Positions 1 to 64,000 of a stretch of 64,000 nucleotides of DNA are shown here, in pieces (position 1 is the first letter of the stretch; every line of letters starts with the position of its first letter). This stretch comes from Bryobacterales bacterium (GTDB taxonomy: Bacteria > Acidobacteriota > Terriglobia > Bryobacterales > Bryobacteraceae), in the NCBI GenBank assembly GCA_963817515.1, contig CAWFPJ010000002.1, forward strand, positions 39,454-103,453, in the 5' to 3' direction. The notes under the pieces were generated by a model. The model was not told the DNA's origin and made no database searches. It saw only the letters and a list, made by a program, of their open reading frames with translations. A program made the translations under genes and the position numbers.

Positions 1-392
1 ACGCCATAGGGATGCGGCGCGAAGAATTCAAGCTGACATTCGCCAACATGGGCCACGGAGCCGCGGCGCGCCGCACGCCGCCCAAGTCCGTTATGCTGCC
101 GATCAATTCGAAAGGATCGGTGGTGGGGATCAGCGAATCGTCTTTTGGCTCGCCGCGCGAATTGGGTGCAATTCTGGCGGCGGCGCCGCAATGCCAGGAA
201 TGCATGGTGAAACAGTATTTCCGCTATGCCGCCGGCCGTATGGAAACGCCGGCAGACCGTCCCGCGCTGGACCGCATTTTCCAGGATTTCAAGAATTCAA
301 ATTATCGTTTTCAAGAACTAATCTTGTCGCTGATTCGCTCGCGAGAATTTCCGGGCGAAGATAGGAGTGTACATGTCGCAAGTAATCACTAA
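1..392 (+). CDS. C-terminal fragment of a DUF1585/DUF1588-type protein, the usual upstream partner of DUF1552 proteins. The 5' end lies outside the window.
   Basis: The frame is open from the window edge to TAA at 390-392. The tail [53 protein letters not shown] resembles the DUF1585 C-terminal module. A DUF1552 gene follows and overlaps it. Confidence 0.55.
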
Positions 393-1704
393 GCGCAACA
401 GGGTTTCCCGGCGCCGGTTCCTGCGGGGATTGACTCTATCGGGCTCCGCGATCTCGGTGGGTTTGCCGCCGCTGGTCGCCATGTTCAATTCCACCGGCAC
501 CGCATATGCTTCGCCTGCCGCGACCACAACACCTATCGAAAACCGGTTCGTGATGTGGTTCAACGGCAATGGTATTCCGGAGCGCTACTGGATTCCGGCC
601 GAGGCTGGACGCGATTTCCGCATGACGCCGTGCCTGTCGCCGCTGGCGCAATTCCGCAACGATATCCACGTCCTCAGCGGCTTGGACAATTCGGCGGCTG
701 GGCTTCCGGGCCCGGGCAACGGACACCATAATTCCATGAGCGGCCTGATGACGTGCACACGGTTTACCGGCCGTGGCGCGGGCGGGCCTTCGATCGATCA
801 GGCGATTGCCGCGAATATCGGCGGCGACTCGCGTTTCCGCTCGCTGCAGATCGGGGTCTCACAGGAATCCTTCGGAGAAAGCATTCAGCGCAACATGAGC
901 TGGTCCGGCTATGAGCGCGCGCTTCCGCCGGAGATGCTGCCCGACCGTTTGTTCGACCGCCTCTTCGGCAAGCGCGAAGAAGGATGGATCAATCGCAAAC
1001 GCAGCATTCTAGATACCGTGCGTGAAGATGCAGCGGAGCTCAAGAAAACTCTTCCGAAGGACGACCAGGTGCGAGTGGAAGAGCACCTCTCTTCCGTGCG
1101 CGACGTGGAGCGGGCGGTCACCAGCCTGCCGCCGGAGTATCGCCACATTGATCCGCCGGAATGCGAGGATATGAAGGACTGGCCGCGCATCGCCAAACTG
1201 CAGAGCGATCTGCTGGCTTATGCGCTGATCACGCGGCAGACGCGGGTTGCCTCCTATATGCTGACCAAATGCCAGGGCCTCTCGCGATTCCCCTGGCTCG
1301 GTTACACGGCGGCCCGGCATCACGACTACACGCATGCCGACGGTAAGGCTCCGGGCGCCGATGGCGTAGAGGGGCAGCGCATTCTCCGCGATATCTGCCG
1401 CTGGCACGTGGAAGAGTTTGCTTACTTCCTGAGCAAGCTGAAATCGATTCCCGAAGGCGATGGCACGCTGCTTGATCACTGCTGCATACTTTACGTGCAT
1501 GAGCACGCGGAAGCCAATCCGCACAAGAACATCGGTCATGGCGCGATTGTGGCGGGCCACGCTGGAAAGCTTGCTACCGGTATGCATTCGCAATTGACCG
1601 GCACCATCGGCGACCTGCACCTGACGTTGGCGGATGAAATTATGGGCGCGGGCGTCGGCCAATTTCCGACCGCCAGCCACAAGATTTCCGCGCTACTCGC
1701 CTGA
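373..1704 (+). CDS. DUF1552 domain-containing protein with a Tat-type signal
   Basis: AGGAG at 363-367 sits 5 nt before ATG 373; the ORF track starts at GTG 367. Twin-arginine signal [19 protein letters not shown]. The length and motifs ([22 protein letters not shown]) fit DUF1552 proteins that pair with DUF1585/1588 genes. Confidence 0.75.
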
Positions 1705-1719
1705 CGCTGCGATGGCCTG

Positions 1720-3387
1720 ATGCGCTTGCTGGCCGGTTTCGCAGCATTAGCCTGCGCCGGTAGTCTGCTTGCGTACTTCGCCGCGGTCACGCCGCCGGAG
1801 CCGATCACGTTCGAAGATGTTACGGCGCGTGCGGGGGTCGATTTTGTTTTGCGAAACTCGGCCACGCCGGAGCGGCATCAGATCGAAACCATGGTGGGGG
1901 GCGTGGCGGTTTTCGATTACAATAACGACGGCCGCCCCGATCTCTACTTCGTCAACGGCGCGCGCCAACCGGCACTCGATAAGCCCGACTCCTCCTGGTT
2001 CAACCGGCTGTACCGCAACAATGGCGACGGAACATTTACCGATGTCACGCTGGCAGCCGGTGTGGCCGGTGCGGGTTTCGCGAGCGGCGTAGCGGCCGCC
2101 GATTACGACAACGATGGCTGGGAAGATCTGTTCATAGCGGGCGTCGATCGCAATATCCTGTATCGCAATCGCGGCGACGGAACTTTCGAAGACGTCACCG
2201 CGCGCGCCGGCCTGAATCCCGCGGAAGGCGGGCGCAAGCCCTGGTCGGTCTCGGCGGGCTGGTTCGACTACAACAACGACGGCCTGCTGGATTTGTTGGT
2301 GGTCAATTATTGCGTCTGGTCGCCCGAGCGCGAACCGCCGTGCACCATCGGGAAGGCGCGAACCTACTGCCATCCGAAGTATTACGCGGGCCTTCCGAAC
2401 AGCCTGTATCGCAATAACGGAGACGGCACCTTTACGGATGTCTCGGCCGCGTCCGGCATTGCGGCGCACATCGGCAAGGGGATGAGCGTGGGCTTTCTCG
2501 ACTTCGACGGCGACGGGCGGCTCGACGTGTTCATCGCCAACGACGCCGTGCCCAATTTCCTGTTCCGCAATGAGGGCAACGGGACATTCCGAGAGGTGGC
2601 GACCACCGCCGGGGTGGCGTTCAACGACGATGGCCGGGCCGTCAGTTCGATGGGAGTGGATGCGCGGGATTTGGACAACGACGGCCGTGAAGACCTGTTC
2701 GTGACGGCCAACGAAAGCGAAACCTTTCCGGTCTTCCGCAATCTGGGCAAGGCGCTTTTCGCGGACATCACCTATGCCAGCGGGGCCGGCAGCCAGACCC
2801 TGGCGTCAACCGGCTGGAGCGCGGGAGTCTTCGACTTCAACAACGACGGCGCCAAGGATCTGTTCGCGGCCTGCGGCGCGATCGACGACAATGTGGAGCA
2901 ATTCTCTCACCGGCACTCGCGGCAGCCGAATCTGGTGCTGGCCAATGCCGGCGGGCGGCGATTCGTCGACGTCAGCGCGCAAGCCGGCCGCGATTTTCAA
3001 AAGGCCGCCTGGCATCGCGGCGCGGCTTTTGGCGATCTGGACGGCGACGGGCGCGTGGACGCGGTGGTCAGCCGAATCGGGGAGCGCGCCGCGGTTTTCC
3101 GGAATACATCCACCAACCGGAATCATTACCTGGCGGTGAGACTGCGCGGCCGGCGCAGCAACCGCGACGGCATCGGCGCCATGGTGCACGTGACCGGCGC
3201 TTCGGGGCGCGAACAATGGAACCGCGTCACTACGGCGGTGGGCTACGGCTCATCGAGCGACCGCACGGCGTTCTTCGGGATGGCGCAGGATGCCGTGGGC
3301 TCTGTAGAGGTGATCTGGCCAAGCGGCGTCCGACAGGTGCAAGCCAACGTCAAGTGCGATCGCTATTGGACTCTGGAAGAGCCGTGA
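1720..3387 (+). CDS. CRTAC1 / ASPIC-UnbV family protein with FG-GAP (VCBS) repeats
   Basis: At least five repeats of D(Y/F)(N/D)NDG..DL.....N.LYRN.GDGTF.DV. The C-terminal NHYLAVRLRGRRSNRDGIGAMVHV region is typical of the UnbV_ASPIC domain. Hydrophobic N-terminal signal. Confidence 0.8.
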   Translation: MRLLAGFAALACAGSLLAYFAAVTPPEPITFEDVTARAGVDFVLRNSATPERHQIETMVGGVAVFDYNNDGRPDLYFVNGARQPALDKPDSSWFNRLYRNNGDGTFTDVTLAAGVAGAGFASGVAAADYDNDGWEDLFIAGVDRNILYRNRGDGTFEDVTARAGLNPAEGGRKPWSVSAGWFDYNNDGLLDLLVVNYCVWSPEREPPCTIGKARTYCHPKYYAGLPNSLYRNNGDGTFTDVSAASGIAAHIGKGMSVGFLDFDGDGRLDVFIANDAVPNFLFRNEGNGTFREVATTAGVAFNDDGRAVSSMGVDARDLDNDGREDLFVTANESETFPVFRNLGKALFADITYASGAGSQTLASTGWSAGVFDFNNDGAKDLFAACGAIDDNVEQFSHRHSRQPNLVLANAGGRRFVDVSAQAGRDFQKAAWHRGAAFGDLDGDGRVDAVVSRIGERAAVFRNTSTNRNHYLAVRLRGRRSNRDGIGAMVHVTGASGREQWNRVTTAVGYGSSSDRTAFFGMAQDAVGSVEVIWPSGVRQVQANVKCDRYWTLEEP

Positions 3388-4424
3388 TCATTGGACTCTT
3401 GAAGAATGATCCTTGGCGGCCCAGCCCTCGCGGCCGATGCGCAGCTCGCGTTCGCCTTCTTCGGCGCGTCCCAGCCGAAGGTAGGCTTTGCCGAGCAGCA
3501 TGCGCACGGTCCACGCCGCGGGATCGAGTTCGACCGCCTTTTGGAGCCGCGGAAGGGCGTCCTGCGGGCGGTCGAGATCGAGCAGCGCGCGGCCCAGTTC
3601 GGCATTCGCCTGGGGCGAAGTTGGGAACGCGGCGAGCGCTTGCTGAAGCGGTTCCAGGGCTTCCGCGGCGCGTCCGTGGCGCGCCAGGAAGGCTCCATAA
3701 TCCAGGCGCGGGTCCTCGCGCGAGCGCTCGCGCGGCGTTCGCGATAAGGATAAAGCGAATCGCGGCGCGGAAGTGGCTCTCGGCATCCGCGGCGCTGCCC
3801 AGCCGGTCGAAATTCAGTGCAGCGGCGCGATTGATTTTGGCCTGATCCGCGGCGGGGGCTTTGCGCAGAGCCGTTTCGAGCGGCTTTACGGCTTCGTCAT
3901 AGCGCGCCTGCAGGAAGAGCGCGCGGCCCTGCGAGGTAGCAGGCATCTGGGTCGCCGGATGCCAGTTCGCAGGCTTGCCGAAGGGGCTCAACCGCGGCCG
4001 CGAAATCGTCGAGTCCGAGCAGCACCAGCCCCAGCGCCTTCCACACGTCAGGTTCCGCCGGCGAAAGCGCCGCGGCCCGGTCCAGAAATGGGCGCGCCTC
4101 GCGGAGCCGCTGCTGCCGGAAGTAAGCGAGACCCAGGCTATAGTTGGCGTTCGGATCTTCCGGCGACTGGCGTACGCGCGCTGTCAGGGCCGGAATGTCG
4201 TCAACCGCGGTCTGCTGCCCACTGGCGGATCGGCAGGCCAACGAAAATAAGGCAGAACAAACCAGGGCTGAACAAACCAGGGCCGGAAGATACCGATACA
4301 CCCGCGGAAAGTATCCTCCAGGGAAGGCGTCCATGCGGGAAGTATACTCCGGCGCGGCCGCTGCACCAAGGCCCAGCGGCTCGGCTGTCATCCACCGCAA
4401 TGAGCGCTGCTTACCAAAATACAA
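3388..4424 (-). pseudogene. TPR-repeat protein read in three frames (two apparent frameshifts)
   Basis: The N-terminus (ORF 3897-4424) has a signal-like LVCSALFSLA followed by TPR text (ANYSLGLAYFRQQRLREARPFLDRAAAL). The middle lies in the frame of ORF 3350-3991 (GRALFLQARYDEAVKPLETALRKAP). The C-terminus is ORF 3388-3786 (ELGRALLDLDRPQDALPRLQKAVELDP). Frame changes fall near 3935 and 3750. Confidence 0.6.
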
Positions 4425-4462
4425 AGCAGCCGCTGGAAATCACAAGCAGAAAGAAACGGATG

Positions 4463-4491
4463 TTGCATCTATTTTGCTTTTCATTTACACT
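4463..4491 (+). promoter_or_regulatory. Candidate sigma70-like promoter for the TonB-dependent receptor gene
   Basis: TTGCAT (4463-4468), a 17-nt spacer, then TACACT (4486-4491), in the only AT-rich stretch upstream of the gene. AGGAGG lies 6 nt before ATG 4555. Pattern match only. Confidence 0.25.
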
Positions 4492-4554
4492 ATTGCAAAC
4501 AAATAAAAAGGGGGCGGCCGGATCGCCGGGGCAATTCCGGTATAGGAGGTTAGT

Positions 4555-7500
4555 ATGAATCGTTTCCGGCAAACTGCGCTGCTACTGCTGTGTATGAGCG
4601 CGGCGGCCTGTGCACAATCGAGCACTAGTACGGTCCATGGAAGCGTCCGCGATTCTTCGGATGCCGTAATTCCCGCAGCTTCAGTGACGCTCACCGCTAC
4701 CGCCACCGGGGTTGAGCGCAAAACCGCCGCCAACGAAGCTGGGTACTTTGCATTTCCCGGTGTGACTCCGGGACCTTACCGCATCACCGTCGAGGCGGCG
4801 GGCATGCAGCGCTTCGAAGGCACGTTGACGGTTCAGGTGCAGGTGGATGCCGAGGTCAATGCCGTCCTGAGAGTCGGACAGGCGAACACTACCGTGGAGG
4901 TCAAGGACGTGACTCCCATGGTTCAAACGGATTCGCCCACGCTCGGCCATGTGCTCGAGACGCAGCGCATTCAGGAACTCCCGGTGAACGGGCGCGGCTA
5001 TCAGAATCTGTTGGTCACCGTGCCCGCCGTGACCTGGTCGAGCCAGGGCTTCGGAATCGGCGCGCTGGTTCAGGCATACGGCTTGCGGCCCGGAACCACG
5101 ACTCTGACCTTCGACGGAGCGGCGCAGAACGAAGTGTGGGAGGGATGGGACGTGGCGCGCACGCCGGATCTTGACACCATCCAGGAGATGCAGGTGGAGA
5201 CCAATAACTCCTCGGCCAAGTTCACCCGGCCCACCACCATCGTGATGTCCAGCAAGAGCGGCACCAACCAGCTTCATGGGGGGCTCTTCTACACCAACCG
5301 CAACAGCGGTTATGGCGTAGCCCGCATGCGGCAGGACACATTTCTCAAGCCGCCCTACCTGAACCGCAACGAATGGGGCGAATCGGTGGGCGGCCCGGTC
5401 TACATTCCGAAGGTTTACAACGGCCACAACCGCACGTTCTTTTTCTTCTCCTGGGAAGACATCCGAAGCCTTCAATACACAACGTCACAACAGTCGTTTC
5501 CGACGGTCGCGATGCGGAATGGCGATTTCCGCGGCATCACGGACAGCCTGGGCCGGGCGTACAATTTTTACGATCCGTCCACTACCGGGGCTAACTATTC
5601 CAGGTCGCCTGATCAGTTGCAACGACATCGTCAACACGATTTGCCCGTCGCGGGAGAGTCCGACAGCGAAATATCTCTTCGGCATCACTCCGCTGCCCAA
5701 CCTACCTGCGGTGAATCCGCTGGTCGGGCAGAACTGGGTCGGACAGATTCCGCGCTCACTCAACCAGGAAGTGAAGACCGTCCGCATCGACCACCGGTTC
5801 TCGGGATCGGACCTGTTGTATGGGCGCTATTCCTACGGTCATCATCACGAGTCCTATCAGTCCGGCGGACCGGAAATGCTGAACGGCATTTCCGGCGTGG
5901 ACCAACGGTGGTGGCCGGATCAGAGCGCTGTCGCTGACCGAAGTACACACGTTTTCCCCGACCTTGACGAACGAACTGCTGGTCACCGGCACGCGCGATT
6001 TTCAGCGCCGCGGCTCGGGTGATTTCCAGACCAACTATGCCCAGACCCTACTGGGCCTTCCCAATCCGTTCCAGGCCGCGAACTGGCCCACCATTAATGT
6101 GGCGTCTTCCAGCACGCCGGGCTCAGACCTGACCGGTTACTCGTTTGGCGGCGAATACTTCTACCTGATCACGAATGTCTTCGTCGGCTCCAGGACAACG
6201 CCACCAAGATCAAGGGTAAACACGAATTCCAGTTCGGCTTCCAGTATCGCTATGAACTCGTCCCCAAGAGCGTGCTGCCGACGGCCGGCAGTTATGACTT
6301 CAGTACCCAGGCAACGGCGCTATACGACCCGAGCTCAACGGCCACCAGTCCGCAGGCTCTGCCTCTTACCGGCCTGGGTGTGGCCAATATGTACCTGGGC
6401 TCCATGGATTACGGTGCCACCTTCGCGCGTCCGTGGGTCTATATGACGCGGCAGGAAGATGCGCTCTACTTCCAGGACAACTGGAAGCCGTCACGCAGCG
6501 CCTGACGGTGAATCTGGGTCTGCGTTGGGAGTATCGCACGCCCGATCTCGGACCGCCAAAGCGCGTTGATGGGTTTCGACCTCAGCAAACGCGCCTATGT
6601 ATTGGGAACTTCGCTGGACGCGCTTCGAACAGTTGGGCGACACGCTTCCTTCGCTGGTCACCGCGCTGCAGGATTTCGGCGGCAGCGTGGAAACCAACCA
6701 GGATGTCGGCTTGCCGTCGACCCTGGTCTATCGCAACTTCTCGAATTTCGGACCCAGGCTGGGCTTCGCCTATCGCGCTGGGGACGGCCGCAAAGTCGTT
6801 CGTCCTTCGCGGCGGCTATCGCATCTCGTACTACACCGAGCCACTCGAAGATCGTACTTCAACACCCAGCAGAGCGGCGAACTGGTATCGGCCAACTTCC
6901 AGAACAGCGTGTCGAATACGTCTCTTTCGCCGGACGGTCTGCCGAATTATGGATTACGCAGCGTTCCGCAGTACGTCGCCGGGCCAGAATACGTCCGAGC
7001 TCCATCATCAATCTCAACGACACCCGCCTGATCACTCCCGGTTTCTCCGCGTATTTCCTGGATCCTCACCACGGCCGATCCGCGTGTGCAGGACTGGAAC
7101 TTCACCATCGAGAAAGAGATCATGGCGAATACCATCGTGCGCGCCACTTACCTGGGCAACCATGTGTCGCGCATGCTTCAGCAGATCGATTACAATGATT
7201 CCACTCCGACGTTATATCTGGTACGCGACTCAGAAGCAGCCGCTTCCGACGGGCCTGTACTCGGCGGTCGGGACCACGCCCTGGGGGAATCAGGTCTTCG
7301 GCGGCGTCTACGAGTACAGTCCGATCGGCCATTCCAACTTCAACGGCGTAAACCTTGAGTTCGAGCGCCGGTTCAGCCACGGCCTCGCGTTTCAGACGTT
7401 CTGGTCCCTGGCCAACTCGTTTACCGATGAGACCCAAGGCTCCGGCTCTACCAGTTCGATCCCGACCCTGAACGCCTATCTGCCGGGCGCTGTTCCCACG

Positions 7501-8280
7501 GATCAAGCCGCTCGCGACCAGTTCCTGAACTATCAGCGCTACACCACGGTTCCCCACCAGCAGATGCGGTATAACTTTGTGTGGGAGCTGCCGGTCGGGA
7601 AGGGGAAGGCACTGCTGGGGGGCGCTCATGGGGCTCTGGATAAACTGATCGGAGGATGGCAAGTTGCCGGCACCGGCCAGTGGAGAACCAACTACTTCAC
7701 CTTGCCGACTACGATTTACCCCACCGGAAACCAGATACAAACATACGGCTATCAGTATCCTGTACAGGACTGCCGCAGCGGCGCCTGCTATCCCGCGTAT
7801 CTGTACTTTAACGGCTACATCTCGCCGCCCCAGATCAACGAACACAACGCCGCCGGCCAGTGCATTGGCGTGTGCGGCGTGCCGGCTAACTACAAGCCGG
7901 CAGGCGCCCCGCTGCTGCCCTACGGAGCCACTTCCGCTCCCAATGCACCAGCCGGGACCAACTTGTCGTCTTACTATGACACCAACACCGTCTGGGTTCC
8001 GCTCTCTAACGGCACGGTGCAGCGCACGACTTACAACAATAACCTGTCTCCCTGGCGCAACCAGTATCTTTCCGGACCGAATCAATGGTTCCTGGACGCT
8101 TCGCTGTTCAAGTCTGTCAGGATCCGTGAGAAGGTTACGCTGCGGTTCAACATTGACTTCTTCAATGCGCTGAACAACCCGAACAATCCGATCGCTGTGA
8201 CATCCGACGGGCTGCTAAGTGTGCGCAATTCCGGCAGCCCGGCGCGGGTCACTCAGTTGTCGACGCACCTGAACTGGTAA
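4555..8280 (+). pseudogene. TonB-dependent receptor with an N-terminal carboxypeptidase-regulatory-like domain, broken by about eleven frame changes
   Basis: Signal peptide plus CarboxypepD_reg text (VHGSVRDSSDAVIPAASVTLTATATGVERKTAANEAGYFAFPGVTPGPYRITVEAAGM). Plug region (LGHVLETQRIQELPVNGRGYQNLL). Barrel end ...VTLRFNIDFFNALNN...STHLNW. Receptor-like text hops between ORFs 4555-5937, 5519-6022, 5964-6446, 6272-6505, 6433-, 6566-, 6597-, 7086- and back to 6433-8280. Frame changes fall near 5600, 5915, 6185, 6490, 6540, 6625, 6793, 6855, 6990, 7060 and 7212. Confidence 0.8.
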
Positions 8281-8293
8281 CAAGCCGTAAGTT

Positions 8294-8326
8294 GGCCGGA
8301 GCGCGCCCAGGGTTAGCGCTCCGGCC
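8294..8326 (+). terminator. Hairpin terminator candidate downstream of the receptor gene
   Basis: Perfect 11-bp stem GGCCGGAGCGC (8294-8304) / GCGCTCCGGCC (8316-8326) with an 11-nt loop, 14 nt after the stop codon. A T-run (GGTTTTTGG) appears only about 15 nt further on. Confidence 0.45.
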
Positions 8327-8549
8327 CTCATTGGATTGCGGTTTTTGGCCTTCGCTGCCCGCGCCTCTTTCAGCCGCTGCGCCCGTTCTGCGCGGCGGGA
8401 TAATCCCCTATCCTGACTTTCCCTGCTTTTCATCGGCTCCGGCTTCATATATCATTGGACGGTTTTAAACCTGGGCGAAGGAATCTGTATGGTTCCTATC
8501 GCGGGAAACCATGATCGTATTCCCGTAAAAGACAAGGAGAAACCAAAAG

Positions 8550-9737
8550 ATGAAGTCCAATTCGTTTTCCCGTCGCGGCCTCTTGATAGGAGCCGCCACC
8601 ACTCTTGCCGCCAGCCGTTTGCAAGCGGCTGACCACAGCAGCCAGCATCTGGCTATTACCGAAGATGTCTCGGGAGAAGCCGGGACAGCGCCACCGTATG
8701 CCTATGTCGGCTGCTACACTGGCGGGTCCAACGCACGCGGGATTAGCGTGTTCCACTATGACGCAACTACCAATGCCCTGAACCTGGTCGGTATCGTGGC
8801 GCCGGTCACCAGCCCGTCCTTCATCGCTCTGGACGCGACCAAGAAGTTTCTCTATTCCGGAAATGAGTCCGGCGCGGGCAGCGCATCCGCCTTCAGCGTG
8901 AATCCAAATACCGGCGCATTGCGGTTCCTCAATTCGGTGGGTGCAGGCGGCCAGCCGGCGCATGTAGCCATTCACCCCGGCGGAAAGCATCTGCTGACAG
9001 CCAATTATACCGGCGGGACGGTGGCGGTATTCCCGATTCAGGCGGACGGATCGCTGGGCACCACACCCCAGATCATCTCGCATTTCGGCGAACTCGGGCC
9101 CAACACCGGCCGTCAGGAGGCTCCCCATCCGCACATGGTGTTGCCAGACACGACCGGCAAATATGTCCTGGTTAACGATCTCGGCCTGGATGCGACAATT
9201 GTCTATTCCTTCGATGCCGGGGTGGGAAGATTGACCGAGGTGAGCCGCACCGCGGCGCCAGCCGGTTCCGGCCCCCGGCACCTGGCGTGGCATCCCAACG
9301 GCAGGGTTGTCTACTCGATCAATGAACTCTTGAATACGATCAATGTGTATATGTGGGACGGCAACGGCAACCTGACTCCGCTGCAACTAAGCGTGAGCAC
9401 GCTGCCCAACGGATTCCTGGGCACCAGCGGCGCCGGTGAGATCCTGGTGGACGCGGCTGGCAGGTTCCTGTACGGCTCAAACCGGGGCAACGATAACATT
9501 GTGATCTGCTCAATCGATCCGGGAAATTATCAACTGAGCGTGATCGGCTGGGTTCACACGCAGGGCCGCACGCCGCGGCATTTCAATTTCGATCCAAGCG
9601 GCAACTTCATCCACGTTGCCAACCAGGATTCGGCGAATATCGTAACCTTCAGGGTAGACAAGGGAAGCGGCATGCTGGCGGCGGCGGGACTTTACGCATC
9701 TACTCCAGCGCCAGCCTGCATCCAGTTTACTTCTTAG
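8550..9737 (+). CDS. Lactonase, 7-bladed beta-propeller family (6-phosphogluconolactonase-like), Tat-exported
   Basis: AAGGAGA lies upstream of ATG 8550. Tat signal SRRGLLIGAATTLAASRLQA. Repeated propeller text (YVGCYTGG, PSFIALD, PAHVAIHPGGKHLLTANY, PHPHMVLPD, GPRHLAWHPNG, PRHFNFDPSGNFIHVANQ). Confidence 0.8.
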   Translation: MKSNSFSRRGLLIGAATTLAASRLQAADHSSQHLAITEDVSGEAGTAPPYAYVGCYTGGSNARGISVFHYDATTNALNLVGIVAPVTSPSFIALDATKKFLYSGNESGAGSASAFSVNPNTGALRFLNSVGAGGQPAHVAIHPGGKHLLTANYTGGTVAVFPIQADGSLGTTPQIISHFGELGPNTGRQEAPHPHMVLPDTTGKYVLVNDLGLDATIVYSFDAGVGRLTEVSRTAAPAGSGPRHLAWHPNGRVVYSINELLNTINVYMWDGNGNLTPLQLSVSTLPNGFLGTSGAGEILVDAAGRFLYGSNRGNDNIVICSIDPGNYQLSVIGWVHTQGRTPRHFNFDPSGNFIHVANQDSANIVTFRVDKGSGMLAAAGLYASTPAPACIQFTS

Positions 9738-9747
9738 TTGGAGCCTC

Positions 9748-9781
9748 GGCCGGCGGCGTTGGGATTCCAATGCCGCCGGCC
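9748..9781. terminator. Strong hairpin between convergent genes (bidirectional terminator candidate)
   Basis: GGCCGGCGGC (9748-9757) pairs perfectly with GCCGCCGGCC (9772-9781). The 14-nt loop can extend the stem through TTGG/CCAA. It lies between the stops at 9737 (+) and 9812 (-). Confidence 0.5.
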
Positions 9782-9811
9782 ATTATACGTTTGGCGTTTG
9801 TCCGCGCGAGC

Positions 9812-11233
9812 CTACGCGAGGATTCCTTTGATCACCTCTCCCTGGATTTGGGTGAGGCGTTCTTTGCGGCCCAGGTGCAGGTAGCTGAGAGCGTCCTGGT
9901 TCAAGCCCAACTGGTGCAGAATCGTGGTGTGGAGGTCGCGGAAGTGCACGGGCTTATCAACAGCTTTCATTCCGATTTCGTCGGTGGCGCCGTAGACGAT
10001 ACCGCCTTGAATGCCGCCGCCCGCCATGAGAGTGGTGAACCCCAGATTATGGTGATCCCGGCCCTGGCTGCCCTGGGATTCCGGAGAGCGCCCAAATTCG
10101 GCTCCGATCATGACCAGCGTTGAATCGAGGAGTCCCCGCCGCTTCAGGTCTTTCAACAGCGCCGCCATCGGCTGGTCTGTTTCAGCAGCCTTGCGGAGAT
10201 GGTTTTCTTCGATGTTCTCATGGGCGTCCCACTGCATATTCCCGGGCCCGCCGCCGGAGACCGGGCAGACAAAGCGTACGCCATTTTCGATTAATCGGCG
10301 GGAGAGCAGGCAGCGGCGGCCGTAGTCGTCCGTCGGTTGCTTGCCGATACCGTACATGTCCAGAGTCTCCTGGGACTCGGTGGAGAGGTCGAAGATCGCC
10401 GGCGCCTCGGTTTGCATTTTGAATGCAAGATCGTAGGAAGTGAGCCGCGCCGATAGTTCCGCATCCCCTGGCTTCATGTCCAGTTCGTTCAAAGTTCTCA
10501 AGCTGTCCAGCAGCTTTCGCCGGCTCTCGAGCGTGGTCCCCTTGGGCAGATCCAGGTTCAAGACGGGCCGGCCGCCCGGACGGAACATGGTGGGCTGATA
10601 CACCGATGGCAGGAAGCCGTTCGAGTACATCGGCGCGCCCCCTTCGAGGGCCCCCTTAGGATCGGGCATCACGACGTAGCCCGGCAGCGACTCGGATTCG
10701 GAGCCCAATCCGTAAAGCGTCCATGAGCCCATGCTGGGGAAGCCGGGAATGACCCTGCCGGAAAAGAGCTGGTACTGTGCCGCGGAGTGGACCACCATAT
10801 CGCCATAGCAGGAGCGGATGACCGCGATATCGTCAATGCACTGCGCCAGATTCGGGAACAGGTCGGAGACTTCGATTCCGCTCTTTCCATAGCGCTGGAA
10901 TGTCCGCCGGGTGCCCAATAGCCGCGATTCGGCGTTGACATACTGATACTGTGCGTCGCCGAATGTCGCAGGACGCTTCTGTCCATCAAGCTTGTTCAGC
11001 AGCGGCTTGGGATCGAACGTATCCACCTGGCTGGGACCGCCGGCCAGAAACAGGAATACCATCGACTTCGCCTTGGCCTTCATGTGCGGCGGCTTGGGCG
11101 CCAGCGGATTATAGGAGGCAGCGCGTGCCACCTCCTGCTGCAGCATGGCGCCGAATGCCAGCGCCCCCATACCGCAGCAGGCATCACACAGAAATTCGCG
11201 GCGGTTGCGAGTGATACGAGTATGTTCCGGCAT
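9812..11233 (-). CDS. DUF1501 domain-containing protein (sulfatase-fold, Tat signal)
   Basis: N-terminal NRREFLCDACCGMGALAFG. The C-terminal FGRSPESQGSQGRDHHNLGFTTLMAGGGIQGG is typical of DUF1501. It is preceded in the operon by a DUF1549/DUF1553 gene. Confidence 0.85.
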   Translation of the reverse strand: MPEHTRITRNRREFLCDACCGMGALAFGAMLQQEVARAASYNPLAPKPPHMKAKAKSMVFLFLAGGPSQVDTFDPKPLLNKLDGQKRPATFGDAQYQYVNAESRLLGTRRTFQRYGKSGIEVSDLFPNLAQCIDDIAVIRSCYGDMVVHSAAQYQLFSGRVIPGFPSMGSWTLYGLGSESESLPGYVVMPDPKGALEGGAPMYSNGFLPSVYQPTMFRPGGRPVLNLDLPKGTTLESRRKLLDSLRTLNELDMKPGDAELSARLTSYDLAFKMQTEAPAIFDLSTESQETLDMYGIGKQPTDDYGRRCLLSRRLIENGVRFVCPVSGGGPGNMQWDAHENIEENHLRKAAETDQPMAALLKDLKRRGLLDSTLVMIGAEFGRSPESQGSQGRDHHNLGFTTLMAGGGIQGGIVYGATDEIGMKAVDKPVHFRDLHTTILHQLGLNQDALSYLHLGRKERLTQIQGEVIKGILA

Positions 11234-11245
11234 GATCCACTACTC

Positions 11246-13267
11246 CTAGTTCACGTAAACGAAGGAATTGAGATTCAAGAGCATCAGCGCCAGCCCGCGC
11301 TTCGGCTCGGTTTTCAGGAAGCCCATCGCCACCTGAATTTCTTTGGAATTCGCGGGCCGCCCGGCGACCAACTGGTAGCCAAGGTCGATCTGTTTTCGAA
11401 CATCGGGTCCGGCTTCAACTTCCAGACGTTTGGCAAATGCGTCGGCCTCGGTATTGGTCAGGTCGCCATTCAGCATCTCCAGGGCCTGCGGAGCGTGCGT
11501 GCTGGATTCGCGCCGCGCGCAACTTGTGGAACCGTCCGGAGCGTCGAACACCTGCATGAAAGGCAACTGGAGGTTTCGCTTGACCAGGAGATAGACGCCG
11601 CGCCGGGTATACTCCGAAGCATCTTTTGCCGGGACCCATTGGGAAGGCTTATAGAGTGTGTTCACCAGGCCCTGATCGATGGGAATCATGACGCTGGGCC
11701 CACCGGCCTTGGGATTCAATTGGCCGGATACGGAAAGAATGGCATCGCGCAGTTCCTCTGCCTGCAGCCGCCGCCGGTTGAATCGCCACAACAATTTATT
11801 GTCAGGATCATTGTCGGCGATGAGCGCCTCGCGGGCCTGATCTATGGACGGGGCGGAAGACTGCTGATACGTGCTGCTATTCAAAATCAGCCGGTGTAGC
11901 TGCTTCACGCTGAATCCCCCGGCCACGAATTGGTTCGCGAGATAGTCAAGCAACTCGGGGTGCGTGGGACGGCTGCCCATTCTGCCGAAATCATTGGGCG
12001 TGTCCACGATGCCGCGTCCGAAATGATTCTCCCAGATCCGGTTGACCATGACACGGGCGGTGAGGGGATTGTCGGGATCCACAATCCACCGGGCCAACTC
12101 CGTCCGCGGATTCTTTGTACCCTCCGCCAGTTCGGGCGTACCGGGCGGCAGCAAAACGCCGAGCGGCCGCATGCCCACGCGGTCCAATTTGGCGGTGTAT
12201 TCGCCGCGGCCCAGGATATGAGTCTCGGCCTTTTCATCCTTGTCGATGACCGTGTGGATTGAGGGTATGGGCGGAGGCAGTTTCTCCTGCAATTCCTCGA
12301 GCTGCTTGGTCAATGCCGCTCGTTTATCGGCCGATTCGGGATCTTTACTTCCGCGCAACGCCATCATCTGCGCGCGCAGCGTTTTGATTTCGTTGTTAAT
12401 CGGAGCGGCCTTCTCTTTCCATGCGGCTTCCTCCTCCGGGGTGGCTTTGGCTACGTCGTGTTCGTAGGTCGAGCCGAAGAATGCCTGCAGCCGGTAGTAG
12501 TCGCTTTGGCGAATGGGATCGAATTTGTGGTCGTGACAGCGCGCGCAACCCACCGTTACCCCCAGGAAGGCGGCTCCGACCACGTTGGTCATTTCGGTCA
12601 GGACCTCATTGCGGCTGCTGGCAACTTCCTGATTGCCCGCATTCTTGCGAAGAGGGCCGAGCCGGTTGAACCCGCTCGCGATCAGCGTCTCGTCTTCTTT
12701 GGGTGCGATCTCGTCGCCGGCAATCTGCTCCATAACGAAGCGGTCGTACGGCTTGTCATTGTTGAAGGCGCGGATCACATAGTCGCGATACCGCCAGGCG
12801 TCGCTGCGCATCGTATCGTACTCATAGCCGTCGGTCTCCGCAAAGCGCACAACGTCCAGCCAGTGCTGGCCCCAGCGTTCGCCGTATTGCGGGCTTTTCA
12901 GCAGTCTTTCCACCACCTTCGAAACTGCATCGGGAGATTTGTCGGCGGCGAATTCCGCCACCTCAGACGGCGTAGGCGGCAATCCAACCATGTCGAAATA
13001 AAGCCTGCGCAGCAAGGTTGGCCGGTCAGCCGGCGGCGAAGGTTGCAGCCCTGCCTTCTTCAGCTTATCCAGGATGAATGCGTCGACGGGAGTTTTCACC
13101 CAAGCCTGGTCAACCGGCGCCGTGAACGACGGGACGGCTGGAGCGGACCGCTTCAGAAAGGCCCATTGCTTGCGATCGGTTTCCGAGTAGGTGCCGAGAG
13201 GCGCCACCACATCCGACGCCAAGGCAAACGACACCAGCGCCACCGCGGGCACGAATCGTTTCAGCAT
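11246..13267 (-). CDS. DUF1549/DUF1553 (PSCyt2/PSD1) domain-containing protein
   Basis: Signal peptide, the hallmark CARCHDHKFDPIRQSDYYRLQAFF motif, and a C-terminal DUF1553-like region (FDAPDGSTSCARRESSTHAPQAL). A 12-nt gap separates it from the DUF1501 gene. Confidence 0.85.
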   Translation of the reverse strand: MLKRFVPAVALVSFALASDVVAPLGTYSETDRKQWAFLKRSAPAVPSFTAPVDQAWVKTPVDAFILDKLKKAGLQPSPPADRPTLLRRLYFDMVGLPPTPSEVAEFAADKSPDAVSKVVERLLKSPQYGERWGQHWLDVVRFAETDGYEYDTMRSDAWRYRDYVIRAFNNDKPYDRFVMEQIAGDEIAPKEDETLIASGFNRLGPLRKNAGNQEVASSRNEVLTEMTNVVGAAFLGVTVGCARCHDHKFDPIRQSDYYRLQAFFGSTYEHDVAKATPEEEAAWKEKAAPINNEIKTLRAQMMALRGSKDPESADKRAALTKQLEELQEKLPPPIPSIHTVIDKDEKAETHILGRGEYTAKLDRVGMRPLGVLLPPGTPELAEGTKNPRTELARWIVDPDNPLTARVMVNRIWENHFGRGIVDTPNDFGRMGSRPTHPELLDYLANQFVAGGFSVKQLHRLILNSSTYQQSSAPSIDQAREALIADNDPDNKLLWRFNRRRLQAEELRDAILSVSGQLNPKAGGPSVMIPIDQGLVNTLYKPSQWVPAKDASEYTRRGVYLLVKRNLQLPFMQVFDAPDGSTSCARRESSTHAPQALEMLNGDLTNTEADAFAKRLEVEAGPDVRKQIDLGYQLVAGRPANSKEIQVAMGFLKTEPKRGLALMLLNLNSFVYVN

Positions 13268-13392
13268 TCCCGGCCTCCAGTTTGAATAGCTTCAATATGA
13301 ATTGTACACCTCTGCCATGAGCCACTCAATCGCCGGAAGCCGGCGAGGTCGCGAACGAGCCGGGTGGAAGATCCGTGTAAGATGAAGATCGA

Positions 13393-13902
13393 ATGATGGA
13401 GGCGATCGGGGGAGCTTGCTTGCGGATGGCGACAATCGTTCTGGCTTTGTGTCTGCCTCTGACAGCTCAGGACGAACTGCCGCAAGGCAAGGGAAAAGAA
13501 ACCCTTGAGAATACTTGCACGGAATGCCACGGGTTAGACAAGGTTCTGAGCCAGTTGCGTTCCAGGGAGCGCTGGCGAGCCATCGCCGTCGCGATGAGGT
13601 CCAAGGGAGCCACGATGAGCGATTCGGAGCTCGACATTCTTGTGGGCTACCTGTTCGAGTATTTTGGCACGGTCGAGACCTCCGAAGCGGCACCCAAGGC
13701 CGCCGAAAGGCCGAAGATCAATGTGAACAAAGCGGCGGCGAAGGAGTTGGCCGGTGTGCTGGAGCTCACATCGGGCGAAGCCGCTGCGATTGTTCGTTTT
13801 CGGGAGGCGAACGGACCGTTCAAGGAATGGCGCGACCTTACGAGAGTGGACGGAGTTGATAAGGCCAAGATCGAAGCGAGAAAAGATCAGCTCACGTTCT
13901 AG
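13393..13902 (+). CDS. Secreted c-type cytochrome domain fused to a ComEA-like helix-hairpin-helix domain
   Basis: Signal peptide MATIVLALCLPLTAQ. A single CTECH haem site followed by RSRERWRAIAVAMRSKGATMSDSELDILVGYL. The C-terminal INVNKAAAKELAGVLELTSGEAAAIVRFREANGPFKEWRDLTRVDGVDKAKIE matches the ComEA HhH pattern. Confidence 0.65.
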   Translation: MMEAIGGACLRMATIVLALCLPLTAQDELPQGKGKETLENTCTECHGLDKVLSQLRSRERWRAIAVAMRSKGATMSDSELDILVGYLFEYFGTVETSEAAPKAAERPKINVNKAAAKELAGVLELTSGEAAAIVRFREANGPFKEWRDLTRVDGVDKAKIEARKDQLTF

Positions 13903-13923
13903 CGCGCCCCGTAGGCGAGGACT

Positions 13924-14388
13924 CTACGCCAGCGCCCTGGCTTCGGAAGCACTGACGGCTTCCGGCGCCGCTCCGATCAATTCGTCTACCCTGAGCAGCA
14001 GGTCCAGCGCCGAAAAGGGCTTCATAAGGATTCGTACCGAATTTGAAGGCATTTCGCGAAGCCGGGAGGCGTCCCAAGCGCTCCACTCGGTTAAGGGAGC
14101 GCCCGATATAAAGAGAAGTTTCAGCGTGGGTGCGGCCGCCTGCAGACGGAGGCAGACCTTCACGCCGCTATCGTCCTCAAGTGTGACGTCCGAGATCAAG
14201 AGATCTATGTCACTGCTTTCCTGTTGAAACTGTTCCGCGGCCGACTCAACCGATCGACACTGCAAGACCGTGTAACCGCTGCTTGTCAGATACGTCGTTA
14301 GTCCGCTAAGCTGGCACCGTTCATCGTGCTCATCGTCAAGTATGAGGATTCTGGCGGGATTGTTCTCACTACGGGGCGGCTTCTTCAT
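13924..14388 (-). CDS. Stand-alone response-regulator receiver (CheY-like) protein
   Basis: ILILDDEHDERCQL...DIDLLISDVTLEDDSGVKVCLRL...LKLLFISGAP has the acidic pocket and phospho-acceptor Asp layout. No output domain. Confidence 0.7.
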   Translation of the reverse strand: MKKPPRSENNPARILILDDEHDERCQLSGLTTYLTSSGYTVLQCRSVESAAEQFQQESSDIDLLISDVTLEDDSGVKVCLRLQAAAPTLKLLFISGAPLTEWSAWDASRLREMPSNSVRILMKPFSALDLLLRVDELIGAAPEAVSASEARALA

Positions 14389-14484
14389 GGCGGTATCCTT
14401 TCGACACTAAACTCTCCACTCAGGTCCCTGAGCGGGAAAGAGGTCAAGAAAATGTTTCCGGTCATCGCTGATCCGGCGATCAGT

Positions 14485-14793
14485 TCAGAATCCGGGCTTC
14501 CGCACGAGAAACAGCCCGCCCACGTTCATGTTCTGCCTTTCGGTTCTCTCGTAGACTTCCCGGCGCGCCCGGAATAAATCCTCCTCGGGCGATCCGTTCC
14601 GGAACCTTCTTGCCCGCCAGAACTCAAAGGCCAGTTCGGCGATTTCAATTTGTATCTGCCAGTCTGAAATAACAATAGGAGCGGATCCATTACCCGAGTT
14701 GGAGTCGGACATTCCCGTAATCTTCGTCTTTTGTGTCAGGAACTTGGGCGCGCCAATCATATTCAATCGGTTCCTCTTATAGGCGGCTGCCAT
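14485..14793 (-). CDS. DUF2934-like small protein
   Basis: IEIAELAFEFWRARRFRNGSPEEDLFRARREV resembles the DUF2934 motif. The start is uncertain; ATG 14712 (MSDSNSG...) is an alternative. Confidence 0.45.
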   Translation of the reverse strand: MAAAYKRNRLNMIGAPKFLTQKTKITGMSDSNSGNGSAPIVISDWQIQIEIAELAFEFWRARRFRNGSPEEDLFRARREVYERTERQNMNVGGLFLVRKPGF

Positions 14794-15034
14794 TCAATTG
14801 AGCATCGTGTCTCATCATGATAGTGCGATATGAATTCCCGAACTGCTCAATATTGCTCACATTTAATATTTCTCGCTACGCGTCGATCGTCGCGGACCAA
14901 GGCGGCGGCGCAAGGCGGCGCGGGAACGGCGGGGCGGGCTGGAGCGGTGCCGGGCGAGTATTATTCGACAGTCATAGGCGAAGGGCGATAGGCTAGCATA
15001 GTCTGTATACCAACGAAAAGGAGCATTCCTCAGA

Positions 15035-15802
15035 ATGCGCGTTAATCATACCCGGGAGCGTCTCGCAAAAGGCGAGGTGGTCTACGGTTGCGGATTGCAG
15101 GTTTACCGGTCCAGTGAAATTCCTCGGGCCTTAGCCGCGGCAGGCTTCGACTACGCCTTTATCGATATGGAGCACGGCTCTTACAATCTGGAGACCGTGC
15201 ACGATATGATCATAGCCTCGAACCTGGCCGGGATCACCCCTATTGTGCGAGTGGGGGAAGTGCAGTACACGCTGTGTGCGCGGCTGCTGGACCAGGGAGC
15301 GCAGGGCATCATTCTGCCGCGCGTGGAAGATCCCAGGGTTCTAGAAGAAGCGCTGAGCTGGCTGCGGTTTCCCCCCGCCGGCAAGCGTGGGTTTGGCGTC
15401 AACGCCACCATGATCGATTATGAAACGCGCAGTTTCCCCGAAATCATCGAGCACCAGAACCTCAATACCCTGGGGGTGGTGCAATTTGAATCCGTGACGG
15501 CGCTCGAGCGCGCCGATGAACTGCTCTCGATGAAGGGCGTGGACGTGATTATGGTGGGTCCGGCGGACCTTTCGATTTCTCTGGGCATCCCAGGCCAGTT
15601 CGAACACCCGCTGATGATCGAATCCATCGGCAAGCTGATTGAGAAGTGCAACCAGCATCACGTGGTTCCGGGCATCCAGACGCGCAACGTGGCGATGGCG
15701 AGGCAGTGGGTGGAGCGCGGCATGCGCTTCGTGGGCCTGGCGGCGGAACATGTGCTGCTGCTGGAGAAGGCGCGAGAGACGGTGGCGGCGTTGCGAAAAT
15801 AG
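15035..15802 (+). CDS. HpcH/HpaI family aldolase (2-keto-3-deoxy-sugar-acid aldolase type)
   Basis: AAGGAG lies upstream. GFDYAFIDMEHGSYNLE, IVRVGE, GAQGIILPRVE, VQFESVTALERADELLSMKGVDVIMVGPADLSISLG are typical of the family. Confidence 0.8.
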   Translation: MRVNHTRERLAKGEVVYGCGLQVYRSSEIPRALAAAGFDYAFIDMEHGSYNLETVHDMIIASNLAGITPIVRVGEVQYTLCARLLDQGAQGIILPRVEDPRVLEEALSWLRFPPAGKRGFGVNATMIDYETRSFPEIIEHQNLNTLGVVQFESVTALERADELLSMKGVDVIMVGPADLSISLGIPGQFEHPLMIESIGKLIEKCNQHHVVPGIQTRNVAMARQWVERGMRFVGLAAEHVLLLEKARETVAALRK

Positions 15803-15848
15803 GTAGCGCCGGTGGTCGTGCCACCGGTGTCTTGCGGTAGGAGGACAC

Positions 15849-16856
15849 ATGGATCGGTTCCCTCTCGGGTTCAATACGTATTCGGTTCGGGCCATGCGCT
15901 GGCACGATGTGAAACTGCTGGAGTATGGGGCGAGCCTGAAGCTGGACGCGGTCTATCTGCAGGATTCACTCGACCCGGCGAACAACGATCCGGCCCACTG
16001 GAAGGAACTCAAGGAGACCGCCGCACGGCTCGGGCTTGAGCTGCACGGCGGCGATGCCGGAGCGCTGCCCCGGACTGCGGACGGAATGGACGCGACATTC
16101 AAGCGAATGCGCGACGGAATCCGGCACGCGGTGGGCATCGGGTCCAGGCTGGTGCGCTTCCGCGTGGCTGGCGACCGCGCCAGTATGCCGCCGGGCCCGG
16201 TGGAAAAGACCATGGAAACCATGATTCAGGTGCTGCGCACGGTACGCACCGAAGCCATGGATGCCGGCGTGAAATTTGCGATTGAGAATCATAAGGATTT
16301 GTATTGCTGGCAGACGCGGCAGGTGATCGATGGGGCGGGCAAAGAGTTCGTCGGCTCATATCTCGATACCGGCAATCCGGTCTTCGTGATGGAAGATCCG
16401 CTGGCCACGGTGGAAACGCTGGGGCCGGTGGCGGTGATGCTGCATCTGCGCGATTCGGTGGTTTATGAATCGCACAACGGTATCGCCGTGCAGTGGGTGC
16501 CGCTGGGCGAGGGTGTGGTGGATTTCAAAAAGATCATCGCCAAAGCCAAAGAAGTCTGTCCGCCAATCTCGGTCTACAACAAGCCCATCACCGGCCGCCC
16601 GCCGCAGCTTCTGGCGATTTACGACCCGGAGTTCATGAAGACCTGGAGGGACATGAGGGGCGCGGACCTGGCGCGATTCATAGCTCTGGCGAAGCGGGGG
16701 CACCCTTACGAGAATCACATGGTGATTGAAGATGTGCCGGGGAAGATGGCGGAGCCGATTGCCGCGGCCTTGCAGTACCAGCAGACGGACCACATGGTGC
16801 GCGGGGTGGAGTATGCGCGCCAGGCGCTCGATCTCGGTGTGAAGTGGAGAGCCTGA
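15849..16856 (+). CDS. Sugar phosphate isomerase/epimerase (xylose isomerase-like TIM barrel)
   Basis: FGFNTYSVR..., FAIENHKDL and the LDTGNP... metal-ligand pattern. Co-directional with the aldolase. Confidence 0.65.
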   Translation: MDRFPLGFNTYSVRAMRWHDVKLLEYGASLKLDAVYLQDSLDPANNDPAHWKELKETAARLGLELHGGDAGALPRTADGMDATFKRMRDGIRHAVGIGSRLVRFRVAGDRASMPPGPVEKTMETMIQVLRTVRTEAMDAGVKFAIENHKDLYCWQTRQVIDGAGKEFVGSYLDTGNPVFVMEDPLATVETLGPVAVMLHLRDSVVYESHNGIAVQWVPLGEGVVDFKKIIAKAKEVCPPISVYNKPITGRPPQLLAIYDPEFMKTWRDMRGADLARFIALAKRGHPYENHMVIEDVPGKMAEPIAAALQYQQTDHMVRGVEYARQALDLGVKWRA

Positions 16857-18383
16857 TACCAACTGCCGTGCTGGGTGCCGGCGGGAGCCCGCAGCAGATC
16901 CGCGAGGTGGTTGAGGCATTCATCAAGCAGGCAAAATTACCCGCCCTCCTTGAACCCGGCGAGGAATTGCTGCAACTCACGGAAGATAATTTTTCGCTCG
17001 AAATCCGCGGTTCGCGGCTCACGCTGCAGGCCTGGGACCGCACGCGCAACGTGACGCGGCGCATTTTGGCGGTTCGGGAACCGGCGCTCGCCCGCTTGGA
17101 AATGACGGTGGAGAGATTCGCGCGGCGCGAAGGAAAGCTCTTCCTGCTGGATCTGGCCCGGAGCTCTGGGGCCGAATTGGGGCGGCGGAGCGGACGACTG
17201 ATTTTCCGGGAACGATTCCGGCTGTTTCTGCGGCGCCAGTTTCCCGAATGGAAGCTGGCGGAGATCAGCGCGGAAGCCAATCTGGAATTCAGCCTCTCAC
17301 CGGCCTTCCCACGGGCATTTCTGCGTCATGGGCAGCACGGTTGGGCGGCCATCGCCTGCCCGCCGGAAGGCGATGCGGCGGCAGTCCTGTCCTTCGGCTT
17401 GATCTGGCTTTCTTACGTGCGCACGCGCGAACGGCGTGTGGCGCTGGAGGGCCTGGCGATTTATGTTCCGGCGGGGCGTGAGCGTGCCGCGGCGCTGCGG
17501 CTGCTTTCACTTGACGCCGCCACCGCGCGCTTCGAGCTGTTCACGTACTCCGAGCAGGATCTGGTGGCGCGTATCGATCCGCAAGACCATGGCAACCTGG
17601 ACACGCGCCTGGAGCCCTGCCGGGGCGTGGAGCCCAACCATGCCTTGCCGACCAACCCGGGCGAGTGGTGGCAGAGGCATCCTGCGGCTGCCCGGGGTGG
17701 AGAGCATTCAGAAGAGCGACGGGCGAGCCAGCCTGCGGGTTCACGGAATGGAATTCGGCGTACTGTCGGGCGGGGAACTGCGGTTCGGCCTGGGTGAGCG
17801 GCGGCCGGCGCAGGAGCATCACCGCGGCGAAATCGAACGCCTGGTGGAAGAAATCGAGCGGGCGCGATCTCCCGAAAGCCAGGACCGCGACCACCCGCTT
17901 TACCGCAAATATCCCGAGGCGTGGCTGGAATCGCAGGCGCGATTGCAGATTGAGACGCTCGATGCGTCGCTGGTTTCGGAGCCGGTTTACGGGCAGGTGC
18001 CTGCCTTCGCGGGCGGAGAGCGCGGCATTCTGGACCTGCTGGCCGTGGAGCGCGGCGGCCGGCTGGTGGTCATCGAATTGAAAGCTTCGACGGATCTGCA
18101 CTTGCCGCTGCAGGCCCTGGATTATTGGATTCGTGTGAAATGGCACCTGGACCGCGGCGAGTTCGCGGCCAACGGATACTTTCCGGGCGTGGTTCTGCGG
18201 CCTGAACCGCCGCGCTTGCTGCTGGTCTCGCCCTCGCTCGAGTTTCATTCAACCACCGAGACCGTTCTGAGCTATTTCTCACCGGCGATCGAAGTGGAGC
18301 GCATTGGGCTGGGGGCGGATTGGCGGAAGGGGCTACATGTGATGTTTCGTCTGTCCGGTGCACACGGACCGCGGACGGAGTGA
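16844..18383 (+). pseudogene. Hypothetical protein with a C-terminal PD-(D/E)xK nuclease-like core; one apparent frameshift near 17670
   Basis: The N-terminal half is ORF 16844-17797. The C-terminal half is in the frame of ORF 17436-18383. GILDLLAVERGGRLVVIELKASTDLHLPLQALDYW gives a D...E-x-K layout. GTG start at 16844 overlaps the upstream stop. Confidence 0.5.
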
Positions 18384-18453
18384 ACAAAAATCGGGGCAGC
18401 GAAGAGACCCGGCGGTAAAATAGTGATCAGGGGAATCAGCCCGGCCGACTCTT

Positions 18454-19323
18454 ATGATGCTAAACACTGTGAAACAAGCCCGAGCCGCTTTGGCACTGCT
18501 GAGCCCCGGTGATATTACACACCGTGCCACCCAGCCTGTTCATATCGGTCTGGTTGCCGACGGTAGCGCCGCATACTCGGAAATGGAGGACTTCCTGATA
18601 CCGGCCGGCGTGCCGCATGCGGTGCGCATGCAACTGATGGAGCAAGTGCACAGGTCTAGCGACCCCGGAGTGCCCCAGGATGTGGACCTGGTACTCTACG
18701 AGCCCGGCCTTCCGTGCCCGCGGGATGCTTACACGTTTCGCCGCGACGACCCGGATGCTACGATTTCTGAAATACTGAAGGACAAGGACTCTCTCGCCCT
18801 ACCCCTGGCGCGCCAGTTCCCGGTTTTCCGCAAGGCCGTTCTGGAGGACATCATTCACTCGGTAGCGCGCGAGAATGCCCTATTTGCAGTGACCACGGCT
18901 TTGCCGAATATAGTTCCGAGCCTGATCGAACTGCCGTGGGTCATAGGCGAGTTCGCGTCCGACACCATGTTTCTTACAGCCAACCAGGTTCGTATGGCCT
19001 TTCAGATTGCAGCCGCGTGCGGAAAGGATGTGGGATTCGCGAAGCAGAAGGCCGAAGTCCTTACGATTGCGGCCGGGGCGTTCGGATGGCGGGCATTGGC
19101 TCGGGAGTTGGTGTCGCATATTCCGCTGGGTGGCGGACTGATACCCAAGGGCGCGATTGCGTACGCCGGAACCTTCGTGGCCGGGAAAGGGCTGGAACTC
19201 TTGCACCAAAACAACGGGCTGCATACGCAAGACCAGCGGCGAAACTTGTTCCAGGAAGGCATAAGACGCGGGCGCGAAATTGCGGAATCGTTTCGGTTAC
19301 GCGAAAAAGCAGGCGTAAACTAA
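18454..19323 (+). CDS. Hypothetical protein, DUF697-like C-terminal region
   Basis: ALFAVTTALPNIVPSLIELPWVIGEFASDTMFLTANQVRMAFQIAAACGKDVG...IPKGAIAYAGTFVAGKGLE resembles the DUF697 pattern. Weak call. Confidence 0.35.
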   Translation: MMLNTVKQARAALALLSPGDITHRATQPVHIGLVADGSAAYSEMEDFLIPAGVPHAVRMQLMEQVHRSSDPGVPQDVDLVLYEPGLPCPRDAYTFRRDDPDATISEILKDKDSLALPLARQFPVFRKAVLEDIIHSVARENALFAVTTALPNIVPSLIELPWVIGEFASDTMFLTANQVRMAFQIAAACGKDVGFAKQKAEVLTIAAGAFGWRALARELVSHIPLGGGLIPKGAIAYAGTFVAGKGLELLHQNNGLHTQDQRRNLFQEGIRRGREIAESFRLREKAGVN

Positions 19324-19380
19324 ATCGGTTCGGGATGCGTCGTACAATTAGGGAAGAACTGTTCCCTTAGGTATGAGACT

Positions 19381-20346
19381 ATGCGCCTGATACATTTCGG
19401 AATAGCATTAGCCCTTGCCACGGCTGGATTTGCCGACACCATCGTTTTGAAAAACGGCCGTGTAATCAATGGAACATACTTAGGCGGCTCGCCTCGGCAG
19501 GTGAAGATCGAAGTTGCCGACCAGATCCAAACCTTTGAAATAAGCGACATTGCGCGGATCGATTTCAGCGGCGCGCCTTACATGCCGTCTTCGCGCACAG
19601 ATGACCGGCGCCCCACTTTGCACCGTGCGGACAATTCCGATAGCGGCGACAATCGGCCGACGCTTCACCGTGCGGACAACGCCGATAGCTCAGATAACCG
19701 GCCGACGCTGCGGCGTGCGGACAATGCCGCCCCGGCCGACGATCCAGACCGGCCGGTGCTTCGCCGAAGCGACAACACCGTTACTGAAAGCAACGTGTTC
19801 CGTCCCGATGCCAACCCGGCGCCTGCGGCCCCGCCGCGCGATCCGGTTAAGCTGCCCGCCGGGACTAATCTGGTGGTCCGGATGATCGATCCGGTGGATT
19901 CGGAAACTGCCAAGGTGGGACAAACGTTCGCGGGCAGTCTGGATGAACCGCTGCTGGTGAACGGGCAGTCGATTATTCCGCGCGGAGCCGACGTAACGAT
20001 GAAGCTGGTGGACTCCAAGGATTCGGGCAAACTGACCGGGCGCGCCGAACTCACCCTGGACCTGGTTTCCGTGAGGGTCAACGGGAAGATGGTAGACATC
20101 AACACACAGACCGTGCAGCGCGAGAGCGATTCGCGCGGACAGCGCACCGCTAAAGTTGCGGGCGGCACGGCTGCGGTAGGGGCGGTCATCGGCGCCATTG
20201 CAGGCGGCGGCAAGGGCGCTGCCATCGGCGCTGGAGCCGGAGCCGCGGCGGGTACCGGCGTTCAAGTAGTGACCAAAGGCCAGCGTGTCCAGATTCCGTC
20301 GGAGACGCGGCTGACGTTTACTACAGACACCGACGTACAAATCTGA
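19381..20346 (+). CDS. Secreted repeat protein with a C-terminal glycine-zipper segment
   Basis: Signal peptide [18 protein letters not shown]. Four 15-aa repeats of D(N/D)[12 protein letters not shown]-terminal [33 protein letters not shown]. Confidence 0.6.
19603..19782 (+). repeat. 4 x 45-bp in-frame tandem repeat inside CDS 19381-20346
   Basis: Units at 19603-19647, 19648-19692, 19693-19737 and 19738-19782 encode [45 protein letters not shown] and [15 protein letters not shown]. The last unit is the most diverged. Confidence 0.8.
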
Positions 20347-20360
20347 TCGGTGGCCCTGGC

Positions 20361-21098
20361 TTGCCTAAACCAACTGCTCTTGTCACCGGCGGCAGCCGCG
20401 GAATCGGCCGCGCCATCGCCACCGAACTGGCGCAAACTCACGATCTGATTGCCACGTATCGCGGCCGGCGCGATGCCGCCGAGTCGCTCCGCGACCAGAC
20501 AGGCTGCGAGATTTTCCAGTGCGACGTGGCCAGCCGTGAAGACCGCGCAGCGTTGATAGGCTTCGCGCGCGAGCGGTTTCAGAAGCTGGACGTGCTGGTG
20601 AACAATGCCGGGATGGGCCCGCGCGAGCGGCGCGACCTGCTGGAAACCTCCGAGGAAAGCTTCGACGAACTGATCTCGACCAATCTCAAGGGCCCTCATT
20701 TTCTGACTCAACTTGCCGCGCGCTGGATGGCGGATAGCGGGGACGGCCGCATAGTATTTGTAACGTCCATTTCGTCCTATACGGCTTCGGTGAATCGCGG
20801 CGAATATTGCATCTCAAAGGCAGGGCTGAGCATGTCGGTGGCGCTGTACGCGCAACGGCTCGCCGAAATCGGGGTGAAGGTATTCGAGATCCGCCCCGGA
20901 ATCATCCGCACCGACATGATCGCCAAGGTGGAGAAAATCTACGACGAAAAGATCGCCGCCGGATTGCTGCCGCAGCGCCGTATGGGCGAGGGCAGCGATG
21001 TCGCCAAGGCAGTGCGGGCCATTGCCGATGGATTGTTGGACTACTCCACCGGGCAGGTGCTGAACGTGGATGGCGGGTTCAGTTTGCGGAGTTTGTAG
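20361..21098 (+). CDS. SDR family oxidoreductase (3-oxoacyl-ACP reductase-like)
   Basis: TGGSRGIGRAIA dinucleotide motif, NNAG, and the YCISKAG catalytic Y-x3-K. TTG start as given by the ORF track. Confidence 0.8.
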   Translation: MPKPTALVTGGSRGIGRAIATELAQTHDLIATYRGRRDAAESLRDQTGCEIFQCDVASREDRAALIGFARERFQKLDVLVNNAGMGPRERRDLLETSEESFDELISTNLKGPHFLTQLAARWMADSGDGRIVFVTSISSYTASVNRGEYCISKAGLSMSVALYAQRLAEIGVKVFEIRPGIIRTDMIAKVEKIYDEKIAAGLLPQRRMGEGSDVAKAVRAIADGLLDYSTGQVLNVDGGFSLRSL

Positions 21099-21108
21099 GG
21101 GGGCATCA

Positions 21109-21147
21109 ACGCTCCCTCACGGTCGCGGCTCGGATCAGAGCCGCACG
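21109..21147. repeat. REP-like intergenic repeat, copy A
   Basis: ACGCTCCCTCACGGTCGCGGCTCGGATCAGAGCCGCACG. The core CGCTCCCTCACGGTCGCGGCTCGG recurs at 50834-, 56620- and, inverted, at 56711-56734. It contains the GCGGCTC/GAGCCGC hairpin. It lies between convergent genes. Confidence 0.75.
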
Positions 21148-21152
21148 GGTGG

Positions 21153-22691
21153 CTAGCGGATCACGTACAAATCCAGATCCGAAGCCAGGTCTCCGTGTTC
21201 CTGAATCCCTACCGTCTTCGCCGCGGCCGCATCCATGGCTGCGGCATCCGGCATCAGGTACTCAAAGGTGGCGAGGATTCGGTAACTTCCGGGCGCCAGG
21301 CCCTCGAAACGATACAGGCCGTGCGCATCGGTTCGCGTGACCCGCAGATCCGTGAGCCGCTTGCGCCCGTCCGGGTCGTATCCTTCCAGGTAGACCGGCG
21401 CGCCAAGCACCGGTTCCGCGGAATCTTTAACAGTCCCATGGACCGCCGCCGGGCCGGACGACAGCACGAACCTGACACGATCGAAGCCGCCCCGGATGAT
21501 GGTTTCGTTCCAGCCGTCCGCGCGCACATCCGGACGGCGGGCGTAGAACGGGCCGGAAAATCCGGCGACATAGTACCCTGGCGGCGGCGCTAACAGGAAC
21601 TGCCAGCGGCCTGGAGCCAGCGGGATTCGGTTGTTGACCAGCTTCAGACTGGCTGCGGGGCCTTCGCCTGCCAGATCTTTGCGGCGCGCCATCACCTGCA
21701 TGGACCCCGATGAGAGCGCTTGCGGCGGCGCGCCCTGGAAATCGAACTGCGTGTCGCGCAGGTTCTGCAGAGGCGTGACAAGCCTCTGGTCCCGTGCCAA
21801 CTCCACAGGTACGTAGGCTGCCTGCAGCAGAGCGCCTGAGGCCGGGTCGAAGCCCTGCCCGAACAATTCGTACCCGCCCGGCGTCAGGGAATTGAATTGA
21901 AAACCGCCGCCTTGCGTGGTGTCGCGGCCCATCTCCGAGATCAGAGTCGCGGTGATTCTGATGTTCGGTTCGAGGTCCGACGTGAACGCGCCCGAGAGAC
22001 TCAATAGCTTTCCCGGCAAGGGGCGGACATCGGCGTTCGCGACCTGCCGGTCCAGATCCACGTCCAAAATTCGCGCGTCCTCCACGCTCGCGGCGGCCGG
22101 AGAATAAGTCGGCAAATAGCCGCCCTCTTCGTAGAGCTTGGCCACGGTGCGGACCACATAGGCGCCGGGCTCAAGACCGTAGATACGGTACAAACCGCGC
22201 TCATCGGTGCGGGCGCGTTGGGTAGCCTGCGGCGGCCGGGTGTTACGGTACGCCACCACATCGTGGTCGGGGAGCCCCACCTCGTTATCGTCGAGCACTG
22301 CGCCGGTGATGGCTCCGTATCGCGGCAGGCGGACGTTGAGGAATGCGGATGCGGCCTCATCCAGAGTTACCGGAGTACCCGCGGAATTCCACCGCTTCTG
22401 CCCATACTCCACCGGCAGAAAATATGGCTTCGAAATCTTGACGACATATACGCCGCCGGGAAGCGAACCGAACTCAAAGATGCCGTAGCGATTGGTGAGC
22501 GCCCGCCGCGGAGATCCAGGGGTTCCGGCGACGGGCTGCACCACCACCAGCGCTCGCGAAAGCGCCTTGCTGGTCTGGTGCTCCACCACGTTGCCGCGAA
22601 TCACGGCGGCATCCAGCGTGGTTTGCAACGTACCCAAGGCCAAGGCGAGCATCAACATCAGCAGCAGCCATTTCGCCATAGCCGGCTTCAT
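21153..22691 (-). CDS. Secreted carboxypeptidase-regulatory-like domain protein (paralog 1)
   Basis: Signal peptide WLLLMLMLALALGTL. Repeated CarboxypepD_reg text (IRGNVVEHQTSKALSRALVVV..., VHGTVKDSAEPVLGAPVYLE...HGLYRFEGLAPGSYRI). Ends ...DLDLYVIR. Confidence 0.7.
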   Translation of the reverse strand: MKPAMAKWLLLMLMLALALGTLQTTLDAAVIRGNVVEHQTSKALSRALVVVQPVAGTPGSPRRALTNRYGIFEFGSLPGGVYVVKISKPYFLPVEYGQKRWNSAGTPVTLDEAASAFLNVRLPRYGAITGAVLDDNEVGLPDHDVVAYRNTRPPQATQRARTDERGLYRIYGLEPGAYVVRTVAKLYEEGGYLPTYSPAAASVEDARILDVDLDRQVANADVRPLPGKLLSLSGAFTSDLEPNIRITATLISEMGRDTTQGGGFQFNSLTPGGYELFGQGFDPASGALLQAAYVPVELARDQRLVTPLQNLRDTQFDFQGAPPQALSSGSMQVMARRKDLAGEGPAASLKLVNNRIPLAPGRWQFLLAPPPGYYVAGFSGPFYARRPDVRADGWNETIIRGGFDRVRFVLSSGPAAVHGTVKDSAEPVLGAPVYLEGYDPDGRKRLTDLRVTRTDAHGLYRFEGLAPGSYRILATFEYLMPDAAAMDAAAAKTVGIQEHGDLASDLDLYVIR

Positions 22692-24232
22692 CGGATAACG
22701 TACAGCTCCAGATCGAGGGGCGTGTCGTGGCTTTCTTCGATCTTCACCGTGCGGGGGCCGGCCGACTCCATAGTTGCCGAATCCGGCGCCTGAAATTCGA
22801 ACGTGCTGAGGATGCGGTAATTGCCGGGAGCCACGCCGTAGAACTGGTACTGGCCGTGAATGTCGGTGCGCGCTTCCCTGACGTCGATCAGGCGCTTGCG
22901 CGCGTCCACGTCGTACGCTTCCAGGTACACCGGCGCGCCCGGCACGGCGTCATGGCCGGCAATGGCTACCGTGCCGTGAAGCTGGCCGGGAGTGGACAAA
23001 CGGAAGGTCACCAGATTGGTGCCAACCTGCGTCGAGGGCAGCAGCACTTCGTTCCAGCCATCGGCACGGCTGCGGTCCACGCCGTCCGGCCTGCCGTCTA
23101 CTCCAGGGCCTCTGAACGTTTCGGCGTAATATTTCGGCGTGGGAGCCACCGCCATGTCCCATCGGCCGGGAGCGAGTTGCGTGGCGCCCTTCGAAAGCCG
23201 CAGGGTTTCGGTCTTGCCCTCACCCGAAAGATCCTTACGGCGCGCCAATACCTGCACCGTGCTGGGGTCGATCGGCTGGCCTTGGGTGTCCTGAAATGAG
23301 AACTGCAGCGGCGGATAGGTGCGCAGGCCGATCCGGATGTCGGTGCGGTCGCGCTCGAGTTCCAGCGGCATGTAAGCGCCTAGCGGTCCGCGGCGATCGC
23401 CCGGCGCGGTTGCGTATAACTCATAGCGGCCGGGGGCCGTGGGAGCGAATTTGAAGTTGCCGTCCTGGTCGCTCGAGAAAGTCTCCGACCCGGTATCGGA
23501 AATCAAGGTCAGAAGCGCCGGCTGCGGTGGCGACAAGGGAACCAGGGCCTGTCCGGCCACGATGAATAACTGGCCCGGGTGCGGGCGAACATTCACGTTG
23601 CTGGTCTCACGGTCGATCTCCACTTCCACCTGATACGCCTGGTCCACGGCGGCCACCTCCTTATAAAACGTAGGGAGATAACCGCCCTCTTCATATTCCT
23701 TGCCCACGGTGCGGACCAGATAGCGGCCGGGCTCCAGACCGGCAATGCGATACATGCCGCGATCGTCGGTCTTCACGCGTGTGACCAGTTGCGGCGGACG
23801 GGTGTTGCGATAGATCACGACGTCGTGCTCCGGCAGGCCCACGTCATTTTCATCCAGGATGACGCCGGTAACGGAGCCGAACCGCGGCATGCGGATGTTG
23901 AGAGACGTGGATTGCGCCTCTTCGAGTACTACGGGAATACCCGGAGCTTTCCAACGCTTTTGTCCATAGAGGGCCGGCGCGAAGCTGCGCCTTGACACGC
24001 TGACCAGATAGGCGCCCGCGGGGATTGTGGGCGTCTCAAAAGCGCCGTAGGAATTGGTACGGACGGAAATTGTCGGGCCGGGCGTGCCTTGCACCGGCGT
24101 TACCACCACAAGGGCGCGCGCCAGCACTTTTCCGCTCTGATGCTCCACCACGGTTCCGCGGATGTTGGCGGCCTGGAGAATACCGGCTGTAAGAGCCAAC
24201 AGCAGACATTCCGGCATTAGATATGGGCGCAT
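22688..24232 (-). CDS. Secreted carboxypeptidase-regulatory-like domain protein (paralog 2)
   Basis: Collinear with paralog 1 (IRGTVVEHQSGKVLARALVVV..., LHGTVAIAGHDAVPGAPVYLE...HGQYQFYGVAPGNYRI, ends DLELYVIR). I place the start at ATG 24232 (MRPYLMPECLLLALTAG), not at ORF-track 24541. Its stop overlaps the paralog 1 start (ATGA). Confidence 0.7.
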   Translation of the reverse strand: MRPYLMPECLLLALTAGILQAANIRGTVVEHQSGKVLARALVVVTPVQGTPGPTISVRTNSYGAFETPTIPAGAYLVSVSRRSFAPALYGQKRWKAPGIPVVLEEAQSTSLNIRMPRFGSVTGVILDENDVGLPEHDVVIYRNTRPPQLVTRVKTDDRGMYRIAGLEPGRYLVRTVGKEYEEGGYLPTFYKEVAAVDQAYQVEVEIDRETSNVNVRPHPGQLFIVAGQALVPLSPPQPALLTLISDTGSETFSSDQDGNFKFAPTAPGRYELYATAPGDRRGPLGAYMPLELERDRTDIRIGLRTYPPLQFSFQDTQGQPIDPSTVQVLARRKDLSGEGKTETLRLSKGATQLAPGRWDMAVAPTPKYYAETFRGPGVDGRPDGVDRSRADGWNEVLLPSTQVGTNLVTFRLSTPGQLHGTVAIAGHDAVPGAPVYLEAYDVDARKRLIDVREARTDIHGQYQFYGVAPGNYRILSTFEFQAPDSATMESAGPRTVKIEESHDTPLDLELYVIR

Positions 24233-24350
24233 AAGTTCTGACCGTATGACGGCTTGGGAGGCTGGAGAGTGCAGGGAAATGTTAGACCGTACGTGACCGA
24301 AAGATGTAGCATTGAATCCGTGGTGTTCGGTATATACTAACCAAAATCGA

Positions 24351-26303
24351 ATGATCAAGCCGGTGGCTCTCATCAGTATGCCGACTCTTTCGGCGCGCTT
24401 TCCTTCGTTCCAACTGGCACTGCTGAAACCAACTCTGGAGAAGGCCGGCATCCCCGCCCAGACGTTCTCTATGTTTATGTATTTTGGGCAACAGATCGGT
24501 TGGAGAATCAACGAAGCCATTGCCGACGTCTGGCCCAGCATGGTGGGTGAATGGATCTGGACAAAGGCCGCTTTCGGAGACCAGATACGGCAGGATGACG
24601 ACGCCTATTTCGGGGCTTACGACTATATTTTCAAAGCGATTTGCCGCGCCGCCGGCTGTAGCACCAAACGCTTTCAAAAGATCCGCGACCAGGAAGCTCA
24701 GAAGTTTATAGACTTCTGCCTGGAGGCCATAGACTGGCGGCGCTTCGGAGTAATTGGCTTTTCCGTGGTCTTCCAGCAAACGCTGGCCAGCCTGGCGCTG
24801 GCTAAAGCTCTGAAGAAGCGATACCCGGAGATTCCCATCATTTTCGGAGGAGCGAGTCTGGAAGACGATATCGCCGACGAGATCATGCGGGAGTGTCCTC
24901 AGGTGGATTACCTGCACTGCGGCGACGCCGAAATCTCATTTCCCGAAATGGTGCAGCGGCTGTATCGCGGCCAATCCATGGAGGGCTTGCGCGGCCTGAT
25001 GTGGCGCAACGGGGACAAAGTGGAGTATGCCGGCCGGGCGCCCAATTTCATGGCCATGGATGAGACTCCGCTGCCGGATTTCGACGAGTACTTCTACGCC
25101 CGCAAGGAAGGCGGCTACGAGGATTACGACGAGGCCTGCGAACCGCTGCTTCCGATCGAGACGGCGCGGGGCTGCTGGTGGGGCGAAAAACACCACTGCA
25201 CCTTTTGTGGTTTGAACCGCTCAGGCATGGAGTTTCGCGCCAAGGAGCCGGAGCGCGTCCTCGAGCAACTGGAAGATCTGGCGCGAAAATACGGGGTTCT
25301 GCACTTCAATGCCATCGACAATATTATGGCGCCGGAATACACGGAGAAGCTCTTCCGCCGCCTGGCTGAGGCCAATAGCGACCTGCAGCTCCATTATGAG
25401 ATCCGGCCCAATTTTTCGCGAACCCAACTCGGCCGGATGCGGAAGGGGGGCCTGTATTCGGTTCAACCGGGCGTGGAGAGCCTCTCTACCAACATTCTGA
25501 AAAGCATGCGCAAGAATACCACCGGCATGCGCAATGTCGAGTTGATCAAGTGGTGCACGTACTACGGGATCAATAATATGTACAACATCCTGATGCGCTT
25601 TCCGGGCGAGACCGAGGAAGACTACAGGGTACAGGCAGCGCTGGTCCCCAAGCTGCTCCATTTGCAGCCGCCCTACGGAATCGTCAAGGCGCGGGCTGAC
25701 CGTGGCTCCCCCATGTTTACCGAACCGGAAACGCAATCCATCACGCGCCTCAAACCGGCCGCCTGTTACGACCACATTTTTCCCAAGGGCTTCAATCTGG
25801 AGCGGGTGTCTTACTATTTCGACCACGAGATGGACAACATTGTGGACGAAGAATGCTACGGAGATCTGCTGGACCATGTGGCCCGGTGGCAGGCTAGTTG
25901 GACCGACGCCGGCCACCCGACGCTGCGCTACCGGAAGGCGCTCAAGAGCATCGTCATCGAAGATAGACGGCGCCGGAAACCTAAGACATATTCGTACGTG
26001 GACGGCCCGGCCGCTCTTTATGAATACTGCGCCGATGCGCGAACGCCGCGCGATATATCCGCCAACATAGGATCCGGGCCGGGTTCCGAAACCTGGATAC
26101 AGGAGGCGCTGGATGAATTCGTAAGCAGAGATCTGATGCTCTTTCTGGATGGCCGATATCTCAGCCTGGCGCTGCCCGAGAATCCGGATTTCGAACTGGT
26201 GACGCCGCCGCGTGCGCTCTCTGAAAGCGGCGCCGGCGCGCAAAGCAACTCGGCTGCGGGTTTGGTTTCACTGGCCGGATTGACAGGAGGACATTCCCAT
26301 TAA
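24351..26303 (+). CDS. B12-binding-domain-type radical SAM enzyme, RiPP-maturase-like (candidate TIGR03975-type C-methyltransferase family)
   Basis: ATG 24351 (MIKPVALISMPTLSARFPSFQLALLKP) is preferred over TTG 24312. Cluster motif ETARGCWWGEKHHCTFCGLN with Cys codons at 25173, 25197 and 25206. The N-terminal region is flavodoxin/B12-like, and there is a C-terminal extension of about 250 aa. The family assignment is from memory of the GCWWG..HC.FCGLN signature and needs an HMM search. Confidence 0.75.
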   Translation: MIKPVALISMPTLSARFPSFQLALLKPTLEKAGIPAQTFSMFMYFGQQIGWRINEAIADVWPSMVGEWIWTKAAFGDQIRQDDDAYFGAYDYIFKAICRAAGCSTKRFQKIRDQEAQKFIDFCLEAIDWRRFGVIGFSVVFQQTLASLALAKALKKRYPEIPIIFGGASLEDDIADEIMRECPQVDYLHCGDAEISFPEMVQRLYRGQSMEGLRGLMWRNGDKVEYAGRAPNFMAMDETPLPDFDEYFYARKEGGYEDYDEACEPLLPIETARGCWWGEKHHCTFCGLNRSGMEFRAKEPERVLEQLEDLARKYGVLHFNAIDNIMAPEYTEKLFRRLAEANSDLQLHYEIRPNFSRTQLGRMRKGGLYSVQPGVESLSTNILKSMRKNTTGMRNVELIKWCTYYGINNMYNILMRFPGETEEDYRVQAALVPKLLHLQPPYGIVKARADRGSPMFTEPETQSITRLKPAACYDHIFPKGFNLERVSYYFDHEMDNIVDEECYGDLLDHVARWQASWTDAGHPTLRYRKALKSIVIEDRRRRKPKTYSYVDGPAALYEYCADARTPRDISANIGSGPGSETWIQEALDEFVSRDLMLFLDGRYLSLALPENPDFELVTPPRALSESGAGAQSNSAAGLVSLAGLTGGHSH

Positions 26304-26352
26304 CCACCTGGCATCTCCCCGCATTGCAACCCCGCGCGAGGAGTTGCTGGAC

Positions 26353-29262
26353 ATGCTGCTGCAGCGTGGAATTTTGCGCCGCAACGAAGCTCAGCCGGTG
26401 CTTTCACGCGATGGCAAACCGGCCCGCTGGATGCTGGATTCGCTGGCCGTCACGATGACCAGCAGGGGAGCGGAACTGGCCGGACAGCTTGTGCTGGAGC
26501 GTCTGCGGAATTTCGATGGCCGGCAAATCGCGACCTACGGGCTGACCGCGGTTCCCATCCTGCAATCGGCAATCGTGCAATCGGCAGTTCTGCAGCCGGA
26601 ACGCCCGTATCACGGTCTGCTGGTGCGCAAAGAGCGCAAAGCGTACGGTTCGCAGAAACTGATTGAAGGCTGCATCGATCCGGACGAGCCCACTATACTG
26701 ATCGACGATTCCGTCGCCTCCGGCGTGAGCATGAGTGAGGGCATCGAGAAACTGGAGGCGGCCGGTATTCGCGTTGAGGGATGCGTGGCTCTGGTGCGGT
26801 TCGGTTGGGAAGGCGGATTTTCGATGCTTGCCCAGCGCGGCCTTCACGTGGAGGCGGTCTACGACATCTTTGAAGACTTCATGGCGCGAATGGAGGGCGA
26901 GCCTGGGCCAGACTATAACCCGACAAAGTGCTTTCCGGAATTTCGCTGGAGCACGCGGCGCGCGCCCGAGGGGCTGCATCCGGCACGTCTTGCCAGAGAG
27001 GTGATGCAGGAGTATTTCGCCAGCGGCGAGTTGCTGAGGCCACCGGACCGCCTGGATCGCGATGACTACGATTCCAGGGGAGGGGCCTGGGTGAGCCTGC
27101 GGTCACGGGACGATATGTTCGAGCGTTACGCGCGCGACGGCTTCTGGCATTTTCCCCAGGAGGGATCCTGGGGAGCGGCCGAGGATATCGTCCGCGCGGC
27201 GTTCCGCACTGCCCTCGAAATGTCCGCGGGCGGCAAGGGCATCAGTCTGCTGGGAGACAGCCATGCCGCTGTGACGTTGTTTTCGAGGCTCGAACGCGCG
27301 GCCATCGGGGAACTGGACAACCAACGCTACGGCATAATCGTAGCCAGTGCGGAGCGGCCGGAAATCATGGGCGGCGCTCTGCCCGGTATGCCGGGAATCC
27401 GTGACGAATGGCAACAGTTCCGCCACGCCCGGTATAACAATGCCGCGCTGTACCCTCACGAACCTTACACGGTCTACCGCCATGAAGTTCGAAAGTTCAT
27501 CGAACCGGGAGCGCCGTGGCCGCCGGGAGGAGTGGGGGACTCGAAGACGCCGGGCGATTTCGGCGCCTGGGCCGTGCGCGCCCGTGAAGTCGTCACCCGT
27601 GAAATAAGCCGGGGCTGCGAACCCTTCACACCGCTGGCGGCGGTCCACCTTCCGGAGAACGCCAGACTCATGTTCGTGACGCTCTATATCGACGGGCGGG
27701 TGCGCGGCTGCATGGGCTCGGAAATCGGCGATGCCGAAGAGGATCTCCGTGAACTGGCGCAGTCGGCCCTTACCGACGAGCGGTTCGAAGCCGCGCCGAT
27801 CGAGGAAGATTCTACCGTGGCGGTGAGCGTCTCGGTGCTCTACAACGAATTGGTTATGGGAGATTTCTCGCGTGAGGAGGTCCGCTTCCGCTATCGGCAT
27901 GGACAGCAGGCGTTGATGCTCGACCAGAAGGGCCGCGAGGGACTGCTGCTGCCATGCGTGGCAACGTGGCTCAGCCTTGACGCCGAGGATTTCGTCGATG
28001 AAGTGATTGACAAGGCGGGCGTCACGCGTCCGCCGTATAACTGGCGGCGCTTTGATTGCGATACCTGGCTGGCGGACGAAGACGGGGTTGCGCGGCTCGA
28101 TGGCGCTTTCAAGGTTGCTGCTTATCATCACACGGCCGATCTTTATAGGGCCGATCTTTCCCTCGCCAAAATCGCTCGCCTGCACGCGGACTATTTGCTG
28201 CGCAACCAGCGCCCGGATGGATCGCTCTACTTCGGCCACTACGCATTTGAGAACACACTCTACCAGGGCATTGACGCGGCTCACCTGGCGCACGCAGGCT
28301 GGATTCTGGCGCGGGCAGGTTTGGCCGACGCCTCAAACGCGGCTCTGGAACGAGCGGCAAATCTATCCGGGGACGAGCCGCTCAGGCTTTCGCGCGACGC
28401 GTTTTTCCTGCTCGCGAAGTGCGAACCGGCCCTGGCCGAGGGTGACCTGCCGGCGGCTGCGGAAATCGCGGCCAGACTGTGGACGTCAATAGACCGTCAT
28501 GGTCGCGTGACCACCTGGAGTCCGCCTGCGGCCGTGGAATCTGATGATGAGGATTCCGCCGATGCCCCCGAGGCTGACACCGGCGTGAGCGAGACCATTG
28601 ACGCTGAGGACCTTCAGAACTATGCTCCTGGCCATGTCCTGCTGGCCCTTGCCGCGGCCGCACGCGCAGGCAATTTTCCCTGCGACGAGCGGAAACTCAA
28701 CCGCGCGTTTCTGTATTACCGGCATCGTTTCCGCTACAAACGGGATTTCGGACAGGTTTCCTGGATGGCGCTGGCCTGGAGCGCCTGGTGGCGGCTGCGG
28801 AATGAACCGGAGTTTGCAGATTTCGTTTTCGAGATCGCCGACTGGATTCTGCAATTTCAGCACACCGGCACCGGAGCTTTTCTTACCGATCACCAACCGG
28901 ATACTCCCGGGTACACTACCGCGGTTTATCTGGAAGGCATCGCTGCCGCGGCGGTGACGGCACTCGCGCGCGGCGACACCACGCGGTACCAGCGATATTC
29001 GGACGCACATCGCCGCGGCTTCGCATTTCTTGACCGGTTGATCATTCAGGATCGCGATAGCTCTGTGCTTCCCAATCCCGGATACGCTCTAGGCGGTCTT
29101 CGCGAAAACCTATACAGCAGTCACATCCGAATCGATTTCGTGGCCCACTCGCTGGCCGCGATTCTCGAACTTTATCCCCAAGCTCTAATTCCAGTAGCAA
29201 ATACAAGAGGAGAATCAGAATGGCAGGCAAGAAGAAACCAAAGAAGCCAGGACCAATTATAG
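26353..29262 (+). CDS. Multidomain fusion protein: type I phosphoribosyltransferase domain + AMMECR1 domain + C-terminal helical-repeat (alpha/alpha-toroid-like) domain
   Basis: GAGGAG (26338-26343) lies 9 nt before ATG 26353; the ORF track starts at TTG 26344. OPRT-like N-terminus with the PRPP loop TILIDDSVASGVSM (about 26692-26735). AMMECR1 signature MFVTLYIDGRVRGCMGS ... GQQALMLDQKGREGLLLPCVA (about 27670-27960). The C-terminal 350 aa or so carry W/Y-rich helical repeats (LLRNQRPDGSLYFGHY, VSWMALAWSAWWRL, AVYLEGIAAAAV). Confidence 0.7.
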   Translation: MLLQRGILRRNEAQPVLSRDGKPARWMLDSLAVTMTSRGAELAGQLVLERLRNFDGRQIATYGLTAVPILQSAIVQSAVLQPERPYHGLLVRKERKAYGSQKLIEGCIDPDEPTILIDDSVASGVSMSEGIEKLEAAGIRVEGCVALVRFGWEGGFSMLAQRGLHVEAVYDIFEDFMARMEGEPGPDYNPTKCFPEFRWSTRRAPEGLHPARLAREVMQEYFASGELLRPPDRLDRDDYDSRGGAWVSLRSRDDMFERYARDGFWHFPQEGSWGAAEDIVRAAFRTALEMSAGGKGISLLGDSHAAVTLFSRLERAAIGELDNQRYGIIVASAERPEIMGGALPGMPGIRDEWQQFRHARYNNAALYPHEPYTVYRHEVRKFIEPGAPWPPGGVGDSKTPGDFGAWAVRAREVVTREISRGCEPFTPLAAVHLPENARLMFVTLYIDGRVRGCMGSEIGDAEEDLRELAQSALTDERFEAAPIEEDSTVAVSVSVLYNELVMGDFSREEVRFRYRHGQQALMLDQKGREGLLLPCVATWLSLDAEDFVDEVIDKAGVTRPPYNWRRFDCDTWLADEDGVARLDGAFKVAAYHHTADLYRADLSLAKIARLHADYLLRNQRPDGSLYFGHYAFENTLYQGIDAAHLAHAGWILARAGLADASNAALERAANLSGDEPLRLSRDAFFLLAKCEPALAEGDLPAAAEIAARLWTSIDRHGRVTTWSPPAAVESDDEDSADAPEADTGVSETIDAEDLQNYAPGHVLLALAAAARAGNFPCDERKLNRAFLYYRHRFRYKRDFGQVSWMALAWSAWWRLRNEPEFADFVFEIADWILQFQHTGTGAFLTDHQPDTPGYTTAVYLEGIAAAAVTALARGDTTRYQRYSDAHRRGFAFLDRLIIQDRDSSVLPNPGYALGGLRENLYSSHIRIDFVAHSLAAILELYPQALIPVANTRGESEWQARRNQRSQDQL

Positions 29263-29664
29263 AAGTGGCCCCGCCCGTGAAGAAGGGCTATGGAGGAATC
29301 ATCGAAGTGGCTCCGCCAACCGGCAAGCGTCGGGTCACCAAGCCGGTGATCGAAATAGCGCCGCCGGTCAAAGGCAAACGGCCCGGTGACGTGATTGTCG
29401 AAGTGGCTCCGGACATCAAGAAAAAGGCCGGTGGTGTGATGGAAATAGCGCCCGCCGTTCAACGGAAGAGCAAACCCCCCGGGGGGCCCATAAAGGAGAT
29501 AGCACCGGCGGTGAAGCCAAAGCCTTCCAAGCCCTGTGGGGCCGATTAAGGAAGTGGCCCCACCTACCAAGCCAAAGCCGAAGCCCATAGTGGAAATCGC
29601 GCCCCCTAAGAAGAAGTACAAGGGGCCGATTGTCGAAGTGGCTCCTCCGACTAAGAAGAAGTAG
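29220..29664 (+). CDS. Lys/Pro-rich repeat peptide (nine IEVAPP-type repeats). The reading frame is interrupted once, at the G4 run 29538-29541.
   Basis: GAGGAG (29207-29212) lies 7 nt before ATG 29220, and the start is 43 nt inside the end of the upstream gene. ORF 29220-29549 encodes six repeats and stops at TAA 29547. The +1 frame continues with three more repeats (GPIKEVAPPTKPKPKPIVEIAPPKKKYKGPIVEVAPPTKKK) to TAG 29662-29664. Removing one G joins them into a 147-aa product. Differences between repeats are mostly synonymous in this strand and frame. Confidence 0.65.
29256..29649 (+). repeat. Nine degenerate in-frame coding repeats (period 39-51 nt) encoding [IVMP][IVMK]E[VI]AP[PAD]
   Basis: Cores: IIEVAPP, IIEVAPP, VIEIAPP, IVEVAPD, VMEIAPA, IKEIAPA, IKEVAPP, IVEIAPP, IVEVAPP. 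They are separated by K/R/G/P-rich linkers. Confidence 0.85.
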
Positions 29665-29696
29665 CAGATAGCGCCGGCGGCTTAGAAAACCGGCGG

Positions 29697-29729
29697 CAAA
29701 AAACACCGGCGGCGGAGACCGCCGGCGCT
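29697..29729 (-). terminator. Rho-independent terminator for the minus-strand respiratory operon, shared with the convergent peptide gene
   Basis: On the minus strand: CCGGCGG-tctccg-CCGCCGG hairpin (plus-strand coordinates 29706-29725) followed by TGTTTTTTG (plus-strand A-run 29698-29703). It lies 55 nt downstream of the DUF420 stop. Confidence 0.65.
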
Positions 29730-29783
29730 ACCGGCGACAGATACTCCGGTGCTACAGGCTGCCGAGGCCGTCGGCGCTGCTGC

Positions 29784-30194
29784 TCAGAAGTGGTAGAGCA
29801 TCACGTACACCACCACGCCGGTCACGCTCACGTAAAGCCAGATGGGCAGCGTCCAGCGCGCAATTTTCCGGTGTTTGTCGTAACGGGCAGCCAGGCCGCG
29901 GCGCAGCGTGATAGTCGCCAGCACCGGAACCGTCGCGGCCAGCACTGTGTGGGTGAACAGGATGGTGAAATAGACAGTGCGGATGGCGCCGGTATGCTGA
30001 AACTTCACCGAGCCCACCTGCAGGTGATATATCACGTAGCAGACCAGAAATAAACACGAAGTCGCGAACGCGGTTTTCATGACCCGGCGGTGCTGGTCGA
30101 TGCGTTTGCGGCGAATCAGGATGAAGCCCCACACCAGCAGCACGGCGGCCGTGGCGTTGAGCGTGGCATTTACGGTGGGCAGTATTGCGATCAT
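29784..30194 (-). CDS. DUF420 domain-containing membrane protein (CtaM-like oxidase-associated factor)
   Basis: Four predicted TM helices. The NATLNATAAVLLVWGFILIRRKRIDQHRRVM and HTVLAATVPVLATITLRRG pattern is typical of DUF420. Confidence 0.7.
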   Translation of the reverse strand: MIAILPTVNATLNATAAVLLVWGFILIRRKRIDQHRRVMKTAFATSCLFLVCYVIYHLQVGSVKFQHTGAIRTVYFTILFTHTVLAATVPVLATITLRRGLAARYDKHRKIARWTLPIWLYVSVTGVVVYVMLYHF

Positions 30195-30790
30195 GATCGC
30201 TCGCGCTGTAACTGGTGGAGGTCGTGGAGCAGGCGCGCCTTGAAGTCGTCGTCGGAGGTCAGATAGAAGCCGCGAATGCGCCGCCGGCCATCCACCAAGG
30301 CGAACCGCGTGCTGTGACTCAGGCTGCCGTCTACGCCGGTGAGCTTGAAACCCTTGAGCCCGAGTTCGTTGAGGCGCGCCATATCGCCGGTCAGGAAATA
30401 CCAGCGCGCCAGGTCGGCTTTGAAGAATTGCGCGTACTTGGCGAGCACCGGCGGGGTGTCGTGCGCCGGGTCCACCGTGAAGGAAACCAGCTTGACGTCA
30501 GGCGTCGATTCGGTGGAACTTTGCAGTCCGCGCATCTGGTGGCTCATCATGGGGCAGGGGCCGTCGCAAGTTGTGTAAATGAAATCGGCGATCCAGATGT
30601 GGCCATCGAGAGTCTTGCTGTCGAAGGGCTGGCCGGTCTGGAGGATGAGGTCGAACTGTGGAACCTCGCCCAGCACCGGCAGCGGCTTGGTGGTGACGCA
30701 TGAGGCTAGAAGGGATAACAGGAGGCATGCCGTGCCGGTTTGAAAGCCGGCGTGGCACGCACGAGTGCCTGCTCCACGGCGGGTGCTCAT
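30191..30790 (-). CDS. SCO1/SenC family copper chaperone (thioredoxin fold)
   Basis: I place the start at ATG 30790 (MSTRRGAG...LLLSLLASC); ORF-track 31486 is a spurious extension. CDGPC copper motif in IADFIYTTCDGPCPMM and the downstream SHSTRF histidine. Its stop overlaps the DUF420 start. Confidence 0.85.
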   Translation of the reverse strand: MSTRRGAGTRACHAGFQTGTACLLLSLLASCVTTKPLPVLGEVPQFDLILQTGQPFDSKTLDGHIWIADFIYTTCDGPCPMMSHQMRGLQSSTESTPDVKLVSFTVDPAHDTPPVLAKYAQFFKADLARWYFLTGDMARLNELGLKGFKLTGVDGSLSHSTRFALVDGRRRIRGFYLTSDDDFKARLLHDLHQLQRERS

Positions 30791-31518
30791 GTGGTTGACT
30801 TCTGCGCCGCCAACATGCCGGAGGCCAGTAGAAGCGCCAGTCCGAAGGCCGCGGTGATGGCGAGGCTTTCGGCCGGCCCGGGGACGGCGTTGGGCAACCC
30901 GAGCATATAGTTCAGCAGGGAGATTGAATAGGTGAGCGGGTTGATCCACATGAGGGCCCTTACCCATCCGTGCGCCGTGGCCATGGGGAAGAGGGCGCCT
31001 GACACCATCCACATGGGCACCAGCAGCAACATCATGATGCCGTGAAATGCCGCGGTGGAATCCATTTTCCATGCGATCGCAAACCCGAGACCGGTGAGCG
31101 TGAACGAAATTAGAAACATCGCGGCCACAACCCACAACACATCTATCAGCCCGATGCTCACCCCGGCCAGCGGGGCGAAGACCAGCAGCATCAGGCCCTG
31201 GATCCAGCCCAACGTGGCGGCGCCCAGAATCTTGCCCAGCACCAGGCTGGTGCGCGGCGCGGGCGAAACCAGCATGGAAAGCAGAAAACCCTCCCTGCGG
31301 TCTTCGATGATCGAAATGGTGGAAAAGATGGCGGAAAACATCACCGTCAGCACCAGAGTTCCCGAATAGTATCGCGCCAGGTCGCCCGAACCGTAACCGA
31401 TCAGCAGCCAGAAAACCAGCGGCGAAGCCACCACGCTCATCACGCGGCTTTTCTGGCGCCAGAAGCGCAGCATTTCGCGCTGCCACAAGGTTGCTGCGGG
31501 CAAGAAGAAGCTACTCAA
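30787..31518 (-). CDS. ABC-2 type transporter permease
   Basis: Six hydrophobic segments. TLWQREMLRFWRQKSRV is the typical ABC-2 N-terminus. The start is uncertain: TTG 31518 overlapping the ATPase stop, or ATG 31473. ATGA overlap with the SCO gene. Confidence 0.7.
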   Translation of the reverse strand: MSSFFLPAATLWQREMLRFWRQKSRVMSVVASPLVFWLLIGYGSGDLARYYSGTLVLTVMFSAIFSTISIIEDRREGFLLSMLVSPAPRTSLVLGKILGAATLGWIQGLMLLVFAPLAGVSIGLIDVLWVVAAMFLISFTLTGLGFAIAWKMDSTAAFHGIMMLLLVPMWMVSGALFPMATAHGWVRALMWINPLTYSISLLNYMLGLPNAVPGPAESLAITAAFGLALLLASGMLAAQKSTT

Positions 31519-32420
31519 GCGCCGCTCCCGTTTCGCGTATGAACACGTCTTCGAGCGTAGGTTTATGCAGGCCGACGGATTCCACCGCGCCCGGAAACGC
31601 CTCCACCACTTCGGCAATGAAGCGGTGGCCGTTCTGCATTTCCACGCGCACCTGGCCGTCCCGGGTTACAGGGTGCAGGCCGAAGCGCTGCTCAATCTTG
31701 GCCGCCAGCGATTTGCTGTCCGCCGTTTCCAGAAGCACCACATCGCCGCCGATACGCGCGCGCAATTCGCTGGAACTGCCCTGCGCCACGATGCTTCCCC
31801 TCGTGCAACAGGGCCAGCCGGTCGCAACGGTCGGCTTCATCCAGAATGTGGGTGGTCAGCAGGATGGTGACGCCCTCGTGTTCGCGCAGGCTCTCGACGT
31901 GCCGCGAAAGGTCGCGCCGCGCAGCCGGGTCGAGGCCGGTCGAAGCCTCATCCATCAACAGCACCTTGGGCTGATGCAGCAGCGCCTTGGCGATCTCCAC
32001 GCGCCGGCGCAATCCGCCGGAAAGCGCTTCCACCAGATCTTTGCGCCGATCCGTCAAGCCCAGGCGCTCCATGGCGCGGGCCATTCGCTCGCGCAGCAGC
32101 ACGCCGCTGAGACCGTGCAGGTGGCCCTGCGCGCGCAGGTTCTCTTCCACCGTAAGGGCCTTGTCCAGGCTTTGCGTCTGGAAGACCACGCCTACTTCGC
32201 GGCGCACGGCGGCGGGCTCGCGCTCCACATCATGGCCCGCGATGATTGCGCGGCCTTCGGTGGGCGACATCATGGTGGAGAGAATACGGAAGAGCGTGGA
32301 TTTTCCACCGCCGTTGGGCCCGAGAAGGCCGAAGATTTCACCTTTCTTCACGTCGAAGCTGACGCTCGAAAGCGCAACCCGGTCACCGTAGCGATGGGTA
32401 AGGTTTTGAACTTGGATCAC
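31511..32420 (-). pseudogene. ABC transporter ATP-binding protein with one apparent 1-nt insertion near 31792
   Basis: GTG 32420 start (VIQVQNLTHRYG) overlaps the haem O synthase stop (GTGA). Walker A GPNGGGKST, signature LSGGLRRRV, Walker B LLMDEAS. The frame of ORF 31692-32972 gives ...LALLHEGKHRGAG. The frame of ORF 31511-31840 gives SIVAQGSSSELRARIGG.... Deleting one base restores LHEGKIVAQG. Confidence 0.8.
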
Positions 32421-33295
32421 AGACCGGGCCTGTCTAGGAGCATGAGCCCGTAGATAAGCGGCAGGTATATCACGGACGTAATCAGGACATTGCGCGCGCG
32501 CACCAGGCTTCGCTCCAGCGCTACCCGCACACCTGAATATAAAAACCAAAGACCGAGCAGCAGAGCCCCGACAAGATAGATGCGTCCCGACATTCCCAGG
32601 AGACCCGGCACCAGGCTGACCGGAATCAGCGCCAGACCATACAGCACGATCTGCCGCGCCGTGGACCGGCCGTCCGGCTCCACTACGGGCAGCATCAGGA
32701 TGCCGGCGCGCGCGTAGTCTTCCCGATACATCCAGGCGATCGAATAGAAATGCGGGAACTGCCATAGGAAAAGGATCGCGAACAGAACCCACGATTCGCG
32801 CGTGATGCCGCCGGCCGCCGCAGCGTAACCGATCATAGGCGGCATGGCCCCCGGAATCGCGCCGACTGTAGTGGACCACCATGTCCGCTGCTTCATGGGG
32901 GTGTAGAGGAACAGATAACTGACCAGCGTAAAGGCGCCGATCAAGGCCGAAAGCAGATTCACCCCCAGCCACAACTCGAGAAAACCGGCGGTTGAAAGCA
33001 CTGTGCCAAAGGCCAGCGCGCGACCGGCGGACAGCCTGCCCGAAGGTAGCGGCCGGTCCGCCGTGCGGTGCATCTTGCGATCGGCTACGCGCTCATACCA
33101 CTGGTTCAGCGCCGCCGTGCCGGAGGCTATGAGCGCGGTCCCGAAGATGGTGTGCAAGAGCGAGAGAAGATTGATGTGGGTGAGGAAGTCCCACCAGGTG
33201 GCAGCACGGGGCAGCCCGAAGAAATACCCGATCCCTGTGCTCATGAGGATCAGCCAGGTGATTCGCGGTTTCGTCAATTCGATGTAATCGCGCAT
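32417..33295 (-). CDS. ctaB: Protohaem IX farnesyltransferase (haem O synthase)
   Basis: UbiA-family text: YIELTKPRITWLILMSTGIGY, NQWYERVADRKMHRTADRPLPSGRL, FLWQFPHFYSIAWMYREDYARAG. Confidence 0.9.
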   Translation of the reverse strand: MRDYIELTKPRITWLILMSTGIGYFFGLPRAATWWDFLTHINLLSLLHTIFGTALIASGTAALNQWYERVADRKMHRTADRPLPSGRLSAGRALAFGTVLSTAGFLELWLGVNLLSALIGAFTLVSYLFLYTPMKQRTWWSTTVGAIPGAMPPMIGYAAAAGGITRESWVLFAILFLWQFPHFYSIAWMYREDYARAGILMLPVVEPDGRSTARQIVLYGLALIPVSLVPGLLGMSGRIYLVGALLLGLWFLYSGVRVALERSLVRARNVLITSVIYLPLIYGLMLLDRPGL

Positions 33296-33373
33296 TCAGC
33301 GTGGAGTGGACCTCCTGACCTGCTTAGTGCCACCAGCTTAGTGCCACCAGCAGGCCAGGAGGCCTACCCTACT

Positions 33374-34161
33374 TTACCCTTTGATGGTAAAATCCACAGT
33401 CTTGCTTTCCTTGGCACCGACAGTCACGGTCTGTTCCTGCGCGGGATACTTCTCATGCCGCACTTCAATCGTGTATGTCCCGGGCGGCAATCCTTTTAGT
33501 GTAAACGTTCCGTCGTCGCCCGTCACGGCGAAGAACGGGTGCGCCACTACATTGATGTAGGAACGCATCCACGGGTGCACATTGCACTTCACCGGAATCA
33601 TGATTTCCTGGCGGGCGAACGCCTTCGTTTTGTCTTCGCTGCCCGGTGACTGCGACTCGTTCCATTCCTGGTTTACGGCCGGCTGCGGGTGAATGTTGTG
33701 ATTGGTGGGGTCGCTGGTCTTGATGTCAATGTTCTGCCCAGTCATCACTCCGATCATGTGCGGCTTGTACATGCAGCCGTTCTGGTCGAGCAGGACTGCC
33801 GTGGTGGGCACGGCCCAGTTCTTATCCGGCAGGCCGGACTTGACCCACACGAAAGCATACTTCACCGTACCGTTGTCGTTCACCACTACTTCCTCGGACT
33901 TTTGGGGGGCGCCCTTATGCTTCGCCTCGCAGGCCGGGGTTGCCGACATATCCATGGTTGCCATCTTAGGCTTGTCACCCGTGAATACGACTTTGCCGGT
34001 TACCGTGCCGCCATTAGCTTCGTCGGGCATTGCAGCGGCGCCGCCGCCGCGGCTGCCGGCGCCGCGGTATCCGTCTTAGCCGTCTCTGGCGGCTTGTCGC
34101 CCCCGCATCCAACCAACGTCAGGGCGGCTGCCAGCCCAATTCCCATCCAAATCTTCTTCAT
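33374..34161 (-). pseudogene. Lipoprotein with a cupredoxin-type copper site and a CarboxypepD_reg-like tail; one apparent frameshift in a GC-rich Ala tract
   Basis: The lipobox start MKKIWMGIGLAAALTLVGCGG (ATG 34161) is in the frame of ORF 34000-34218. The body is ORF 33374-34030. KCNVHPWM gives a C-x2-H-x2-M ligand spacing with upstream His residues. The frame change lies between about 34025 and 34070, inside the (GCG/GCC)n Ala tract. Confidence 0.55.
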
Positions 34162-34198
34162 ACTTAATAAGCCTCCTTGGCTTAAACTTATACGGCCA

Positions 34199-37100
34199 TC
34201 AATTACTTGTTCCCGCACTGGCGCGCATTTTGCTCAGTTCCTCGGGAGTGAATGAGAACATGTACCGCACCAGCAAATCCGCGTGGTCCTTCTCATATCC
34301 GTTAAAGCTGGCGGGCACCGGGCCGGCAAAAACCATCCGGTCGCCTTCGCGCCGGAACAGGCCCGAGGGCATCGCCGTGCCCGGACTCATCAGGGCAGGA
34401 TCCAGCATCCAGCGGCGCGTCCAACCCGGCTTCAGCCTTTCCTTGGCTACCGTGAAATTCGGCGCGGTGGCTCTGGAATCATGCTTCGGATCGCCCGTCA
34501 TGTGGCACTTCAGGCAAGGCGCGCCTTCACTGGTGAACAACTGCCGCGCCATGGTCCGCTCCTGGTCTGTCAGGGGATCCAGCTTTTCCGCGATGAATGG
34601 CTGGGCCTGCGACGACATGGCTTCGAAGAACCGGACCAGCTTGCGGATCTCACCATCGGAGAAGCTGAAGGTCGGCATCCGCGCTTTCAGATACTGGCGA
34701 ACTCCATCGCGATTGGTGTCGGTTTCGCTAAGCGCCGGATTGTTGAGGAACCGCATCAGCCAATCCGGATTCACGCGCGCGCCTTCGCCGATCAACGTGG
34801 GCGGCTTCTGGTCTTTCCAGTCCGGATCCTGATACTTGGTCATGGTGTCGAATATGCTGTTCTGCCCCACATGCACTTTGTGGCAGCCCATGCAGTTGTA
34901 CTTGCGCACCACCCACCAGCCGTCGATGATGTCCTGGCGCTGGTCGGTGGGAGTGTAGAAATACCGGGAAGGCACGCTGGCATCCACCGAACCTTCCAGC
35001 AGCGTCGTCACGGCGTCGATCTCCGGCTTTGAGAAGTTGAAGTTCGGCATCTTCAGCCGGTCCTGCTTGGCCTTCTCCTTGCCCGTGTCATACACCGCCG
35101 GGTTCTCGAGTTTGTGTTCGAAGAAGCCCTTGTGCGTATACCAGCCTTCCTCTTCGGCCTTGTGCCCGAGCAGCGCGAAATCCAGGCGCTCCGTCGGTTT
35201 GGAACCTTCCTTCGTCAGTTCCGTCCCGATGCGCTGTTCTTCTTCCAGGCCCGCGATCTCATGGCATCCGGCGCAACCATAATTGCGAACCAGCGACAGG
35301 CCCTGGTTCTTCAGATTCGGGTCGTCCATGTAGTCCGTGTTCGCGTACGCAGCATCGCCGTGTTTGCGGGTCATCAGGTAACTGGCAACGTCCCGGGCTT
35401 CGTCTTCCGTCAGACGCAGGCTGGGCATTGGAGTCATCTGCTGCACCTGCAGTTCATGGCCGTCATTAGGGCACTTGGAGTGTTCCAGGTCGAAGACGTA
35501 CGGCAGGTTGTGACGCTGATAGTCTTCCGCAGTCAGGTCCTTCTTTTCGAAGGAGCAGTACGGCGCCGAGCGCTGGCGCGGATTGTGCACCCACCGCACC
35601 AGGTAATCGTAGTTAGCCTTTTCGCCCTCGCGGCTCAGATTAGCTGCGAACGTGCCGCCCTGCTTCTGGCCGCCCTCGCCCATGGAGTGGCAGGCCATGC
35701 AGCCGCGCGTTTCAAAAGCCTCCTGGCCCTTGGCCGGGTCGCCCGGCTTCTGCGCCGGCGGCGCGGCATTGACGCCCGATTGCCAGATGAAGGCTGAAAT
35801 CGCGCGGATCTCATTGTCATCCAGGCGGAAGGTCGGCATCTTGGTGCCTTCGCGCCAGACGTGCGGGTCTTTCAACCAGACCGGAATCCATTGCTTCTTC
35901 AGCTTGGCGCGAACTTCCTTGAGACTTGGCCCCACCTTCTTGACTTCGCGAATCAGACTGCGCGAGCGCATATCGAACTGCTCGATCTTGGCATCCAGGC
36001 CGCTGGTTCGCACTTTCAAATCGTTGGAGTGCTGGAAGAGCTGCTTGGCCTCGGTATCGCTGGTTCGCGGGTTGTTGGCCTTCTCATCGCTGAATCCGAT
36101 CTCGCGCTTCCACTCAGCCTTCTGCTGCTCCAACTGGCGGATCTGCTGGTTCACCGATGAAATTTCGTCGGCCTCGCGGTCGAAGCCTTCATACCGATGG
36201 CAGCCCATGCACCCGCGAAGACGGAAGATTTCGCGCCCCTGGTTGAGCGTGTCCGCCATCTCAGTGACAATCTCACGCACATGGCATTGCTGGCACCCGG
36301 CGTCGATGTTCTCTTTGTGGTGCATCGGCCAAAGCCAGAACTTGTTATATCCGTGCGCCTTCTCGATACTGGAAAGCGCCGCCCCATTGCCCCCGTGGCA
36401 GGGTGTGCAACCGAACTTGTCGGGGTCGTGGATCTTCAGCAGCTCCTTATTCGGGTGGCTGGTGAAGACTTCCTCACCGCCCATGGCGGCCTTGGTCAGC
36501 ACGATCGGCTCGCGCGTTCCCAGGTGGCAGGATTCGCAGCGGTCCACCAGGTCCACGTCCTTGACATGGATCTGGCGAATTTTAATGTCGAACTTTTCAA
36601 GCGAGGACTGCACCGCCGAAATGGTCCCCGTGCTGGCAGCGGCGATTCGGTCCGACAGGTATTGGTCGCGCTTGGCGCGAAGCTCCGTGGCCGTCTTCAT
36701 CAGGTCCACACGCTGCTGCAATAGCTTGGCCTTCTCGTCTTTCATTGCCTGAAGCTGGTCGGCCATCTGCTGGAAAGTCATCTCGTTGGCCTTCTCGTCG
36801 CCCGGCAGCTTCACGCTTTTCGTTTCGGCTTTCAACTCCACAATCTGCTTGCGCAAGGAGTCCTTACTGCTCTCGCTCTTCGTCACCTCAATCTCATAGG
36901 TGAGCGCGCCGATGTGGCTGCGCACTTCCTGGAAAGGATCGTTCAGCGCCAGGATCTTGGGTACGAGTTCCTGATTGATTTTCTTATCGATGGTGGACGC
37001 GCCCGGCATGGCAGCTTGTTCGGCTGCTGCCATTTCGCGGTCTAACCGCTGGTAATCCGGCGAAGTCCTGATCTGTTTCTCGACGTCGGCTTCTCCGCCG

Positions 37101-37285
37101 GAAAGGGTTTTCAGATATCGCGAATATAGCTTTACGAACCGCGCCTCGTAGCCCTTCCACGGACGAATACCGTACATCTCGTCGTACAGGCCCCACACCA
37201 TCGAAATCACCAGCAGGACCGATGAAATGAACAGGGGCTTGCTCAGCGATGAATGGACTACCGGATCCTTCTCTTGATCGCTCAT
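34199..37285 (-). CDS. Membrane-anchored octahaem c-type cytochrome (cytochrome c subunit of the Rieske/cyt b complex cluster)
   Basis: N-terminal TM helix (LFISSVLLVISMVWGLY) and a coiled-coil-like region. Eight CxxCH sites: CESCH, CTPCH, CQQCH, CMGCH, CMACH, CAGCH, CMGCH, CLKCH. Confidence 0.85.
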   Translation of the reverse strand: MSDQEKDPVVHSSLSKPLFISSVLLVISMVWGLYDEMYGIRPWKGYEARFVKLYSRYLKTLSGGEADVEKQIRTSPDYQRLDREMAAAEQAAMPGASTIDKKINQELVPKILALNDPFQEVRSHIGALTYEIEVTKSESSKDSLRKQIVELKAETKSVKLPGDEKANEMTFQQMADQLQAMKDEKAKLLQQRVDLMKTATELRAKRDQYLSDRIAAASTGTISAVQSSLEKFDIKIRQIHVKDVDLVDRCESCHLGTREPIVLTKAAMGGEEVFTSHPNKELLKIHDPDKFGCTPCHGGNGAALSSIEKAHGYNKFWLWPMHHKENIDAGCQQCHVREIVTEMADTLNQGREIFRLRGCMGCHRYEGFDREADEISSVNQQIRQLEQQKAEWKREIGFSDEKANNPRTSDTEAKQLFQHSNDLKVRTSGLDAKIEQFDMRSRSLIREVKKVGPSLKEVRAKLKKQWIPVWLKDPHVWREGTKMPTFRLDDNEIRAISAFIWQSGVNAAPPAQKPGDPAKGQEAFETRGCMACHSMGEGGQKQGGTFAANLSREGEKANYDYLVRWVHNPRQRSAPYCSFEKKDLTAEDYQRHNLPYVFDLEHSKCPNDGHELQVQQMTPMPSLRLTEDEARDVASYLMTRKHGDAAYANTDYMDDPNLKNQGLSLVRNYGCAGCHEIAGLEEEQRIGTELTKEGSKPTERLDFALLGHKAEEEGWYTHKGFFEHKLENPAVYDTGKEKAKQDRLKMPNFNFSKPEIDAVTTLLEGSVDASVPSRYFYTPTDQRQDIIDGWWVVRKYNCMGCHKVHVGQNSIFDTMTKYQDPDWKDQKPPTLIGEGARVNPDWLMRFLNNPALSETDTNRDGVRQYLKARMPTFSFSDGEIRKLVRFFEAMSSQAQPFIAEKLDPLTDQERTMARQLFTSEGAPCLKCHMTGDPKHDSRATAPNFTVAKERLKPGWTRRWMLDPALMSPGTAMPSGLFRREGDRMVFAGPVPASFNGYEKDHADLLVRYMFSFTPEELSKMRASAGTSN

Positions 37286-37324
37286 ATGGTCGTCGCTAAA
37301 TATTTGTCGCCTGTATATTGGCTT

Positions 37325-38260
37325 CTATATGTTGAACCAGGGCGTGACCCAAATGTACTTGATGCGGAACATCAGCCGGAACAAAATCTTCAACGGCAGC
37401 GCCAGCATGATGATCAAAAAGACCTGCATCGTGGCATATTGCAGAACGCTCATGCGCGCGTAAATCTTGCGGTTGAACGCGGTCCGGGTAATCAGCTTGT
37501 GCATGCCGATTCCGGCCGCCACGAAATACAGGCCGATCACAATCGCGCCGAAGATGATCTTTGGCACGCGCGTGTGGATACCGAAAATATCCGGCAAATC
37601 CCGGTTGATTTCAAAGATCAGCCGGTTGTGATCCCACGTCGTACCGGGCCAAAACCACATCCAGCCAGGCCCGCGTATCAACGTACCGATCACGATCATA
37701 GTTACCCACAGCACGATGAAACCGAAAATAAAAGTCAGAATGGCGGACTTGCGCTGCTTGAGCGTGTAGTACCCGTTGCCCAGCGGGTTGGTGTCGATAT
37801 AAGGAATCACCATCAGCCCCACAATAATCAGCGAGGGCATGATGACGCCCGCGATCCACGGATCGAAGTAGACCAGCATTTCCTGTAGCCCCAGGAAATA
37901 CCACGGCGCCTTCGACGGGTTCATCGTCAGGGTGGGATTGGAAGGCTCTTCGAGAGGCGCATTCAGCGTGATGGACCAGACCATCAGGATGATGGTGACG
38001 ATGATGGTGGCCAGAAGTTCAATGCGCAACAAATACGGCCAGACGTGGACGTCGCGCGCCCATCCCGGCCGCCAGGGCTGGACCTTGCGGTGGTGTGTCT
38101 TGGCCAGTTCGGGATTGGCTTCCAGTTGCTCGATCAACCGGTCATTGGCGAATGCCTGGCGCATTCCGTACCACGTATAGAACGGCACCACAAAGAGCAG
38201 CAGCACGATCGGCACGTTGTCCGGCAGGCTTACAATTGTCCAAAGCTGATGAAGATCCAT
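37325..38260 (-). CDS. Cytochrome b C-terminal module (subunit IV-like) of a split cytochrome b
   Basis: NPSKAPWYFLGLQEMLVYFDPW is the PEWY-type Qo motif region. Several TM helices. It starts 2 nt after the upstream gene's stop. Confidence 0.75.
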   Translation of the reverse strand: MDLHQLWTIVSLPDNVPIVLLLFVVPFYTWYGMRQAFANDRLIEQLEANPELAKTHHRKVQPWRPGWARDVHVWPYLLRIELLATIIVTIILMVWSITLNAPLEEPSNPTLTMNPSKAPWYFLGLQEMLVYFDPWIAGVIMPSLIIVGLMVIPYIDTNPLGNGYYTLKQRKSAILTFIFGFIVLWVTMIVIGTLIRGPGWMWFWPGTTWDHNRLIFEINRDLPDIFGIHTRVPKIIFGAIVIGLYFVAAGIGMHKLITRTAFNRKIYARMSVLQYATMQVFLIIMLALPLKILFRLMFRIKYIWVTPWFNI

Positions 38261-38262
38261 AA

Positions 38263-39192
38263 TTACACCTTCTTTGGCTCCTTAATTTCGCTCTCCAGCA
38301 CGATCGGCGCCGGGCCCGAAATCCCGCCATCTTTCCTCACGCGCCAGAAATGCACGATCATGAAGAGCGACGCGATAATCGGAATCGCCACGCAGTGCCA
38401 GATATAGGCGCGCAGCAGAGCGTTTGAATCCACAATCGATCCGCCCAGCAGCCCGAAACGCACATCGTTGAACGGCGTCATGCCAAACTGAGCGCCAAAC
38501 GGTCCGTCATGGCCCAGCAGCGGCGTGGCGCGAGCCATGTTGGTTCCCACGGTCACAGCCCAGAATCCAAGCTGATCGTCGGGCAGCAGGTATCCGGTGA
38601 AGCTGAGCAGCAGGGTCAATACCAGCAGCAGCACCCCCACCACCCAATTAAACTCGCGCGGCTTTTTATACGACCCCGTCAGGAACACGCGGAACATGTG
38701 GAGTTCCACCATGATCACCATCAGGTGCGCGCCCCAGCGGTGCATGTTGCGCAGCAGTTTGCCGAACGGCACGTCGCTTTCGAGGTAGAGAATGTCGCGG
38801 AACGCCACCACCTTCGAAGGATGGTAATAAAACATCAGCAGCGTGCCCGTGAACACCAGCGTGATGTACACGTAAAACGTCATGCCGCCCATGCCCCAGG
38901 TATAGTTGTAGGCCACTGCGTCGCGATTAATCTTGGCGGGGTGCAGGTGCAGAAAGACGTTGCTCAGAACACCCAGGGCGCGGCTGCGCGGTGTTTCATC
39001 GTGCTTAACGCGCAGTACGGATTTCCAGACGTCGGTCTTTTCCGGCGCCTTGATGGTCTCTGCAAGTTCCCCTGTGGCGCGCGCTTTTACTTCCTTGGCG
39101 CCCGCCAGGACCGCGGCCAGTTTCCCGCCGCCATTCCCCTCCGGGCCCGCAGCTCCACTGCCGTTTCCAGGACTTCCGTTGGTTTCAGCCAT
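38263..39192 (-). CDS. Cytochrome b N-terminal module (b6-like, bis-haem four-helix bundle)
   Basis: [70 protein letters not shown] carries the conserved His pairs. I prefer ATG 39192 (MAETNGS), just after the Rieske stop, over ORF-track 39222. Confidence 0.85.
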
Positions 39193-39202
39193 GATTAAGA
39201 CC

Positions 39203-39799
39203 TCATCCCCGGAGGATGGCACCCGGGTCGTTAAATTGAGAAGGCTCGCCCTTGGGCCAACGGTAGACGTGGCTCAGGTCGACTAAAATCTGGCCCTCGG
39301 GATCCAGTTCCACGTGCGCGCGATCCATCGGACGCGGCGCCGGACCTTCGAAATTGATGCCTTCGGGGTCGTAGCCGCTGCCGTGGCACGGGCACTTGAA
39401 CTTGTTCTCGCTGGGTTTCCAGTCGGGCGTGCAGCCCAGGTGAGTGCAGATCGCCGAGATCACGAAAATTCCCTCGGTGTTGCGAACTACCCAAATCCGG
39501 TATTGGTTCTGAAACTTGGTATCCACGCCGAAACCGAAGTCCGACGGGTATCCGATACGGAACTTCGTTTTCGGCTCATACAGGGCGCGCGGGAAGAAGA
39601 AGCGCAAAAACATCAGCAGGTTCACGCTCAGCGTGCCCAGCACGGCGGCCATCACAAACTTGCGGCGGCGGGCTATCGTTTTAGCTTCGTCGGCGTCTCC
39701 GGTCTTGGAGAAAATTTTTTGCAGCGCCTGCGCCAGGGTCGGCTTAGACTTCGGCGGCGGCGCCGCGGATTCAGCGGGCTCTATCGTTGGATTCGCCAT
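39203..39799 (-). CDS. Rieske [2Fe-2S] protein
   Basis: [10 protein letters not shown]...CPCHGSGYD cluster-binding boxes and an N-terminal TM anchor. First gene of the minus-strand operon. Confidence 0.9.
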
Positions 39800-40079
39800 C
39801 TTGTCCCCATGCCGGATTGCCCGGCCGTATTCCCTCTGAGTTCATGGATAGCAGGCGTAGGAACACTACCGCAGAGCGTCGGACTGGGCAAGATACATAA
39901 AATGAGTGGCCGTTGGAAAAAATGTACCGCTAAAGAGCCTAACCGCTCGCCGCGTCTTTCGCTAAGAAGAAGCATCCCTCAAACTGTCATTATCCAGCAG
40001 ACCATCTTACACCCGACGCTTGAGGTTTTGCAAAAGTGACGAGAAAATTGAAAGGGCCGCCGCCGGCATAGAATAGGTT

Positions 40080-41873
40080 TTGCGCGATTTCCTGCTGCGA
40101 GCTCTCGTCGCCTTCGGCGCAGTCACCGCGCTCCTCACTGAGGGCCTGAGCCCTTTCCACTGGCTGCGCCGGACGCCGCTTGCAATTGCGTGGATCGCAA
40201 TCGCGCTGGCGGCAGGTGGCCTCATCTATAAGCGGCGGCTGCCGGCGCTGCCGAAAATTGTGTTTCGCCCTCTTGAAACCGCCGTCGCACTCGCTATCGC
40301 GGCCATCGCTGCTATCGTCGGCTTCACCGCCATCCTCAGCCCGCCCAACAGCGCCGATGCCATGGCGTACCACCTGCCGCGCGTCGTGTACTGGGCGCAA
40401 TCCGGCAGCGTGGCATTTTTTCCAACCCCGTACTTGAACCAGATCATGCTCCAGCCTCTGGCGGAGTACATCATGCTGCACACTTACGTATTCTCCGGCG
40501 GCGACCATTTCATCAATCTGGTCGCCTGGGCTGCATTTCTTGGGTGCATTGTGGGCGTCTCCGCCGTCGCCGCCGCGCTCGGTCTTGGGTCCCGCGGCCA
40601 GGCCTTCGCCGCGCTCTTCTGCGCCACGCTGCCAAACGCCATCCTGCAGGCCTCCGGAGCCAAGAACGATATGCTGCTGGCCTTCTGGATGGTGTGCGTG
40701 GTCTACTTCGCCATCCGCCGCCGCGCCGGATTCGCCGCCCTCTCCATGGGCCTCGCGCTGGCCACCAAGGCCACCGCTTACTTGTTCCTGCCCGGTGTCT
40801 CTGGTGTGCTGTGGGGCAGGATGGTATCCTGCGCGCCGATTGGCAATCGGCGCAAAACTCGCGGGCATCTTCTTGACCGGCATTCTGGTAATCAATGCGC
40901 CCGCAATATGTCCGCAATCTCCGCCTCAGCGGTTCGCCGCTCGGCTTCGATTCCGCGCAAGGCAACGGCTTCTTCCGCTGGCGCAACGAACACTTCGGAT
41001 GGAAACCAACCGTATCGAATGCCCTGCGCCACGCGTCCGAACAACTCGGCGCGCGCAGCCCCCGCTGGAACCAAACCGTGTACAACGCCGCGATCGCCAT
41101 TCACCGCACCCTGGGAATCGATCCGCAGGACCAGGAGACCACGTGGCGCGGGGCCCTGTTATGAGCCGCCCGTCAACGCCAATCACGAAGCCAATGCCAA
41201 CAACCGCTGGCACCTGTTGCTGATCGCAGTGGCCGCGCTGTATGCCGCCGCCACTCGCAACCGCGCCTGGACCCTATACGCCGCCGGCCTCCTGCTGGCA
41301 TTCTTGCTTTTCTGCGCTTACCTGAAATGGCAGCCATTCCTGGCCCGGCTGGAGCTGCCCCTGTTCATTCTGGCCGCGCCATTGGCAGCGTTCCTGCTCC
41401 AGTCGATCCGCTTTGTGGTAGCGCCAATCGCCATCTGCCTCTTCCTGGCAAGCGGTGCTCGCCCAGCACTTTTCGAAAACTGGACTCGTCCACTCAAGGG
41501 CCCGCACAGTCTCCTGGTCACGGCGCGCGCCGACAACTATTTCTCGGACATGGTGCAGTGGAACAACCGGGCGTCCTATCTGGAGTCTGTAGACCGCACC
41601 GCCCGTTCCCGCTGCACCACGGTGGGTATCGACATCAGCGAGAACCAGCTTGAGTACCCGTTCCAGGCCCTGCTGCGCGAGCGCAATCCCGAGGTGAAAT
41701 TCGTACACACCGGCGTGGAGAATGCCACCACGCGATACGCACCGCCAAACGCCCCGGAACCCTGCGCCGTGCTCTGCCCGGACTGCATCGGCAATCAGAA
41801 GAAACTCGCGCTGTACGGTTGGATCGGCCCGCCCGTCACGATCGGCCGCTTCCTGCTGTTCCTGCCGAAATGA
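40080..41873 (+). pseudogene. Polytopic membrane protein, GT-C fold glycosyltransferase-like (GT39/ArnT-like); its central part reads better in two other frames
   Basis: N-terminal TM-rich text (ADAMAYHLPRVVYWAQSG..., NDMLLAFWMVCVVYFAIRR). Between about 40805 and 41160 the listed frame turns into R/S/P-rich nonsense. Sensible text appears in the frames of ORF 40540-41223 ([27 protein letters not shown]) and ORF 40895-41164 ([49 protein letters not shown]). TTG start is uncertain. Confidence 0.45.
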
Positions 41874-41881
41874 CCCGCCCG

Positions 41882-43606
41882 TTACTGGAGCTTATCGTAA
41901 ACCACCTTGCCGCCCACTACGGTGCGTAGAGCTTCGATGTCCTTGATTTCATCTTCCGGGCAGTTCGCGTAGTCCTTGGAGATGACCGCCAGATCGGCGA
42001 GTTTGCCCGGCTCGATGGAGCCTTTCTCTTTTTCCGCGAACATGAGCCAGGCGCCGTTCCAGGTCCACATCTTCAGGGCCTCCATGCGCGAAATGCGCTG
42101 CTCCGGATTGAGAACGTTGCCGTCCACCATCTTTCGCGTGGTTGCGATCCACATGCCGAGGAACGGATGATACGGATTGGTGGCTTCGCGCGGATCGAAG
42201 CGGATCATGTGATCCGATCCGCCGCCCACCACGATTCCGGCGTCAAATAAAGCGCGCAGCGGCTGGAAGTACTTCATGCGTTCGGGCCCGAAGATGCCCT
42301 TGATAGCGGGGCCGTCCAGGTAGAGCCAAAAAGGCTGGAGGTCGAAGGCCACGCCGAGTTTTCGTGCGCGCTCGATGGCGGATGGGTTGGGAAAGTTGCC
42401 GTGGGTCACGGTGAAGCGGCGGCCATTGATGGGCTTGACGCGGTCCGCGGCCTCGTAGGCATCGAGCAGCAGATCGGTAGCGCCGCCGCCGGTAGTATGC
42501 GCGGTCATTTGCCAGCCTAGCTGGTCGGCTACCTTCGCCATCTCGAACAGGTTCTCACGCGGCACGGAGAGCACGCCCTTGTAATCGGGATCAGCGAAGC
42601 CGTAGATCTGCGTGTGCGGCCCATAGGGCTCGCGAAGTAAAGCCGTGCCGATCAGAATCCCGCCGTCCACCACGGCTTTCAGCGTTCCCACGCGCAGCCA
42701 GTTATCGCCCCATCCGGTGACGAAGGGAATGTGCTCGATCTCCTGGCGCACCTGCGCCGGCGTGCCCTCGGCGCGGATGATGTAAGTCACCGTGCTGCGG
42801 GCCGTCAGTTCGCCCGCCTGATACAGAGCCTGATAGGCGCGGAATCCTTCGGGACCTTCAGAGCGATCGTAGATGCTGGTGATCCCAACCGAGTTGTAGC
42901 GCTGGAGCATGTTCTTGAGCGCCCACAGCCGGTCCTGGTCGCTGGCGGGGTGCGAGCCGCGCAGCTTTTGCACCAGTTGCGGAGCGCCTAAAATCAGGCC
43001 CGTGGGTTCGCCCTTCTGGTCCTTCTCGATGCGCCCGTTGGCCGGCTGCGGCGTGTCGCGCGTGATGCCGAGCTTCTTCAACAGGACCGAATTGAGCACC
43101 GACGCGTAGCCGTTATCGAGCATCGCCTCGCGGTTGGGCGCGACCTCGTCAAGTTCGTAGCGGGTGGGATAGCGCAGCTCCTTCAGGCGGGTGGAATAAA
43201 CCTTGGGCACAAAAATCAGGCGATCCGGCGGCAGCTTCCGGGCCTGTTCGCGGATGTAGCCCTGGATCTCGCCGACAGTGTGCAGCAGCGGAACCGGCCC
43301 ATCGATTTCGCTCAAAGCCGCGCCGATCGGATGAACATGCGATTCGATAATTCCCGGCACGACAGACTTGCCGGCAAGGTCGATCTTGCGGGTCTGCGGC
43401 CCCGCGGTCTTGAGCACCTCGTCGTTGCCGCCGACCGCGACGAACCGGTCCCCGCGAATCGCCAGCGCCTCGGCCGTGGGGCGTGCAGGCGCCATGGTAA
43501 TCACCTTGGCGTTGTAATAGATGATATCCGGGGCCTGGGCATTTACCATCACAACCGACCAGGCGCCAGCAAGAAAGAGCGGTATTAGTCTGGACACAGA
43601 GCACAT
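41882..43606 (-). CDS. Amidohydrolase family (Amidohydro_3) metal-dependent hydrolase, secreted
   Basis: Signal peptide LIPLFLAGAWSVVMVNAQA. The GIIESHVHPIGAA HxH motif, MTAHTTGGGA, and the GGGSDHM C-terminal Asp region. Confidence 0.75.
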   Translation of the reverse strand: MCSVSRLIPLFLAGAWSVVMVNAQAPDIIYYNAKVITMAPARPTAEALAIRGDRFVAVGGNDEVLKTAGPQTRKIDLAGKSVVPGIIESHVHPIGAALSEIDGPVPLLHTVGEIQGYIREQARKLPPDRLIFVPKVYSTRLKELRYPTRYELDEVAPNREAMLDNGYASVLNSVLLKKLGITRDTPQPANGRIEKDQKGEPTGLILGAPQLVQKLRGSHPASDQDRLWALKNMLQRYNSVGITSIYDRSEGPEGFRAYQALYQAGELTARSTVTYIIRAEGTPAQVRQEIEHIPFVTGWGDNWLRVGTLKAVVDGGILIGTALLREPYGPHTQIYGFADPDYKGVLSVPRENLFEMAKVADQLGWQMTAHTTGGGATDLLLDAYEAADRVKPINGRRFTVTHGNFPNPSAIERARKLGVAFDLQPFWLYLDGPAIKGIFGPERMKYFQPLRALFDAGIVVGGGSDHMIRFDPREATNPYHPFLGMWIATTRKMVDGNVLNPEQRISRMEALKMWTWNGAWLMFAEKEKGSIEPGKLADLAVISKDYANCPEDEIKDIEALRTVVGGKVVYDKLQ

Positions 43607-43645
43607 TATACTGTCAACCAGAATGATGGAAGGAAGGCGTTCGCG

Positions 43646-44873
43646 TCACTGGCATTTTTCAACCACCACGAAGGTGATGTCATCGGTTTGCGGCATGCCC
43701 TGGGTGAATTCCTCAATCGACGCTCAGGAATCTTCGTTCCAGCTCGTGACTTCCCGAGGGAGCCTCCTGCCGAATAATTTCCAGCAGCCGTTCCTCTCCG
43801 AACATTTCTTGCTGCTGGTTTTGCGCGTCTGTAAGGCCGTCGGAATACACCACCAGAATGTCTCCCTTATCGAGACGGAGCGTGCGGGATTGATAAGAGG
43901 CGAAATCGAACAATCCCCAGAACATAGCGCGTCGGAGGCCAGCTCTTCGATTTTTCCCGTGGCGGAGCGGAACAAATAGGCCGGATTGTGTCCCGCGCTG
44001 ATGAATTGCCCCATGCCATCCGGGCTCAGCAGAAAGAGAAAGAGCGTGACGAACTGGAAGGGAAGAGATTTTTCGCAAAGCAGCTGGTTAACCCGGTTCA
44101 AGACCTCCTGCGGTTGGGTCCCGGAGCGAAATTCCATGCTGAGAGCGCCCAGCACCATCGAACTTAACAGGGCCGCGGACATTCCCTTGCCGGAGACATC
44201 CGCCAGAACCCCCATCCATTCCCCTGAGCTCAGTTGCAGGAAATCGTAGAAATCTCCTCCCACATAGCGTGTGGGATTGTTGAACGCATGGATGTGAAAA
44301 TTCTCAAACTGGGGCAGGGAACGCGGCAGCAGGCTTTCCTGAGTTTCCTGCGCCAGGGCTAATTCCTGCTCGCTCCTCTTTTGCTCCTCCAGGGTTTTGA
44401 GGCGAATCACCTCGCGGCTGGCTTCCAGTTCCCGTACCGTCTCCTCCAGCACCTTGCTGTAGTTCTTGGCTTCCAGGTGCAGCAGGCGCACTTCCAGAAT
44501 GTTGTGAACGCGCGCGCGCAGCTCGGCCAGATCGAACGGTTTGCTGACGAAATCCTTGGCGCCGGCTTCGAGCGCGCGCAGCTTGTGATCCGGCTGCGCG
44601 GTGATCACCAGGACCGGAAGATAGCCGTCCTCTTCGATTTCCTTCAGGCCTTCCATCACCTGGAATCCGTCCATGCCGGGCATCTGGAGATCGAGCAGGA
44701 TCAGGCCGTAGCGGTTCTTGCGGTGAAGTTCGCAGACCTGGTTCGGATCCGTCGTGGACTCGACGCGAAGTATAGCCGGCGACGCGCAGCATGCCCTCGA
44801 GCAGACGGACATTGGCTTCCTTATCGTCGACCACCAGGATTCTGGCGTTCAGAATGTCGGCTGAGCTGACCAT
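43646..44873 (-). pseudogene. Response regulator receiver + PP2C/SpoIIE phosphatase (RsbU-like), three apparent frameshifts
   Basis: Receiver: ARILVVDDKEANVRLLEGML...LILLDLQMPGMDGF...VLVITAQ. PP2C: GGDFYDF...GVLADVSGKGMSAALL...FISAGHNPAYL...GDILVVYSDGLTDAQN...MPQTDDITFVVVEKCQ. The text moves between four frames near 44775, 43930 and 43720. Confidence 0.75.
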
Positions 44874-46990
44874 GACCTTCGCCCGGATTCATTTGGCCTG
44901 GCCGGCTGCTTGTCGCCGCGAATTCCAGTGCCACGTCCAGCGTCTCCATGAACTCATTGACCTTGATCGGTTTGGTGAGATAGCGGAAGAATCCGGCCTG
45001 CAGGCCCTTCTCGATGTCGCGCGGCATGGCATTGGCGCTGAGGGCGACCACGGGAATGTGCGCCGTTGCCGGGTCTTCGCGAAGGATTTTCAGGGCTTCG
45101 ATGCCGCTGATGCCGGGCAGATTGATGTCCATCAGGATCACCTCCGGCTGGTTGGCGCGCGCAAGCTGGATGCCCAGATTTCCGTCTCTCGCGCTCAGCA
45201 GGCGCATATCCGGGCGGCGCGCGATGAGTTGCTCGATCAGCTTCAGGTTGGCCGGGTTGTCCTCCACATAGAGCAGCGTGCGCAGCGGCGCGCCGTGCTG
45301 AACCTGCGCTTGCGCGATCTGCCGCGGGTTCGGCCGTGTCAACCGCAAGCTGTGGCGCAGCAGCCGAGTTCAGTTCGAACCAGAACACGCTTCCCGACCC
45401 GACCGTGCTTTCCACGCCGATCTCGCCTCCCATCAGTTCAACCAGCCGCTTGCTCATCACCAGGCCGATGCCCGTGCCTTCCTCCGCGCTCCTCTCCTGT
45501 CCGAGACGGTTGAACGGCTGAAAAAGCTGCATCAGCATGTCCGGAGGCAACCCCGCGCCGGTGTCCCTGACGCTGACGCGAATGCGTTCCGGGGTGGTTC
45601 GCGGCGCAGTTCGCATCCACGACGACCGTTCCATTCGCCTGGTTGTACTTGATCGCGTTGGAAAGAAGGTTGATGAGAACCTGCTTCAACCGGGTCCGAT
45701 CGGCATCGACAAAGCAAGGGACGTCGAACTGGGGAAAGGTCATTTTGATGCCGCGCTTTTGCCCCTGCGGCTCGATCATGGCCTGGCATTCGAACATGAC
45801 TTCGGCCAGCGACGTCGGTTCCAGCGACAGCGCCAGCTTTCCGGACTCGATCTGCGCGAGATCGAGGATTTCGTTGATCAGCTCCAGCAGATACCATCCC
45901 GCGTGGAGAATCTGATCGATGCTTGCCGTCTGCGAGGGCGTCGGCGGCGGGGAGTCGGAATTGATGAGCTGGGCGAAGCCGAGGATCGCATTGAGCGGCG
46001 AGCGAAGCTCATGGCTCATGCTGGAAAGGAAATCCGATTTCGCCAGGTTGGCTTTCTCCGCCGCGGCCCTGGCTCTCTCCAGCTCGACGTTCTTCTCCTG
46101 CAGCGCCTGGTCGAGACGTTTGCGCTCGGTGACGTCGCGCGCCGCGGCGAATACGCCTTGCAGCTTCCGGTCGCGGTCGTGGAAGGTGGTCGCGTTGTAG
46201 GACACCACGGTTTCTTGCCGTCCCGGGCGCGCGCGGTGAGTTCGTAGTTGGTGACCTTCTTCTCGCGCAGCACCAGCTTGATGCCCGCCTCGGCCCGCTC
46301 CGGATCGGTGAAATAGTTCTTGAACGGCGCGCCGATCAGCTCATCGCGGGTGCAGCCGGTGAGCGCCTCCATCTGCTTGTTGACGTCGGTGATGATGCCG
46401 GCCGGATCGGTGGTCATCAGCGCGTCGATGTTGGATTCGATCAGAGAGCGCGTGTAGAACTGCTGATCGCGCAGGCGCTGATCGAGCTTCATCTGCTCGG
46501 CTTCCACCTGCTTGCGCGCGGAATTATCGGTGCCGATCAACAGGTAGCCGATGATTGCGCCTTGATCGTCGCGCAGCGCCGTGACCGACACGATCGCCGG
46601 AAAGCGGCTGCCATCCTTGCGGATGTAGGTCAGTTCGTAAATGTCCTCGATGCCGCGCGAGGCCTTGAAGACCAGTGCCTGGAAGCCCGGCGTAATCGGG
46701 GTTGCGAGCTCGGCGCTCAATGCCACGGCGCGCGCGATCACTTCCAGCGGATCGGAGATGTCGGCTGGGGTGATCTTGTTCACCACGTCGGCGGCCGCGT
46801 AGCCCAGCATACGCTCGGCGCCGACGTTGAATATTTGAATGACGCCTTTCTCGTCGGTGGCGATGCTCGAGAAGTTGGCGCTGTTGAAAATAGCGTTCTG
46901 CAGGGCCCCCGTTTTAAGCAGGGCCTCTTCGCGGCGGACCTCGGTGGTGACATCTACCGTTCGAACGGCATCGTCGGAAACGTCGGTCAT
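44821..46990 (-). pseudogene. Hybrid sensor histidine kinase (PAS-PAS-HisKA-HATPase-receiver), three apparent frameshifts
   Basis: ATG 46990 (MTDVSDD). Two PAS-like modules. H-box SDFLSSMSHELRSPLNAI. N/G boxes [22 protein letters not shown]. Receiver [11 protein letters not shown]...[12 protein letters not shown]...ALSANA. Frame changes fall near 46210, 45600 and 45330. The exact 3' end is uncertain because it overlaps the downstream gene's start. Confidence 0.75.
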
Positions 46991-47121
46991 TGGAGCCGCC
47001 TCTATTGTTAAGGAAAATACAAGAGTGCCACGCCGATAGGGATTTCGTCTGTTCACTATTGCTCATCAGATTTGGGAAATCCAAATCCCATTGTCTTCGG
47101 ATTCATAATAGACTCAACCTG

Positions 47122-49791
47122 ATGGGAAAAACCGCCGGCTCAGACAGAAGGACTTTCTTCCAGCAGGCGGCCGCCGCCGTGGGCGCATCGCAGATCTCCA
47201 TCGCCCAGACGCGCGCAGGGGCCGCTGCCGATTACCCACGCGTCTTCTCCGGCGAAAAATTGAAGATGATCGCTTTCCCGCTCGGCGGCGTGGGCGCGGG
47301 CAGCATCAGCCTTGGCGGCAGGGGTCAACTTCGCGATTGGGAAATATTCAACAAGCCAAACAAAGGCTTTTCTCCCGCCTATGCCTTCCCCGCCATTTGG
47401 GCGCGGACGGGGAGCGCCAAGCCGGTGACGCGCGTTCTGGAAGCCCACATCCTTCCCCCTTATGAAGGGCAAAACGGACTCGGCTCCAACAACGCTCCCG
47501 GGCTCTCCCGGCTCGAATCCGCCAGGTTCACCGGCGAATATCCGCTGGCCCGAGTCGATTTCGAGGACCGGTCGCTGCCTGTCAGAGTCTCGCTCGAAGC
47601 CTTTTCGCCGTTTATCCCGCACGAAGCCGATGAATCCGGCCTCCCGGTCGCCGTGATGCGATATCGCGTAACGAACCCAAATTTGGCCAAAGCCGTCGTC
47701 TCGATCGCTTTTTCGATTGATAACCCTATGAAAGGGAACGATCCAAAGGCAAACAACCAGCCGCTGGACAGCAGCACGCTCTCGGGCCTGGTCATGCACA
47801 GCCCGGACTTGCCGCCCGAGGACCCCATGCTGGGCGAATTCGTTCTGTGCTCGCCCAAAGCCGCCGGGGCCAGCGTAGATCTGTGGCGCGGCTGGCCGCA
47901 GGGCCGCTGGTGGAACTCGCCGATGCTGTTCTGGGATGATTTCTCGGATGACGGCCGGCTGTCGGCCGAGCCCGATCCGCGTAACGGCGTTGGCGTGCTC
48001 TCGCTCCAGCGCACCATCCCAGCGGGCGGCTCGGCCGAATTCAGCTTCATTCTCGCCTGGCGCTTCCCCAACCGCACGCCGGATTGGTGCGGCTGGAAAG
48101 CACCCAAAGGTCACGAGAAAACCATCATCGGGAATCACTACTGCACCCGGTTTCCCACGGCGCTGGCGGCTGCCGAATACGCCTCCGCCAATCTGAAGCG
48201 CCTTGAAAGCCAGACCCGCCTGTTCGCCCGGGCCATGCGCGAAAGCACGCTCCCGGGCGTGGTGAAGGAGGCGGCCGGCGCCAATCTCTCGACGCTTGCC
48301 AGCACCACTTGCTTCCGGACCGCGGACGGCGAATTTCACGGATTCGAAGGCGTCAACGACCATAACGGCTGCTGCTTCGGGAACTGCACCCACGTCTGGA
48401 ATTACGAAAGCGCCACGCCGCATCTGTTCCCATCGCTTGCCCGGTCGCTGCGCGCCGCGGCTTTCGGTTATTGCATGGATGACGCAGGCGCCATGCACTT
48501 CCGCCAGTTGCTGCCCGACGGTGTGGAGCGCTCAGGTTTCGCCGCCACAGACGGCCAGATGGGGCAGATCGTGCACGCCTACCTGGATTGGTCGCTCTCC
48601 GGAGACACTGAGTGGCTCCGCCGCATGTGGCCCCGCATCAAGAAGGGCCTGGAATTTGCCTGGGTGCCGGGCGGCTGGGATGCCGATAAAGACGGAGTAC
48701 TGGAAGGCGTCCAGCACAACACCTATGATGTCGAGTTCTACGGACCCAACCCTATGTGCGGCATCTACTATCTGGCCGCACTGCGGGCCGGTGAAGAAAT
48801 GGCGCAAGCTGTCCAGGACGGTAACTCGGCTGCCGAATATCGCCGGCTCTTCGAATCGGGAAGTAAGTGGATTGACGCCAACTTATTCAACGGCGAATTC
48901 TACATACAGAAAATTCAGGGCTTCTCGAAAGAGAAAATCGCGCTTTCGCTGCGCAGTAACATGGGCTCGGAAGATACCGAACACCCGCAATACCAGGTGG
49001 GCGAAGGCTGCCTGGTGGATCAGCTTGTGGGCCAATACCTGGCGGAGGTCGCGGGCCTGGGACCATTAGTCTCGCGGGACAAAGTCAGAAAGACGCTGGC
49101 TTCGATCTACCGCTATAACCACAAGCGTTCACTTGCGAATCACGATACCGTGCAACGGACTTTCGCTCTGAACAACGAAGCCGCCATGGTCATCTGTGAC
49201 TATGGAAAGGCCGAGCGTCCACGAATTCCTTTCCCATATTATGCGGAAGTAATGACGGGTTTTGAGTACTCCACCGCGGCCCATATGCTGTACGCCGGCC
49301 TGCTGCGCGAAGGCGTGGAGTGTATCGGTAACATACGCGCACGCTACGACGGGGAGAAACGCAATCCGTGGGACGAGGCGGAATGCGGCCACCACTATGC
49401 CCGCGCCATGGCCGCCTGGTCCGCGGTGCTGGCCCTCAGCGGCTTCCGCTACCACGGCCCTAAAGCTGCGGTGACGGCTGTGCCGCGGGTTCCGGTGGAT
49501 CGCTTCACCTGCTTCTGGTCTACCGCCACGGGCTGGGGCGTTTTCTCGACCGGCCCCGGCCTCGAAATCAAGGTGCTGCACGGGAGCCTGCCTTGCCAGT
49601 CCTGCGAGTTCCCGCGGCCTGCCATCGAAAAAGACGCTGGTACCACAAGCGCGGCCACGCTCGATGGAAAAGCCCTTGACCATCGCATCGAACGGTCTGG
49701 TTCGCGCGCCGTGTTCCGTTTTGCGGAGCCGCTCATGCTAGTGGAGGGCAGCGTTCTGAGGCTTGGCGTTCATGCATCGGGACACGCATGA
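47122..49791 (+). CDS. Glycoside hydrolase family 116 (GBA2-type beta-glucosidase / glucosylceramidase-like), Tat signal
   Basis: I place the start at ATG 47122 (MGKTAGSDRRTFFQQAAAAVGAS). FPLGGVGAGSISLGGRGQLRDWEIFNKPNKG is the GH116 N-domain signature. C-terminal six-hairpin catalytic region (CCFGNCTHVWNYE, YDVEFYGPNPMCG). Confidence 0.8.
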   Translation: MGKTAGSDRRTFFQQAAAAVGASQISIAQTRAGAAADYPRVFSGEKLKMIAFPLGGVGAGSISLGGRGQLRDWEIFNKPNKGFSPAYAFPAIWARTGSAKPVTRVLEAHILPPYEGQNGLGSNNAPGLSRLESARFTGEYPLARVDFEDRSLPVRVSLEAFSPFIPHEADESGLPVAVMRYRVTNPNLAKAVVSIAFSIDNPMKGNDPKANNQPLDSSTLSGLVMHSPDLPPEDPMLGEFVLCSPKAAGASVDLWRGWPQGRWWNSPMLFWDDFSDDGRLSAEPDPRNGVGVLSLQRTIPAGGSAEFSFILAWRFPNRTPDWCGWKAPKGHEKTIIGNHYCTRFPTALAAAEYASANLKRLESQTRLFARAMRESTLPGVVKEAAGANLSTLASTTCFRTADGEFHGFEGVNDHNGCCFGNCTHVWNYESATPHLFPSLARSLRAAAFGYCMDDAGAMHFRQLLPDGVERSGFAATDGQMGQIVHAYLDWSLSGDTEWLRRMWPRIKKGLEFAWVPGGWDADKDGVLEGVQHNTYDVEFYGPNPMCGIYYLAALRAGEEMAQAVQDGNSAAEYRRLFESGSKWIDANLFNGEFYIQKIQGFSKEKIALSLRSNMGSEDTEHPQYQVGEGCLVDQLVGQYLAEVAGLGPLVSRDKVRKTLASIYRYNHKRSLANHDTVQRTFALNNEAAMVICDYGKAERPRIPFPYYAEVMTGFEYSTAAHMLYAGLLREGVECIGNIRARYDGEKRNPWDEAECGHHYARAMAAWSAVLALSGFRYHGPKAAVTAVPRVPVDRFTCFWSTATGWGVFSTGPGLEIKVLHGSLPCQSCEFPRPAIEKDAGTTSAATLDGKALDHRIERSGSRAVFRFAEPLMLVEGSVLRLGVHASGHA

Positions 49792-50833
49792 ACGGCGTCC
49801 ACACCTGGTGGTGGTCGGCGGTTTCCTGGGCGCGGGAAAAACCAGCCTCATCCTGGCGGCCGCGCGCGTGCTTGGGGACCGAGGTCTGAGCAGCGCTATC
49901 ATCCTGAACGATCAGGGCGAATCCCTGGTGGATACTGAAGTGGCGCGATCGAACGGATTGCATGCGGGGGAGGTAACCGGGGGCTGCTTCTGCTGCCGCT
50001 TCTCGGAACTCATTGAGGTCGCCGGGCAACTCAGTGCACACTCGCCCGATGTCATTTTCGCCGAGCCTGTCGGCAGTTGCACAGATCTCTCGGCCACTAT
50101 TTTGCAACCCATTCAAGATGCCTACCGCAAAATGTTTCGGCTGGCGCCCCTGACCTTGCTGGTCGACCCGGGCCGCGTTCAACAGCTGCAGAACCCGGAC
50201 ATCGCGTTCCTATTCGGAAAGCAATTGGAAGAGGCCGACTTGGTCTGTTTCACGAAGTCCGACCTTTATCCCGATCCGCCGCGCCTGGCTGGAACTAGTA
50301 CCCGCCAACTCAGCGCCCGCACCGGTCAGGGCGTGGCTGCATGGCTGGATGAAATCATGACCGGCAAGCTGGGGCTGGGCGGCACCATTCTGGACATCGA
50401 CTACCAACGCTATGCGCAGGCGGAGGCGGCGCTCGCGTGGCTCAATGCCGAAGCCGATCTTGAGAGCGACCCGCCGCTTTCACCAGCTATGCTCCTGGGC
50501 CCTTTTCTGGATCAGTTGGACCGCGAACTCAGCGAGGCCGCAATCCCCATCGTGCACATGAAGGCGTTTGATCATGCGCCTACAGGATGGCTCAAAGCGG
50601 CTCTTTGCGCCAACGGTGAAGAGCCTTCGGTGGAAGGCGCGCTGGATGCTTCCCCCGCCGCCAACCATCACTTGCTGCTCAACCTGCGTGCGGCCGCTGC
50701 GCCGAAGCCTGTTCGGGTGATCGTGGAACGCGCCTTCGCAAGCCTGCCCGGCCGTCTTTCGGGTTTCGAGCTTAGTTGCTTTAGCCCGGCGGCGCCGAAA
50801 CCGGAGCGCCGGACGACAAAGCGGGCGCTGTGA
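49772..50833 (+). CDS. CobW/HypB/UreG-family (G3E) GTPase
   Basis: P-loop VVVGGFLGAGKTSL, the GCFCC motif, and IFAEPVGSCTDL. Its start (ATG 49772, or 49763 in the ORF track) overlaps the GH116 3' end. Confidence 0.7.
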   Translation: MHRDTHERRPHLVVVGGFLGAGKTSLILAAARVLGDRGLSSAIILNDQGESLVDTEVARSNGLHAGEVTGGCFCCRFSELIEVAGQLSAHSPDVIFAEPVGSCTDLSATILQPIQDAYRKMFRLAPLTLLVDPGRVQQLQNPDIAFLFGKQLEEADLVCFTKSDLYPDPPRLAGTSTRQLSARTGQGVAAWLDEIMTGKLGLGGTILDIDYQRYAQAEAALAWLNAEADLESDPPLSPAMLLGPFLDQLDRELSEAAIPIVHMKAFDHAPTGWLKAALCANGEEPSVEGALDASPAANHHLLLNLRAAAAPKPVRVIVERAFASLPGRLSGFELSCFSPAAPKPERRTTKRAL

Positions 50834-50859
50834 CGCTCCCTCACGGTCGCGGCTCGGAT
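50833..50859. repeat. REP-like intergenic repeat, copy B
   Basis: ACGCTCCCTCACGGTCGCGGCTCGGAT is identical over 27 nt to copy A. It starts at the last base of the upstream stop codon and lies between convergent genes. Confidence 0.75.
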
Positions 50860-50871
50860 GGCGAAACCGCC

Positions 50872-51840
50872 TTATTTCTTGACGCCGGGAACAAAACCGC
50901 GGACTTTCGTCTTCATCCGGTAAATCGATGTCCGCGATGAGAAGTAAATCGTGCTGTAGTCGGCATCTCCCCAATTGAAATTGGCAGTGGATTCCGGCAG
51001 CATGATGGTACCCAGGTGATTGCCTTCGGGGTCCCAGACCCAGACGCCGCCCGGACCGGTGCAATAGACATTGCCCTTCATGTCGACGCGCATTCCATCG
51101 GGAGCGCCTCCGCGCCCTTCTTCTTTGCCGAATAGCCTTCCGTTCTGCAACTCCATTTTGGAGTCCACGTCGTAAACGCGAATCTCGTGCTGCCTGGTGT
51201 CATTGACGTAGAGGCGCTTGCCATCGGGCGAGAAGGTCAAGCCGTTCGGGGTTGGAAGATCCTTGGTCAACAGGCGCACTGATCCGTCTTGCCCCAGGCG
51301 GAAAACTCCTTGAAAATCCAACTCCTGCTTTTCGCCCTTGACCAGATCGAGCGTGGGATCGGTGAAGTAGAGCGCTCCGTCCGGACCCAGCACGATGTCG
51401 TTCGGGCTGTTGAACTTTTTTCCTTCGAACTTATCGGCCAGCACTTTGTACTTGCCGTCGGGATCCACCTGAATGATGGCGCGCAGCACGCTCGCGGTAG
51501 TGACCAGATGGCCTTGGGCGTCGAGCGTGCTTCCATCAGGGTCGCCGATTTCAAGCAGCGTCTCCACGCGGCCGTCCGGGTAAACGCGCGAGAGCTTGTT
51601 TTTTTCTTCATCGCTGACGTAGAGAAACCCATGCGGGTCCCAGACCGGACCTTCGGTAAATCCGAAGCCGGTGGCGATCTTTTCCAGCTGGGCGCCTTGC
51701 GTGAAGAGGTCCCAGAATTTGGGTGATTCCGCTTTGAGTTCAAACTGGCGCGGAGGACCGCCCTTGGCCTGGAAAGCGACGGCATAGGAACTGAATAGCG
51801 CGAGTATGCCAATGGCAGACGCGACCATACCTAATTTCAT
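50872..51840 (-). CDS. SMP-30/gluconolactonase/LRE family protein, secreted
   Basis: I place the start at ATG 51840 (MKLGMVASAIGILALFSSYAVA). FTEGPVWDPHGFLYVSD, NSPNDIVLGPDGALYFTDP, PNGLTFSPDGKRLYV, PDGMRVDMKGNVY. Confidence 0.8.
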   Translation of the reverse strand: MKLGMVASAIGILALFSSYAVAFQAKGGPPRQFELKAESPKFWDLFTQGAQLEKIATGFGFTEGPVWDPHGFLYVSDEEKNKLSRVYPDGRVETLLEIGDPDGSTLDAQGHLVTTASVLRAIIQVDPDGKYKVLADKFEGKKFNSPNDIVLGPDGALYFTDPTLDLVKGEKQELDFQGVFRLGQDGSVRLLTKDLPTPNGLTFSPDGKRLYVNDTRQHEIRVYDVDSKMELQNGRLFGKEEGRGGAPDGMRVDMKGNVYCTGPGGVWVWDPEGNHLGTIMLPESTANFNWGDADYSTIYFSSRTSIYRMKTKVRGFVPGVKK

Positions 51841-51893
51841 TGCGCGTGCGAGTCTCAATTTTCTTTTGTCCTGCACTTCAGAATTTCCTTTCC

Positions 51894-54266
51894 TTATCGC
51901 AAACTGAAGGCGAGAATGGTTGAGCCCGCCGCCACGGCAATGTACTGGTTGCCCTCCACTGCGTATGTCATCGGACCCGCCTTCCAGCTCTGGCCCGTGT
52001 TGAAGTGCCACAACGGCTTGCCGTTTTTCACGTCGGCCGCAATGAAGGCGCCGTTGCCGTCTCCATAGAAAAGAAGTCCGCCGGCTGTGGACATCAGGCC
52101 GCTTGCCAGAATCCCGCCGCCGATATCCGGAATTTCCCAAGCCGTCTTGCCCGTCTGGATGTCAATGGCTTTCAGAAATTTCCCCGAGACTATGTCGCTG
52201 GGGGGCCGGCGTGTGCCGCCGCCATAGAACGATTTGCCGGCCTCCCACCACTGGTCGTTCTTGCTGTAGACGTTGCAGGATTCTTCCGCGAACATATAGT
52301 ACAAGCCGGTGGCCGGGTTAAATGAGTTGGACGTCCAGTTCGCCGCTCCGGCCACAGCCGGGCAGGTCAACTGGCCCTCCACCGTGGGCTCGTTCCCCGG
52401 CAGCAGCTTAGGCCGGCCGTCGGGGCCGATGCCGCTGGCCCAGGTTACTTTTTTGACAAACGGTTCGGCCACCAGAACCTTGCCGGTGATGCGGTCCAGC
52501 ACGTAGAAAAATCCGTTGCGGTTCCCCTGGAGCATCAGCTTGCGCGGCTGGCCGTGGAACTGCGTATCCACCAACACCGGAGTTTCAGTGGCGTCCCAAT
52601 CGTGGAGGTCGTGCGGGGTGAATTGGTAATACCATTTGAGTTTGCCCACGGCGGGGTCCAGTGCCAGCACGGAAGCGCTATACAGATTGTCTCCCTTGCG
52701 TTCGTCGCCGTTATAGTCGGGGCAGGGATTGCCGGTGGGCCAGTAAAGCAGCCTGGTCTCGGGATCGTATGTGCCGGTGAGCCACGTGGCGCCGCACCCA
52801 TGCTCAATCGCGCGGCCGACCCAAGTTTCAGAGCCTGGCTCACCCGGCGCCGGAATAGTCCAGAAACGCCATACGCGCTCGCCGGTGGAGGCTTTGTAGG
52901 CATCAAGGAAACCGCGGACCCCTTCGTCTCCGCCAGAGACGCCGATGATCACCAGGTCATTCACCACCAGCGGCGCGCCGGTGGAACCGTAGTTCTGGCG
53001 CGAATCGGCCATCTCCACATCCCAGAGAAGCTGGCCGGTGAAGCGATGCAGCGCGAACACGTGAGCGTTGTCGCTGACCATGAACACCCGGTCGCCCAGC
53101 ACCGCTACGCCGCGGTTAATGCCGCTGGCCGCGTCGCCTGCCAGGCCTTGCGAACGCGGCCGGCTGTAGTGCCAGATCTCGCGCCCGCTGCGGGCATCGA
53201 GCGCGTACGCCTCATTCACCGCCGTTACGTACATCACGCCATCCACCACCACCGGCGTGCCTTCAAGCGCGCGCGGGGATCCAGGAATGGCGAACATCCA
53301 CTTGGGCGCCAGGCGTTCGACGTTGCTGATATCGATCTGCTTGAGCGGGCTGAAACGGTTGCCGCTCTGGTTGCCATCGTAGGTGGGCCAGGTGCCGGGC
53401 TTGGGATAGGCCACGTCATCGAATACCACTCCAGGCCCCATTTGACCGGTTGCCAGCGTCGCCTTAGCATTAGGATCGGGGCTGAGCCGGCTGAGGTAAG
53501 CCACTAAATCGCGCATCTGGGCGGCGCTGGCTTCGACCTTCGGCATGAGGGTTTTCTCGCGCACCACTTCGGCCACCTGATCCTTCGAGAGCAGGTGCAG
53601 CTTGCCGTCCATGCCCAGCAGTTGCAGGTCGAAGGCGCTTTCGTTCTTGGCGATGCCGCGAATTGATTGGCCGTCGCGCAAGCGTACAGTCACGGCGTGG
53701 TAGGGTTGCGGGCCGCCGCGTCCACCGCGTCCGCCACGGCCCGTCGCGGCAGCGGGTGCGGCTCCTGGATCACGCAGGGCCTGTTCGATTTGGGCCGGCC
53801 TGCGATCACGGCCGATGGTGGAAAGATCGGGGCCCAGCACGCCGCCGCGCCCCTGCACCATATGGCAACTGGTGCAGTTGCCCTGGCCGGAAAAGAAGTG
53901 CTCGCCTGCTACCGGATCACCCGGCGCGGCCCCGGCGTTAGCTGTCGCCGCACCGGCGCCGGCCGGCGACTTCAACGTCATCACAAACGCTGCGATAGCA
54001 TCGGCCTCAGCCGTGGGAATCTGGAAGGCCGGCATGCCTCCATCGGGAATGCCCTTGAGGATCAAATCGCGCACGGCATCTTTCGAGGTGGCGCGAGGCC
54101 GGCGGACGTCCACAATGTTGGGGCCATGTCCGCCGCCGCTTCCGTCTTCGCCATGGCAGCCAACGCAGCGCGCCTGGTACGGCCGCCGGCCTGCCTCAGC
54201 CGTTTGAGCGCTGGCCTGGTTCCAGAAAAGCGCCACGCAAATTGCCAGGGTAGAGATTCGAATCAT
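51894..54266 (-). CDS. PQQ-dependent dehydrogenase (8-bladed propeller) with two N-terminal c-type haem sites
   Basis: Signal peptide. CVGCH and CTSCH sites lie in the first 150 aa or so. Then comes PQQ-propeller text (WPTYDGNQSGNRFSPL, GTPVVVDGVMYV, ALDARSGREIWHY, W-motif repeats). Confidence 0.8.
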   Translation of the reverse strand: MIRISTLAICVALFWNQASAQTAEAGRRPYQARCVGCHGEDGSGGGHGPNIVDVRRPRATSKDAVRDLILKGIPDGGMPAFQIPTAEADAIAAFVMTLKSPAGAGAATANAGAAPGDPVAGEHFFSGQGNCTSCHMVQGRGGVLGPDLSTIGRDRRPAQIEQALRDPGAAPAAATGRGGRGGRGGPQPYHAVTVRLRDGQSIRGIAKNESAFDLQLLGMDGKLHLLSKDQVAEVVREKTLMPKVEASAAQMRDLVAYLSRLSPDPNAKATLATGQMGPGVVFDDVAYPKPGTWPTYDGNQSGNRFSPLKQIDISNVERLAPKWMFAIPGSPRALEGTPVVVDGVMYVTAVNEAYALDARSGREIWHYSRPRSQGLAGDAASGINRGVAVLGDRVFMVSDNAHVFALHRFTGQLLWDVEMADSRQNYGSTGAPLVVNDLVIIGVSGGDEGVRGFLDAYKASTGERVWRFWTIPAPGEPGSETWVGRAIEHGCGATWLTGTYDPETRLLYWPTGNPCPDYNGDERKGDNLYSASVLALDPAVGKLKWYYQFTPHDLHDWDATETPVLVDTQFHGQPRKLMLQGNRNGFFYVLDRITGKVLVAEPFVKKVTWASGIGPDGRPKLLPGNEPTVEGQLTCPAVAGAANWTSNSFNPATGLYYMFAEESCNVYSKNDQWWEAGKSFYGGGTRRPPSDIVSGKFLKAIDIQTGKTAWEIPDIGGGILASGLMSTAGGLLFYGDGNGAFIAADVKNGKPLWHFNTGQSWKAGPMTYAVEGNQYIAVAAGSTILAFSLR

Positions 54267-54483
54267 GTGTTAAACACCTCCTGCCGCGCTCAATTCATGC
54301 TCCCGAGTGTTGTTAGTTTATACAATAACGCGAACCTTTGCCATTCCCGGAATCGCGCACGATTGCCAAATCGTAATCTCCGCGCTATTCCGGCCCGAGC
54401 GGCCGGCCGAATTCGGAGGTATCATTTCAAGAATCGCTTCCGAGACCGTTCGAGGTTTTGCGAGTAATGAGGAGAAGGCTGCC

Positions 54484-55482
54484 ATGACAAGAAGAATGGA
54501 AACGGCGCTGGGCCTGGCTGTGATGGTTCAGGCGCTGGGCATTGGTTTGTCGGTTCCGGTTTGCGCCCGGGCGCAGTGGACGCTCACAAAGGAACAGATG
54601 ACCGCTTATACCGCCATGAATCCCTACGAGCGTTTTCCCGACGGGCGGCCCAAGGTGCCGGACGCCCTTCTGGAGAAAGTGAAGGGGCTGGTGATTGAAG
54701 AGGCGTGGGGCGCCGTGCGCCAGGGATGCAGCGCCGGGCGCGGCGGCGGAGGGAATGCCGGCGGAAATGCGGGCCGTGGTGGGCGCGGAGCCGCTGCGGC
54801 GGCGGGCGGGGGTGGATGCTTTCCCAACCAGTACGCCGGCGACTGGAAAATTCTGAATCCCGGGAAGAGATTGGTGGGACGCGCTTTCACGGTGCAGTTT
54901 ATGCCCACCAGGCCGGACGTGGCCGGAGCCATGCAGGCGGAGGCAGAGAGCAAAGGCCTGGGGCGTCTGCGCAACCAGACGGTCATCGACATGCTTCAAC
55001 CGGGCGACGTAATCGTGGTGGATCTGTTCGGCAAGATTGACAGCGGCACATTCGTTGGCGACAAGCTGGCCTACTATATCTGGAAAACCACGGGAACGGG
55101 CATGGTGGTGGATGGGGCAATGTTCTGGCTGGGAAAGATCATCCCGACGGGCATGCCGGCGTACTACCGCGGAACCTCTCCGGATTCGTTGGGCAACGTG
55201 ATGCTGACCGGCATCAACATACCGATCCGTATCGGCACCGCCACCGTCATGCCCGGCGACGTGGTGCTGGGTGATGAAGAGGGCCTGTTGTTCATCCCTC
55301 CGCACCTGGTGCAGGCCTCGATTGATGCTGCCGACAGCACCAAGGCTCGCGATGAATGGATCAAGCAGAAGATGGACCTGCGGAAGTACAAATCGAGCGA
55401 ACTGTATGGAAGGCCGAGCGACCCGGCGCTTCAGAAAGAGATGGACGAGTACATCAAGACGCACCAGCCACCCAAACAGTAG
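54484..55482 (+). CDS. RraA-fold (RraA / HMG-aldolase-like) protein with a signal peptide and a Gly-rich insert
   Basis: GAGGAGA lies upstream of ATG 54484. Signal LGLAVMVQALGIGLSVPVCARA. GRAFTVQFMP, PGDVIVVDLFGKIDSGTFVGDKLA, GMVVDGA, and GDVVLGDEEGLLFIPPHL fit the RraA fold. The low-complexity stretch GRGGGGNAGGNAGRGGRGAAAAAGGGG lies at about 54727-54818. Confidence 0.55.
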   Translation: MTRRMETALGLAVMVQALGIGLSVPVCARAQWTLTKEQMTAYTAMNPYERFPDGRPKVPDALLEKVKGLVIEEAWGAVRQGCSAGRGGGGNAGGNAGRGGRGAAAAAGGGGCFPNQYAGDWKILNPGKRLVGRAFTVQFMPTRPDVAGAMQAEAESKGLGRLRNQTVIDMLQPGDVIVVDLFGKIDSGTFVGDKLAYYIWKTTGTGMVVDGAMFWLGKIIPTGMPAYYRGTSPDSLGNVMLTGINIPIRIGTATVMPGDVVLGDEEGLLFIPPHLVQASIDAADSTKARDEWIKQKMDLRKYKSSELYGRPSDPALQKEMDEYIKTHQPPKQ

Positions 55483-55526
55483 CGCCACCGAAGTATCGAA
55501 TGGCCGAACTGGTTCACCTTACCTAA

Positions 55527-56576
55527 ATGCGGCTACCGGCATTTCTCTGGATGATGACCGTATCGGCGGCATGCTGCGCTACGGCTGCCGCCCGCGCCAT
55601 CCCCGTCAAAGTGGTGGTGGTGACGATGTTCGAGCGCGGCGCGGACACGGGGGACGAGCCCGGAGAGTTTCAGTTTTGGGTGGAGCGCAACAAACTGGAT
55701 CGCGTGATTTCGTTTCCGCAGGGCTACCACGACCTGCGGATGAACCGTGATGGCGTGCTCGGGATCCTGACGGGCGTCGGTACCGCGAAGGCGGCGGCCA
55801 GTATTATGGCGCTTGGCCTGGACCCGCGTTTCGACTTACGCAAAGCTTATTGGCTGGTGGCCGGAATTGCGGGTATCGATCCTGCCGACGGCTCCCTGGG
55901 ATCGGCGGCATGGGCGGAATGGGTGGTGGAAGGCGACCTGGGCCACGAGATCGACGCCCGCGAAATCCCCGCGGATTGGAAGACCGGATACGTGCCGCTG
56001 CGCAAGTCAGTGCCTTACGAAAAACCCCGGTTGGAGGTGGATGGAATGACCTACCATCTGAACGCCGGGCTGACGGACTGGGCTTTTAACCTGACGCGCA
56101 ACGTGGTGCTGATGGATAGCCAACCGATGCAGCAGGAGCGCCGGCAGTTTGCATCCGCCAATGCTCAGCGGCCTCCGTTCGTGCTGAAGGGCGATACGCT
56201 TTCGGGCTCGACCTTCTGGCACGGAAAGCTGCTCAGCCAATGGGCCAACGATTGGGTCAGCTACCATACCGATGGAAAGGCCAATTATGTGACCACGGCG
56301 ATGGAGGACACTGGTACGCTGCAGTCGTTGACTTTTTTGGCGAAGGCCGGCCGTGTTGATTTGAACCGCGTGCTGGTTCTGCGGACGGCCAGTGATTTCG
56401 ATCAACAAAGGCCCGGCATGAGTGCGGCCGAAAGCCTGGCGCAAAACAAGATCGGGAAATACACGGGATACCTGCCGGCCCTGGAAGCCGCGTGGAGAGT
56501 GGGAAATGCGGTGGTGGCGGAGTTGGTGAAAGACTGGGGGCGGTATCGCGAACAGATTCCGGGAGTTAAGCGGTAA
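55527..56576 (+). CDS. Purine nucleoside permease (NUP family)
   Basis: KVVVVTMFERGADTGDEPGEFQFWVER, GILTGVGTAKAAASIMALGLDPRFDLRKAYWLVAGIAGIDP, and TAMEDTGTLQSL are typical of the family. Confidence 0.7.
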   Translation: MRLPAFLWMMTVSAACCATAAARAIPVKVVVVTMFERGADTGDEPGEFQFWVERNKLDRVISFPQGYHDLRMNRDGVLGILTGVGTAKAAASIMALGLDPRFDLRKAYWLVAGIAGIDPADGSLGSAAWAEWVVEGDLGHEIDAREIPADWKTGYVPLRKSVPYEKPRLEVDGMTYHLNAGLTDWAFNLTRNVVLMDSQPMQQERRQFASANAQRPPFVLKGDTLSGSTFWHGKLLSQWANDWVSYHTDGKANYVTTAMEDTGTLQSLTFLAKAGRVDLNRVLVLRTASDFDQQRPGMSAAESLAQNKIGKYTGYLPALEAAWRVGNAVVAELVKDWGRYREQIPGVKR

Positions 56577-56618
56577 TGTATTTGAGGTCAGGATGAGCTC
56601 CGCGAGACGTGAGCATGA

Positions 56619-56735
56619 TCGCTCCCTCACGGTCGCGGCTCCGATCAGAGCCGCGCACGTCGGCACGTGAGGATGATCCTTCAGCTCACTACGACGGATA
56701 TAAGTCGGAACCGAGGCGCGACCGTGAGGGAGCGC
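56619..56735. repeat. REP-like repeat, copies C1 (direct) and C2 (inverted), forming a composite inverted pair
   Basis: C1 at 56619-56659: TCGCTCCCTCACGGTCGCGGCTCCGATCAGAGCCGCGCACG. The reverse complement of C2 (56711-56734) is CGCTCCCTCACGGTCGCGCCTCGG. A flanking ACGTGAG(C/G)ATGATC motif occurs twice, at about 56608 and 56666. Confidence 0.7.
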
Positions 56736-56762
56736 TACTATCACTAACGCTACACTGTCTGA

Positions 56763-57551
56763 ATGGATTTAGGACTGAAAGGGAAGGTCGCCATGGTGGC
56801 GGCTGCGAGCCAGGGTTTGGGGTTTGCCATCGCCAGGACCCTGGCTTCGGAAGGCGCGCTTGTCTCCATCGCGGCACGAAAACAGGAGATCATAAACGCC
56901 GCGGCCAGCCGCATCGAAGAAGCCACTGGCGCGCAGGTGATGGCCACGGCTGCCGACGTCAATTCGGTAGCCGCCATTGAAGCCTGGCATCGGAACACAG
57001 TAGAAAAATTCGGCGGCGTAGACATTCTGGTGACCAACTCGGGCGGCCCGCCTCCCGGTGCGGCTTCGGGGTTCGACGATGCCGCGTGGCAGGCCGCGTT
57101 CGAACTACTATTGATGTCCGTGGTGCGGACGGTCCGGGTGGTGCTGCCGTCGCTGGCGGCACGCGGAGGCGGGAGCATCCTCATGCTCACGTCTTCATCC
57201 GTGAAGAATCAGATCCCGAATCTGGGTTTGTCGAATGTGATCCGGCCGGCGGTGGCGGCGCTGGCTAAAGCATATGCAGACGAGTTCGCAGGCAAGGGAA
57301 TTCGTGTGAACCAGTTGGTGCCGGGGCGCATTTCCACCGAGCGGCTCAGAAATCTGGATGCAGCCAACGCCAACCGGCAGGGCATTTCGGCGGAGGAGCA
57401 GCGCCAGCGTTCTGTGGCCACAATTCCCATGGGCCGCTACGGAGAGCCGGAGGAATTTGCGCGGGCGGCAGCCTTTCTGGTGTCGGACGCTGCGTCGTAT
57501 ATTACGGGCGCGACGTTGCAGGTGGATGGCGGAGCCATGCGCAGCGTCTGA
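56763..57551 (+). CDS. SDR family oxidoreductase
   Basis: AAASQGLGFAIA dinucleotide motif, NSGG, and an S...Y/K-type catalytic region. C-terminal ITGATLQVDGG. Confidence 0.75.
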   Translation: MDLGLKGKVAMVAAASQGLGFAIARTLASEGALVSIAARKQEIINAAASRIEEATGAQVMATAADVNSVAAIEAWHRNTVEKFGGVDILVTNSGGPPPGAASGFDDAAWQAAFELLLMSVVRTVRVVLPSLAARGGGSILMLTSSSVKNQIPNLGLSNVIRPAVAALAKAYADEFAGKGIRVNQLVPGRISTERLRNLDAANANRQGISAEEQRQRSVATIPMGRYGEPEEFARAAAFLVSDAASYITGATLQVDGGAMRSV

Positions 57552-57599
57552 TGCTCGAGTGCAACCGCTGGCTGGTGGCGCGGCTAGATCAAACGCAGT

Positions 57600-58895
57600 C
57601 TAAATATTGGGCTCGCCATGAACCTCAATTTCCTCCGGTTCCACACCCTCCATGGCGGGCTCGGGCAATCGGCCGGTCAGGTTGGCCCAGCCCCAGAATA
57701 TGGCCGTGGTGGAACTGAGCGCACCGGCAATGGCCCCGATGGTCCGCGGATCCCAGCGCTGCGAAGCCACTCCGGCCAGCGTCATCGAGACCATCATTAC
57801 GGACCACTGCATCGATTCCATAGTGGAAAATACCCGCCCGCGATATTCGTCCGCAACGTGGCGCAGCAACTGGCTCATGTTCAGCACCGAGCTTACGCCA
57901 ACTGCCGCGCGCGAAACGGCGATGAAGACCAGCGCCCACCCGAAGCTGCGCATCTGGCTGAACACGATGTATGATCCGCCGTGGCAGATGTAGCAGATGG
58001 AAATGGCGCGCTTGTAATTCTGAAAGCTGATCCGCCGCCCCATCCAGTGGGCGATGGCGCCGCCGCACAGCAGTCCGATTCCGGCACAGCCCCAGATGGT
58101 CCCGATACCGGCCGGTCCTCGCTTGAACACCAGCTCTCCGAAGATGCTGAACAGGATTTGCGCCGCGCCGCCGCCCGTGGCCCATCCTACGGCCACCAGC
58201 GCGATGGCGAAGATCAGCGAATGGCCGCGCATGTACCGCAGCCCCTCCATATACTCGTGCCACGGCCGTACCACTTCGGCCTCGGTGAGCGCGCGGCGGG
58301 CGGCGCGAAAGCCGCGGCCCGCCAGGCTCAGTCGCGAGATGCAGAGCGCCGACACCAGGAACGAAAGCGAATTGAAGGAAAAGGCCCACGTGTATCCGAA
58401 CTGCGTGACGCTGGCGCCGCCCAGAAACGCGCCGACGCTGAGCGTGGTCCACTGCGTGGTCTGGGTCAGCGAGTTGGCCGTGTGTAATTCCTCTTTGGTG
58501 GCAATGGCGGGCAGAATGGCAGCGCGCCCGGCGCTGAAGAATGGCGACGCCAGCATCAACAGCCCGCTCAGTACGTAGACCAGCCACGTGTCCGGCCGGT
58601 TGACCGTGAAAATGAAACCCAGGGCCACGACGGCGCGCAGCAGGTCGCTCAAAATCATCACTCGCTTGCGGTCCAGGCGGTCCAGCACCACCCCGGCCAG
58701 CGGCCCGGCCAGCATCGCGGGTACGGCCCGCGAGAGCATCACGCCGGCCACCACCATCCCGGAACCGGTATGGGCCAGCACCAGACCGAAGACGGCGATG
58801 TTGTTGAAGTGGTCGCCGATCTCGCTCACCACCTGTCCGATCCACGTGTTGCGATAGTTGCGGTTGTGGCGGAGCAGTGAGACGAACGAATTCAT
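57600..58895 (-). CDS. MFS transporter
   Basis: I place the start at ATG 58895 (MNSFVSLLRHNRNYRNTWIGQVVSEIGD). About 12 hydrophobic segments. The GPLAGVVLDRLDRKRVM loop motif. ORF-track 59180 is a spurious extension. Confidence 0.8.
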   Translation of the reverse strand: MNSFVSLLRHNRNYRNTWIGQVVSEIGDHFNNIAVFGLVLAHTGSGMVVAGVMLSRAVPAMLAGPLAGVVLDRLDRKRVMILSDLLRAVVALGFIFTVNRPDTWLVYVLSGLLMLASPFFSAGRAAILPAIATKEELHTANSLTQTTQWTTLSVGAFLGGASVTQFGYTWAFSFNSLSFLVSALCISRLSLAGRGFRAARRALTEAEVVRPWHEYMEGLRYMRGHSLIFAIALVAVGWATGGGAAQILFSIFGELVFKRGPAGIGTIWGCAGIGLLCGGAIAHWMGRRISFQNYKRAISICYICHGGSYIVFSQMRSFGWALVFIAVSRAAVGVSSVLNMSQLLRHVADEYRGRVFSTMESMQWSVMMVSMTLAGVASQRWDPRTIGAIAGALSSTTAIFWGWANLTGRLPEPAMEGVEPEEIEVHGEPNI

Positions 58896-58902
58896 CCGCG
58901 CC

Positions 58903-60018
58903 TCAACCGATGGACTCCTCGCGCACCGTGATGCTGCGGATGTAATCGGTATCGAGGGCGTAGCCCAAGCCCGGCTCGTCGCGAACCACGATGGTGCCGC
59001 GCGGCGTTGTTTCCACCGCGGGCTGGATGATGTCCTGCTTCCAGTACCGCCGGCTGGCCGAGACGTCGCCCGGCAGCACGAAATTGGGCAGCGTGGCCAG
59101 CGCCACATTGTGCGCGCGCCCAATGCCGGCCTCCAGCATGCCGCCGCACCAGACGGGAATTCCGGCTGCCTGCGCCACATCGTGTACGCGCCGGGCTTCG
59201 CGGAAGCCGCCTACGCGCCCCAGTTTGATGTTGATAATGCCGCAGGCGCGCATTTTGATGGCTTGCTCGGCGTGATGCGCGGAGCGAATGCACTCATCCA
59301 GGCAAATGGGCGTTTGCAGTTTTGACTGCAGCTCGGCGTGGTCTATGATGTCGTCGTGGCTGAGCGGCTGCTCAATCATCATCAGGTAGAAATCATCCAG
59401 TTTGCGCAGGTGGTCCGTATCGGCCAGCGTGTAGGCCGAGTTGGCGTCGGCCATGAGTTTGATGGCGGGAAACCGCTCGCGCACCTGACGCACGACATCT
59501 ACATCCCAACCCGGCTTGATCTTCATTTTGATGCGCTGGTAGCCATCGGCCAGTTCGTGCTCGATCTTGTCGATCAGTTGTTCCACCGAATCCTGAATGC
59601 CGATCGACACGCCGCATGGGATCTCATGCCGCGCGCCTCCGCCAATTTGCTTCCACAAGGGAACGCCCGCGCGCCGGGCTTCCAGCTCCCAGACGGCGGC
59701 CTCCAGTCCCCCACGCGCCATGTTGTGGCCGCGGATGTGGGCGGTCAGCGGGTAGACGTCTTCGGCCGATTGCAGCGGCTTGCCCAGCACGCGCGGCGCA
59801 ACATAATCGCGCAAAATCATCCACGCCGAGCCGGTCCACTCTTCGTTGTAGAAGGGATTCTCACCGGCCGTAACTTCGCCCCACCCGGAGATGCCTTCGC
59901 ACAGCACTTCCACCAGGATGATGTCGCGGCTGTAGGTGCGGGAGAAACTGGTCTCGAAGAAATGCACCAGCGGCATGCGGATCTGGCGCAGCGTGATTCG
60001 CTCGAGTTTCAATGCCAT
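58903..60018 (-). CDS. Enolase-superfamily o-succinylbenzoate synthase / N-succinylamino acid racemase-type enzyme
   Basis: MALKLERITLRQIRMPLVHFFETSFSRT...GWGEVTAGENPFYNEEW. The KxK region IKMKIKPGWD. Metal ligands MADANSAY, MIEQPL, DECI. Confidence 0.75.
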   Translation of the reverse strand: MALKLERITLRQIRMPLVHFFETSFSRTYSRDIILVEVLCEGISGWGEVTAGENPFYNEEWTGSAWMILRDYVAPRVLGKPLQSAEDVYPLTAHIRGHNMARGGLEAAVWELEARRAGVPLWKQIGGGARHEIPCGVSIGIQDSVEQLIDKIEHELADGYQRIKMKIKPGWDVDVVRQVRERFPAIKLMADANSAYTLADTDHLRKLDDFYLMMIEQPLSHDDIIDHAELQSKLQTPICLDECIRSAHHAEQAIKMRACGIINIKLGRVGGFREARRVHDVAQAAGIPVWCGGMLEAGIGRAHNVALATLPNFVLPGDVSASRRYWKQDIIQPAVETTPRGTIVVRDEPGLGYALDTDYIRSITVREESIG

Positions 60019-60794
60019 GCCTCCAGAAGGTAGGTTCCCTCAGTGTCGCTGCGCTCAAAACCCGTCACTGCCAGACCGCTTTCAAACGCGCGCAGAAACC
60101 GGTCCGCGTTGGCGGCTTGAATTTCGCGGGCGCGCACGCTGTCCACGGTGCGAATGTGCGCGATATCGGCCGGATACGAAATGTTTTCCTGTGGGTTTCG
60201 CACCACGAACGCGCCCGCCAGAATCGAGCGCACTCGCGGCGTGTCGATCCACCATTCGGCGATGCAACGGTCCGTCGGCAGGCCGCCGTGCAGCGGGCTG
60301 GAAGTGGTGCCGTACTGGTTGGGATAGTAGTGTCGTACAATCGCGCCCAGCCTTTCGATGTTCAGGAATGCGTTCTTGAGCTCCAGCGGATCGAATGTCC
60401 ACTCGATCAGCTCAATGCCGCGCGAGAGTGCTTCTTCGCGCTGCCGCAGCTTCAGCCGCCGCCCGATTCCGGCATTGTGATACCCGGGCAGAACGCCCAG
60501 CATGTGGCTGTGCAGGTAGGGCAGGCCGACTGTTTTGATGCCGGGTTTAACACCGTCTGTCTTTACACCGTCTGTCTTTATACCGGGAATGGCAAAACAG
60601 AAGCCCACCATTTCCGCGCCGTCGTATGCGCCGAACACGTGCCCGCCTATTTTGCTGGCCACTACCAGAAAACGTACGGGAAGCAATTCGACCTCGGCAA
60701 AGCCCCAGATGACCTGCTGCAGGCGCAGCACATCCGAGAATTCATCGAGGCGGGACAATTGGCGAATTTCAATCACCTTTTCGCTTCCTGCCAT
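60009..60794 (-). CDS. GNAT-superfamily acyltransferase paired with the NSAR/OSBS gene
   Basis: GYHNAGIGRRLKLRQREEALSRGIELIEWTFDP is the acyl-CoA binding region. A 10-nt overlap links it to the downstream enolase-superfamily gene. It contains an internal 2 x 15-bp duplication. Confidence 0.6.
   Translation of the reverse strand: MAGSEKVIEIRQLSRLDEFSDVLRLQQVIWGFAEVELLPVRFLVVASKIGGHVFGAYDGAEMVGFCFAIPGIKTDGVKTDGVKPGIKTVGLPYLHSHMLGVLPGYHNAGIGRRLKLRQREEALSRGIELIEWTFDPLELKNAFLNIERLGAIVRHYYPNQYGTTSSPLHGGLPTDRCIAEWWIDTPRVRSILAGAFVVRNPQENISYPADIAHIRTVDSVRAREIQAANADRFLRAFESGLAVTGFERSDTEGTYLLEAWH
60550..60579. repeat. Perfect 2 x 15-bp tandem duplication inside the GNAT CDS
   Basis: ACACCGTCTGTCTTT at 60550-60564 and again at 60565-60579. 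On the coding strand this gives PGIKTDGVKTDGVKPGIKTVG and stays in frame. Confidence 0.9.
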
Positions 60795-61558
60795 AGCGCC
60801 TCCATTTCCTGGATGTTGGAATCTTCCAGCTTCTTTCCGCGCTCCGCCAGGGTGCGTTCAATGAAGCCGAAGCGCTTCCGGAACTTGGCGTTGGTCTTTC
60901 GCAGGGCTTGCTCGGGGTCTACTTTTACAAACCGCGCCAGGTTGACCAGGACGAACAGCAGGTCGCCCATTTCGTCTTCCAGTTCATCCTGGGCCGCGCT
61001 GCGGCGGGCCTCATCCAGTTCCGCCAGTTCTTCATGAAGCTTCTCGATCACCTGCTCGGGATTCTCCCAATCGAATCCCACGTGCGCCGCTCGCGACGCA
61101 ATCTGCTGCGCCTCCACCAGCGCCGGAAGCGCGCGCGGCACCGAATGCAAGAGGCCTTCCTCCGCCTTTCCCTGGCCGCGTTTCTCAGCCGCCTTGGCTT
61201 CGCCCCAGATTTTCTTTACGTCGTCCGCGGACTGCGCCGTTTCATCCCCAAACACGTGCGGGTGCCTCCGGGTCAGCTTCTGGTTGATGGCATCCAGCGC
61301 GTCTTCGATGCGGAACAGGTCCTGCTCGGAGGCCATCTGGGCGTAGAAAACGGCCTGTAACAGGAGGTCGCCAAGCTCTTCGGCCAGATCTTTCCAATTG
61401 CGCCGGTCGATGGCGTCCAGCACCTCATACGTCTCTTCCAGCGTGAAGGGCTTGATGCTGTCGAAAGTCTGCTCGCGATCCCAAGGGCAGCCGCCCGGCG
61501 CGCGCAGGCGTGCCATGATCCCGACCAGTTGTTGAAACTTTTCGCCAGCGGTTTTCAT
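60773..61558 (-). CDS. mazG: Nucleoside triphosphate pyrophosphohydrolase MazG
   Basis: LRAPGGCPWDREQTFDSIKPFTLEETYEVLDAI plus a second EELGDLLF-type EExxD/E repeat (DEMGDLLFVLVNLAR). Confidence 0.9.
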   Translation of the reverse strand: MKTAGEKFQQLVGIMARLRAPGGCPWDREQTFDSIKPFTLEETYEVLDAIDRRNWKDLAEELGDLLLQAVFYAQMASEQDLFRIEDALDAINQKLTRRHPHVFGDETAQSADDVKKIWGEAKAAEKRGQGKAEEGLLHSVPRALPALVEAQQIASRAAHVGFDWENPEQVIEKLHEELAELDEARRSAAQDELEDEMGDLLFVLVNLARFVKVDPEQALRKTNAKFRKRFGFIERTLAERGKKLEDSNIQEMEALWQEAKR

Positions 61559-61669
61559 TTGGGAGGGGTTTCCCCCAATTTAACATACGCGTCGCCAGCC
61601 GCCTCACCGTGACACAAACGTGACAGATCCCGAACCGTATTCGGAATCGCTGCGTGTACAATCGTGGGT

Positions 61670-63605
61670 ATGATGACGCCACTGAAGGAGTGGCTCAAGC
61701 CGCCCCGCAGTCTGCTCATCATACTCTTCCTGCTTACCCTCGTCTCCGTGTCTGCGTTGGGCTGGTTCGGGTGGAAACTGCTGGAGCAGGAACGCGTGGT
61801 CGAAGCGCAGCGGGCACAGGACCGCGTGGAACAGGCCGCGGACCGGATCGCCGCCACCATGCGCGGGACGCTGGCCGAGACCGGAGAACGCCTGGGCGCG
61901 TGGGCGGCATCCCCGCCGTCGGACGGCAAGCCGGATGAGGGTTTGCTGCTGATCCTCACCGAAAGCAGCCTGGCCGCATTTCCGCCGGAGCGGCTGCTCT
62001 ACCGGCCCTTTCCTTCGCCTGAGCCAGAAGCCGCCCCAGACCTCTTTGCCGAGGGTGAAGTGCTCGAATTCCAACAATCTCAGCCCGTCAGAGCGCTCGA
62101 ATGGTATCGGAATCTGGCCCAGTCGAAGGACCCAGCGGTTCGGGCAGGCGCACTCATGCGCATGGGCCGCGTGTTACGGAAAACGGCGCCCGGCGAACCA
62201 ACGCGCAAGGTTTATGCGCAGTTGGCGGCAATCCACGGCGTGAGGGTTGCGGGCGCGCCGGCGGAGCTTGTGGGTTGGCACGCGCTCTGCGAGTTGCCAG
62301 GCCGGCCCGGGGACACGGAAGCTTTGAAGGCCGGCCTGCTTGGCGCGCGCTGGCATCTGACCAGGGGACAGTTCGAATATTACTGGTCGGAGGCTTCCCG
62401 CATGTCGGGAAGAGAAGCATCGCCGCCGGCGGAGCCAGTAGCGCTGGCCGAAGCCGCGTCGCTGGCATGGGGACAACGCATGCGTGAGCCGAACGCTCGC
62501 GGGCAGGGCATTGTCCTGGTAGACGGCCGGCCGTTCTTCCTGATCTGGCGCGGCAGCACGGGACGGCGGGCGGTGCTGGTGACCAGGCCCGATTCGATGA
62601 TGAAGCCCGCGCTGGCCGGCAACCAATTCTTCGTGGCCGCCGTGGATAGCGATGGGCGGGCCCTGGCAGGGCAATACCCGCGGCCCTCCGGCTCTCACCG
62701 GACCGATCTGGAGGGCCGCGGGTACGCGGTGCGAACGGCTGCCGAAAGCCAGCTTCCGTGGACGCTCTACGTCACCGGCTCGCAAAGCGCTTTGGATGGG
62801 GGCATGCTGACGCGCCAGCGCTTCCTTCTTCTCGGCATTTCCGTGATGGTCCTGTTCCTGATTGCCGGCACGTATTTTATCGCGCGCGCCATCCGCCGGG
62901 AAATGGAAGTATCTCGTATGCAATCGGATTTCGTCTCGGCGGTCTCGCACGAGTTCCGCTCGCCGCTCACTTCCATTCGGCAACTGTCGGAGATCCTGAT
63001 GCTCGGCAGAGTGCCCAATGAGGAGCGCCGCCATATCTATTACGAGACCCTGGTGCGGGAAACCGCGCGGCTGCAGCGGCTGGTGGAATCGCTGCTCAAC
63101 TTCGGTCACATGGAGGCGGGCGCGCGCCAATACCGCTTCGAAGAACTGGAGGCGGCCACGCTGGTGGAGCGCGTGGTGGGGGAGTTCGCGCCGCAAATCG
63201 CCGGCGCCGGCCGCCAGATCGAAGTGCATGGGGCCGGGCTATCGATGCCAGCTCGAAGCCGACCCAGAGGCGCTCTCCGTGGCTCTTCGAAACCTGGTGG
63301 ACAATGCGCTCAAGTACTCGCCGAATTGCCCCACTGTATGGGTGGAATGGGAGGCTCAAAACGAATATGTGGCGATCCGCGTGCGCGATCAAGGAGCGGG
63401 CATTCCAGTTTGGGAACGCAAAGCCATCTTCCGGAAGTTCGTACGCGGAACCGCGTCCGTGGCGGGGAATGTGAAAGGCTCCGGAGTTGGCCTGGCCATG
63501 GTGCGCCATATCGTGGCGGCCCATGGGGGCATGATCAAAGTGGCCAGCGAACCAGGCCAGGGGAGCACGTTTACCATGCTGCTGCCCGCGGTGGAGCGGC
63601 CATGA
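61670..63605 (+). pseudogene. Sensor histidine kinase (periplasmic sensor, HisKA, HATPase_c), one apparent frameshift near 63235
   Basis: ATG 61670 opens a frame that never closes inside the window, so it is missing from the ORF track. Two TM segments. H-box SDFVSAVSHEFRSPLTSI. After ...QIEVHGAG the kinase text continues in the frame of ORF 63018-63605 (YRCQLEADPEALSVALRNLVDNALKYSP, DQGAGIP, GSGVGLAMV). The break is in a G/C run at about 63231-63240. Confidence 0.8.
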
Positions 63606-64000
63606 CGCGCATTCTGGTGGTGGAAGACGAGCCCGGAATCGCTCTTGGGTTGGAAGACGACCTGAAGATGGAGGGCTATGAAGTGGAGACCGTGGGAGAC
63701 GGAGTGGCGGCCACACGTAGAGCGCGCGAGACGGCGTTCGATTTGATCCTGCTGGATGTCATGCTGCCCGGCAAAGACGGCTTCGAAGTGTGCCGTGAGT
63801 TGCGCCATGCCGGGCTGCGTACTCCGATCCTGATGCTGACGGCGAAGACCCAGGAAGCCGAGAAGGTGATGGGCCTGGAATTGGGCGCCGATGATTACGT
63901 GACTAAGCCCTTCGGCACGCGCGAACTCCGCGCCCGTATCAAGGCCCTGCTGCGGCGCGGAAACGGCGAGCAGGAACTGGAGCGCTGCCGCTTCGGAGAC
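63602..64000 (+). CDS. OmpR-family response regulator, 3' end outside the window
   Basis: ATGA overlap with the kinase stop. MTRILVVEDEPGIALGLEDDL...FDLILLDVMLPGKDGFEVCREL...ILMLTAK...GADDYVTKPF. Confidence 0.85.
   Translation, partial: MTRILVVEDEPGIALGLEDDLKMEGYEVETVGDGVAATRRARETAFDLILLDVMLPGKDGFEVCRELRHAGLRTPILMLTAKTQEAEKVMGLELGADDYVTKPFGTRELRARIKALLRRGNGEQELERCRFGD

What the first reader, a model, noticed from the sequence alone, without database searches (positions are those of the whole stretch)
29220..29664. Repeat peptide: nine IEVAPP cores with synonymous drift, a strongly basic composition, and no leader or signal peptide
With the frames joined, the sequence reads MAGKKKPKKPGP-IIEVAPP-VKKGYGG-IIEVAPP-TGKRRVTKP-VIEIAPP-VKGKRPGDV-IVEVAPD-IKKKAGG-VMEIAPA-VQRKSKPPGGP-IKEIAPA-VKPKPSKPCGP-IKEVAPP-TKPKPKP-IVEIAPP-KKKYKGP-IVEVAPP-TKKK.
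The core codons differ mainly at third positions: GAA GTG GCC CCG CCC, GAA GTG GCT CCG CCA, GAA ATA GCG CCG CCG, GAG ATA GCA CCG GCG, GAA ATC GCG CCC CCT, and so on. The same changes are non-synonymous in the mirrored antisense ORF (RSHFDN / RRYFDH / GRGHFYN). This argues for purifying selection on the plus-strand frame.
By my count about a quarter of residues are Lys/Arg, and each repeat has one Glu.
A multi-core layout without a recognisable leader is unusual for RiPP precursors. An alternative reading is a histone-H1/AlgP-like basic repeat protein that is post-translationally modified.
Basis: seen in the sequence. Interest (0 to 1): 0.85.

Follow-up and report, generated by a model that had tools for sequence, protein, structure and literature searches.

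The report
Repeat peptide beside radical-SAM and AMMECR1 enzymes
This is a real, conserved gene for a small protein made of nine near-identical short motifs, always found next to two unusual enzymes in soil Acidobacteria, and it is probably their substrate, which would give the long-mysterious AMMECR1 enzyme family a first candidate target.

Summary
The nine E-[VI]-A-P cores are real and far beyond chance. As written, the window carries a one-base frame break in a GGGG run (29538-29541), giving a 109-aa ORF with six cores and a +1-frame piece with three.

The gene is under purifying selection in the plus frame (dN/dS 0.05-0.20). In 60 of 62 related arrays it is one uninterrupted ORF. It is the third member of a conserved three-gene cassette, together with:
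- a cobalamin radical-SAM C-methyltransferase of the PoyC/MpcB type (TIGR03975, CX7CX2C);
- a 970-aa four-domain enzyme: an orotate-PRTase-like domain, a cryptic AMMECR1 fold, a canonical AMMECR1 domain and an (alpha/alpha)6 barrel.

Only these three genes are syntenic across more than 55 loci, and their order varies. Searching from the peptide side leads back to the enzymes in 32 of 36 metagenome contigs; the other four are too short to tell.

The best reading is a leaderless, multi-site substrate whose Pro/Ile/Val-rich cores are C-methylated and further modified. The chemistry and the fate of the product (cut peptides or intact protein) are inferred.

The H1/AlgP-like reading is not supported as a family trait, because relatives have acidic linkers. 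No annotation, family model or paper describing the system was found.

The parts
29220..29549 (+). Repeat-protein ORF as it stands in the window: ATG start, 109 aa, six cores (IIEVAPP, IIEVAPP, VIEIAPP, IVEVAPD, VMEIAPA, IKEIAPA), ending at TAA just after the frame break.
   Evidence: Orthologues start the same way, MA(A)KK(R/K)..P-G-x-I-V-E-V-A-P-P.
29538..29541 (+). GGGG run where the reading frame breaks. Removing one G restores the single 147-aa frame (...KPCGPIKEVAPP...).
   Evidence: Of 62 related arrays, 60 lie in one ORF; only this one and L064 are split.
29542..29664 (+). Continuation of the repeat protein in the +1 frame: three more cores (IKEVAPP, IVEIAPP, IVEVAPP) and the C-terminal TKKK, then the stop codon. 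The mechanical ORF call for this stretch is 29536..29664 with a GTG start.
   Evidence: The C-terminal end ...PIVEVAPPTKKK* resembles that of orthologues, for example L010 ...PIIEVAPSTRKKK*.
29207..29222 (+). Ribosome-binding region GAGGAGAATCAGAATG. The 15-mer AGGAGAATCAGAATG before and including the start codon is identical in L001, L003, L004 and L006.
26344..29262 (+). Four-domain enzyme, 972-aa ORF (database copy 969 aa). Domains:
- orotate-PRTase-like, about residues 20-190;
- cryptic AMMECR1 fold without the Cys motif, 196-400;
- canonical AMMECR1, 407-590, with invariant RGCxG and DERF motifs;
- (alpha/alpha)6 barrel, about 607-945.
Its 3' end overlaps the repeat gene's start by 43 nt.
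24312..26303 (+). Cobalamin-binding radical-SAM enzyme of family TIGR03975, 'RiPP maturation radical SAM C-methyltransferase'. Its cluster motif is C288-x7-C296-x2-C299. The true start is probably the ATG at about 24351.
   Evidence: (563 bits against a cut-off of 281.85)
29172..29621 (-). Mirrored antisense ORF (149 aa). It is a compositional by-product and not a gene.
   Evidence: The equivalent frame carries stops in 9 of 19 orthologues. Its dN/dS is no better than the sense frame, and worse in divergent pairs.

Best explanation
The segment encodes a ribosomally made, intrinsically repetitive protein. It is the dedicated substrate of the two enzymes encoded directly upstream in the same operon.

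Shown:
- The gene is translated-frame conserved.
- Each repeat keeps a core [G/R]-[P/V]-[I/V]-[V/T/K]-E-[V/I/M]-[A/S]-P with an invariant Glu.
- The gene travels as a self-contained three-gene cassette with a PoyC/MpcB-type cobalamin radical-SAM C-methyltransferase and a PRTase / AMMECR1-like / AMMECR1 / (alpha/alpha)6-barrel enzyme.
- In this clade there is no separate leader.

Inferred:
- Each repeat carries its own recognition element, so the enzymes work iteratively along the chain.
- The radical-SAM enzyme C-methylates unactivated carbons of the Pro/Ile/Val residues of each core, as MpcB does in clavusporin and as the polytheonamide methyltransferases do.
- The big AMMECR1 enzyme is its obligatory partner. 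It presents the substrate, as MpcC does for MpcB, and probably adds a second modification. Its OPRTase-like catalytic loop and PRPP loop are intact, which suggests PRPP-dependent chemistry. The invariant Glu is the obvious candidate acceptor or recognition residue.
- The variable linkers, Lys/Arg/Pro-rich here, keep the hydrophobic modified cores soluble and may serve as protease sites that release 7-10-residue modified peptides.

The frame break in the window is either a homopolymer-length assembly error or a very recent mutation. It is not a programmed frameshift.
For: Coding and selection.

Cassette from the enzyme side:
- 17 genome loci carry a full-length orthologue of the 972-aa enzyme, and all have a repeat ORF adjacent. 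Only the radical-SAM, fusion and repeat genes are shared across them.
- Gene order differs in L011, L014, L019, L020, L022, L061-L063 and L065, yet the trio stays together.

Cassette from the peptide side: 32 of 36 metagenome contigs found with the peptide profile carry the fusion or radical-SAM gene next to it. The other 4 lack the flank.

Enzyme identities:
- TIGR03975 at 563 bits, above its cut-off, and CX7CX2C. The clavusporin paper reports the same motif for MpcB.
- AMMECR1 matches Pfam at 69.8 bits against a cut-off of 25. Its two signature motifs are invariant in 36 sequences (motifs as defined in PMC2034487).
- The OPRTase catalytic loop and PRPP loop align.
- A confident AF2 model (pLDDT 83) has fold matches to AMMECR1, OPRTase and (alpha/alpha)6 barrels.
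- A second AMMECR1 fold is present.

Precedents:
- MpcB needs the partner MpcC and beta-methylates Pro, Val, Ile and Thr in a K/R-flanked core.
- TvgB modifies each copy of a repeated TVGG motif.

Modularity: the same repeats are fused to an N-terminal 180-aa domain or a C-terminal DUF1843 domain in other clusters that still carry the enzyme pair.
Against: - No modification has been observed; everything about the chemistry is inferred from family membership.
- No protease, transporter or immunity gene is conserved with the cassette, which is atypical for a secreted RiPP.
- TIGR03975 enzymes characterised so far use long leaders. MpcBC is leader-dependent, so leader-independent action is an assumption.
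- AMMECR1 has no known activity, and the PRTase domain falls below NCBIfam's equivalog cut-offs.
- In the window itself the gene is broken, so here it may yield only a six-core product or be non-functional.
Confidence: 0.6

Rival explanations
1. The repeat protein is modified by the neighbouring enzymes but stays intact. It functions as a long, disordered, modified polymer, for example a polycationic nucleic-acid, envelope or membrane-binding protein, or a cross-linkable matrix protein. It would not be a precursor that is cut into peptides.
For: - No protease or exporter is conserved with the cassette.
- The repeats also occur as tails on a conserved 180-aa globular domain and on DUF1843 domains, as expected of a protein module.
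- The repeats are positionally orthologous and old in this clade. Mean within-gene nucleotide identity is 0.62, and individual repeats such as VIKEMAP and TIKEIAP are conserved in position.
- Oxidases (LodA/LodB, tyrosinase, 2OG and JmjC oxygenases) lie nearby in some loci.
Against: - Linker charge is not conserved: basic here, acidic in Candidatus Angelobacter, and mixed elsewhere. A charge-based binding role therefore cannot be the shared function.
- The oxidase neighbours are sporadic. LodA occurs in 3 loci and a 2OG oxygenase in 2.
- There is no signal peptide for an extracellular matrix role.
Confidence: 0.22
2. The repeats are a sacrificial scaffold from which a small molecule, such as a cofactor- or nucleotide-like compound, is built and excised. 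This would resemble PQQ from PqqA or mycofactocin from MftA. Several copies per chain would raise the yield, and the PRTase-like domain would phosphoribosylate the excised or modified residue.
For: - The Glu is invariant and the core is tiny and strictly conserved.
- The OPRTase-like domain has an intact catalytic loop and PRPP loop.
- No exporter or immunity gene is present.
- AMMECR1 was predicted to work with a radical-SAM enzyme on a conserved Cys.
Against: - The radical-SAM enzyme belongs to the peptide C-methyltransferase family, not to the SPASM cross-linking families used for PQQ or mycofactocin.
- No peptidase for excision is conserved.
- The distribution is patchy, not what is expected of a core cofactor.
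Confidence: 0.1
3. The ORF is not a substrate at all. It could be a regulatory, stalling or leader-type ORF, a chaperone-like partner of the enzymes, or, in this window, simply a pseudogene remnant.
For: - The window copy carries a frame break.
- A-P-P motifs are known ribosome-stalling sequences (general knowledge, not tested here).
- The gene is rarely called by annotation pipelines: 19 proteins in 5.8 billion and 4 in 1.84 billion representatives.
Against: - Selection acts on the amino-acid sequence of every core (dN/dS 0.05-0.2), and 60 of 62 arrays are intact.
- The residue after A-P is variable (P in only 36 of 150 cores), so a stalling motif is not conserved.
- Copy number ranges from 4 to more than 20 with strict core conservation, which fits a multi-site substrate better than a regulator.
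- The three cores after the break are still perfect.
Confidence: 0.08

Closest known systems
Clavusporin (mpc) system of Streptomyces clavuligerus: MpcA precursor, B12 radical-SAM MpcB, partner MpcC (PMC10849626)
   Same: - A cobalamin radical-SAM methyltransferase with the unusual CX7CX2C motif.
- It works only together with a second, previously uncharacterised protein.
- Its targets are Pro, Val, Ile and Thr beta-carbons in a short hydrophobic core flanked by Lys/Arg.
   Different: - MpcA has one core with a leader and an acidic follower, and methylation is leader-dependent.
- The partner is DUF5825, not a PRTase/AMMECR1/barrel enzyme.
- The mpc cluster has an S9 peptidase and a transporter, and it is actinobacterial.
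Proteusin / polytheonamide-type C-methyltransferases (NCBIfam TIGR03975, the family that includes the Poy methyltransferases)
   Same: The window's radical-SAM enzyme scores 563 bits against TIGR03975, with full-length coverage of the model (positions 1-606 of 606).
   Different: From general knowledge, those precursors carry a long nitrile-hydratase-like or Nif11-like leader and a single long core. Here there is no such leader, the protein has many short cores, and an AMMECR1 partner enzyme is present.
TvgA/TvgB poly-cyclopropylglycine system (PMC9062424)
   Same: The precursor is made of a short motif repeated several times (TVGG). A radical-SAM enzyme modifies the Val of each repeat, and synthetic repeat-only peptides are substrates.
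   Different: - TvgB is an rSAM-SPASM enzyme that forms a C-C bond, not a B12 methylase.
- The tvg cluster has a dioxygenase and peptidase/transporter genes.
- Its repeats are contiguous 4-mers, not 14-18-aa units with linkers.
AmmeMemoRadiSam system (TIGR04335/04336/04337) and the AMMECR1 family (PF01871)
   Same: An AMMECR1 domain with invariant RGCxG and DxRF motifs is genetically coupled to a radical-SAM enzyme.
   Different: - There is no Memo-type protein.
- The radical-SAM partner is a cobalamin class-B enzyme.
- The AMMECR1 domain is duplicated and fused to PRTase and barrel domains.
- TIGR04335 scores 76, below its cut-off of 99.
- A peptide substrate candidate is present, which the classical system lacks.
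Multi-core precursors of other RiPP classes (cyanobactin PatE-type, fungal ustiloxin/dikaritin Kex2-flanked repeats, insect apidaecin multipeptide precursors); from general knowledge
   Same: Several copies of one short core in a single translation product, separated by basic or recognisable spacer sequences.
   Different: Those have a leader or signal peptide and dedicated or secretory-pathway proteases, and their modifying enzymes are unrelated.
AlgP / histone-H1-like basic repeat proteins
   Same: Lys/Pro/Ala-rich and low-complexity, with no signal peptide and a high pI (10.3).
   Different: - Here the conserved element is a hydrophobic, acidic core rather than the basic spacer.
- Relatives with acidic spacers exist.
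- The gene is locked to modifying enzymes.
- No similarity to any known family was found in Pfam or NCBIfam.

Membership tests
RiPP precursor peptide (generic definition) | A small ribosomally encoded peptide gene clustered with genes for peptide-modifying enzymes | tested here: met
   The gene is adjacent to a TIGR03975 radical-SAM enzyme and the AMMECR1 fusion enzyme in the window and in more than 55 related loci.
RiPP precursor peptide (generic definition) | An N-terminal leader (or C-terminal follower) distinct from the core and used for enzyme recognition | tested here: not met
   In the window clade the protein starts MA(G/A)KKK..PGP and enters core 1 by residue 13. The N-terminal 40-60 aa of distant relatives look like degenerate repeats (RPxxxPEVV). 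Some relatives have a 180-aa N-terminal domain of unknown role.
RiPP precursor peptide (generic definition) | Proteolytic release and export of the mature peptide (dedicated protease or transporter) | tested here: not met
   No protease or transporter gene is conserved in the flanks. Housekeeping proteases cannot be excluded.
RiPP precursor peptide (generic definition) | Post-translational modification of core residues actually occurs | not testable with these tools
   This needs mass spectrometry of the expressed product.
TIGR03975 RiPP maturation radical SAM C-methyltransferase (neighbouring gene 24312-26303) | Score above the curated cut-off, with a B12-binding domain, a radical-SAM domain and a Cys cluster motif | tested here: met
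   563 bits against a cut-off of 281.85, covering model positions 1-606 of 606. Pfam finds B12-binding and Radical_SAM. The motif is CWWGEKHHCTFC, i.e. CX7CX2C.
AMMECR1 (PF01871) (neighbouring gene 26344-29262) | Pfam gathering score, plus the RGChG and DxR-aromatic signature motifs | tested here: met
   69.8 bits against a cut-off of 25. G455, C456, G458, D478, R480 and F481 are invariant in 36 homologues. The motifs are as defined in PMC2034487. Fold matches are 1zq7, 1vaj and 1wsc.
AmmeMemoRadiSam system | AMMECR1 protein A above the TIGR04335 cut-off, a Memo-type protein B, and the cognate non-B12 radical-SAM enzyme | tested here: not met
   TIGR04335 scores 76.1, below 99. No Memo homologue is found in the cassette. 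The radical-SAM enzyme is cobalamin class B.
Orotate phosphoribosyltransferase (N-terminal domain of the fusion enzyme) | pyrE equivalog score, plus the catalytic flexible loop and the PRPP-binding loop | tested here: inconclusive
   TIGR00336 scores 59.5, below 106.8, so this is not a pyrE equivalog. However, the loop RKERKxYGSQK and the motif LIDDSVASGVS align with human and mycobacterial OPRTases and are invariant or nearly so. Activity and acceptor are unknown.
AlgP / H1-like basic repeat DNA-binding proteins | A basic (KPAA/AKP-type) repeat as the conserved, functional element | tested here: not met
   The conserved element is xxE[VI]AP. The spacers vary from basic to acidic across orthologues.
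Programmed +1 ribosomal frameshift gene | The frameshift site is conserved in orthologues | tested here: not met
   60 of 62 arrays lie in a single ORF. No orthologue shares the break.

The most novel reading that the evidence does not exclude
AMMECR1 domains are protein- or peptide-modifying enzymes that act together with radical-SAM partners. This cassette would show the family's first genetically defined substrate. The tandem-AMMECR1/PRTase/barrel enzyme would perform a new, possibly PRPP-dependent modification at or next to the invariant Glu of each IVEVAP core. Together with B12-dependent C-methylation, this would create a leader-independent, iteratively modified poly-core product of a new RiPP-like class. 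In some lineages the system is coupled by gene fusion to a second DUF1843 / rSAM-SPASM system.
Probability: 0.25. Interest if true: 0.9.

Novelty: new variant of a known kind. Interest (0 to 1): 0.72.

Why it matters
- AMMECR1 is conserved from archaea to humans and is implicated in a human contiguous-gene syndrome. Its biochemical activity was still uncharacterised in the one analysis found, and nothing retrieved since assigns it one. A compact three-gene cassette that pairs an AMMECR1 enzyme with an obvious, easily synthesised peptide substrate makes that question directly testable.
- For natural-product research, this would be a widespread, unannotated family in soil Acidobacteria. The fusion enzyme had 714 database homologues at E<=1e-10. 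The family shows a leaderless, multi-site substrate logic and a new partner for cobalamin radical-SAM methylases.
- Gene callers mostly miss the peptide (19 proteins in 5.8 billion). This illustrates how such substrates escape current mining pipelines.

Tried and rejected
- **DNA-level repeat detection:** Tandem Repeats Finder found nothing in the array, only an unrelated 16-nt repeat downstream.
- **Direct protein searches with the peptide:**
  - The searches gave only 2, 4 and 19 hits. Orthologues had to be found through the neighbouring enzyme and through a degenerate-pattern scan.
  - Pfam and NCBIfam gave no family for the peptide.
- **Locating the window's own contig:** looking up its enzyme found no record.
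- **Sequence searches on the fusion enzyme:**
  - Pfam gave nothing for residues 190-400 or 600-972.
  - hhalign found no relation between domain 2 and the other domains. Only the structure prediction and Foldseek showed that domain 2 is a second AMMECR1 fold.
- **Literature:** ten searches found no description of the system.
- **Programmed frameshift:** rejected, because the break is not conserved.
- **Antisense ORF as the real gene:** rejected.
- **H1/AlgP-like DNA-binding as the family function:** rejected, because spacer charge is not conserved.
- **Dedicated protease, exporter or immunity genes:** searched for in the flanks of 26 long loci and not found.
- **ABC-2 transporter genes downstream in the window:** they lie on the other strand and are not syntenic elsewhere.
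- **The C-terminal barrel as a terpene cyclase, LanC or glycosidase:** only generic (alpha/alpha)6 fold similarity was found (TM about 0.55-0.65). No family assignment was made.

Full report
**1. What is in the sequence.**

On the + strand an ATG at 29220 opens a 109-aa ORF, 29220..29549. It is preceded by GAGGAG seven bases upstream. The ORF contains six copies of x-x-E-[VI]-A-P-x separated by Lys/Arg/Pro/Gly-rich spacers. After a GGGG run at 29538-29541 the same kind of sequence continues in the +1 frame up to 29664, with three more cores and the ending TKKK.

The motif is far beyond chance:
- Nine of the 13 E[VI]AP matches in all six frames of the 64-kb window lie here.
- 100,000 shuffles of the peptide never gave more than three.

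- K+R is 23.8% and Pro is 21%.
- There is one Glu per core, nine in all.
- The pI is 10.3 and core spacing is 14-18 aa.

Over the four core codons the nine copies differ 85 times at third positions, 20 times at first positions (all Val/Ile) and never at second positions. At DNA level the array is too diverged for Tandem Repeats Finder, and mean core identity is 0.62.

**2. It is a real, selected gene.**

The 972-aa ORF just upstream was used to fetch related genome loci. All 17 loci with a full-length orthologue carry a repeat ORF of the same kind next to it. In every one it is a single frame with 4-14 cores and no internal stop.

Nei-Gojobori dN/dS in the sense frame is 0.05-0.20 for 11 orthologue pairs. 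The antisense frame that shares wobble positions gives 0.05-0.34, and it is worse than sense in all divergent pairs. All other frames give values above 0.7. The mirrored antisense ORF, 29172..29621 in the window, is interrupted in 9 of 19 genes.

The 15 bases AGGAGAATCAGAATG around the start codon are identical in several loci whose proteins are only about 55% identical.

Across all loci gathered, 60 of 62 arrays lie in one ORF. Only the window and L064 are split. L064 also has a split radical-SAM gene.

The window's break is therefore not a programmed frameshift. It is a homopolymer-length error or a very recent mutation. The three cores after the break are still perfect.

**3. The core and the spacers.**

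From 150 cores the consensus is [G/R]-[P/V]-[I/V]-[V/T/K]-E-[V/I/M]-[A/S/V]-P-x-[T/V]-[K/R]. The Glu is invariant. Individual repeats are positionally orthologous between genomes. For example, the VIKEMAP and TIKEIAP units keep their place.

The basic spacers are not a family trait:
- Candidatus Angelobacter relatives have RPIVEVVAEVQNPAFAQGERE and RPIAEISPDVNFANGERA units.
- Others have PEVVTEVAPEIKPEIK.
- Others have GEVIVEVAPDRPE.

What is conserved is the short hydrophobic core with its Glu.

**4. The neighbours.**

*The radical-SAM enzyme.* Gene 24312-26303 is a cobalamin-binding radical-SAM enzyme. It scores 563 bits on NCBIfam TIGR03975, 'RiPP maturation radical SAM C-methyltransferase', whose cut-off is 281.85. 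It carries CX7CX2C. The clavusporin paper reports the same motif for MpcB.

*The four-domain enzyme.* Gene 26344-29262 is a four-domain protein:
- The N-terminal domain aligns with orotate phosphoribosyltransferases, including the catalytic flexible loop (RKERKAYGSQK against RKETKDYGTKR in human OPRT) and the PRPP loop.
- Residues 196-400 have no sequence match. They fold confidently (pLDDT 92) into an AMMECR1 fold, with Foldseek E 9e-9 and TM 0.68 to PH0010. This domain lacks the Cys motif.
- Residues 407-590 are a canonical AMMECR1 domain (Pfam 69.8 bits). The RGCxG and DERF motifs are invariant in 36 homologues. The motifs are as defined in PMC2034487.
- Residues about 607-945 form an (alpha/alpha)6 barrel with only generic fold neighbours.

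The family is large. There were 714 database proteins at E<=1e-10. The 120 best-scoring hits listed are nearly all near full length with this architecture, and where named they are called only 'orotate phosphoribosyltransferase/AMMECR1 domain-containing protein'.

**5. The three genes form a cassette.**

tblastn of all window ORFs from 17 to 40 kb against the related loci shows that only the radical-SAM gene, the fusion gene and the repeat gene are shared. All-against-all clustering of flanking ORFs in 26 long loci gives the same answer.

Gene order changes while the trio stays together:
- The peptide comes first in L011, L014, L019, L020 and L022.
- The order is peptide, fusion, radical-SAM in L061-L063.

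Starting from the peptide instead, a degenerate-pattern scan of metagenome contigs returned 36 loci. Of these, 32 have the fusion or radical-SAM gene adjacent, and the other four lack the relevant flank.

No protease, exporter or immunity gene travels with the cassette. The record titles place nearly all loci in Acidobacteriota: Bryobacterales, Terriglobia, Blastocatellia/Pyrinomonadaceae and Candidatus Angelobacter.

**6. Mechanism.**

*Shown:* a translated, selected, multi-copy core gene is locked to a PoyC/MpcB-type methylase and an AMMECR1 enzyme, with no leader in this clade.

*Inferred:*
- Each repeat is recognised on its own.
- The methylase C-methylates the Pro/Ile/Val side chains of the core. 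The closest studied case, clavusporin, is beta-methylated on Pro, Val, Ile and Thr in a K/R-flanked core, and this happens only when MpcB has its partner MpcC.
- The fusion enzyme is the partner here and probably adds a second modification, possibly PRPP-dependent. The invariant Glu is the candidate acceptor or recognition residue.
- The spacers keep the product soluble and may be protease sites.

A repeated motif modified copy by copy by a radical-SAM enzyme has a precedent in TvgA/TvgB. Whether the product is cut into peptides or stays as a modified protein is open. The lack of a protease or exporter, and the occurrence of the repeats as tails on other domains, favour the intact-protein rival more than is usual for RiPPs.

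**7. Extended family.**

The same repeats occur in three architectures:
- Alone, as in the window.
- C-terminal to a conserved, unannotated domain of about 180 aa (P0123, P0133, P0139, P0140). The fusion and B12 radical-SAM genes lie directly downstream.
- N-terminal to a DUF1843 domain (P0132, P0136). In L065 the order is fusion enzyme, EVAP-DUF1843 protein, two small DUF1843 genes and an rSAM-SPASM gene, all on one strand.

A block of two or three DUF1843 genes plus an rSAM-SPASM gene also lies beside the cassette in 12 loci. It is absent from the window. Sporadic neighbours are:
- 2OG/JmjC oxygenases (L020, L022, L061);
- a second B12 radical-SAM gene (L013, L016, L027);
- LodA/LodB (L023, L051, L061);
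- tyrosinase;
- an MvdD-type ATP-grasp.

**8. Comparison with what is known, and novelty.**

- The radical-SAM enzyme is a member of a known family.
- The AMMECR1 domain is a member of PF01871 but not of the AmmeMemoRadiSam system.
- The peptide matches no Pfam or NCBIfam model.
- The peptide is nearly absent from protein databases: 19 hits in 5.8 billion, all 'hypothetical', and 4 in 1.84 billion representatives.
- No paper in the searchable library combines AMMECR1 with RiPP. The two that combine it with radical SAM and peptide (a 2007 fold analysis and a 2020 conflict-systems survey) do not describe this system by title and abstract. None of the papers listed for the cobalamin query mentions AMMECR1.

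I rate it a new variant of a known kind. It is a radical-SAM-modified ribosomal peptide system with a leaderless multi-core substrate and a new type of partner enzyme.

**9. Limits.**

- No chemistry is shown.
- E-values of the locus searches are relative to the candidates only.
- The taxonomic labels are those of the MAG records.
- The status of the window's own copy (error or truncation) cannot be settled without reads.

Noticed in passing
L065:432-5810; also L002, L003, L005, L006, L008, L015, L023, L038, L041, L043, L045 (upstream of the cassette): A second module lies beside the cassette in 12 loci: two or three small DUF1843 genes plus an rSAM-SPASM enzyme. In L065 and L047 the EVAP repeats are fused to a DUF1843 domain in one protein (P0136, P0132). 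This points to a functional link between the two systems. The module is absent from the window.
   Followed up: partly
L060:1554-3005, L061:9001-9777, L062:9001-9819, L063:1629-2447: These proteins have a conserved domain of about 180 aa at the N-terminus, with no Pfam or NCBIfam match, followed by 6 to about 20 GEVIVEVAPDRPE-type repeats. In L061-L063 the AMMECR1 fusion gene and the B12 radical-SAM gene follow directly. The domain could be a very large leader or a functional domain carrying a modified tail.
   Followed up: partly
L020:4197-4832, L022:4601-5176, L061:14532-15551: 2OG-Fe(II) oxygenase genes (prolyl-hydroxylase-like PF13640) lie immediately next to the repeat gene. In L061 the neighbour is a Cupin_8/JmjC hydroxylase. 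This hints at hydroxylation of the Pro-rich cores in some lineages.
   Followed up: no
L013:5178-7010, L016:11463-13280, L027:1189-2274: A second TIGR03975-like B12 radical-SAM gene lies downstream of the repeat gene. This occurs in the lineages with acidic-linker repeats (Candidatus Angelobacter) and in one metagenome contig.
   Followed up: no
L023:1-2972, L051:1905-3407, L061:4495-8673: LodA-like quinoprotein amino-acid oxidase genes lie next to the cassette in three otherwise different loci. In L023 and L061 a flavoprotein partner of the LodB type is also present. L061 also has a tyrosinase and L062 a hemocyanin-type gene nearby.
   Followed up: no
window 26929-27543 (residues 196-400 of the fusion enzyme): This domain has no sequence similarity to anything in Pfam or PDB. 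Nevertheless it is predicted with pLDDT 92 to be a second AMMECR1 fold lacking the catalytic Cys motif. The enzyme is therefore a tandem AMMECR1.
   Followed up: yes
window 29674-29724: Between the convergent repeat gene and the DUF420 gene there are 2.5 copies of a 16-nt unit, CCGGCGGCAAAAAAAA. On the minus strand there are two terminator-like hairpins followed by T runs. These probably terminate the DUF420/SCO1 operon.
   Followed up: no
L064:9151-9804 and 12594-14404: In this long-read MAG contig a 16-core array is split over three frames. The radical-SAM gene is split into separate B12-binding and Radical_SAM ORFs, and the AMMECR1 gene is not called. This is either a decaying second copy of the cassette or local assembly errors. 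The same sample also holds the intact cassette of L020.
   Followed up: no
L017:10938-11231: In one Terriglobia MAG the ORF downstream of the fusion gene is basic but has degenerate cores (PIIDAAAG, GGDATP, FGDTAP, VGDTAPP, AIEYAP) instead of E-V-A-P. The fusion-gene match there is in two pieces.
   Followed up: no
P0001 (122 aa, 1.5-kb contig) and P0126 (219 aa): These are database proteins in which a few EVAP repeats run into unrelated sequence, a GNAT domain in P0001. They are probably chimeric assemblies or wrong gene calls. They show how poorly this gene is handled by annotation pipelines.
   Followed up: no
window 21153-24541 (-), 29784-33295 (-), 34199-37285 (-): The surroundings of the cassette in the window are unrelated and not syntenic elsewhere:
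- two CarboxypepD_reg repeat proteins upstream;
- DUF420, SCO1/SenC, an ABC-2 permease with its ATPase, and a UbiA prenyltransferase downstream on the other strand;
- a 1028-aa multihaem cytochrome c.
   Followed up: partly

Follow-up and report, generated by a model that had tools for sequence, protein, structure and literature searches.

In the 64,000-nucleotide stretch of Bryobacterales DNA analysed here (the window), a gene encoding a four-domain fusion protein lies between a B12-binding radical-SAM gene and a short gene encoding a repeat peptide. The three genes constitute an obligate gene neighbourhood, a conserved three-gene module. We consider it likely that the fusion is a maturase acting on the repeat peptide, and plausible that it is the characteristic tailoring enzyme of a RiPP-like pathway not described before, for which a mechanism is proposed below.

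The fusion gene encodes four domains

The fusion gene (26353..29262, plus strand) runs from an ATG at 26353 to a stop codon at 29260-29262 and translates to an intact single protein of 969 aa, as given in a preliminary description of this DNA. An alternative in-frame start upstream of the ATG, a TTG at 26344, would give 972 aa. The strings quoted in that description were all found in the translation (TILIDDSVASGVSM at residues 114-127, RVRGCMGS at 449-456, GLLLPCVA at 530-537 and GGAWVSLRS at 243-251). It had proposed a three-domain fusion of PRTase, AMMECR1 and toroid, and each of these was recovered, but the count was one short owing to an extra AMMECR1 fold. The domain order is an OPRT-like type I phosphoribosyltransferase, a divergent AMMECR1 fold, a canonical AMMECR1 domain and a six-hairpin (alpha/alpha)6 toroid.

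An artefactual long ORF, whether an assembly join or separate PRTase, AMMECR1 and toroid genes read through as one, has nothing in its favour beyond the unusual architecture; the window does contain one probable single-base indel, in the adjacent peptide gene. Against an artefact, searches gave 120 full-length homologues at 50-72% identity plus 47 further cluster representatives at 25-49% identity, in total more than 160 fusion homologues (25-72% identity), mostly from Acidobacteriota. They are 850-1100 aa in length, have the identical domain order and come from independent metagenomes and MAGs. Because full-length homologues recur in independent assemblies, the assembly join that the preliminary description had to reckon with is ruled out. 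The full-length AlphaFold2 model was also compact (pLDDT 84.9, pTM 0.84), and we regard the probability of an artefact as negligible. A promoter and terminator scan gave sites no more numerous than in shuffled sequence. Residue conservation was counted over 48 diverse fusions, down to 25% identity, and residues that are likely to be catalytic are conserved in all four domains.

The N-terminal domain resembles OPRT

Domain 1, the OPRT-like type I phosphoribosyltransferase (26407..26892, plus strand, aa ~19-180), was assigned by TIGR00336, PDB OPRT profiles and Foldseek. TIGR00336 matched the fusion N-terminus with E 3.7e-16 (59.4 bits, under the curated cut-off of 106.8), and Pfam PF00156 (Pribosyltran) scored 13.1 bits, under its cut-off of 26.3. 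The family profile matched the PDB OPRTs 2wns, 2p1z and 5hkf with E values spanning 1e-9 to 1e-14 (2wns, E 1.8e-14), and Foldseek of the full-length model returned the OPRTs 5hki, 2wns and 2ps1 at TM about 0.6-0.75. The OPRT-like assignment of the N-terminus was upheld by these matches.

The PRPP-binding loop TILIDDSVASGVSM (26692..26733, plus strand, aa 114-127) contains TILIDDSVASGVS, which fits a hydrophobic strand and two acidic residues followed by S/T-x-G-x-S/T. Its residues are near-invariant in fusions down to 25% identity: D118 in 47 of 48, D119 in all 48, S123 in 42 and G124 in 47. The OPRT-type flexible catalytic loop VRKERKAYGSQKLIEG (26623..26670, plus strand, aa 91-106) aligned with human OPRT RKETKDYGTKRLVEG and M. 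tuberculosis OPRT VRKSAKAHGMQRLIEG in the pattern RKE-K--G---IEG, with R92, E105 and G106 present in 47/48, 42/48 and 48/48 of the diverse fusions, respectively. Both loops are intact and the PRPP-binding residues are present; the PRPP loop had been pointed out in the preliminary description. The domain resembles OPRT (PyrE; PDB 2wns, 5hkf, 2p1z) in its fold, its PRPP loop (strand, DD-x-x-x-S-G-x-S) and its flexible loop. It differs in falling below the curated family cut-offs, in its N-terminal "hood" (aa 8-26, base-binding in OPRTs), which AlphaFold2 modelled with low confidence (pLDDT <50), and in the variable orotate-Arg position: R149, which aligned near the orotate-binding Arg, is present in 25/48 fusions. 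Moreover, the domain is joined to three others and encoded beside a peptide gene rather than in a pyrimidine operon.

The fusion contains two AMMECR1 folds in tandem

The second AMMECR1 fold was detected solely by structure prediction and Foldseek, after sequence-profile comparison had given nothing. When the middle region was compared by hhalign with the AMMECR1, PRT and toroid domains, no similarity emerged (probability about 1% or less), and Pfam and NCBIfam scans of the region gave no usable matches. Domain 2 (26908..27558, plus strand, aa 186-402), when modelled alone by AlphaFold2, had a pLDDT of 89.3. Foldseek matched this model to AMMECR1 structures only (top match 1vaj, E 1.9e-9, TM 0.65-0.70), the next non-AMMECR1 match being at E 0.39. 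The earlier suggestion that residues 230-400 or so are AMMECR1-like was correct, but the region is a complete second AMMECR1 fold rather than a half. The Cys of the RGChG motif is missing and ARDGFW stands in its place; G244, S248, R250, R258, R261 and G263 are near-invariant in the 48 fusions.

Domain 3 (27562..28107, plus strand, aa ~404-585) is a canonical AMMECR1 domain, as had been read from its motifs: PF01871 matched aa 410-565 (E 2.5e-19, 69.8 bits versus a cut-off of 25), the family profile matched PDB 1zq7 (E 2.5e-14) and Foldseek of the full-length model matched the AMMECR1 structures 1zq7 and 1vaj. The RGChG and DxRa motifs are the predicted AMMECR1 active site (PMC2034487), and domain 3 has the matching RGCMG (aa 451-455, nt 27703-27717) and DERF (aa 475-478, nt 27775-27786). 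Among the 48 fusions C453 is present in 41, D475 and R477 each in 42, and G452 is also conserved. Independently of the present data, AMMECR1 was predicted to be an enzyme with a catalytic Cys and a radical-SAM partner (PMC2034487). No demonstrated biochemical activity of AMMECR1 was reported in the literature searched. The family spans archaea to humans, and one report ties human AMMECR1 to an X-linked developmental syndrome (PMC5502304).

The C-terminal domain is a six-hairpin toroid

Domain 4 (28138..29187, plus strand, aa ~596-945) is a six-hairpin (alpha/alpha)6 toroid, in keeping with the preliminary description. The AlphaFold2 model is all-helical and Foldseek matched the small (alpha/alpha)6 class II terpene cyclases 8pak, 6sbc and 8paj (E 2e-6 to 1e-4), the alignments covering about 390 columns with TM about 0.55-0.58 and rmsd about 10 A. 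Relatives gave weak Pfam matches to GH88, C5-epim_C, GH127, GH76, LANC_like and Prenyltrans, all of which are six-hairpin families; Pfam and NCBIfam scans of the toroid in the fusion itself gave no usable match. Near-invariant residues over the 48 fusions are R792, W804, Q836, D902, R926, D928 and H932.

We rejected the LanC and terpene cyclase readings because their catalytic motifs are absent from the toroid. The toroid has no invariant Cys, so there is no conserved Cys/Cys/His zinc site, and it has no Pfam LANC_like match. No Cys, Ser or Thr is conserved in the core motif of the repeat peptide, and Cys is nearly absent from the listed peptides. The DxDD motif of class II terpene cyclases is likewise absent, the sole D-rich stretch, SDDEDSAD (aa ~731-745), being in a low-confidence and unconserved loop. 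The likeness to six-hairpin enzymes (MstE 6sbc, 8pak; LanC; GH88/GH127/AGE-type) is that of the overall toroid fold, and in the lack of a conserved DxDD or zinc site the similarity is at the fold level only.

The repeat peptide has an apparently invariant Glu

Part a of the repeat-peptide gene (29220..29549, plus strand), recognised from the sequence and from homologous loci, encodes 109 aa with six x-x-E-(V/I)-A-P copies between Lys/Arg-rich linkers, and its repeats use differing synonymous codons. Its first 43 nt overlap the end of the fusion gene, stop codon included, and a Shine-Dalgarno-like AGAGGAG (29206..29212, plus strand), read from the sequence, lies 7 nt before its ATG, within the 3'-terminal part of the fusion gene. 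Part b (29536..29664, plus strand), which starts at a GTG and lies in another frame, encodes 42 aa with three more perfect repeats and is probably a frameshifted continuation of part a. If any one base of 29520-29539 is removed, the two parts join into a single ORF of 147 aa with nine repeats, and wherever the peptide was found in relatives it is one continuous ORF, complete examples being 120-280 aa.

The peptides of the module contain 7-17 copies of a (G/R)(P/V)-I-V-E-V-A-P core. In a logo of 134 repeats, found with a search pattern that fixed Glu at position 0, position +1 is V or I in 114, position +2 is A in 103 and position +3 is P in 121. The searches for repeats used Glu as their anchor; in other loci, outside these searches, the cores were judged by eye, and Glu is invariant in every core compared. 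Judged on these Glu-anchored searches and partly by eye, Glu appears to be the sole functional side chain kept in all of the cores. Lys, which had also been suggested as a modification target, was rejected: it is not conserved because some lineages carry acidic linkers and others basic ones, the core being retained in both. Given the variable Lys and the invariant Glu, Glu is therefore the only plausible polar target. Ser and Thr are present in the linkers and occasionally at core positions. No conserved leader was seen among the loci compared, and the peptides had no usable match in Pfam or NCBIfam.

The repeat protein could instead be a mature, intrinsically disordered polymer that is modified in place, in which case the modules would carry out protein post-translational modification rather than RiPP biosynthesis of a secreted product. 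The peptides are indeed long (120-280 aa), carry as many as 17 repeats and are not built with a leader or a follower, and no conserved protease, exporter or immunity gene was found near the triad. At one locus (L020) the repeats are fused to a globular C-terminal part with a weak pesticin/lysozyme-like match. However, the dibasic or polybasic linkers of the Bryobacterales-type peptides resemble processing sites in the multi-core precursors of cyanobactins and fungal dikaritins, and the flip of linkers from basic to acidic with retention of the core suggests that the linkers are disposable. The TIGR03975 family is also otherwise linked to RiPPs, judging by the model name. We regard a polymer modified in place as unlikely and retain the reading of a precursor-like peptide.

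The three genes are conserved together

The upstream B12-binding radical-SAM gene (24351..26303, plus strand, 650 aa) is a clear member of TIGR03975 ("RiPP maturation radical SAM C-methyltransferase"; E 7.8e-169, 563 bits versus a cut-off of 281.85) and was also matched by Pfam Radical_SAM and B12-binding. Its cluster motif, Cx7Cx2C, is CWWGEKHHCTFC (aa 275-286). Of the 17 genome loci, 16 could be assessed for the radical-SAM gene; it adjoins the fusion gene in all 16, as it does wherever the flank is long enough, distant loci included. This constant companion of the fusion had gone unremarked in the preliminary description. The peptide gene adjoins the fusion gene in 16 of the 17. Three other loci (L021, L023 and L029) carry the triad in a rearranged order. 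Down to about 25-49% identity the three genes stay together, with their order shuffled and the linkers either basic or acidic. In P0199, at the far end of this 25-49% set, an (E-I-x-E-I-A/V)n repeat protein still follows the fusion. In locus L024 the B12-radical-SAM gene adjoins the fusion but no peptide was found. In locus L017 the fusion is frameshifted and the peptide is likewise degenerate.

All-against-all clustering of flank ORFs gave no further shared gene in more than six loci and no protease, transporter/exporter or immunity gene conserved beside the triad; apparent extra clusters were alternative-frame shadows of the conserved genes. Thus one feature of RiPP clusters, joint conservation of a short precursor gene beside tailoring enzymes, is present in the 16 genome loci and the three others, and others (a leader or RRE, a conserved protease or exporter) were not found at the loci compared.

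AMMECR1-toroid proteins lacking the PRTase also exist, for example on a Woesearchaeota contig. At these loci no radical-SAM gene or repeat peptide was seen among the called neighbours, the contigs being short or uninformative, and therefore the module need not be peptide-specific. P0142, which had seemed to be such a PRTase-less form, is in fact a full fusion cut short by the contig end, with a B12-domain gene after it. OPRT-like domains usually make nucleotides, and archaeal AMMECR1-toroid genes adjoin ribosomal genes. AMMECR1 has moreover been predicted to modify RNA bases (PMC2034487). Hence the fusion might act on a nucleotide, RNA or a small-molecule ribotide, the peptide gene being functionally unrelated or only regulatory. 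We consider this improbable, given that the triad survives deep divergence and order shuffling while other flank genes recur in at most six loci, and that the frameshifted fusion of L017 goes with a degenerate peptide. Action on the peptide remains the preferred reading.

Proposed pathway

Pfam and NCBIfam profile scans gave no PqqD/RRE match in the radical-SAM protein or the fusion. With neither a conserved leader peptide nor an RRE domain in evidence, both enzymes would recognise the repeated core directly. The radical-SAM enzyme would C-methylate aliphatic carbons within the core. The OPRT-like domain would bind Mg-PRPP and either transfer 5-phosphoribosyl to the invariant core Glu or use PRPP to activate that Glu, which is chosen as the acceptor because it is the sole functional side chain conserved in all cores. 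The tandem AMMECR1 domains would bind the peptide or a ribotide, with Cys453 of RGChG being catalytic, and the six-hairpin domain would hold the sugar phosphate or process it further.

The chemistry that we favour would have the core Glu modified or activated in a PRPP-dependent reaction. Phosphoribosyl transfer itself to the core Glu is put forward tentatively; to our knowledge no type I PRTase uses a carboxylate or a peptide as acceptor. The broader proposal, that AMMECR1 domains are peptide-modifying catalysts partnering radical-SAM enzymes and that the PyrE-like domain phosphoribosylates or otherwise activates the Glu gamma-carboxylate of the peptide by means of PRPP, is speculative.

The same absence of a leader and of PqqD/RRE matches would fit a fusion that serves mainly as a substrate-recognition scaffold for the radical-SAM enzyme, in place of an RRE/leader-binding domain. 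The AMMECR1 (RAGNYA-fold) domains and the toroid would grip the repeats and the PRTase-like domain would be a non-catalytic PRPP/nucleotide sensor coupling modification to metabolic state. The RAGNYA fold is a known platform for nucleotide and peptide binding (PMC2034487), domain 2 has lost the AMMECR1 Cys, and conservation or model confidence is low in the OPRT base-binding region. However, residues of catalytic type (the DD pair, the flexible-loop R/K/E/G, and Cys453 with DxR) are near-invariant to 25% identity, as is the polar D/R/H/Q cluster of the toroid, and one would not expect a pure scaffold to require them. A mere scaffold is therefore doubtful, and we retain a catalytic role for the fusion.

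If correct, the proposal would describe an unprecedented chemistry of post-translational modification. Soil Acidobacteriota would then be the source of a new class of RiPPs, and the AMMECR1 family, to which a human disease gene belongs, would have its first biochemical function. If PRPP acts on the peptide, it would be new enzymology for phosphoribosyltransferases. AMMECR1 is here tied covalently to a PRPP-binding domain and a sugar-type toroid, and genetically to a radical-SAM enzyme and a repetitive candidate substrate. The unexplained AMMECR1 domain thereby gains an encoded repeat peptide as candidate substrate, which makes a long-standing question experimentally tractable. Little is known of the natural products of Acidobacteriota, a dominant phylum in soil, and the module defines widespread and apparently unstudied peptide-modification loci within that phylum.

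Comparison with known systems

Literature searches on AMMECR1, AmmeMemoRadiSam, TIGR03975, PRT/RiPP and Acidobacteria B12 radical-SAM RiPPs found no description of a PRTase-AMMECR1 fusion or of the peptide family, and no curated model; only the 2007 RAGNYA paper was relevant (PMC2034487). The AmmeMemoRadiSam system (TIGR04335, Memo and a radical-SAM protein) is similar in that AMMECR1 is genetically coupled to a radical-SAM enzyme in both, domain 3 being over the Pfam cut-off and retaining RGChG/DxRa. In contrast, the fusion scores 76.1 bits with TIGR04335, under the cut-off of 99, and no Memo homologue (TIGR04336) was found among its neighbours. The radical-SAM partner here belongs to TIGR03975, a class B (B12) methyltransferase rather than the MiaB/PflA-like TIGR04337, and AMMECR1 is a tandem duplicate, one copy Cys-less, fused to a PRTase and a toroid, with a candidate peptide substrate encoded alongside.

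The peptides resemble multi-core precursors (cyanobactins, fungal dikaritins such as ustiloxin, and orbitides) in having many short conserved cores and variable, often basic linkers, but the core sequence and enzymes are unrelated, there is no dedicated protease, and linkers are acidic in some lineages. Proteusin-type pathways (PoyB/PoyC family, TIGR03975) share a clear TIGR03975 gene beside a ribosomal peptide gene. The precursor here differs in being a multi-copy short-core repeat without an NHLP or Nif11 leader, and no epimerase, dehydratase or protease lies beside the module; we know of no counterpart of the fusion enzyme in proteusin clusters. A minus-strand CarboxypepD_reg ORF showed apparent conservation at its N-terminus, which is the antisense of the 5' end of the radical-SAM gene.

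Four domains in the fusion protein

The fusion open reading frame (window 26353..29262, + strand) runs uninterrupted for 969 codons from its ATG, with an in-frame TTG three codons upstream, and all of the strings quoted for it in the preliminary description are present in the translation: TILIDDSVASGVSM (aa 114-127), RVRGCMGS (aa 449-456), GLLLPCVA (aa 530-537) and GGAWVSLRS (aa 243-251). As the window has a G+C content of ~60%, many long shadow ORFs overlap the gene on both strands. We take the + frame to be the real frame, since >160 full-length homologous proteins from independent assemblies share 25-72% identity with its product. The same homologues refute the alternative that the fusion is an assembly join of separate genes. 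Two homologues (P0106 and P0085) are encoded on contigs of 7.9 Mb and 9.5 Mb, respectively.

The only Pfam detection in the fusion was AMMECR1 (aa 410-565, E 2.5e-19, 69.8 bits versus a cut-off of 25), which bears out the earlier assignment of the center of the protein. The N-terminus, previously described as PRTase-like with a PRPP loop, gave an OPRT-like match to NCBIfam TIGR00336 (aa 20-169, E 3.7e-16) that fell below the cut-off of that model. A profile (A1) built from 40 fusion-family sequences and searched against the PDB matched OPRTs (2wns, E 1.8e-14, plus 2p1z and 5hkf) as well as AMMECR1 structures (1zq7, E 2.5e-14). The alignments retain two OPRT features, the PRPP loop and the OPRT-specific flexible loop (VRKERKAYGSQKLIEG in the fusion versus RKETKDYGTKRLVEG in human OPRT and VRKSAKAHGMQRLIEG in M. 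tuberculosis OPRT). Hence, the PRTase assignment also stands. By analogy with OPRTs, the fusion is probably dimeric.

AlphaFold2 gave a confident model of the full-length protein (pLDDT 84.9, pTM 0.84), for which a Foldseek search of the PDB returned three groups of structures: AMMECR1 proteins, OPRTs (TM ~0.6-0.75) and small (alpha/alpha)6 class II terpene cyclases. The C-terminal ~350 aa matched 8pak, 6sbc (MstE) and 8paj (E 2e-6 to 1e-4, ~390 aligned columns, TM ~0.55-0.58), in agreement with the (alpha/alpha) toroid proposed for this region. Two specific identities for the toroid were rejected, LanC owing to the absence of the zinc-ligand Cys residues and class II terpene cyclase owing to the lack of a conserved DxDD motif. 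The segment at aa 230-400, thought to be a degenerate AMMECR1-like half, is indeed AMMECR1-like but is a divergent AMMECR1 domain rather than a half. When modeled separately (pLDDT 89.3), aa 186-402 matched only the three solved AMMECR1 proteins (best 1vaj, E 1.9e-9, TM 0.65-0.70, 198 columns), the next Foldseek match having an E value of 0.39. The A1, AlphaFold2 and Foldseek results therefore give the order OPRT-like PRTase (domain 1), divergent AMMECR1 (domain 2), canonical AMMECR1 (domain 3) and six-hairpin toroid (domain 4), a reading that upholds the original three-domain claim and extends it to four.

Domain 2 has ARDGFW at the place of the AMMECR1 RGChG motif. The Cys is missing, but Arg, Ser and Gly residues particular to this domain are nearly invariant. 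Domain 3 retains both RGChG and DxRa, the motifs that Balaji and Aravind placed at the predicted AMMECR1 active site (PMC2034487). Conservation was scored in an alignment of the fusion with 47 full-length representatives of 25-49% identity (counts out of 48). The PRTase domain keeps D118 (47), D119 (48), S123 (42), G124 (47), R92 (47), E105 (42) and G106 (48); domain 2 keeps G244 (48), S248 (47), R250 (46), R258 (44), R261 (46) and G263 (48); domain 3 keeps G452 (42), C453 (41), D475 (42) and R477 (42); and the toroid keeps R792 (47), W804 (46), Q836 (48), D902 (44), R926 (44), D928 (46) and H932 (47). Judged from this alignment, the retained residues are of the types expected of active sites, and selection acts on all four domains.

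The fusion, a radical-SAM enzyme and a repeat peptide form a triad

The gene upstream of the fusion (24351..26303, +) encodes a B12-binding radical-SAM enzyme (rSAM) that is a strong member of TIGR03975 (563 bits versus a cut-off of 282), a model named 'RiPP maturation radical SAM C-methyltransferase'. The enzyme combines a B12-binding domain with a radical-SAM domain that has a Cx7Cx2C motif (aa 275-286, CWWGEKHHCTFC) rather than the canonical CxxxCxxC. Farther upstream are two tandem CarboxypepD_reg/SdrD_B repeat protein genes (21153-24541, -). The mechanical ORF of the nearer one (22688-24541, -) reaches ~230 nt into the rSAM gene on the opposite strand, although its true start is probably near 24231, leaving a divergent intergenic region of ~120 bp (24231-24351).

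The small ORF that follows the fusion gene (29220..29549, +) shares 43 nt with the 3' end of that gene and has a good Shine-Dalgarno sequence in front of it. Its product, MAGKKKPKKPGPIIEVAPPVKKGYGGIIEVAPPTGKRR..., has six x-x-E-(V/I)-A-P cores with linkers rich in Lys/Arg between them, and three further perfect cores lie in another frame (29536..29664, +). The gene is thus split in the 29520-29549 region into 109 aa and then 42 aa from a GTG, and taking out any one base in 29520-29539 joins the two parts into one 147-aa ORF of nine repeats. As the repeat peptides of relatives are single ORFs wherever one was found, the split probably reflects either an indel introduced in assembly or a mutation that arose very recently. 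Synonymous codons differ among the nine repeats, so the peptide is under selection. A synthetic two-repeat version would read KKPGPIVEVAPPVKK.

Among 17 genome loci with the fusion, rSAM adjoins it in all 16 that were assessable and the repeat peptide adjoins it in 16 of the 17. Beyond the triad, no flanking gene is common to more than six of the 17 loci. The conserved module does not include the respiratory genes found downstream of the peptide in the window (29784-38260, -), which encode DUF420, SCO1/SenC, an ABC ATPase, a multihaem cytochrome c (1028 aa), a cytochrome b-like protein and a UbiA-family prenyltransferase.

The triad survives both gene-order shuffling and deep divergence. The peptide is upstream of the fusion at loci L011 and L014, with rSAM after the fusion at L014; the order is peptide, fusion, rSAM at L021 and L023 and peptide, rSAM, fusion at L029. 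Distant peptides carry five ITEVAPE (L021), eight PPVIMEIGPGRPTR (L023), ten VITEVAPGT (L029) or about twelve E-I-x-E-I-(A/V) cores (L020). At L020 (4442-5161) the protein continues beyond the repeats into a C-terminal part that weakly matches PF16754, a pesticin / phage-lysozyme-like toxin C-terminal domain (E 5.9e-7). In 'Candidatus Angelobacter' MAGs (L012, L013 and L016) the linkers are acidic rather than basic (RPIVEVVAEVQTPAFADGER, RPIAEISPDVNFANGER), and L013 and L016 have a second TIGR03975-like rSAM paralogue, also with Cx7Cx2C, downstream of the peptide. At one locus (L017:5596-8938) a frameshift has left the fusion gene as two ORFs, and the peptide encoded downstream is likewise degenerate, having remnants such as DTAPP in place of E-V-A-P cores; the enzyme and substrate genes look to be decaying together.

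A logo of 134 repeats gave the core (G/R)(P/V)-I-V-E-V-A-P, where +1 is V or I in 114, +2 is A in 103 and +3 is P in 121; the Glu is invariant in this set by construction because the search pattern fixed it at position 0. Glu was present in all cores read by eye in the remaining loci. When the peptides were compared, no leader was conserved, nor was any Cys, Ser or Thr of the cores.

Proposed reaction and relation to known systems

Given the architecture, residue conservation and obligate neighborhood established for the fusion, we propose that the repeat peptide would be a substrate common to both enzymes and recognized through the core itself. In keeping with its family name, the rSAM would C-methylate unactivated carbons of aliphatic residues in the core. 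The PRTase domain of the fusion would bind Mg-PRPP, and the 5-phosphoribosyl group would pass to the Glu carboxylate, or the carboxylate would be activated using PRPP. This is the simplest chemical hypothesis because Glu is the sole conserved polar core side chain and Lys is ruled out as the target by the acidic-linker lineages. The AMMECR1 pair and toroid might then bind the ribotide-peptide or process it further, a catalytic role being speculatively assigned to Cys453. We consider it fairly probable that the fusion is a maturase of the repeat peptide; that phosphoribosyl is placed on Glu seems rather unlikely. To our knowledge no PRTase has a carboxylate or peptide acceptor, which counts against the mechanism, as do the poorly modeled OPRT hood of the fusion, variation of the residue near the orotate-binding Arg and the finding of no protease or exporter conserved near the triad.

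The locus resembles a RiPP cluster in having a precursor and tailoring by a bona fide TIGR03975 rSAM, but differs in that a leader or RRE is missing, as are a protease and an exporter. The second enzyme of the locus, the fusion, has no characterized relative. Coupling of AMMECR1 to an rSAM recalls AmmeMemoRadiSam; however, the fusion is not a member, as it scores below the TIGR04335 cut-off and lacks a Memo partner, and the rSAM is of a different class. Public annotations call the homologues only 'AMMECR1 domain-containing protein' or 'orotate phosphoribosyltransferase/AMMECR1 domain-containing protein', NCBIfam has no model for the precursor, domain 2 or the toroid, and full-text literature searches found no study of the fusion module. 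The module is apparently a widespread peptide-modification module not described before, and we rate the triad as a RiPP-like pathway that includes a tailoring enzyme for which there is no precedent. It offers a direct experimental route to AMMECR1 function.

AMMECR1-toroid proteins lacking the PRTase

A toroid profile (A3) searched against 1.84 billion cluster representatives matched 1998 proteins at E<=1e-3, 199 of them at E<=1e-30, in two main classes: four-domain fusions of ~950 aa and AMMECR1 plus toroid proteins of ~600 aa. Pfam found AMMECR1 in eight of ten sampled matches (406-1414 aa), and the toroids of two of these sampled proteins weakly matched the six-hairpin families GH88, C5-epim_C, GH127, GH76, LANC_like, GlcNAc_2-epim and Prenyltrans. 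The two-domain proteins (L019, P0242) are common and are also found in DPANN archaea (L019 is a Candidatus Woesearchaeota contig), where neither rSAM nor a repeat peptide is among the called neighbors. Hence, the AMMECR1-toroid pair looks to be an older functional unit, with the PRTase and second AMMECR1 as later additions. These PRTase-less proteins also count against the proposed mechanism.

A 600-aa protein of a Pyrinomonadaceae MAG (L018:4861-6663) has a toroid 34% identical to the fusion C-terminus and, by eye, a degenerate AMMECR1-like N-terminus. It adjoins two RimK-like ATP-grasp ORFs and a protein of 235 aa that contains a long poly-Asp run, and its neighbors include, also by eye, a beta-lactamase-like ORF (535 aa) and a cytochrome P450-like ORF (407 aa). 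This locus may be a different peptide-modification cluster.
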